A stretch of DNA of 64,000 nt, taken from Eledone cirrhosa (lineage: Eukaryota). Numbering within the stretch: the stretch's first letter is position 1; every line of letters begins with the position of its first letter. The notes beneath the pieces were generated by a model. That model was not told where the DNA came from, searched no databases, and saw nothing but the letters and a program-made list of their open reading frames with translations. This document shows positions 1-64,000 of this stretch, piece after piece. The stretch covers positions 9,796,001 through 9,860,000 of the forward strand of contig OZ024765.1 in NCBI GenBank assembly GCA_964016885.1. The letters are read 5' to 3'. The position numbers were made by a program, and so were the translations under genes.

Positions 1-1
1 G

Positions 2-107
2 ATCAGTCATCAGACAGAGATGTTAACATCAGATAAACCCCTCTGCCTGATGACTGATGCAGACATATATTAATATTGTCTGGGATCCAGAAACCTTTAG
101 TAATGGA
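2..107 (+). ncRNA. Degenerate hammerhead-ribozyme-like motif within an inverted repeat (Penelope-like LTR remnant?)
   Basis: atcagtcatcagacagag (2-19) is inverted to ctctgcctgatgactgat (41-58). On +: CTGATGA-[cagaca..tgtctg hairpin]-GAAA-C-cttta-G-TA with stem I ctctgc/atggag. The stem II closing pair is non-canonical. Confidence 0.4.
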
Positions 108-201
108 GTTGTTATACTTTATGTTGTTTACTTTCTAACTAAATAGCTCTGTTTTATACATAGAGCATTCTTTTTTCCTTTGCTTTTTCTTCGGAATTAC
201 C

Positions 202-250
<49 letters not shown>

Positions 251-828
251 GCAAACACACACATAAACATATATAGGACAAGTATAGGAAGTATTAAGCC
301 TCCAGGAGTCATTAAGCTCCACCATATTACAAATTTTGGCAGAAACTGTAACAATTTATTGGTCTCCATATAACTTCCTCTTTAAGAAAAACACATTCTC
401 GTTCATTCTTGGCATTATATCTATGAGCAGAAAAACCACCCTTTAGTGGTTTTTTCTGCTAGCATGTGTAGTGTGTATATTGATATTATACGCAGGTATA
501 TATACATGTAGATATGATACATCAAATAAAATCGTAATTGACAATATACACAGAAATTGAAGGAAGACTGTGTTACACTGTCTTATGTAATCAGTAACGT
601 AATCCATGATACATTAAAAAAAGATGATATTATATATAAACTGCATTAGGAGAAAATTAGTGACGGAAATATATGAATGTTTATTTAAGCGATCGCTAAC
701 CGGAAGTGTTGACATTTGAAAATTTTAAAGAAGTGAATCTTAAAATAAATAATAAAATATATTTAATGAACAGCCACAAAATTTAGTTGATAAATTATGT
801 AATATTCATTCATTATTTATTCAAAGTA

Positions 829-1220
829 TATGGCGGTGGATTGGCAGTATCGGTAGAGGGTCGGACGCCATGCTTTCCAGAATAGTTACGTCCCTCTCCG
901 ATCTGAGTTCAAATCCTGCCGAGGTTGACTTTGCCTTTCATCCTTACGGGGTCGATAAAATAAAGTACCAGAAATGCACTGGGTAATTGCTGGCCTTGTG
1001 CCTAAAGTAGAAACAATTATTTATTCAAAGTAAATAAAACAAAGTCGATAAAATAAAGTACCAGTAATGCACTGGGGTAATTGCTGGCCTTGTGCCTAAA
1101 GTAGAAACAATTATTTATTCAAAGTAAATAAAACAAAGTCGATAAAATAAAGTACCAGTAATGCACTGGGGTAATTGCTGGCCTTGTGCCAAAAGTAGAA
1201 ACAATTATTTATTCAAAGTA
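829..1220 (+). mobile_element. tRNA-derived SINE with 17-bp TSD; 3' end plus TSD re-duplicated twice
   Basis: A-box-like ttggcagtatcgg, B-box gagttcaaatcc, body gcctttcatccttacggggtcgataaaataaagtaccag. attatttattcaaagta lies at 812-828 and again at ~1016, ~1110 and ~1204. Confidence 0.85.
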
Positions 1221-1468
1221 ATCCAACTTATTTTACAAAGGGGGTAAACAAATATATACCGTACGCAGTCCCGCAGACCTTCCTTTATTATAGTTTAGAT
1301 ACTTGGCTGATGTGCCAAGTATAAATATAATGCATTTGTGGTGTGCTGGAGCTTAATGAGCTCCTGTGGCTTAAAACCCCTGTTTGCCCTACACTAGACC
1401 TTTGATGGGTATAATGTTTCTTTTATCAATTTTACTCTTTTTATTAATTTTGATTCGACATTTTAAAA

Positions 1469-1470
<2 letters not shown>

Positions 1471-1522
<52 letters not shown>

Positions 1523-1649
1523 GTGTATGTCTGTCTGAATGTATATGTATATATAGCTATATATATATAGATATGTATGTGTGTGTATATATATATATAT
1601 GTATATAGGTATGTGTGTGTATATATATATATATATATGTATATAGGTA

Positions 1650-1697
<48 letters not shown>

Positions 1698-1837
1698 GGT
1701 ATGTATATATATATTTGTATGTGTATAGGTATGTATATATATATTTGTATGTGTATAGGTATGTATATATATATTTGTATGTGTATAGGTATGTATATAT
1801 ATATTTGTATGTGTATAGGTATGTATATATATATTTG

Positions 1838-1877
<40 letters not shown>

Positions 1878-1945
1878 TATGTACATATATATATTTGTAT
1901 GTGTATATATATATATATATTTGTATGTGTATATATATATATTTG

Positions 1946-1987
<42 letters not shown>

Positions 1988-2100
1988 TATGTACATATAT
2001 ATATAGGTATGTACATATATATATTTGTATGTGTATATATATATATATTTGTATGTGTGTATGTATATATATATATAAATATATGTGTGTATATGTATAA
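1471..2100. repeat. (CA)n / (TA)n / (TATG)n compound microsatellite
   Basis: Directly visible; source of the spurious YI-repeat ORFs. Confidence 0.97.
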
Positions 2101-2355
2101 TGATCTACATCGACCTATATCCTCTTTACATGTCTTCTTCCTCCCCCGAAATATGCCCCCTCCTTCTTTATCCCCCCCTCCTCACTCTCTTTCCTTCCCA
2201 CCTTCATTTTTCAACATTTATGCTGATTAAACTTTGCTACAAATATTATCCATATTATTATTATTATTATTATTATCATTGTTATTAAATAATTAATTTT
2301 TCCTAAGCAACCATTATTATTATTATTATTATTATTATTGTTATTTTTATTATTA

Positions 2356-3010
2356 TGGGTGGCAGATTGGCAGTATCGGTAGAATGTCAGACATCATACT
2401 TTGCAGCATAGAGCTATCGCCCTTTAGGTTCTGAGTTGAAATCCCGCCGATGTTAACTTTGCTTTTCATCCTTACGGGGGTCGATAAAATAAAGTACCAG
2501 TTATGCAGTGGGGTCGATTTAATTGACTTTCCTCTCCCCCAAAATTGCTGGCCTTGTCCCTAAAGTAGAAACAATAGATGCAGCTCTAACTCTATGCTGG
2601 AGCCATGCTTTCCAGCAAAGAGTTACGTCCCTTTACAGTCTGAGTTCAAATCCTGCCGAGGTTAAGTTTGCCTTTCATCCTTACGGAGTCGATAAAATAA
2701 AGTACCAGTAATGTACTGGGTGAATTGGCAGTATCGGTAGAGGGTCGGACACCATGCTTTGAAGCATAGAGTTACGTCCCTTTATGATCTGGCCTTGTGC
2801 CAAAAGTAGAAACATTAATATGGATTGGCAGTATCAGTAGAGAGTCGGACGCCATGCTTTGAGGCATAGAGTTACGTCCCTTTATGATCTGAGTTCAAAT
2901 CCCGCCGAGGTTGACTTTGCCTTTCATCCTTACGGGGGTCGATAAAATAAAGTACCAGTAATGTACTGGGTAATTGCTGGCCTTGTGCCTAAAATAGAAA
3001 CAATTATTAT
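2356..3010 (+). mobile_element. Cluster of about 4 full/partial copies of the same SINE family
   Basis: Repeated ttggcagtatcggtaga...gagttcaaatcc...cctttcatccttacggggtcgataaaataaagtaccag units, inserted in an (ATT)n tract. Confidence 0.85.
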
Positions 3011-3253
3011 TATGGGCAGTAGATAACCAGATTACTGCACTGGTTTTTTATGTATGGATAGACATGTAATTCTTGAGGGAGTCATAGTGGAGCTGTAGTG
3101 ACATACAGCTTTTCTTGTGCATTTAAAACCTGGCAGTGACCATCCATTCTTCAGATCTGATCACACAGAGAGAAGGAGAGTGAGAGAAAGAGATATAGAG
3201 GGAGAATTGACCTGTCCTGGACTGGTATTTAAAAAACATTTTTTTATCAACCA

Positions 3254-3430
3254 TTAACCCTTTAGCATTTAAACTAGCCGAATCCGACTAGAATTCTCTC
3301 ACCTCTTTCTGTTCAAACCAACCATAACCGGCTGCTCACACCGATGTTAAGATATTGTTCTGAAAATAAATATCAAAATCTCATAGATTTGATATGTGAA
3401 ATAATTGTGAGGTAAAACCTTTACCACAAA
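3254..3430 (+). mobile_element. piggyBac-like MITE fragment
   Basis: Begins TTAA-CCCTTTAGCATTTAAA. Related ends occur at ~62850 and ~63758, and an inverted copy of the body at 63650-63940. Confidence 0.5.
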
Positions 3431-3448
3431 AATACAATAATATATTAC

Positions 3449-3773
3449 ATTCATTTCATTTTACGTCCACTTTTCCCTGCTTGCAAGGGTGGGATGGGAA
3501 CTGATTCTGGCTTGATTTCTACAGCGGGATGCCCTTCCTAACACCAACCTCATTTACAGTGAGTGCTGGGTGCTTTTTTGCCGTGGCACCTCCACGACCA
3601 CTTTGCAGTGGAATGATAGGGACCCCAGTCCCTATCATCTCATTTCTACAGCTGAGTAAACTGAAGCAATGTGAAATAAAATGTCTTGCTCAAGGAAACA
3701 ACACATCACCCGGTCTGAGAATTGAACTCACAACCTTTCGATTGCAAGGCCAATGCTCTAACCACTAAGCCAT
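3449..3773 (-). mobile_element. tRNA-headed SINE with RTE-derived 3' tail
   Basis: Minus strand starts catggcttagtggttagagc...gagttcaattc (A/B boxes) and ends gcaagcagggaaaagtggacgtaaaatgaaatga. Near-identical copy at 56281-56608. Confidence 0.85.
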
Positions 3774-4191
3774 GTATATAATAAGGGTTGACGGACCCAG
3801 CATATTTATCAATGCCAGTACTGGTTGTATCTCAGTGTACTCAATAGGCAATGTAAGATACATTACCAGAGTTTACACATAGTTATTTGCCTCAACACAA
3901 CACATGTAAATCGGGTGCCTATAAGGTTCCTGGACTCGAGTTCCTGCCGCACTAATGCAGCAGTAAGGCGCACTGCACCATCTGTCTGCATATATCATGC
4001 AACAATGCACAATCGGATTCATCAGCGGGTATCGCCTAATCAATAACCAATCGATCGACAGAATCCAAATATATATATATATAGGGTAATGTAAATCAAA
4101 GGCAAAGTTCACCTCAGCAACAAAAATGAATACTGCAAAGTATTCTATCTAATATTCTAATATCTCTGCCAATTCACAGCCATGTATTAGT

Positions 4192-4391
4192 TACGAGGGT
4201 CAACTGAAAGTTCACACGCTGACCAAGATACTCTCATGGATTGACAAAATGAGGTTTATTTTTCAACACAGTCCCTGGAAAGAAAGAATGCAATTATTAA
4301 GAAGAATTGAAATTAATGCATGCAAGATTTCACTGCTCTAGCATCACTCCTTCAAAGGCAGTCCATGAAATTTTCAGCTGACACTCGTGTA
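4192..4391. mobile_element. mariner-type MITE (~200 bp)
   Basis: Imperfect TIRs tacgagggtcaactgaaagttc ... gaaattttcagctgacactcgtgta, with a TA on the left; no coding capacity. Confidence 0.6.
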
Positions 4392-4427
4392 TACATATCA
4401 TCATTTCATTTTACGTCGGCTTTTTAC

Positions 4428-4620
4428 AATGGAAGAGTTTAAACACTTGCACACTTCTAACACAACTGAAAAGAAACTGTATTATTGTGAAATCTTCAAT
4501 GGAAATATTTCCTCTTGTACAAGAAAAACCATTCCACTGTGAAATATGTGGGAAATCTTTTGTATATAATGATATATTTAGGGCCAGTCATATTGCCAAT
4601 AGAAAGAAACACTTGCACCA
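4428..4620 (+). pseudogene. C2H2 zinc-finger gene remnant
   Basis: EKKLYYCEI then EKPFHCEICGKSF (linker plus CxxC...F). The His ligands are degraded and frames broken. Confidence 0.6.
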
Positions 4621-4770
4621 TATAATTTTCACTTTATCTTTATTGTGTGTTAAAAGGAATGTGTTTCAAATGTAACTTAACAAAGGTCCTTTTATAAAAT
4701 TATAATGGAACGTTTTAATATAAGTAAAAACATTTAAATGCAGTGCAGTTTGAGTCAGTTTGGTATAAAA

Positions 4771-4800
4771 TGTGTGTATATACATATATATTGGTATATA

Positions 4801-4832
<32 letters not shown>

Positions 4833-4847
4833 CATATATATATATAC

Positions 4848-4914
<67 letters not shown>

Positions 4915-4973
4915 TACATACATATATATATATACATATATACATACATATATATATATACATATATACATAC

Positions 4974-5004
<31 letters not shown>

Positions 5005-5195
5005 CATATATACATACATATATATATATACATATATATATATACATATATATACATACATATATATATATATATATATACATATATATATACACATATA
5101 TATACATACATATATATATATATACATATATACATACATATATATATACATATATATACACATATATATACATACATATATATATATATACATAT

Positions 5196-5236
<41 letters not shown>

Positions 5237-5438
5237 TATATATATACACATATATATATACACATATATATATACACATATATATACATATATATACATA
5301 CATATATGTATATACATATATACATATATATATACACATATATATACATACATATATATATATATACACATATATATACATACATATATGTATATACATA
5401 TATATATATATATACACATATATATACATACATATATG

Positions 5439-5506
<68 letters not shown>

Positions 5507-5537
5507 CATACATATATGTATATATATATATATATAT

Positions 5538-5588
<51 letters not shown>

Positions 5589-5594
5589 CATATA
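4771..5594. repeat. Long (TA)n/(TACA)n microsatellite
   Basis: Directly visible, ~820 bp. Confidence 0.97.
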
Positions 5595-6010
5595 TGAGTG
5601 TAAAACCTGGACAAATTTTACAGAAGCAGAGAGAAGGATCCAGATATTTGGGGACAAATGTACGAGAAAAGTCCTTGGTATTTCCTATTGGGAATATAAA
5701 CCCAATGAATATGTGCGGAGAAAGTTTGAAAGTGTTGTGGGTCACCAAGAACCTCTTCTCACCACTATCAAGTGGTGAAAACTGGCTTGATTTGGCCATG
5801 TCAGACAACCTGACAGTCTGTACAAGACCATCACACAAGGCACTATTGAAGGTGGATGCTGGAGGGGACCTCAACGCAAAAACTAATTGGACAATGTCAA
5901 AGAATGGACACACATCACTACACTAGATTTGTTGATAGACTATTTTGAATGTGTGCTGCTTCAGCATTCGGATCCCCCGTTAGTGACTACAGAAGTGAAG
6001 GGATTAACAA
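5594..6010 (+). mobile_element. RTE-clade LINE 3' fragment (decayed ORF2 C-terminus)
   Basis: YECKTW...[30 protein letters not shown]...LLTTIK..FGHVR...LDNVKEWT; in-frame stops and frameshifts. Confidence 0.85.
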
Positions 6011-6269
6011 ACGAATCAGTCCTATGCGAGCAAGACAATCACTCTTGCCTCAAGTGGGACTACCCCCGTCCAAACCCATGCAAGCGTGGAACACGGACGT
6101 TAAACGTTGATGATGATGATGATTTGTAAAAAGGAAAAGAATGACTTCACTTGTAGTTGGTATTCTAAATAATTTTATAATTTTGCTATATATATATATA
6201 TATATATATATATGTTCAGAAACTGGAAAGGAGATGGGCTCTGCCAGCTTTTAGAAAACACCCTATATA

Positions 6270-7560
6270 CACTCGTGTTAAAAAAAAATGAGCCAAGGTA
6301 ATATTATAAGAAAATTAGATATGACGTGTTTTTGGATGTAATAAGTGAATATTAATGGATAGTTTTTATTTTTCAGATTAATAACATTACATCATATAAT
6401 AGTTTCTAATTTAAAATGCCTACCCGGAGAAAAGGAAAACATCTTGATGAGAAAACAAAAAACAGAATTGCAGGATTAAGGCAGGCAAACTTGACTTACA
6501 AGGACATTTTTGATCTTCTAAAGAAAGAAAATCTTGAAACATCTCTGTCAACTGTGAAACGAATTGGTCTAAGATACGAAACAAAAGGTTCTGTATAAAG
6601 GAAATCGGGGTCTGGTCGCCCTAGAGCTTCCACATTCAAGGATGACCACAGGCTGAAAATGACTGTTTTGAAAGATTTGAAGAAAACCTTTGCTGATCAT
6701 TCTAAACAATTTAAAACAGCAAATGGGAACTCACTTTCTAGAATTACAATATCTAGAAGAATGAAAGAAATGGGATTCACTTCAAAAAGATGTGCAAACA
6801 AACCCTTGCTAACCAAGGAGAACATCAATGATAGAAAGACTTTTGCTTCCTATTATGACAAGAAAGATGTAAGGTGGTTTAGTAACGTTATCTGGTCTGA
6901 TGAATCCCGATTTTGCCTTTCTACTGATGCCCCCGAATGCTGCATTAGAGGATCAGATGACAGATTTCTGCCAAGTTGTATCAAAAGCATGGGAACGGAG
7001 GAATAATGGTGTGGGGGAGCCTTTACTGCTGCAGGTGTTGGCAAACTGATATGGTGTGATAAGTCAATTAATGCAAAAGAGTACATTAAAATACTAGAAA
7101 AAGGGCTTCTGTCAAGTATTCAGCAGCTGGGAATATCACAAAACATATTTCAACAGGACAATGCTCCTGCACACACGGCTAAGATAACTAAACAATTGAT
7201 GTTATGTTTTGGCCTGGCTAAAACCCTGATTTAAATCCAATTGAGAATATTTGGGCTATTATTTCTCGTTCATTATCAGGGAAAACTTTTCCGAATCAAG
7301 AAAAGCCATGGGAAGCAGTTCAGAATGGGTGGAATAACATCTCCTCACCACAGTGTTTGAAGTTGGTTGAGAGCATGCCTAAAAGAATTTCTTGTTTGAA
7401 AAAATTCAAAGGAAATTCTATTCCATACTAATGATGTGATGAAGTAAATGTCTTGTTCTAGTTATATTGTATCAGTTGATATGTTCCCAGTTCACTTATA
7501 ACGCATATAATGTACCATTTCGTTCAATAAATGATGAAAGGTAGCTTGGCCCATTTTTAA
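6270..7560 (+). mobile_element. Tc1-family DNA transposon, decayed
   Basis: TA followed by cactcgtgttaaaaaaaaatgagccaag; partial right TIR cttggcccatttttaa at ~7545-7560; transposase inside. Confidence 0.9.
6416..7431 (+). pseudogene. Tc1-like (DD34E-type) transposase pseudogene
   Basis: HTH region, RKSGSGRPR linker, VIWSDES, FQQDNAPAH, PDLNPIENIW, ESMPKR. Premature TAA at 6596 and frameshifts near 6990 and 7200. Confidence 0.9.
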
Positions 7561-8535
7561 ATACTCCACACATGGAAGTTCTGCATGCATGTCTTTAAAA
7601 ACACTTTATTGCACGTTGCTCCAGTGCACTCAGCTGAGGTCATCTTGCGATAGACTGGCGTCCTTAGAACAGACTTTATATATACTAAATTTAAGTTTAA
7701 CCTCTTCACATATTGAATGAAATCATGGTTTTAGATACTTATTACCAAAATCGAAAATTGGTGATTGATACTAATTACGAAGATCGATGGTTTGCATCTT
7801 TTTTTTTGTGTCTGTTACACAAACGTTACTATCTTGAAGTATACTTATATATTGATTGTTCTGTATTAAATACTAGTAGTTTCTTAATTGATATATAGAA
7901 ATGGAATGAAAGTGAGGTAACACGAGGGTTAATAAAAAAAAAAAAAAATTTCCTTTCGGGGATGAAGTATAATATTGATAATCATTTGGTAGAGATCTTA
8001 ACTCTCCCCATACGAAATATATGTCGAAAGAGATATTTGCCCACGTCCTCAGTTATCTCGTCTTTATTCCTTTTCTATATATATTTTTTTAAATAAATAC
8101 AATTTTACCTATAAGTATGATTAATTCACTCAGGCGAATTGTACTCCGCTGCGTTAATTTTGTACGGCATGACCATTCTATGTGTCTGAAGATCGAATCG
8201 TTGTGAGGGCAGCCGGGACTATTTGCAGGCTGGCTTTATGCTCACCTGTCCTGTCATACAGAGGAAATTTTCATTTAAAAATTTGACTAGAGTTATCTTC
8301 CTTTATTTAGAATGACTTCCCCTTTAGTGGAACTCTTTTGTTTTCTTGTCCTTCTTCATTACTGAATTCAATCGGTAACATCGTTCTGGATATTGTGTTG
8401 GTGGAAAGGGGTGTGTAATGTTTTATTTGCCGTGTATATTTTAATTCATTGCTAAACACTCGCAGATATTCTCGAGACACGAAAATACGCTCTATAATGG
8501 AAGAAACCTCTCCTTTAAAGAGATGCACACACATT

Positions 8536-9115
8536 TCATCATCATTTTACGTCCGCTTTTCACTGCTTGCGAGGATGGAATGGGTCCTATTCAGCACAGC
8601 ATCTCTCTACTTGTCACCTCCTCCTAACCCTTCTTTGTCAACAGAGGAAGCATCTCCCTAAACTTCTTCCAACCCGTCCTTATTCTAGATACTATGGCCT
8701 CCGAACACTGCCCACCCATGCTAAGCTTGTCACCTAGGTACCGGAGGCTATCAACCACTTCTACAGAACCCACCTGCATTTGAAAAATATATCTATCACT
8801 GCGACTTCTACTATCAAATTTCCCTGTACATCTACTGCATACGTAGTTTTCCCTTCCTGTTAGTTTGCCTGCTATCCCACTACATCTCTTGTGTAACCAA
8901 GATCTGCATTGTGTGCATTTTATAGAATTTATGCCATCTCCTTTTCTGCATATCGAATATGGCCATTTCCCTGATGGAATCAGAGTTTTGTTCTCTTTTC
9001 TACTCATCAACACTTTTGTCTTAGCTAGGTTCACTCTCAGTCCTCTTGCTTCCAACTGCTGTTTCCATAGCCAGAATTTCTTCTCTAGCAAGTATACGTC
9101 CTGATGGTTAGTCAA
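8536..9115 (-). mobile_element. RTE/RTE-X LINE fragment with PHD-like Cys/His finger, joined to its 3' tail
   Basis: GLRVNLAKTKVL...ICRKGDGINSIKCTQCRSWLHKRCSG...YLGDKL...RIRTGWKKFRE. Tail gcaagcagtgaaaagcggacgtaaaatgatgatg. Confidence 0.85.
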
Positions 9116-9165
9116 TCGTTATTATGATGGTATGTGGTATGTGTGAAATCCTTGGTACAGTTAGG

Positions 9166-9263
9166 TATATTTGAAAAAAGGAAAAGAATGACTTCATTTG
9201 TAGTTCTAAATCAAATCGTTTAGAACTACAAGTCAAGTCATTCTTTTCCTTTTTTCAAATATA
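9166..9263. repeat. ~45-bp-arm hairpin
   Basis: tatatttgaaaaaaggaaaagaatgacttcatttgtagttctaaa / tttagaactacaagtcaagtcattcttttccttttttcaaatata. A lone arm also occurs at ~6122-6158. Confidence 0.9.
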
Positions 9264-10530
9264 AGTGTGTATATATATGAAAATATAATGGGAAGAGGTG
9301 AGTAGTATAACTTTTATAAGAAATAAAGATCTAGAGATGAGTGAAAACTTTCATCAACGAAATCGTAATGTACACCAACGAAAATATATGTCTACAGAAT
9401 ACAGATTAGAAAAATAAAGTAAGAGCAAATAAATGAGAAGTCACTTAACTTTACATATTTTAGTTTTATTTATATCGTGAAAAATGTTGATCTTCAGATA
9501 TTAAATTGTGGACGTGATTGTCTTTGTCTTTACGTGTTTGTTGGAAATCCTTTTTTAATGTTTACCTTTCTTTAAACATAGTCTTTTTTTAAAAATTAAT
9601 TTTAGATTATTCGTACCTCATCTCTGTGGTCTCTTTTGATGGGAGTCTACCTGTCCTGTTTATTGGTTTTATTTTAAAAGTGATCCATTGGAACATCAGA
9701 TATTAAATGAAATGTTACGTAAAAGACACACCTTATGTTTATTCCAGGTATTTAGAGAGATTTCTACTGACAACAAAATAATACAATAAGGAAATGCCAT
9801 CATCCAGTAAAACTTGGTAATAATCCAGTCTCGTCACTGTCACCATTTACAGTAAACAATGTTAAGAACAAACAAAAACAAGAGAACTATTCATCAGTTA
9901 ATGAAGTGAATACTTAAAATAAAAACATTACTGAATAAAATAAATGTTTAATTTTCATTAAATTGTTTCTTTACTTTCTTTTATAAAACACATTTATTAA
10001 TAGAAATTAAGCACAGCAATGTAGGTTCAAATCCTACTTGCATGTATATATAGGAATCACGTTTACCAATTTACGGGTACGACGTACTAAGCTGGAATGA
10101 CGTATGACATCATTGCAGACGGAGTCGTTGTAGGTTCAAATCAAGCCTAGAGCAATGAGAAATAAAGTGTAGATTTACTTTATGAATTCCCTTCGGGGGA
10201 TGAATTCAAGGACGTCCCGACAAAGCCATGAACGCCATTACATCGAGTTTTCAACCGAACAAAATGTAGTTTTATAAATATTAATTTTCAGAACGAATTC
10301 GTACAGTCCCTATAAGTTGCACACACGCAAAATTTTTGCATCAATTTTTGCGTTTAAGTCAGGCAAGAGTTATGTTTCTTGGCAAACATTTCAAGTTTGT
10401 TAACAAAAAAAATCCTTTTATTTAAAAAAGTTCGCCTGAAATTTGACCAAAGATTTTTCAATTGTTTCGCTTCCGGTTTCTGTATTTTTTCATTAAAAAA
10501 ACAACAATAAATATGCTACGAATTAGAACA

Positions 10531-10941
10531 GTCCTTCTGGCCTAGTGGAATGTATTAGAAACGGTGAAATCCTGGTCTAGGGTTCAATATCTGCCGGTTC
10601 TACACTATGGGTATTATTAATTTTTAGTTTACCTCTTCTAAAATAAAAAAAACCCATTAAAAAGTAAGTTTATAAATATTAATTTTCACTGTGATTTCGT
10701 AACCGTCTCAATGGCCTACTGGTAAATATTAGAGACAGTGGTGATACTGGTTACGGGTTCAATCTGTGTCGGGTTCTACAGAAATTTTGTTTTTATAAAA
10801 AATTGAAAAAGTAGGTTTATAAATATTAATTTTCAGTAAGTTTTTCTGACCGTCTTCGTGGACTAGTGGTAAGTATTAGAGGTGGTGGAGATCCTGGTCT
10901 GGGGTTCGATCTTAGTCAGATTCCTGCAATCGCTATTTTTA
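10531..10941 (+). ncRNA. Three tandem tRNA-like Pol III-type modules
   Basis: Starts at ~10531, 10705 and 10852. Each has an A box (TGGCCTAGTGG-like), a B box (GGTTCRAT) and a downstream T-run. Two are preceded by aaagtargtttataaatattaattttca. Confidence 0.55.
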
Positions 10942-11613
10942 TTTCATTTTATGAAATATTTAAAAAAATTAAACTTTTCGAAAGATTACTGACTTAGATT
11001 ATTATATATGTGTGTGTGTGTTAGATTTGATCCTGCAATGGCCACAGAGACAGATACAAAAATGCTATCAAAATTAATACTTATAAACCTACTTTCTATT
11101 TTATAGAAAAATTGATGTAGTGGCGTTTATCGCATTAGCAATGACATTAATACTTCAAAATGGTTCACTTTCATTTTTATTCTTCTCGAGCTTCCATAAA
11201 ATATTTATCATTTCTCTCTATATAAATATGTGTGTGTGTGTGTTAGATTTGATCATGCAATGTTGCGCTCAGCAATAATGGTTTTCAATTCTATCTTCCC
11301 GCTATCCTTGGTGTATATATAAATGTATATATGTGATTTCTACGTACAACGACAGACATCATTTTTATTTGATAATAATTAGATAAAACTAATTCTACAA
11401 CCCCCGATAAACATTGAAACCACGACTATAAAATATAACAACAACCACGACATAACAGTTTTGGTTAACTATAATTTAATTAAATTATTGCTAGAGATTG
11501 ATCCCTAATATTTTATCTCACTCCTTAACCAGGGAGAAAATGTCCTCGGACTCGGACAATATTGATAAGGAGAGAGGGTATCCATACTTGGCAAGTCTTT
11601 CCAGTTAACATGG

Positions 11614-11646
11614 TATATAAAAGGCAGTAAGAGGTGACCATCACTA
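11614..11646 (+). promoter_or_regulatory. TATA box + initiator-like core promoter (8 copies: 11614, 16531, 21029, 25531, 30019, 34513, 39001, 42172)
   Basis: GGTATATAAAAGGCAG with TCACT ~29 nt downstream in this A-type copy. Activity not shown. Confidence 0.45.
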
Positions 11647-12097
11647 AACATGTGATGCTCACTCTTGTCGAGTACTTGTCACTCCTACGAACAACATTGT
11701 CAGTTAGCCTTCGAGAGCGAGGGAAGAAGGTCGTCGGTTTTTTCTCCTACCACATAACACATACATTTGTCATTGTTTAGATATCAATATACAAGAGAAA
11801 GAAAAAATTGAGAGCTTCAGTCTTTTAAAAGTAACTTTTATTACATTAGAGGAAAATCTTGAATTAACGATAGTTTGTGACACTAAACATGGAAACAATA
11901 CGAACAGTTTTGAGACAAGCTAATTACTATGAGAAGGACAAATGTATGTATCTTCAACGCCAAGACAGCTGTAAAGAAAACTGAAATAAGAAAGTGCTTG
12001 AAATAGAATAATTATTGAGACCCCTTATAATATTTTTCGGGATATGTCTTACCTTATTTTGAAGAAAAAAATGTTTCGGGAAAGAGTTAATAAGCAG

Positions 12098-12171
<74 letters not shown>

Positions 12172-13369
12172 ACATGGCTTGTATATATACTTTAATTATT
12201 ATATTCGTACAACGAAGTTATGAACTGGAAGCATTAGAGCAAAATCTAGCATTAACAATATTTTGTGAGACTAAACATGGAATGGACAAAGAGATTATTA
12301 GAAGAAGGGCAATTGTCTCTATCTTAAACGTCAATACATTCTACAGAAAATCGAAATGAGAATAATTACAGAGATACTTTACAAAATGTTTCGCGATATG
12401 GTTCAAGTTATTTTGTAGTAATATGCAGCTATATTTATACATGTCTCTTATACCCCTCCACGAGGAATTGTGAATATGTATGAATATGATTTTAAAGATG
12501 GCTAAACATGTTGAAGAAAAAAAAAGGAATTCAGATGATAGGAATAATAAAACATTCCTTTGCCGAGAGGTCTAAAATACTAGTTCAATGATATGTGTGA
12601 TACGACCTAGAATATTGTTTTGGGGCCTGGTCAGAGGACTTCAGAAAATACGGAGAAGCTATTGAAGGAATCCAGAAAAGAACAAAACAGAAAACACCAG
12701 AATTATTAAGAAATCTGTCTTCTGAAGAAAGATGTTAAACTTTAGGGATTGCAAATTTAGAGGAGATAAATCTAAGAGGGTGGGGGGACATGATAGAAAT
12801 ATATATTTAAAGGACTAATATTTAAATAGTAGTACACTATTCCAATGTAAAGCCCTGAATAACTACAGCTTTCGGGGAGATATATCAAACGAGTGACATG
12901 ATAGAAATATTTAAAATAATGAAAAGAATACAATATACAGTATTGCAGAAGTAAATGTAAATATAAGAAGACATCACCATTGTACTGCAGATGAAAGTCA
13001 GTACTCTTTACATTTATCCCAGGTATATAGAAAGCTATCCTGATGTCCACTGATTGAAATATAAAACAATAAAGAAACGCCACAATCCACTAAACGTTAG
13101 TAATAATCCAATTTCCTCTCAGCCGCCATTTACAGTAGAAAATAGTAAGAAAAACAGTCACACTCAGAAGTTAATGCAGTGAAAACAATAAAAATATTAT
13201 TAATAAATAATAATAATTTCATTTCATATTATCATTAAATTGTTTGTCTATTTTTATTGTAAACATAAAATATATACATAAATATATATACGTGATATAT
13301 TTATTATTATTATTATTATTATATATATAGATTCATACATATACATCGATACATTCTGTGAGTATGTCT

Positions 13370-13510
13370 TACTTAGGCAAAAGTCAAGTAATTTGCGGGG
13401 AGGAACCAATCCGTTAAATTGATCCCAGTACATGACTGGTACTATAAGTTATCTGCTCCCAAATCATAAAATTATGGATTGATCTAAACACTGAGAACAC
13501 AAAGGTGGGG
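13370..13510 (-). mobile_element. Highly decayed SINE copy inside each array unit
   Basis: ttaggcaaaagtcaagtaatttgcggggagg...gatcccagtacatgactggtactataagttatc aligns to the reverse complement of the SINE at 829-1020. Confidence 0.65.
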
Positions 13511-15290
13511 TAAAATTATTTAAAAATTGAGGTTTTAATATTTTATCTTTTATTTACAAATTATATATCTTGGTGTCATATTTAAGGATATAATGTAGTT
13601 ATTGGTGGAAATAATATAATATGTGATGAAGAGGTGTATATAACTGTGGATATAGAATTGTTTTAATCATTATTTTTAACGGACGAAAAAACTACGTAAT
13701 GACTTCTAGTCGGGGTTACGGGAAATTACGGCAAAGACCCTCATATATAGGAATCGGGCTAAACAATTTACGGGCACGCCGCTCTAAGTTGGAATATTTT
13801 TCACACACATAGACACGGGAGTTAGGTATGACATACTTCAAATAAGAGAACATTATTACAGACGGAGTCATTGTAGGTTGAAATCATTGTTAGACAGATC
13901 AGAAAGAAAATGGATATTTAATTCATGAAAAAACCTGAAGTGTGAAAGACAGAGTCGATCCTTTCTAGTAACAACACTAAGAAACCCATGAACGCCACCA
14001 CGTCCTAAATCTAACTCTGCGATCTTCATATCAAATCGAAATACTTCACCAACTGTGGAAGATGAAGGATTGAAGAACTATGATATATAGCTAAGAGGCT
14101 TGTCTCCAGAACATTTAGTAGGGTGTAAGCCAAGTGTTGCCAAATATTTTGTCGTCATTACCCACATTCACATGAAAAAATGTTCCACCAGCCACCTGTA
14201 TAGTAAATATTCCAAAGTATACCAAATATGTTTCGTAAATGTTTGTTCCTGGTTTAATTTTCCCAATTAGCTTCCTGATTTTTATTCAGGTTCTTTGCAT
14301 ATATTCCTTGAATAGGTTTTCGGCTAGCATACCTTCTTAAATCTCAAAATTCTATATCGGCCACCAAAGTTTCCAATGGCCCTCAATTTTCTGTTCAGCT
14401 GCTCATCGTCCACCCAACAGTTGAAATCGCCCAGTTGAGGAACCCCTGTGGGTAAGCTACCTCGAATGATGCTATATATTAATCGAGAGAAGGAGGTGAC
14501 TATTATAATTTTTATAAGTAATAATCTTTTAAAGACAAGAGGAAATTTCATCATTAAAATCATAAATATATGTCTACAGAATACAGATTATCAAAATGAA
14601 ATTAAAAGCAAGTAAATCAGGGGCCACTAAACTTTACATATTTAGTTTTATTTCTATCGTGAAAAATGTTGATCTTCAGATATTAGATTATGGCTGTAAT
14701 TGTCTTTGTGTTTACGTGTTTGTTTGAAATCCTTTTTTAATGTTTGTCTCTCTTTAAACATCGTTTATAGTTTGTTAAAATTAATTTTAGATTATTCGTA
14801 CCTCGTCTGTGTGGTTTATTTTGATGTAGCCTCCCTGTCTTGTTTATTGGTTACATTTTAAATGTGATATACAGGAACATCAGACATTAAAATGAAATGT
14901 TACGTAAAACACACACCTTGTGTTTATTCCAGGTATTTAGATAGATGTCCAGATGTCCACTGACAACAAAATAATACAATCATCCAGTGAAACTTGGTAA
15001 TAATCCAGGTTCGTTGCAGCCACCATTTACAGTAAACAATGGTTAGAAAGAATCAAAAACAAAAACAAAAGACATATTCAGCAGTTAATGAAGTGAAAAC
15101 AAAATCAAAACAACTTTACTAAATAAAATTCATTTCTTAATTTCAATAAGGTTTTTTGTTCTTTCTTTTATAAAAAAAAACAAATTTTAATTAAAATATG
15201 TTGAATATAATATGGGACATTACTACAAAGTACAGCATTATTAGTTCAAATCTTACTTAATAAAAGCAATAAATACGAAGTTATTAGTAT

Positions 15291-15403
15291 AGAACCTAAC
15301 GGAAATCGAACCCAAAATGAGGATCTCCACCGTCTCTAGTACTTACCATTAGGCCACAGGGACGGTTACAAAAATTTTTTGAAAATTAATATTTACTTAC
15401 CTA
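15291..15403 (-). ncRNA. tRNA-like Pol III-type module 1 of unit 1
   Basis: Minus strand: taaatattaattttca...GTCCCTG TGGCCTAATGG taagtactagagacggtggagatcctcatttt GGGTTCGATT. Confidence 0.55.
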
Positions 15404-15578
15404 TACTAGAAAAAACCGGAAGTGGAGAAAATTGAAAAACTTTTTCTTTTTCTTCCTCTGATTTTTGCCACGAACGATAACTCGTCTCTGACTTAAATCC
15501 AAATTTTGGATAAAAAAAAATCAGAGGAAGAAAAAGAAGATGTTTTTCAATTTTCTCCACTTCCGGTTTTTTCTAGTA
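15404..15578. repeat. Inverted repeat (~63-bp arms, ~50-bp spacer) with CCGGAAGT motifs, in every unit
   Basis: tactagaaaaaaccggaagtggagaaaattgaaaaa...cttcctctgattttt / aaaaatcagaggaag...tttttcaattttctccacttccggttttttctagta. The spacer contains atccaaattttggat. Confidence 0.92.
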
Positions 15579-15582
15579 ATGA

Positions 15583-15716
15583 AAAAGTAGGTTTATAAAT
15601 ATCAATTTTCAGTAAGTTTCCGTAACCGTCCCTTTAGCCTAGTGGTAAGTATAAGAGCCGGTGGAGGTCCAAGTCCGGGGTTCAATCACTGGCAGTGTGT
15701 CGTATTATATTTTTTA
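15583..15716 (+). ncRNA. tRNA-like Pol III-type module 2 of unit 1
   Basis: aaaagtaggtttataaatatcaattttca...GTCCCTT TAGCCTAGTGG...GGTTCAATC...TTTTTTT. Confidence 0.55.
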
Positions 15717-15735
15717 TAGTATAAAACAAAAATAA

Positions 15736-15874
15736 AAAAGTAACTTTATAAATATTAATTTTCACACTGTTTTTATATCTGTCTCCGTGGCCTAATGGTA
15801 GGTATTAGAGACGGTGGAGAACCTGCACTGGGTTTCGATCTCAGTCAAAGTCTATAGGTAATAATTTCATTTTT
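15736..15874 (+). ncRNA. tRNA-like Pol III-type module 3 of unit 1
   Basis: aaaagtaactttataaatattaattttca...GTCTCCG TGGCCTAATGG taggt...actggg TTTCGAT ctcagt...TTTTTT. Confidence 0.55.
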
Positions 15875-15888
15875 TACTTTGCTAGAGA

Positions 15889-16021
15889 AAAATATATAGT
15901 ACAGATTCGGACTGAGATTGAACACCACATCAGTGTCTACATAGTCTCTAACACCTACCATTAGGCCAACGAAACATATACAAGAACATAAGAAAAAATT
16001 TATATTTATAAACCTACTTTC
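15889..16021 (-). ncRNA. tRNA-like Pol III-type module 4 of unit 1
   Basis: Minus strand: aaagtaggtttataaatataaatttt...GTTTCGT TGGCCTAATGG taggt...GTGTTCAATCTCAGTC...TTTTT. Confidence 0.5.
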
Positions 16022-16949
16022 AATTTCCAAGCAAAATAGATGTGCTGGCGTTCATGGCTTTCTCATTGTTATTTCTACTATAATCGGGTCAATGTTTACA
16101 TTTATTCTTCTGGGGCTTTCATAAAATATATTTTCACTTTTTTTCGGGTTCATTAGATCCTACAACCAGATGATCTACAGGGACCTTCTTCATGGTCATA
16201 GCTGATTATTAAATATATACGGGAGAGTGTGTGTGTGTGTGTGTATTAGATTAGATCTTGCCGTGATGTACTCAGCAATAATAGTTTTCAATTCCGTCGT
16301 TCCTCCATCCTTGGTGTGTATATAAATATATATGTGATTTTAACGTACAACGGCGACAATATATAAATCTGTTTTGTTTGATAATAATTAGATAAAAATT
16401 ATTGCTAGAGATTGATCCCTAATATTTTATCTCACTCCTTAACCAGGGAGGAAAGGTCCTCAGACTCGGACAATGTTGATAAGGAGAGCAGAGTGTATCC
16501 TTATTTGTCACGTCTTTCCAGTTGTCACGGTATATAAAAGGCAGTAGTACTAGTCACTCCTGCGAAAGACGTTGTCAGTTAGCCTTCTGTAACGAGAGAA
16601 GAATGTCGTGACTTTTTCCTTCCTATCACATAATTCATACATTTGTCATCCTTTAGATATCAATATACAAGAGAAAGAAGAAAATTGAGGACTTCGGTCT
16701 TTTAAAAGTAACATTTATTACATTAGAGCAAAATCTTGCATTAACAATATTTTGTGAGACTAAACATGGAATGGACAAAGAGATTATTAGAAGAAGGGCA
16801 ATTGTCTCTATCTTAAACGTCAATACATTCTACAGAAAATCGAAATGAGAATAATTACAGAGATACTTTACAAAATGTTTCGCGATATGGTTCAAGTTAT
16901 TTTGTAGTAATATGCAGCTATATTTATACATGTCTCTTATACCCCTCCA

Positions 16950-17690
16950 CGAGGAATTGTGAATATGTATGAATATGATTTTAAAGATGGCTAAACATGT
17001 TGAAGAAAAAAAAAGGAATTCAGATGATAGGAATAATAAAACATTCCTTTGCCAAGCTAAATGTCGAGAAGTCTAAAACACTAGTTGAATGATATGTGTG
17101 ATAGGACCTAGAATATTGTTTTGGGGCCTGGTCAGAGGACTTCAGAAAATACGGAGAAGCTATTGAAGGAATCCAGAAAAGAACAAAACAGAAAACACCA
17201 GAATTATTAAGAAATCTGTCTTCTGAAGAAAGATGTTAAACTTTAGGGATTGCAAATTTAGAGGAGATAAATCTAAGAGGGTGGGGGGACATGATAGAAA
17301 TATATATTTAAAGGACTAATATTTAAATAGTAGTACACTATTCCAATGTAAAGCCCTGAATAACTACAGCTTTCGGGGAGATATATCAAACGAGTGACAT
17401 GATAGAAATATTTAAAATAATGAAAAGAATACAATATACAGTATTGCAGAAGTAAATGTAAATATAAGAAGACATCACCATTGTACTGCAGATGAAAGTC
17501 AGTACTCTTTACATCTATCCCAGGTATATAGAAAGCTATCCTGATGTCCACTGATCGAAATATAAAACAATAAAGAAACGCCACGATCCACTAAACGTTA
17601 GTAATAATCCAATTTCCTCTCAGCCGCCATTTACAGTAGAAAATAGTAAGAAAAACAGTCACACTCAGAAGTTAATGCAGTGAAAACAAT
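16950..17690 (+). pseudogene. Decayed CR1-type LINE ORF2 C-terminal region (present in all 7 unit copies; best preserved in units 2-3)
   Basis: LKMAKHVEEK / IQMIGIIKHSFAKLNVEKSKTLVE*YV**DLEYCFGAWSEDFRKYGEAIEGIQKR...PELLRNLSSEERC*TLGIANLEEINLRG..DMIEIY, plus a second DMIEIFKIMK. This matches the CR1 pattern MLGxIKRSF...HLEY...WSP...LExIQxR...YEERL...LRGDMIE. Confidence 0.8.
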
Positions 17691-19788
17691 AAAAATATTA
17701 TTAATAAATAATAATAATTTCATTTCATATTATCATTAAATTGTTTGTCTATTTTTATTGTAAACATAAAATATATACATAAATATATATACGTGATATA
17801 TATATTATTATTATTATTATATATATAGATTCATACATATACATCGATACATTCTGTGAGTATGTCTTACTTAGGCAAAAGTCAAGTAATTTGCGGGGAG
17901 GAACCAATCCGTTAAATTGATCCCAGTACATGACTGGTACTATAAGTTATCTGCTCCAAAATCATAAAATTATGGATTGATCTAAACACTGAGAACACAA
18001 AGGTGGGGTAAAATTATTTAAAAATTGAGGTTTTAATATTTTATCTTTTATTTACAAATTATATATTTTGGTGTCATATTTAAGGATATAATGTAGTTAT
18101 TGGTGGAAATAATATAATATGTGATGAAGAGGTGTATATAACTGTGGATATAGAATTGTTTTAATCATTATTTTTAACGGACGAAAAAACTACATAATGA
18201 CTTCTAGTCGGGGTTACGTGAAATTACGGCAAAGACCCTCAAATATAGGAATCGGGCTAAACAATTTACGGGCACGTCGCTCTAAGTTGGAATATTTTTC
18301 ACACACATAGACACGGGAGTTAGGTATGACATACTTCAAATAAGAGAACATTATTACAGACGGAGTCATTGTAGGTTGAAATCATTGTTAGACAGATCAG
18401 AAAGAAAATGGATATTTAATTCATGAAAAAACCTGAAGTGTGAAAGACAGAGTCGATCCTTTCTAGTAACAACACTAAGAAACCCATGAACGCCACCACG
18501 TCCTAAATCTAACTCTGCGATCGTCAAATCAAATCGAAATACTTCACCAACTGTGGAAGATGAAGGATTGAAGAACTATGATATATAGCTAAGAGGCTTG
18601 TCTCCAGAACATTTAGTAGGGTGTAAGCCAAGTGTTGCCAAATATTTTGTCGTCATTACCCACATTCACATGAAAAAATGTTCCACCAGCCACCTGTATA
18701 GTAAATATTCCAAAGTATACCAAATATGTTTCGTAAATGTTTGTTCCTGGTTTAATTTTCCCAATTAGCTTCCTGATTTTTATTCAGGTTCTTTGCATAT
18801 ATTCCTTGAATAGGTTTTCGGCTAGCATACCTTCTTAAATCTCAAAATTCTATATCGGCCACCAAAGTTTCCAATGGCCCTCAATTTTCTGTTCAGCTGC
18901 TCATCGTCCACCTAACAGTTGAAATCGCCCAGTTGAGGAACCCCTGTGGGTAAGCTACCTCGAATGATGCTATATATTAATCGAGAGAAGGAGGTGACTA
19001 TTATAATTTTTATAAGTAATAATCTTTTAAAGACAAGAGGAAATTTCATCATTAAAATCATAAATATATGTCTACAGAATACAGATTATCAAAATGAAAT
19101 TAAAAGCAAGTAAATCAGGGGCCACTAAACTTTACATATTTAGTTTTATTTCTATCGTGAAAAATGTTGATCTTCAGATATTAGATTATGGCTGTAATTG
19201 TCTTTGTGTTTACGTGTTTGTTTGAAATCCTTTTTTAATGTTTGTCTCTCTTTAAACATCGTTTATAGTTTGTTAAAATTAATTTTAGATTATTCGTACC
19301 TCGTCTGTGTGGTTTATTTTGATGTAGCCTCCCTGTCTTGTTTATTGGTTACATTTTAAATGTGATATACAGGAACATCAGACATTAAAATGAAATGTTA
19401 CGTAAAACACACACCTTGTGTTTATTCCAGGTATTTAGATAGATGTCCAGATGTCCACTGACAACAAAATAATACAATCATCCAGTGAAACTTGGTAATA
19501 ATCCAGGTTCGTTGCAGCCACCATTTACAGTAAACAATGGTTAGAAAGAATCAAAAACAAAAACAAAAGACATATTCAGCAGTTAATGAAGTGAAAACAA
19601 AATCAAAACAACTTTACTAAATAAAATTCATTTCTTAATTTCAATAAGGTTTTTTGTTCTTTCTTTTATAAAAAAAAACAAATTTTAATTAAAATATGTT
19701 GAATATAATATGGGACATTACTACAAAGTACAGCATTATTAGTTCAAATCTTACTTAATAAAAGCAATAAATACGAAGTTATTAGTAT

Positions 19789-20519
19789 AGAACCTAACGG
19801 AAATCGAACCCAAAATGAGGATCTCCACCGTCTCTAGTACTTACCATTAGGCCACAGGGACGGTTACAAAAATTTTTTGAAAATTAATATTTACTTACCT
19901 ATACTAGAAAAAACCGGAAGTGGAGAAAATTGAAAAACTTTTTCTTTTTCTTCCTCTGATTTTTGCCACGAACGATAACTCGTCTCTGACTTAAATCCAA
20001 ATTTTGGATAAAAAAAAATCAGAGGAAGAAAAAGAAGATGTTTTTCAATTTTCTCCACTTCCGGTTTTTTCTAGTAATGAAAAAGTAGGTTTATAAATAT
20101 CAATTTTCAGTAAGTTTCCGTAACCGTCCCTTTAGCCTAGTGGTAAGTATAAGAGCCGGTGGAGGTCCAAGTCCGGGGTTCAATCACTGGCAGTGTGTCG
20201 TATTATATTTTTTATAGTATAAAACAAAAATAAAAAAGTAACTTTATAAATATTAATTTTCACACTGTTTTTATATCTGTCTCCGTGGCCTAATGGTAGG
20301 TATTAGAGACGGTGGAGAACCTGCACTGGGTTTCGATCTCAGTCAAAGTCTATAGGTAATAATTTCATTTTTTACTTTGCTAGAGAAAAATATATAGTAC
20401 AGATTCGGACTGAGATTGAACACCACATCAGTGTCTACATAGTCTCTAACACCTACCATTAGGCCAACGAAACATATACAAGAACATAAGAAAAAATTTA
20501 TATTTATAAACCTACTTTC
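19789..20519. ncRNA. Four tRNA-like modules + palindrome, unit 2
   Basis: Copy of 15291-16021. Confidence 0.55.
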
Positions 20520-23500
20520 AATTTCCAAGCAAAATAGATGTGCTGGCGTTCATGGCTTTCTCATTGTTATTTCTACTATAATCGGGTCAATGTTTACATT
20601 TATTCTTCTGGGGCTTTCATAAAATATATTTTCACTTTTTTTCGGGTTCATTAGATCCTACAACCAGATGATCTACAGGGACCTTCTTCATGGTCATAGC
20701 TGATTATTAAATATATACGGGAGAGTGTGTGTGTGTGTGTGTATTAGATTAGATCTTGCCGTGATGTACTCAGCAATAATAGTTTTCAATTCCGTCGTTC
20801 CTCCATCCTTGGTGTGTATATAAATATATATGTGATTTTAACGTACAACGGCGACAATATATAAATCTGTTTTGTTTGATAATAATTAGATAAAAATTAT
20901 TGCTAGAGATTGATCCCTAATATTTTATCTCACTCCTTAACCAGGGAGGAAAGGTCCTCAGACTCGGACAATGTTGATAAGGAGAGCAGAGTGTATCCTT
21001 ATTTGTCACGTCTTTCCAGTTGTCACGGTATATAAAAGGCAGTAGTACTAGTCACTCCTGCGAAAGACGTTGTCAGTTAGCCTTCTGTAACGAGAGAAGA
21101 ATGTCGTGACTTTTTCCTTCCTATCACATAATTCATACATTTGTCATCCTTTAGATATCAATATACAAGAGAAAGAAGAAAATTGAGGACTTCGGTCTTT
21201 TAAAAGTAACATTTATTACATTAGAGCAAAATCTTGCATTAACAATATTTTGTGAGACTAAACATGGAATGGACAAAGAGATTATTAGAAGAAGGGCAAT
21301 TGTCTCTATCTTAAACGTCAATACATTCTACAGAAAATCGAAATGAGAATAATTACAGAGATACTTTACAAAATGTTTCGCGATATGGTTCAAGTTATTT
21401 TGTAGTAATATGCAGCTATATTTATACATGTCTCTTATACCCCTCCACGAGGAATTGTGAATATGTATGAATATGATTTTAAAGATGGCTAAACATGTTG
21501 AAGAAAAAAAAAGGAATTCAGATGATAGGAATAATAAAACATTCCTTTGCCAAGCTAAATGTCGAGAAGTCTAAAACACTAGTTGAATGATATGTGTGAT
21601 AGGACCTAGAATATTGTTTTGGGGCCTGGTCAGAGGACTTCAGAAAATACGGAGAAGCTATTGAAGGAATCCAGAAAAGAACAAAACAGAAAACACCAGA
21701 ATTATTAAGAAATCTGTCTTCTGAAGAAAGATGTTAAACTTTAGGGATTGCAAATTTAGAGGAGATAAATCTAAGAGGGTGGGGGGACATGATAGAAATA
21801 TATATTTAAAGGACTAATATTTAAATAGTAGTACACTATTCCAATGTAAAGCCCTGAATAACTACAGCTTTCGGGGAGATATATCAAACGAGTGACATGA
21901 TAGAAATATTTAAAATAATGAAAAGAATACAATATACAGTATTGCAGAAGTAAATGTAAATATAAGAAGACATCACCATTGTACTGCAGATGAAAGTCAG
22001 TACTCTTTACATCTATCCCAGGTATATAGAAAGCTATCCTGATGTCCACTGATCGAAATATAAAACAATAAAGAAACGCCACGATCCACTAAACGTTAGT
22101 AATAATCCAATTTCCTCTCAGCCGCCATTTACAGTAGAAAATAGTAAGAAAAACAGTCACACTCAGAAGTTAATGCAGTGAAAACAATAAAAATATTATT
22201 AATAAATAATAATAATTTCATTTCATATTATCATTAAATTGTTTGTCTATTTTTATTGTAAACATAAAATATATACATAAATATATATACGTGATATATA
22301 TATTATTATTATTATTATATATATAGATTCATACATATACATCGATACATTCTGTGAGTATGTCTTACTTAGGCAAAAGTCAAGTAATTTGCGGGGAGGA
22401 ACCAATCCGTTAAATTGATCCCAGTACATGACTGGTACTATAAGTTATCTGCTCCAAAATCATAAAATTATGGATTGATCTAAACACTGAGAACACAAAG
22501 GTGGGGTAAAATTATTTAAAAATTGAGGTTTTAATATTTTATCTTTTATTTACAAATTATATATTTTGGTGTCATATTTAAGGATATAATGTAGTTATTG
22601 GTGGAAATAATATAATATGTGATGAAGAGGTGTATATAACTGTGGATATAGAATTGTTTTAATCATTATTTTTAACGGACGAAAAAACTACATAATGACT
22701 TCTAGTCGGGGTTACGTGAAATTACGGCAAAGACCCTCAAATATAGGAATCGGGCTAAACAATTTACGGGCACGTCGCTCTAAGTTGGAATATTTTTCAC
22801 ACACATAGACACGGGAGTTAGGTATGACATACTTCAAATAAGAGAACATTATTACAGACGGAGTCATTGTAGGTTGAAATCATTGTTAGACAGATCAGAA
22901 AGAAAATGGATATTTAATTCATGAAAAAACCTGAAGTGTGAAAGACAGAGTCGATCCTTTCTAGTAACAACACTAAGAAACCCATGAACGCCACCACGTC
23001 CTAAATCTAACTCTGCGATCGTCAAATCAAATCGAAATACTTCACCAACTGTGGAAGATGAAGGATTGAAGAACTATGATATATAGCTAAGAGGCTTGTC
23101 TCCAGAACATTTAGTAGGGTGTAAGCCAAGTGTTGCCAAATATTTTGTCGTCATTACCCACATTCACATGAAAAAATGTTCCACCAGCCACCTGTATAGT
23201 AAATATTCCAAAGTATACCAAATATGTTTCGTAAATGTTTGTTCCTGGTTTAATTTTCCCAATTAGCTTCCTGATTTTTATTCAGGTTCTTTGCATATAT
23301 TCCTTGAATAGGTTTTCGGCTAGCATACCTTCTTAAATCTCAAAATTCTATATCGGCCACCAAAGTTTCCAATGGCCCTCAATTTTCTGTTCAGCTGCTC
23401 ATCGTCCACCTAACAGTTGAAATCGCCCAGTTGAGGAACCCCTGTGGGTAAGCTACCTCGAATGATGCTATATATTAATCGAGAGAAGGAGGTGACTATT

Positions 23501-24286
23501 ATAATTTTTATAAGTAATAATCTTTTAAAGACAAGAGGAAATTTCATCATTAAAATCATAAATATATGTCTACAGAATACAGATTATCAAAATGAAATTA
23601 AAAGCAAGTAAATCAGGGGCCACTAAACTTTACATATTTAGTTTTATTTCTATCGTGAAAAATGTTGATCTTCAGATATTAGATTATGGCTGTAATTGTC
23701 TTTGTGTTTACGTGTTTGTTTGAAATCCTTTTTTAATGTTTGTCTCTCTTTAAACATCGTTTATAGTTTGTTAAAATTAATTTTAGATTATTCGTACCTC
23801 GTCTGTGTGGTTTATTTTGATGTAGCCTCCCTGTCTTGTTTATTGGTTACATTTTAAATGTGATATACAGGAACATCAGACATTAAAATGAAATGTTACG
23901 TAAAACACACACCTTGTGTTTATTCCAGGTATTTAGATAGATGTCCAGATGTCCACTGACAACAAAATAATACAATCATCCAGTGAAACTTGGTAATAAT
24001 CCAGGTTCGTTGCAGCCACCATTTACAGTAAACAATGGTTAGAAAGAATCAAAAACAAAAACAAAAGACATATTCAGCAGTTAATGAAGTGAAAACAAAA
24101 TCAAAACAACTTTACTAAATAAAATTCATTTCTTAATTTCAATAAGGTTTTTTGTTCTTTCTTTTATAAAAAAAAACAAATTTTAATTAAAATATGTTGA
24201 ATATAATATGGGACATTACTACAAAGTACAGCATTATTAGTTCAAATCTTACTTAATAAAAGCAATAAATACGAAGTTATTAGTAT

Positions 24287-25031
24287 AGAACCTAACGGAA
24301 ATCGAACCCAAAATGAGGATCTCCACCGTCTCTAGTGCTTACCATTAGGCCACAGGGACGGTTACAAAAATTTTTTGAAAATTAATATTTATTTACCTAT
24401 ACTAGAAAAAACCGGAAGTGGAGAAAATTGAAAAACTTTTTCTTTTTCTTCCTCTGATTTTTGCCACGAACGATAACTCGTCTCTGACTTAAATCCAAAT
24501 TTTGGATAAAAAAAAATCAGAGGAAGAAAAAGAAGATGTTTTTCAATTTTCTCCACTTCCGGTTTTTTCTAGTAATGAAAAAGTAGGTTTATGAATATCA
24601 ATTTTCAGTAAGTTTCCGTAACCGTCCCTTTAGCCTAGTGATAAGTATAAGAGCCGGTGGAGGTCCAGGTCCGGGGTTCAATCACTGGCAGTGTGTCGTA
24701 TTATATTTTTTATAGTATGAAACAAAAATAAAAAAGTAACTTTATAAATATTAATTTTCACACTGTTTTTATATCTGTCTCCGTGGCCTAATGGTAGGTA
24801 TTAGAGACGGTGGGGAACCTGCTCTGGGTTTCGATCTCAGTCAAAATCTATAGGTGATAATTTCATTTTTTACTTTGCTAGAGAAAAATTTAAATTTAAA
24901 AATATATAGTACAGATTCGGACTGAGATTGAACACCACATCAGTGTCTACATAGTCTCTAACACCTACCATTAGGCCAACGAAACAGATACAAGAACATA
25001 AGAAAAAATTAATATTTATAAACTTACTTTC
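24287..25031. ncRNA. Four tRNA-like modules + palindrome, unit 3
   Basis: Copy of 15291-16021 with minor variants. Confidence 0.55.
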
Positions 25032-28000
25032 AATTTCCAAGCAAAATAGATGTGCTGGCGTTCATGGCTTTCTCATTCTTATTTCTACTATAATCGGGTC
25101 AATGTTTACATTTATTCTTCTGGGGCTTTCATAAAATATATTTTCACTTTTTTTGGGGTTCATTAGATCCTACAACCAGATGATCTACAGGGACCTTCTT
25201 CATGGTCATAGCTGATTATTAAATATATACGGGAGAGTGTGTGTATTAGATTAGATCTTGCCGTGATGTTCTCAGCAATAATAGTTTTCAATTCCGTCGT
25301 CCCTCCATCCTTGGTGTGTATATAAATATATATGTGAATTTAACGTACAACGGCGACAATATATAAATCTGTTTTGTTTGATAATAATTAGATAAAAATT
25401 ATTGCTAGAGATTGATCCCTAATATTTTATCTCACTCCTTAACCAGGGAGGAAAGGTCCTCAGACTCGGACAATGTTGATAAGGAGAGCAGAGTGTATCC
25501 TTATTTGTCACGTCTTTCCAGTTGTCACGGTATATAAAAGGCAGTAGTACTAGTCACTCCTGCGAAAGACGTTGTCAGTTAGCCTTCTGTAACGAGAGAA
25601 GAATGTCGTGACTTTTTCCTCCCTATCACATAATTCATACATTTGTCATCCTTTAGATATCAATATACAAGAGAAAGAAGAAAATTGAGGACTTCGGTCT
25701 TTTAAAAGTAACATTTATTACATTAGAGCAAAATCTTGCATTAACAATATTTTGTGAGACTAAACATGGAATGGACAAAGAGATTATTAGAAGAAGGGCA
25801 ATTGTCTCTATCTTAAACGTCAATACATTCTACAGAAAATCGAAATGAGAATAATTACAGAGATACTTTACAAAATGTTTCGCGATATGGTTCAAGTTAT
25901 TTTGTAGTAATATGCAGCTATATTTATACATGTCTCTTATACCCCTCCACGAGGAATTGTGAATATGTATGAATATGATTTTAAAGATGGCTAAACATGT
26001 TGAAGAAAAAAAAAGGAATTCAGATGATAGGAATAATAAAACATTCCTTTGCCGAGAGGTCTAAAATACTAGTTCAATGATATGTGTGATACGACCTAGA
26101 ATATTGTTTTGGGGCCTGGTCAGAGGACTTCAGAAAATACGGAGAAGCTATTGAAGGAATCCAGAAAAGAACAAAACAGAAAACACCAGAATTATTAAGA
26201 AATCTGTCTTCTGAAGAAAGATGTTAAACTTTAGGGATTGCAAATTTAGAGGAGATAAATCTAAGAGGGTGGGGGGGACATGATAGAAATATATATTTAA
26301 AGGACTAATATTTAAATAGTAGTACACTATTCCAATGTAAAGCCCTGAATAACTACAGCTTTCGGGGAGATATATCAAACGAGTGACATGATAGAAATAT
26401 TTAAAATAATGAAAAGAATACAATATACAGTATTGCAGAAGTAAATGTAAATATAAGAAGACATCACCATTGTACTGCAGATGAAAGTCAGTACTCTTTA
26501 CATCTATCCCAGGTATATAGAAAGCTATCCTGATGTCCACTGATCGAAATATAAAACAATAAAGAAACGCCACGATCCACTAAACGTTAGTAATAATCCA
26601 ATTTCCTCTCAGCCGCCATTTACAGTAGAAAATAGTAAGAAAAACAGTCACACTCAGAAGTTAATGCAGTGAAAACAATAAAAATATTATTAATAAATAA
26701 TAATAATTTCATTTCATATTATCATTAAATTGTTTGTCTATTTTTATTGTAAACATAAAATATATACATAAATATATATACGTGATATATATATTATTAT
26801 TATTATTATATATATAGATTCATACATATACATCGATACATTCTGTGAGTATGTCTTACTTAGGCAAAAGTCAAGTAATTTGCGGGGAGGAACCAATCCG
26901 TTAAATTGATCCCAGTACATGACTGGTACTATAAGTTATCTGCTCCAAAATCATAAAATTATGGATTGATCTAAACACTGAGAACACAAAGGTGGGGTAA
27001 AATTATTTAAAAATTGAGGTTTTAATATTTTATCTTTTATTTACAAATTATATATTTTGGTGTCATATTTAAGGATATAATGTAGTTATTGGTGGAAATA
27101 ATATAATATGTGATGAAGAGGTGTATATAACTGTGGATATAGAATTGTTTTAATCATTATTTTTAACGGACGAAAAAACTACATAATGACTTCTAGTCGG
27201 GGTTACGTGAAATTACGGCAAAGACCCTCAAATATAGGAATCGGGCTAAACAATTTACGGGCACGTCGCTCTAAGTTGGAATATTTTTCACACACATAGA
27301 CACGGGAGTTAGGTATGACATACTTCAAATAAGAGAACATTATTACAGACGGAGTCATTGTAGGTTGAAATCATTGTTAGACAGATCAGAAAGAAAATGG
27401 ATATTTAATTCATGAAAAAACCTGAAGTGTGAAAGACAGAGTCGATCCTTTCTAGTAACAACACTAAGAAACCCATGAACGCCACCACGTCCTAAATCTA
27501 ACTCTGCGATCGTCATATCAAATCGAAATACTTCACCAACTGTGGAAGATGAAGGATTGAAGAACTATGATATATAGCTAAGAGGCTTGTCTCCAGAACA
27601 TTTAGTAGGGTGTAAGCCAAGTGTTGCCAAATATTTTGTCGTCATTACCCACATTCACATGAAAAAATGTTCCACCAGCCACCTGTATAGTAAATATTCC
27701 AAAGTATACCAAATATGTTTCGTAAATGTTTGTTCCTGGTTTAATTTTCCCAATTAGCTTCCTGATTTTTATTCAGGTTCTTTGCATATATTCCTTGAAT
27801 AGGTTTTCGGCTAGCATACCTTCTTAAATCTCAAAATTCTATATCGGCCACCAAAGTTTCCAATGGCCCTCAATTTTCTGTTCAGCTGCTCATCGCCCAC
27901 CCAACAACAGTTGAAACCGCCCAGTTGAGGAACCCCTGTGGGTAAGCTACATATTAATCGAGAGGAGGAGGTGACTATTATAATTTTTATAAGTAATAAT

Positions 28001-28765
28001 CTTTTAAAGACAAGAGGAAATTTCATCATTAAAATCATAAATATATGTCTACAGAATACAGATTATCAAAATGAAATTAAAAGCAAGTAAATCAGGGGCC
28101 ACTAAACTTTACATATTTAGTTTTATTTCTATCGTGAAAAATGTTGATCTTCAGATATTAGATTATGGCTGTAATTGTCTTTGTGTTTACGTGTTTGTTT
28201 GAAATCCTTTTTTAATGTTTGTCTCTCTTTAAACATCGTTTATAGTTTGTTAAAATTAATTTTAGATTATTCGTACCTCGTCTGTGTGGTTTATTTTGAT
28301 GTAGCCTCCCTGTCTTGTTTATTGGTTACATTTTAAATGTGATATACAGGAACATCAGACATTAAAATGAAATGTTACGTAAAACACACACCTTGTGTTT
28401 ATTCCAGGTATTTAGATAGATGTCCAGATGTCCACTGACAACAAAATAATACAATCATCCAGTGAAACTTGGTAATAATCCAGGTTCGTTGCAGCCACCA
28501 TTTACAGTAAACAATGGTTAGAAAGAATCAAAAACAAAAACAAAAGACATATTCAGCAGTTAATGAAGTGAAAACAAAATCAAAACAACTTTACTAAATA
28601 AAATTCATTTCTTAATTTCAATAAGGTTTTTTGTTCTTTCTTTTATAAAAAAAAACAAATTTTAATTAAAATATGTTGAATATAATATGGGACATTACTA
28701 CAAAGTACAGCATTATTAGTTCAAATCTTACTTAATAAAAGCAATAAATACGAAGTTATTAGTAT

Positions 28766-29509
28766 AGAACCTAACGGAAATCGAACCCAAAATGAGGATC
28801 TCCACCGTCTCTAGTACTTACCATTAGGCCACAGGGACGGTTACAAAAATTTTTTGAAAATTAATATTTACTTACCTATACTAGAAAAAACCGGAAGTGG
28901 AGAAAATTGAAAAACTTTTTCTTTTTCTTCCTCTGATTTTTGCCACGAACGATAACTCGTCTCTGACTTAAATCCAAATTTTGGATTAAAAAAAATCAGA
29001 GGAAGAAAAAGAAGATGTTTTTCAATTTTCTCCACTTCCGGTTTTTTCTAGTAATGAAAAAGTAGGTTTATAAATATCAATTTTCAGTAAGTTTCCGTAA
29101 CCGTCCCTTTAGCCTAGTGGTAAGTATAAGAGCCGGTGAGGTCCAGGTCCGGGGTTCAATCACTGGCAGTGTGTCGTATTATATTTTTTATAGTATAAAA
29201 CAAAAATAAAAAAGTAACTTTATAAATATTAATTTTCACACTGTTTTTATATCTGTCTCCGTGGCCTAATGGTAGGTATTAGAGACGGTGGAGAACCTGC
29301 TCTGGGTTTTGATCTCAGTCAAAGTCTATAGGTAATAATTTCATTTTTTACTTTGCTAGAGAAAAATTTAAATTTAAAAATATATAGTACAGATTCGGAC
29401 TGAGATTGAACACCACATCAGTGTCTATATAGTCTCTAACACCTACCATTAGGCCAACGAAACAGAAACAAGAACATAAGAAAAAATTAATATTTATAAA
29501 CCTACTTTC
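28766..29509. ncRNA. Four tRNA-like modules + palindrome, unit 4
   Basis: Copy of 15291-16021 with minor variants. Confidence 0.55.
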
Positions 29510-32500
29510 AATTTCCAAGCAAAATAGATGTGCTGGCGTTCATGGCTTTCTCATTGTTATTTCTACTATAATCGGGTCAATGTTTACATTTATTCTTCTG
29601 GGGCTTTCATAAAATATATTTTCACTTTTTTTCGGGTTCATTAGATCCTACAACCAGATGATCTACAGGGACCTTCTTCATGGTCATAGCTGATTATTAA
29701 ATATATACGGGAGAGTGTGTGTGTGTGTGTGTATTAGATTAGATCTTGCCGTGATGTACTCAGCAATAATAGTTTTCAATTCCGTCGTTCCTCCATCCTT
29801 GGTGTGTATATAAATATATATGTGATTTTAACGTACAACGGCGACAATATATAAATCTGTTTTGTTTGATAATAATTAGATAAAAATTATTGCTAGAGAT
29901 TGATCCCTAATATTTTATCTCACTCCTTAACCAGGGAGGAAAGGTCCTCAGACTCGGACAATGTTGATAAGGAGAGCAGAGTGTATCCTTATTTGTCACG
30001 TCTTTCCAGTTGTCACGGTATATAAAAGGCAGTAGTACTAGTCACTCCTGCGAAAGACGTTGTCAGTTAGCCTTCTGTAACGAGAGAAGAATGTCGTGAC
30101 TTTTTCCTCCCTATCACATAATTCATACATTTGTCATCCTTTAGATATCAATATACAAGAGAAAGAAGAAAATTGAGGACTTCGGTCTTTTAAAAGTAAC
30201 ATTTATTACATTAGAGCAAAATCTTGCATTAACAATATTTTGTGAGACTAAACATGGAATGGACAAAGAGATTATTAGAAGAAGGGCAATTGTCTCTATC
30301 TTAAACGTCAATACATTCTACAGAAAATCGAAATGAGAATAATTACAGAGATACTTTACAAAATGTTTCGCGATATGGTTCAAGTTATTTTGTAGTAATA
30401 TGCAGCTATATTTATACATGTCTCTTATACCCCTCCACGAGGAATTGTGAATATGTATGAATATGATTTTAAAGATGGCTAAACATGTTGAAGAAAAAAA
30501 AAGGAATTCAGATGATAGGAATAATAAAACATTCCTTTGCCGAGAGGTCTAAAATACTAGTTCAATGATATGTGTGATACAACCTAGAATATTGTTTTGG
30601 GGCCTGGTCAGAGGACTTCAGAAAATACGGAGAAGCTATTGAAGGAATCCAGAAAAGAACAAAACAGAAAACACCAGAATTATTAAGAAATCTGTCTTCT
30701 GAAGAAAGATGTTAAACTTTAGGGATTGCAAATTTAGAGGAGATAAATCTAAGAGGGTGGGGGGACATGATAGAAATATATATTTAAAGGACTAATATTT
30801 AAATAGTAGTACACTATTCCAATGTAAAGCCCTGAATAACTACAGCTTTCGGGGAGATATATCAAACGAGTGACATGATAGAAATATTTAAAATAATGAA
30901 AAGAATACAATATACAGTATTGCAGAAGTAAATGTAAATATAAGAAGACATCACCATTGTACTGCAGATGAAAGTCAGTACTCTTTACATTTATCCCAGG
31001 TATATAGAAAGCTATCCTGATGTCCACTGATTGAAATATAAAACAATAAAGAAACGCCACAATCCACTAAACGTTAGTAATAATCCAATTTCCTCTCAGC
31101 CGCCATTTACAGTAGAAAATAGTAAGAAAAACAGTCACACTCAGAAGTTAATGCAGTGAAAACAATAAAAATATTATTAATAAATAATAATAATTTCATT
31201 TCATATTATCATTAAATTGTTTGTCTATTTTTATTGTAAACATAAAATATATACATAAATATATATACGTGATATATATATTATTATTATTATTATTATC
31301 TATATAGATTCATACATATACATCGATACATTCTGTGAGTATGTCTTACTTAGGCAAAAGTCAAGTAATTTGCGGGGAGGAACCAATCCGTTAAATTGAT
31401 CCCAGTACATGACTGGTACTATAAGTTATCTGCTCCAAAATCATAAAATTATGGATTGATCTAAACACTGAGAACACAAAGGTGGGGTAAAATTATTTAA
31501 AAATTGAGGTTTTAATATTTTATCTTTTATTTACAAATTATATATCTTGGTGTAATATTTAAGGATATAATGTAGTTATTGGTGGAAATAATATAATATG
31601 TGATGAAGAGGTGTATATAACTGTGGATATAGAATTGTTTTAATCATTATTTTTAACGGACGAAAAAACTACATAATGACTTCTAGTCGGGGTTACGGGA
31701 AATTACGGCAAAGACCCTCATATATAGGAATCGGGCTAAACAATTTACGGGCACGTCGCTCTAAGTTGGAATATTTTTCACACACATAGACACGGGAGTT
31801 AGGTATGACATACTTCAAATAAGAGAACATTATTACAGACGGAGTCATTGTAGGTTGAAATCATTGTTAGACAGATCAGAAAGAAAATGGATATTTAATT
31901 CATGAAAAAACCTGAAGTGTGAAAGACAGAGTCGATCCTTTCTAGTAACAACACTAAGAAACCCATGAACGCCACCACGTCCTAAATCTAACTCTGCGAT
32001 CGTCATATCAAATCGAAATACTTCACCAACTGTGGAAGATGAAGGATTGAAGAACTATGATATATAGCTAAGAGGCTTGTCTCCAGAACATTTAGTAGGG
32101 TGTAAGCCAAGTGTTGCCAAATATTTTGTCGTCATTACCCACATTCACATGAAAAAATGTTCCACCAGCCACCTGTATAGTAAATATTCCAAAGTATACC
32201 AAATATGTTTCGTAAATGTTTGTTCCTGGTTTAATTTTCCCAATTAGCTTCCTGATTTTTATTCAGGTTCTTTGCATATATTCCTTGAATAGGTTTTCGG
32301 CTAGCATACCTTCTTAAATCTCAAAATTCTATATCGGCCACCAAAGTTTCCAATGGCCCTCAATTTTCTGTTCAGCTGCTCATCGTCCACCCAACAGTTG
32401 AAATCGCCCAGTTGAGGAACCCCTGTGGGTAAGCTACCTCGAATGATGCTATATATTAATCGAGAGAAGGAGGTGACTATTATAATTTTTATAAGTAATA

Positions 32501-33268
32501 ATCTTTTAAAGACAAGAGGAAATTTCATCATTAAAATCATAAATATATGTCTACAGAATACAGATTATCAAAATGAAATTAAAAGCAAGTAAATCAGGGG
32601 CCACTAAACTTTACATATTTAGTTTTATTTCTATCGTGAAAAATGTTGATCTTCAGATATTAGATTATGGCTGTAATTGTCTTTGTGTTTACGTGTTTGT
32701 TTGAAATCCTTTTTTAATGTTTGTCTCTCTTTAAACATCGTTTATAGTTTGTTAAAATTAATTTTAGATTATTCGTACCTCGTCTGTGTGGTTTATTTTG
32801 ATGTAGCCTCCCTGTCTTGTTTATTGGTTACATTTTAAATGTGATATACAGGAACATCAGACATTAAAATGAAATGTTACGTAAAACACACACCTTGTGT
32901 TTATTCCAGGTATTTAGATAGATGTCCAGATGTCCACTGACAACAAAATAATACAATCATCCAGTGAAACTTGGTAATAATCCAGGTTCGTTGCAGCCAC
33001 CATTTACAGTAAACAATGGTTAGAAAGAATCAAAAACAAAAACAAAAGACATATTCAGCAGTTAATGAAGTGAAAACAAAATCAAAACAACTTTACTAAA
33101 TAAAATTCATTTCTTAATTTCAATAAGGTTTTTTGTTCTTTCTTTTATAAAAAAAAAACAAATTTTAATTAAAATATGTTGAATATAATATGGGACATTA
33201 CTACAAAGTACAGCATTATTAGTTCAAATCTTACTTAATAAAAGCAATAAATACGAAGTTATTAGTAT

Positions 33269-34012
33269 AGAACCTAACGGAAATCGAACCCAAAATGAGG
33301 ATCTCCACCGTCTCTAGTGCTTACCATTAGGCCACAGAGACGGTTACAAAAATTTTTTGAAAATTAATATTTATTTACCTATACTAGAAAAAACCGGAAG
33401 TGGAGAAAATTGAAAAACTTTTTCTTTTTCTTCCTCTGATTTTTGCCACGAACGATAACTCGTCTCTGACTTAAATCCAAATTTTGGATAAAAAAAAATC
33501 AGAGGAAGAAAAAGAAGATGTTTTTCAATTTTCTCCACTTCCGGTTTTTTCTAGTAATGAAAAAGTAGGTTTATGAATATCAATTTTCAGTAAGTTTCCG
33601 TAACCGTCCCTTTAGCCTAGTGGTAAGTATAAGAGCCGGTGGAGGTCCAGGTCCGGGGTTCAATCACTGGCAGTGTGTCGTATTATATTTTTTATAGTAT
33701 GAAACAAAAATAAAAAAGTAACTTTATAAATATTAATTTTCACACTGTTTTTATATCTGTCTCCGTGGCCTAATGGTAGGTATTAGAGACGGTGGGGAAC
33801 CTGCTCTGGGTTTCGATCTCAGTCAAAATCTATAGGTAATAATTTCATTTTTTACTTTGCTAGAGAAAAATTTAAATTTAAAAATATATAGTACAGATTC
33901 GGACTGAGATTGAACACCACATCAGTGTCTACATAGTCTCTAACACCTACCATTAGGCCAACGAAACAGATACAAGAACATAAGAAAAAATTAATATTTA
34001 TAAACTTACTTT
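33269..34012. ncRNA. Four tRNA-like modules + palindrome, unit 5
   Basis: Copy of 15291-16021 with minor variants. Confidence 0.55.
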
Positions 34013-37000
34013 CAATTTCCAAGCAAAATAGATGTGCTGGCGTTCATGGCTTTCTCATTCTTATTTCTACTATAATCGGGTCAATGTTTACATTTATTCT
34101 TCTGGGGCTTTCATAAAATATATTTTCACTTTTTTTTGGGTTCATTAGATCCTACAACCAGATGATCTACAGGGACCTTCTTCATGGTCATAGCTGATTA
34201 TTAAATATATACGGGAGAGTGTGTGTATTAGATTAGATCTTGCCGTGATGTTCTCAGCAATAATAGTTTTCAATTCCGTCGTCCCTCCATCCTTGGTGTG
34301 TATATAAATATATATGTGAATTTAACGTACAACGGCGACAATATATAAATCTGTTTTGTTTGATAATAATTAGATAAAAATTATTGCTAGAGATTGATCC
34401 CTAATATTTTATCTCACTCCTTAACCAGGGAGGAAAGGTCCTCAGACTCGGACAATGTTGATAAGGAGAGCAGAGTGTATCCTTATTTGTCACGTCTTTC
34501 CAGTTGTCACGGTATATAAAAGGCAGTAGTACTAGTCAATCCTGCGAAAGACGTTGTCAGTTAGCCTTCTGTAACGAGAGAAGAATGTCGTGACTTTTTC
34601 CTCCCTATCACATAATTCATACATTTGTCATCCTTTAGATATCAATATACAAGAGAAAGAAGAAAATTGAGGACTTCGGTCTTTTAAAAGTAACATTTAT
34701 TACATTAGAGCAAAATCTTGCATTAACAATATTTTGTGAGACTAAACATGGAATGGACAAAGAGATTATTAGAAGAAGGGCAATTGTCTCTATCTTAAAC
34801 GTCAATACATTCTACAGAAAATCGAAATGAGAATAATTACAGAGATACTTTACAAAATGTTTCGCGATATGGTTCAAGTTATTTTGTAGTAATATGCAGC
34901 TATATTTATACATGTCTCTTATACCCCTCCACGAGGAATTGTGAATATGTATGAATATGATTTTAAAGATGGCTAAACATGTTGAAGAAAAAAAAAGGAA
35001 TTCAGATGATAGGAATAATAAAACATTCCTTTGCCGAGAGGTCTAAAATACTAGTTCAATGATATGTGTGATACGACCTAGAATATTGTTTTGGGGCCTG
35101 GTCAGAGGACTTCAGAAAATACGGAGAAGCTATTGAAGGAATCCAGAAAAGAACAAAACAGAAAACACCAGAATTATTAAGAAATCTGTCTTCTGAAGAA
35201 AGATGTTAAACTTTAGGGATTGCAAATTTAGAGGAGATAAATCTAAGAGGGTGGGGGGGACATGATAGAAATATATATTTAAAGGACTAATATTTAAATA
35301 GTAGTACACTATTCCAATGTAAAGCCCTGAATAACTACAGCTTTCGGGGAGATATATCAAACGAGTGACATGATAGAAATATTTAAAATAATGAAAAGAA
35401 TACAATATACAGTATTGCAGAAGTAAATGTAAATATAAGAAGACATCACCATTGTACTGCAGATGAAAGTCAGTACTCTTTACATCTATCCCAGGTATAT
35501 AGAAAGCTATCCTGATGTCCACTGATCGAAATATAAAACAATAAAGAAACGCCACGATCCACTAAACGTTAGTAATAATCCAATTTCCTCTCAGCCGCCA
35601 TTTACAGTAGAAAATAGTAAGAAAAACAGTCACACTCAGAAGTTAATGCAGTGAAAACAATAAAAATATTATTAATAAATAATAATAATTTCATTTCATA
35701 TTATCATTAAATTGTTTGTCTATTTTTATTGTAAACATAAAATATATACATAAATATATATACGTGATATATATATTATTATTATTATTATATATATAGA
35801 TTCATACATATACATCGATACATTCTGTGAGTATGTCTTACTTAGGCAAAAGTCAAGTAATTTGCGGGGAGGAACCAATCCGTTAAATTGATCCCAGTAC
35901 ATGACTGGTACTATAAGTTATCTGCTCCAAAATCATAAAATTATGGATTGATCTAAACACTGAGAACACAAAGGTGGGGTAAAATTATTTAAAAATTGAG
36001 GTTTTAATATTTTATCTTTTATTTACAAATTATATATCTTGGTGTAATATTTAAGGATATAATGTAGTTATTGGTGGAAATAATATAATATGTGATGAAG
36101 AGGTGTATATAACTGTGGATATAGAATTGTTTTAATCATTATTTTTAACGGACGAAAAAACTACATAATGACTTCTAGTCGGGGTTACGTGAAATTACGG
36201 CAAAGACCCTCAAATATAGGAATCGGGCTAAACAATTTACGGGCACGTCGCTCTAAGTTGGAATATTTTTCACACACATAGACACGGGAGTTAGGTATGA
36301 CATACTTCAAATAAGAGAACATTATTACAGACGGAGTCATTGTAGGTTGAAATCATTGTTAGACAGATCAGAAAGAAAATGGATATTTAATTCATGAAAA
36401 AACCTGAAGTGTGAAAGACAGAGTCGATCCTTTCTAGTAACAACACTAAGAAACCCATGAACGCCACCACGTCCTAAATCTAACTCTGCGATCGTCATAT
36501 CAAATCGAAATACTTCACCAACTGTGGAAGATGAAGGATTGAAGAACTATGATATATAGCTAAGAGGCTTGTCTCCAGAACATTTAGTAGGGTGTAAGCC
36601 AAGTGTTGCCAAATATTTTGTCGTCATTACCCACATTCACATGAAAAAATGTTCCACCAGCCACCTGTATAGTAAATATTCCAAAGTATACCAAATATGT
36701 TTCGTAAATGTTTGTTCCTGGTTTAATTTTCCCAATTAGCTTCCTGATTTTTATTCAGGTTCTTTGCATATATTCCTTGAATAGGTTTTCGGCTAGCATA
36801 CCTTCTTAAATCTCAAAATTCTATATCGGCCACCAAAGTTTCCAATGGCCCTCAATTTTCTGTTCAGCTGCTCATCGCCCACCCAACAACAGTTGAAACC
36901 GCCCAGTTGAGGAACCCCTGTGGGTAAGCTACATATTAATCGAGAGGAGGAGGTGACTATTATAATTTTTATAAGTAATAATCTTTTAAAGACAAGAGGA

Positions 37001-37746
37001 AATTTCATCATTAAAATCATAAATATATGTCTACAGAATACAGATTATCAAAATGAAATTAAAAGCAAGTAAATCAGGGGCCACTAAACTTTACATATTT
37101 AGTTTTATTTCTATCGTGAAAAATGTTGATCTTCAGATATTAGATTATGGCTGTAATTGTCTTTGTGTTTACGTGTTTGTTTGAAATCCTTTTTTAATGT
37201 TTGTCTCTCTTTAAACATCGTTTATAGTTTGTTAAAATTAATTTTAGATTATTCGTACCTCGTCTGTGTGGTTTATTTTGATGTAGCCTCCCTGTCTTGT
37301 TTATTGGTTACATTTTAAATGTGATATACAGGAACATCAGACATTAAAATGAACTGTTACGTAAAACACACACCTTGTGTTTATTCCAGGTATTTAGATA
37401 GATGTCCAGATGTCCACTGACAACAAAATAATACAATCATCCAGTGAAACTTGGTAATAATCCAGGTTCGTTGCAGCCACCATTTACAGTAAACGATGGT
37501 TAGAAAGAATCAAAAACAAAAACAAAAGACATATTCAGCAGTTAATGAAGTGAAAACAAAATCAAAACAACTTTACTAAATAAAATTCATTTCTTAATTT
37601 CAATAAGGTTTTTTCTTCTTTCTTTTATAAAAAAAACAAATTTTAATTAAAATATGTTGAATATAATATGGGACATTACTACAAAGTACAGCATTATTAG
37701 TTCAAATCTTACTTAATAAAAGCAATAAATACGCAGTTATTAGTAT

Positions 37747-38491
37747 AGAACCTAACGGAAATCGAACCCAAAATGAGGATCTCCACCGTCTCTAGTACTT
37801 ACCATTAGGCCACAGGGACGGTTACAAAAATTTTTTGAAAATTAATATTTACTTACCTATACTAGAAAAAACCGGAAGTGGAGAAAATTGAAAAACTTTT
37901 TCTTTTTCTTCTTCTGATTTTTGCCACGAACGATAACTCGTCTCTGACTTAAATCCAAATTTTGGATAAAAAAAAATCAGAGGAAGAAAAAGAAGATGTT
38001 TTTCAATTTTCTCCACTTCCGGTTTTTTCTAGTAATGAAAAAGTAGGTTTATAAATATCAATTTTCAGTAAGTTTCCGTAACCGTCCCTTTAGCCTAGTG
38101 GTAAGTATAAGAGCCGGTGGAGGTCCAGGTCCGGGGTTCAATCACTGGCAGTGTGTCGTATTATATTTTTTATAGTATAAAACAAAAATAAAAAAGTAAC
38201 TTTATAAATATTAATTTTCACACTGTTTTTATATCTGTCTCCGTGGCCTAATGGTAGGTATTAGAGACGGTGGAGAACCTGCTCTGGGTTTCGATCTCAG
38301 TCAAAGTCTATAGGTAATAATTTCATTTTTTACTTTGCTAGAGAAAAATTTAAATTTAAAAATATATAGTACAGATTCGGACTGAGATTGAACACCACAT
38401 CAGTGTCTACATAGTCTCTAACACCTACCATTAGGCCAACGAAACAGATACAAGAACATAAGAAAAAATTTATATTTATAAACCTACTTTC
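37747..38491. ncRNA. Four tRNA-like modules + palindrome, unit 6
   Basis: Copy of 15291-16021 with minor variants. Confidence 0.55.
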
Positions 38492-62879: not shown

Positions 62880-63390
62880 ACTTACCATTCCATCTTGCCA
62901 GAAACAACCCTGAGTACCTTTTTGATTTCCATGTGTCTAACACACGTGGGCATGCCTACAAAGTCAGAAAACAGCACAGCTCCCATGACTTTCGGAAACA
63001 TTTTTTCATGCTCAGAGTTGCTGAAGCATGGAACAAACTACCTGCATCAGCTGTTAGCTGTCAAGACACTGCATCCTTTAAAACCTCCATGGAACAAGCT
63101 ACCTGCATCAGTTGTTAGCTGTCGAGACACTGCATCCTTTAAAACCTCCATGGAACAAGCAACCTGCATCAGTTGTTAGCTGTCGAGACACTGCATCCTT
63201 TAAAACCTCCATGGAACAAGCTACCTGCATCAGTTGTTAGCTGTCGAGACACTGCATCCTTTAAAACCTCCATGCTGCCTGAGATTCGCCAACACTAACA
63301 CCTGATATCCCCCCTCCATACACACGCACACATGTATCTGTGTGTTTATCATGACTCATACACTGTTCACTTTCCTGACATCTGTACATT
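62880..63390 (+). mobile_element. CR1 LINE 3' fragment with 61-bp internal tandem (x4)
   Basis: SNTRGHAYKVRKQHSSHDFRKHFFMLRVAEAWNKLPAS; catggaacaagctacctgcatcag... repeated over 63027-63273. Confidence 0.85.
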
Positions 63391-63562
63391 CGGTAGAGGG
63401 TCGGACACCATGCTTTCCAGCATAGTTACGTCCCTTTATGATCTGAGTTCAAATCCCGCCGAGGTTGACTTTGCCTTTCATCCTTACGGGGTCGATAAAA
63501 TAAAGTACCAGTAATGCACTGGGTAATTTGCTGGCCTTGTGCCTAAAGTAGAAACAATTATT
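63390..63562 (+). mobile_element. SINE inserted in CR1 tail
   Basis: Same family as 44468-44640. Confidence 0.85.
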
Positions 63563-63941
63563 CTATGTACTATACATGCAACTTTGATGAGTTGTAGTGC
63601 ACCTGAGCACTGTACACAATAATTTCATTATTATCATTATTATTATATTTTCATGGTAAAGGCTTTACCTCACGTAATATCAAATCTATGAGATTTTTAT
63701 ATTATTTATTTTGAGAACAGAAAGAGGTGAGAGAATTCTGGGCGGATATGGCCGGTTTGACCCTTTAGCATTTAAATTACTCTATATTAACTATTATATT
63801 TTCACAGTAAAGGCTTTATCTCACATAATATCGAATCCATGAGATTTTGATATCTATTTTGAGAACAGTACCTTAATATCAGTATGAGTGGCCGGTTACA
63901 GCTGGTTTGAACAGAAAGAGGTGAGAGAATTCTGGCCAGAT

Positions 63942-63974
<33 letters not shown>

Positions 63975-64000
63975 CCCACACACACACATATATATATATA

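Follow-up and report, generated by a model that had tools for sequence, protein, structure and literature searches.

The window analyzed here, that is, the entire stretch of 64,000 nucleotides of Eledone cirrhosa DNA, carries a family of short modules that have the layout of a tRNA gene but no longer form a cloverleaf, have been multiplied by tandem and inverted duplication, and retain an upstream TATA element at a fixed spacing while diverging fast elsewhere. What is new in this analysis is that the TATA element and its spacing are conserved whereas the non-promoter part of the module changes about 2-3 times faster than the neighboring DNA. The interpretation that we favor, with moderate confidence, is that the modules are a lineage-specific family of tRNA-derived Pol III mini-genes which would encode ~90-nt RNAs other than tRNAs and would evolve by birth and death.

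The array and its modules

A covariance-model search of the window recovers 30 near-full modules, at 44-88 bits, with the next matches at 11 bits, so that the ~30 modules counted in the preliminary description (four per unit in six units, plus about six in the flanks) are all accounted for. The tandem array contains 24 of them, the left flank three (f1-f3) and the right flank another three (g1, g2 and g4); in addition, three fragments (f0, f4 and g0) lie in the flanks. The nhmmer search of the window yields 36 matches at E<=10: 33 of them, all at E<=1.4e-4, are split into 24 in the array, five in the left flank and four in the right flank, and the other three are noise. Neither search finds a module outside 10.2-41.7 kb of the 64-kb window, where the modules span ~31 kb. 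Module positions are numbered with the tRNA-like GTC as +1 unless counted from the predicted start. The features are as follows.

10261..11101, no strand: left-flank cluster (f0, f1, f2, f3, f4)
12232..40159, no strand: tandem array, ~6.2 units of 4.49 kb, with four modules per unit (m1 minus, m2 plus, m3 plus, m4 minus)
15262..15407, minus strand: module m1 of unit 1; degenerate TATA element 15407-15382, A box 15356-15346, B box 15312-15302
15404..15578, no strand: inverted repeat between the divergent m1 and m2; 63-nt arms, 97% complementary
15584..15715, plus strand: module m2 of unit 1; TATA element 15584-15609, A box 15635-15645, B box 15679-15689, T6 15710-15715
15737..15875, plus strand: module m3 of unit 1; TATA element 15737-15762, A box 15788-15798, B box 15832-15842, T6 15870-15875
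15888..16020, minus strand: module m4 of unit 1; TATA element 16020-15995, A box 15968-15958, B box 15924-15914, T5 15892-15888
16046..16053, minus strand: RAACGCCA motif far upstream of m4, also found at f0/g0, f4/g4 and, as an orphan copy, at 13990
19782..20525, no strand: unit 2 cluster of four modules, from the profile and covariance searches
24280..25037, no strand: unit 3 cluster of four modules; m2 with TATA and A-box lesions
28759..29516, no strand: unit 4 cluster of four modules; m3 with a B-box lesion
33262..34019, no strand: unit 5 cluster of four modules; m2 with a TATA lesion
37740..38497, no strand: unit 6 cluster of four modules, from the profile and covariance searches
40769..41657, no strand: right-flank cluster (g0, g1, g2, g4)

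The units are 4488-4502 bp each and 98.4-99.3% identical. The two flanks (left, 9300-12230; right, 40160-42900) are older paralogous copies of the unit, at 66-87% in BLAST blocks, and are 89-95% identical to each other. The unit contains no stop-to-stop frame longer than 105 aa and does contain transposon debris, and thus looks like an ordinary tandem-amplified segment. Module m1 of unit 1, which has paralogs in every unit, carries an internal T4 at 15317-15314 and is likely truncated or defective, with a predicted product of 50 nt; for m2, m3 and m4 of the same unit, the predicted RNAs are ~90 nt (from ~15624), ~97 nt (from ~15777) and ~91 nt, respectively. In the left flank, f0 (10261) consists of the TATA element only, f1 (10527) has no TATA element, f2 (10661) and f3 (10808) are near-intact, and f4 (minus strand, 11095) is broken inside the A box. 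In the right flank, g0 (40769) is again a TATA element only, followed by g1 (41193), by g2 (41366), which has a 10-nt deletion between the boxes and looks like a fusion of f2 and f3, and by g4 (minus strand, 41650), in which the boxes are degenerate.

Promoter layout and terminator

The A box starts at position 8, and the spacer between the A and B boxes is 32-34 nt long in nine of the 10 distinct modules (23 nt in the deleted g2), the tRNA-type geometry of ~33 nt that the preliminary description had read from the sequence. TATAAA is found at -34/-35 and the first run of at least four T's at +81..+92. In the promoters of the rodent 4.5SH and 4.5SI genes, as given in PMC10137851, the A box lies 11 bp from the start, the B box follows 30-40 nt later and a TATA-like box occupies -31/-24. 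Setting the start of the modules 11 bp before the A box (-4 in the GTC numbering) puts TATAAA at -30 and the A box at +12; in most copies, the start predicted in this way is a purine preceded by a pyrimidine, and TATAA lies at -30/-31 from it in eight of the 10 distinct modules. The predicted RNAs would be 88-99 nt long and end at the T-run. Thus, the modules display the A box, the TATA-like box near -30 and the T4+ terminator of a type-2 Pol III gene with an upstream TATA.

The quality of these signals is uneven. Compared with the A-box consensus TRGYnnARBGG (PMC10137851), six of the 10 distinct modules show no mismatch, two show one and two show two. A B box is present in all 10, as had been claimed, but each copy departs from GGTTCRAnYCY by one or two mismatches and none is perfect; in all of them, the base at tRNA position 61 is no longer C. 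Retention of the TATA was also claimed for the paralogs, and it holds in general but not for the six copies of m1, none of which has TATAAA. The T-run, described as usually kept, indeed follows the B box as the first T4+ run in nine of the 10 distinct modules, the exception being m1, where a T4 at +47 precedes the B box in all six copies. The combined TATA, A-box and B-box pattern occurs 18 times in the window and in none of 100 local shuffles, although these 18 matches represent one origin, not 18, because the copies are homologous. The 12 of 30 copies that fail the pattern are the six m1, two m2, one m3, f1, g2 and g4.

Neither tRNAs nor catalogued RNAs

The modules are not tRNAs, as had been proposed: ARAGORN detects 0 tRNA genes in the window, and the cloverleaf does not form, with pairing in 51% of the cells, no better than in slid controls (24% for the anticodon stem and 57% for the acceptor). 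The further suggestion of a possibly undescribed RNA family is in line with the Rfam searches, which give 0 families at the gathering threshold for the window and, for three clusters, no tRNA, vault or SRP match at E<=10. What the modules do have in common with tRNA genes is the A box at position 8, the 33-nt spacer, remnants resembling the D-arm and the T-arm, and fast-evolving inner flanks; unlike tRNA genes, they have neither a cloverleaf nor an anticodon stem. Plant and S. pombe tRNA genes carry an upstream TATA. Most animal tRNA genes have no TATA box (PMC10137851).

In the search for a parent isotype, Gln and Glu scored highest among 117 viral tRNAs, by small margins and in a biased set, and the covariance model of the modules scores only four of 100 viral tRNA loci, at 10-17 bits. 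A presumed likeness to tRNA-Glu with an inverted anticodon loop was dropped. The module pattern has 0 matches in metagenome contigs, as does a second, tRNA-leaning pattern that was too strict, and blastn against phages returned chance matches only. Pre-miRNAs were considered and rejected, given that the predicted hairpins, at 36-39 nt, are too short for precursors of this kind.

The majority sequence folds as two hairpins (z=-3.0, 8/1000 shuffles); in the first, the 5' end pairs with positions ~26-35 around the D-arm remnant, and the tip of the second is the B box. The paralogs pair 78% of the cells of this structure, compared to 33-48% in slid controls, and the consensus is reached by 2/500 shuffles under RIBOSUM alifold but by 144/500, which is not significant, under default RNAalifold. 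Covariation among the paralogs, which had been proposed as a check, is not above chance (111/500 shuffles reach the paired fraction and 176/500 the score), so that, in the absence of a cloverleaf as well, the fold resembling VA-RNA or a tRNA mimic that was envisaged in the preliminary description is not supported. Single copies fold at z of -1.7 to +0.7, which is not unusually stable, and the 5' hairpin dominates in five of nine copies. The founder RNA probably had the two-hairpin fold.

A fast-changing zone around a conserved TATA element

Conservation was assessed among 8-9 paralogs, with the caveat that the modules were initially chosen by motifs later scored as conserved. Identity is 0.87 in the TATA element (26 bp), 0.86 in the A box, 0.78 in the B box and 0.66 between the boxes; it drops to 0.60 at positions 1-7 and to 0.54 both in the upstream spacer and at positions 63-72, and is at the chance level beyond -45 and +73. 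Part of g4 is misaligned; leaving out g4 and f1 gives 0.87 for the TATA element, 0.86 for the A box, 0.80 for the B box and 0.71 for the inter-box DNA. The mean over -44..+72 is ~0.71 (28 pairs, f1 left out), matching the 25-30% divergence previously estimated by eye. The boxes are more conserved than the module spacers, as implied by the preliminary description (permutation p about 0.003), a contrast that arises because the spacers diverge faster than the background.

This becomes apparent when the DNA outside the modules is used as the yardstick. Between the left flank and the unit (the broken interior of f4 excluded), the outside DNA has diverged at 286/1527 positions (0.19) and the non-promoter DNA of the modules at 57/170 (0.34; p=2e-5). 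The preliminary description would have been undermined by boxes no more conserved than the neighboring sequence, and on this point the outcome is divided: the TATA element is less diverged than the outside DNA (7/78, 0.09; p=0.03) but the A and B boxes are not different from it (8/49, 0.16; p=0.85). Between the right flank and the unit, the corresponding values are 56/141 (0.40) for the non-promoter module DNA, 179/1057 (0.17) outside and 0.14 for the promoter; between the two flanks, they are 24/190 (0.126) and 87/1843 (0.047), with the promoter parts, at 10/99 (0.10), also more diverged than the outside DNA. Among the tandem units, in an unbiased full-length alignment, 16/495 columns are variable in the modules compared to 42/3964 outside (p=4e-4), and the GC-stratified expectation for the modules is 5.5 against the 16 observed; six of these 16 variants share one pattern, without which p=0.06, and six fall in the TATA element or the boxes. 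Thus, at three time depths, the non-promoter module DNA diverges ~2-3 times faster than its neighbors, and the module sits in a faster-changing zone where the TATA element and the boxes are kept from changing as fast. In the palindrome formed by m1 and m2, similarity is 97% between the upstream arms and 77% between the modules, a difference to which hairpin-driven conversion could add.

From the TATA element to the B box, there are five indels per 203 substitutions, compared to 23 per 251 in colinear outside DNA, a contrast for which the p of 2e-4 is overstated because all pairs share m3. The outside divergence itself is understated, the outside blocks having been picked by BLAST, and neighboring modules may not be true positional paralogs, as they may predate their blocks or exchange sequence. 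A strand-biased C>T signature was not found among the changes counted (C>T 9/13, G>A 11/20). At active tRNA loci, the inner 5' flank is about four times more divergent, which is attributed to transcription-associated mutagenesis (PMC6130373), and in primate snaR divergence is 14% inside and 3% outside (PMC3045588). We take the resemblance of the fast non-promoter divergence to these two cases as indirect evidence, although not proof, of Pol III activity at the modules in the germline.

Spread by duplication of DNA

The modules f2-f3-f4 and g2-g4 are colinear with m2-m3-m4 within blocks several hundred bases long, m1 and m2 form the arms of an inverted duplication, and neither target-site duplications nor terminal inverted repeats accompany the copies, all of which bears out the earlier claim that whole units were duplicated at the DNA level. 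The shared upstream block is 44 bp long, and homology ends fairly sharply near -44 and +72. The RAACGCCA motif common to m4, f0/g0, f4/g4 and the orphan indicates that the duplicated unit reached beyond the TATA element. Target-site duplications are not above cross-pair controls in any of the nine copies, and the TG...CA terminal repeat occurs in one of nine (g1, which reads TGTAG...CTACA); these findings argue against SINE copies, MITEs and solo LTRs of the Helenus type. The tree of the modules is star-like, with 0 of seven inner branches well supported.

tRNA-derived SINEs of octopuses include OK and OR1. Another one is OR2 (PMC4758252). Like the modules, these SINEs have a tRNA-type head with A and B boxes. 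The window itself contains two SINE families, with seven copies (B boxes at 906, 2643, 2892, 44531, 48294, 54206 and 63446) and two copies (3728 and 56562), which are dispersed, have unrelated 5' flanks and possess a body after the B box, unlike the modules with their shared upstream block and T-run end; the similarity is limited to the boxes. The 3' part of family 1 also occurs as a 94-bp tandem at 951-1221; the body of family 2, which may be OR2-like, is presumably CORE-like. Origin of the modules from these SINEs was rejected, as six of the seven copies of family 1 score within shuffles and family 2 shows box-level likeness only. The modules were also rejected as retroposed SINEs in view of the shared 44-bp block, the lack of target-site duplications and the clustered rather than dispersed arrangement.

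Each arm of the m1/m2 inverted repeat bears the motif CCGGAAGT, which we take to be ETS-like, and CCGGAAG motifs occur upstream of the flank clusters too (10476 and 40984). Contigs of run X1 pile up on this inverted repeat as they do on the modules, and the repeat may travel with other paralogs. Matches to miRNA families of Rfam at 15419-15563 (MIR7504, at 63 bits against a gathering threshold of 83, and others) were dismissed as reflecting the palindrome only. A run of variants at 15341-16338 is common to units 3 and 5 and does not extend beyond the module cluster and the DNA to its right, as though a single conversion tract had come from a more diverged unit.

Paralogs outside the window

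In run X1, 69 contigs have another letter at 15343. Among the matches listed, seven contigs join the TATA element to the module body through new spacer letters, and in six of these seven listed contigs the spacing is exact to the base; hence further paralogs elsewhere keep the TATA element and its spacing. Judging from these contigs, the module family is larger than the window. In a very close relative (run X3), the whole cluster is found at ~98%. Run X7 covers 15308-15700 on depth-2 contigs at ~97%, and run X9 gives mostly AT-rich noise and one 97-nt piece of m3, so that neither shows conservation in distant species. In run X1, contig depth is 893-1165 for the unit, 59-473 for each module-variant contig and 9-15 for each dispersed-repeat contig; in X3, it is 6-7 for the unit, level with the background. 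These depths, which are not copy numbers and come from libraries of unstated types, hint at many multi-copy paralogs and a labile array size.

How the modules might work

If the modules are Pol III mini-genes, TFIIIC would bind the internal A and B boxes and TFIIIB would sit on the 26-bp TATA element, probably offsetting the imperfect B box; transcription would start ~11 nt before the A box and end at the T-run. Transcription in the germline would raise the local mutation rate at the modules, and selection would maintain the sequence and geometry of the promoter but not the sequence of the RNA, with module copies being born and dying. By analogy to snaR and 4.5SH, the most likely role of the RNA would be that of an abundant decoy or ligand of RNA-binding proteins.

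A more daring extension, which we regard as improbable, is that this is an octopus-specific, huge, fast-turnover family of hundreds of copies or more, producing abundant and diverse two-hairpin RNAs of ~90 nt that would titrate double-stranded RNA-binding proteins such as ADAR. Were this the case, array size would vary strongly between close relatives, and transcription-driven hypermutation within a fixed promoter frame would act as a diversifier of the module RNAs. Titration of ADAR would then take place in the group of animals whose RNA editing is the most extensive.

Alternative explanations

The alternative that survives best, although we consider it unlikely, is that the modules are a dead or dying repeat, namely, an old tRNA- or SINE-derived gene that was multiplied as a short unit resembling a satellite and is carried passively in the 4.49-kb array, yielding no RNA of consequence today. 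The failure of 12 of the 30 copies to fit the promoter pattern, with three more copies reduced to fragments, would be expected on such a history, and the A and B boxes not conserved above the outside level, the lack of covariation, the star-like tree and the presence of transposon debris in the same unit are all compatible with it. Passive decay, however, would not give rise to a TATA element twice as conserved as the neighboring DNA, and it predicts neither spacers diverging 2-3 times faster than their neighbors nor the low number of indels and the exact spacing in six of the seven listed outside paralogs.

We find it distinctly less plausible that the array is a chromatin element acting through the binding of TFIIIC and TFIIIB, as a tDNA-type barrier or a nuclear organizer, with RNA as a by-product. 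Promoter signals and geometry are kept whereas RNA sequence and fold are not, as such a function would allow, and isolated B-box-like motifs lie near the clusters (10024, 10133, 15243, 40532 and 40641). The B box is the main TFIIIC site; here it is the least intact of the three signals, with 0 of 10 perfect, which disfavors the insulator array bound by TFIIIC that the preliminary description offered as an option. The best preservation of the TATA element, together with a terminator-like T-run at a fitting distance in nine of the 10 modules, points instead to initiation and termination.

There is very little room for the possibility that the modules are parts of a mobile element, either solo LTRs of a tRNA-containing TRIM of the Helenus type or a tRNA-containing MITE. 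Like the modules, Helenus is a short repeat with a non-functional tRNA-like A/B region and upstream sequence attached; its LTRs can be 120 bp long, keep the A and B boxes and occur in bivalves (PMC10886601), and the fairly sharp ends of homology and the terminal repeat of g1 could be accommodated too. The modules nevertheless show no target-site duplications, the TG...CA repeat is confined to one of nine copies, and no LTR-internal-LTR layout, PBS or PPT is discernible by eye; furthermore, the copies are confined to 10.2-41.7 kb of the window, the far-upstream motif is shared, and three motifs from the window are absent from the text of the Helenus supplement (PMC10886601). Within this window, the mobile-element explanation is largely refuted.

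Divergent cephalopod vault RNA genes are equally far-fetched, even though promoter type, size range and clustering of paralogs agree. Vault RNAs have a terminal stem in which the 5' and 3' ends pair, and in the modules the 5' end is unpaired with the 3' end in nine of nine copies. The helix between the A box and the region after the B box is 68.5% paired, the same as in shuffles, the spacer is fixed at tRNA length, and the three clusters have no Vault match at E<=10, although Rfam can miss vault RNAs, which are poorly conserved outside the boxes; upstream elements of the TATA/CRE type do occur in vault RNA genes (PMC7058938, PMC7904556).

Relation to known Pol III RNA families

Returning to the Pol III mini-genes that we favor, rodent 4.5SH is similar in being a Pol III RNA of ~94 nt with A and B boxes and a TATA-like box at -31/-24, encoded by many copies that each lie in a 4-5 kb tandem repeat and restricted to a narrow lineage (PMC10137851). 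Unlike 4.5SH, the modules comprise four paralogs per unit that are ~30% apart, occur in both orientations and have a canonical TATAAA within a 26-bp conserved block. The three genes of 4.5SI are tied to the B2 SINE (PMC10137851), whereas for the 30 module copies no parent SINE was found in the window. Primate snaR is similar in its ~30 Pol III genes, its segmental duplication and a gene that diverges several times faster than its flanks, and it forms two tandem arrays with copy numbers that differ between species (PMC3045588); the word TATA is absent from the main text of that paper. The origin of 4.5SH is from 7SL/B1 and that of snaR, an RNA of ~117-120 nt with demonstrated expression and NF90 binding, is from Alu, whereas the modules, known here from sequence alone, are tRNA-like in layout; for descent from 7SL, B1 or Alu, the three clusters give no SRP-type Rfam match at E<=10, and, judging from the relatives of the LINE fragment described below, the host is likely an octopus. 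What the modules share with both families is amplification inside multi-kb tandem or segmental duplications, which is a mode of spread and not a sign of membership: they are analogous to 4.5SH and snaR but belong to neither.

In the largely open-access literature, we found no cephalopod family of small Pol III RNAs like 4.5SH or snaR, and the module motifs have no match in the files searched from the supplement of PMC4824008; there may be a prior entry for the modules in a repeat library. Lineage-specific families of small Pol III RNAs in tandem DNA repeats are known from rodents (4.5SH) and apes (snaR). If our reading is correct, the mollusc case would represent the same route arising independently, through a tRNA layout, an added TATA, segmental amplification and fast divergence. 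RNAs of this kind would be missed by tRNA scanners and Rfam as well as by poly(A) RNA-seq and miRNA-seq. The locus also offers a natural test of transcription-associated mutagenesis, in that putatively transcribed and untranscribed DNA lie within the same duplications and no cloverleaf constrains the putatively transcribed DNA of the modules.

Other features of the window

The window consists of AT-rich DNA with many micro- and minisatellites, including a dense run of unrelated minisatellites at 45900-63300 (periods 58, 123, 59, 57/118, 49, 85 and 61). A perfect T-arm-like hairpin lies isolated at 10021-10037 and 40529-40545; its stem has 5 bp and its loop 7 nt, and it matches the B box in full but is not preceded by an A box. 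A weaker paralog is found at 15238-15253, and another B-box-like motif follows 110 bp beyond these hairpins (10133 and 40641). The hairpins may be additional TFIIIC sites or what is left of SINEs. The Pol II-type motif TATATAAAA is present at 16531-16539 in each unit and at 11614 and 42172, in surroundings conserved in the unit and both flanks, with splice-acceptor-like sites further on (about 14925 and 17515); the unit may also harbor a Pol II gene, either non-coding or encoding a short peptide.

Each unit also contains, at 14150-14450, a fragment of a dispersed repeat with many contigs at 80-90% in runs X1 and X3, the end of which we take to resemble the termini of hAT-type MITEs, and, at 17130-17310, a decayed reading frame presumably related to the C-terminus of ORF2 of a CR1-type LINE. 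A broken transposase region at 6420-7430 (frame 6599-7006) is presumably Tc1/mariner-like. A LINE fragment at 8624-9118 on the minus strand has RT and PHD-finger relatives; among its 41 matches, the named relatives are Octopus bimaculoides and Octopus sinensis, both at 62% over part of the query.
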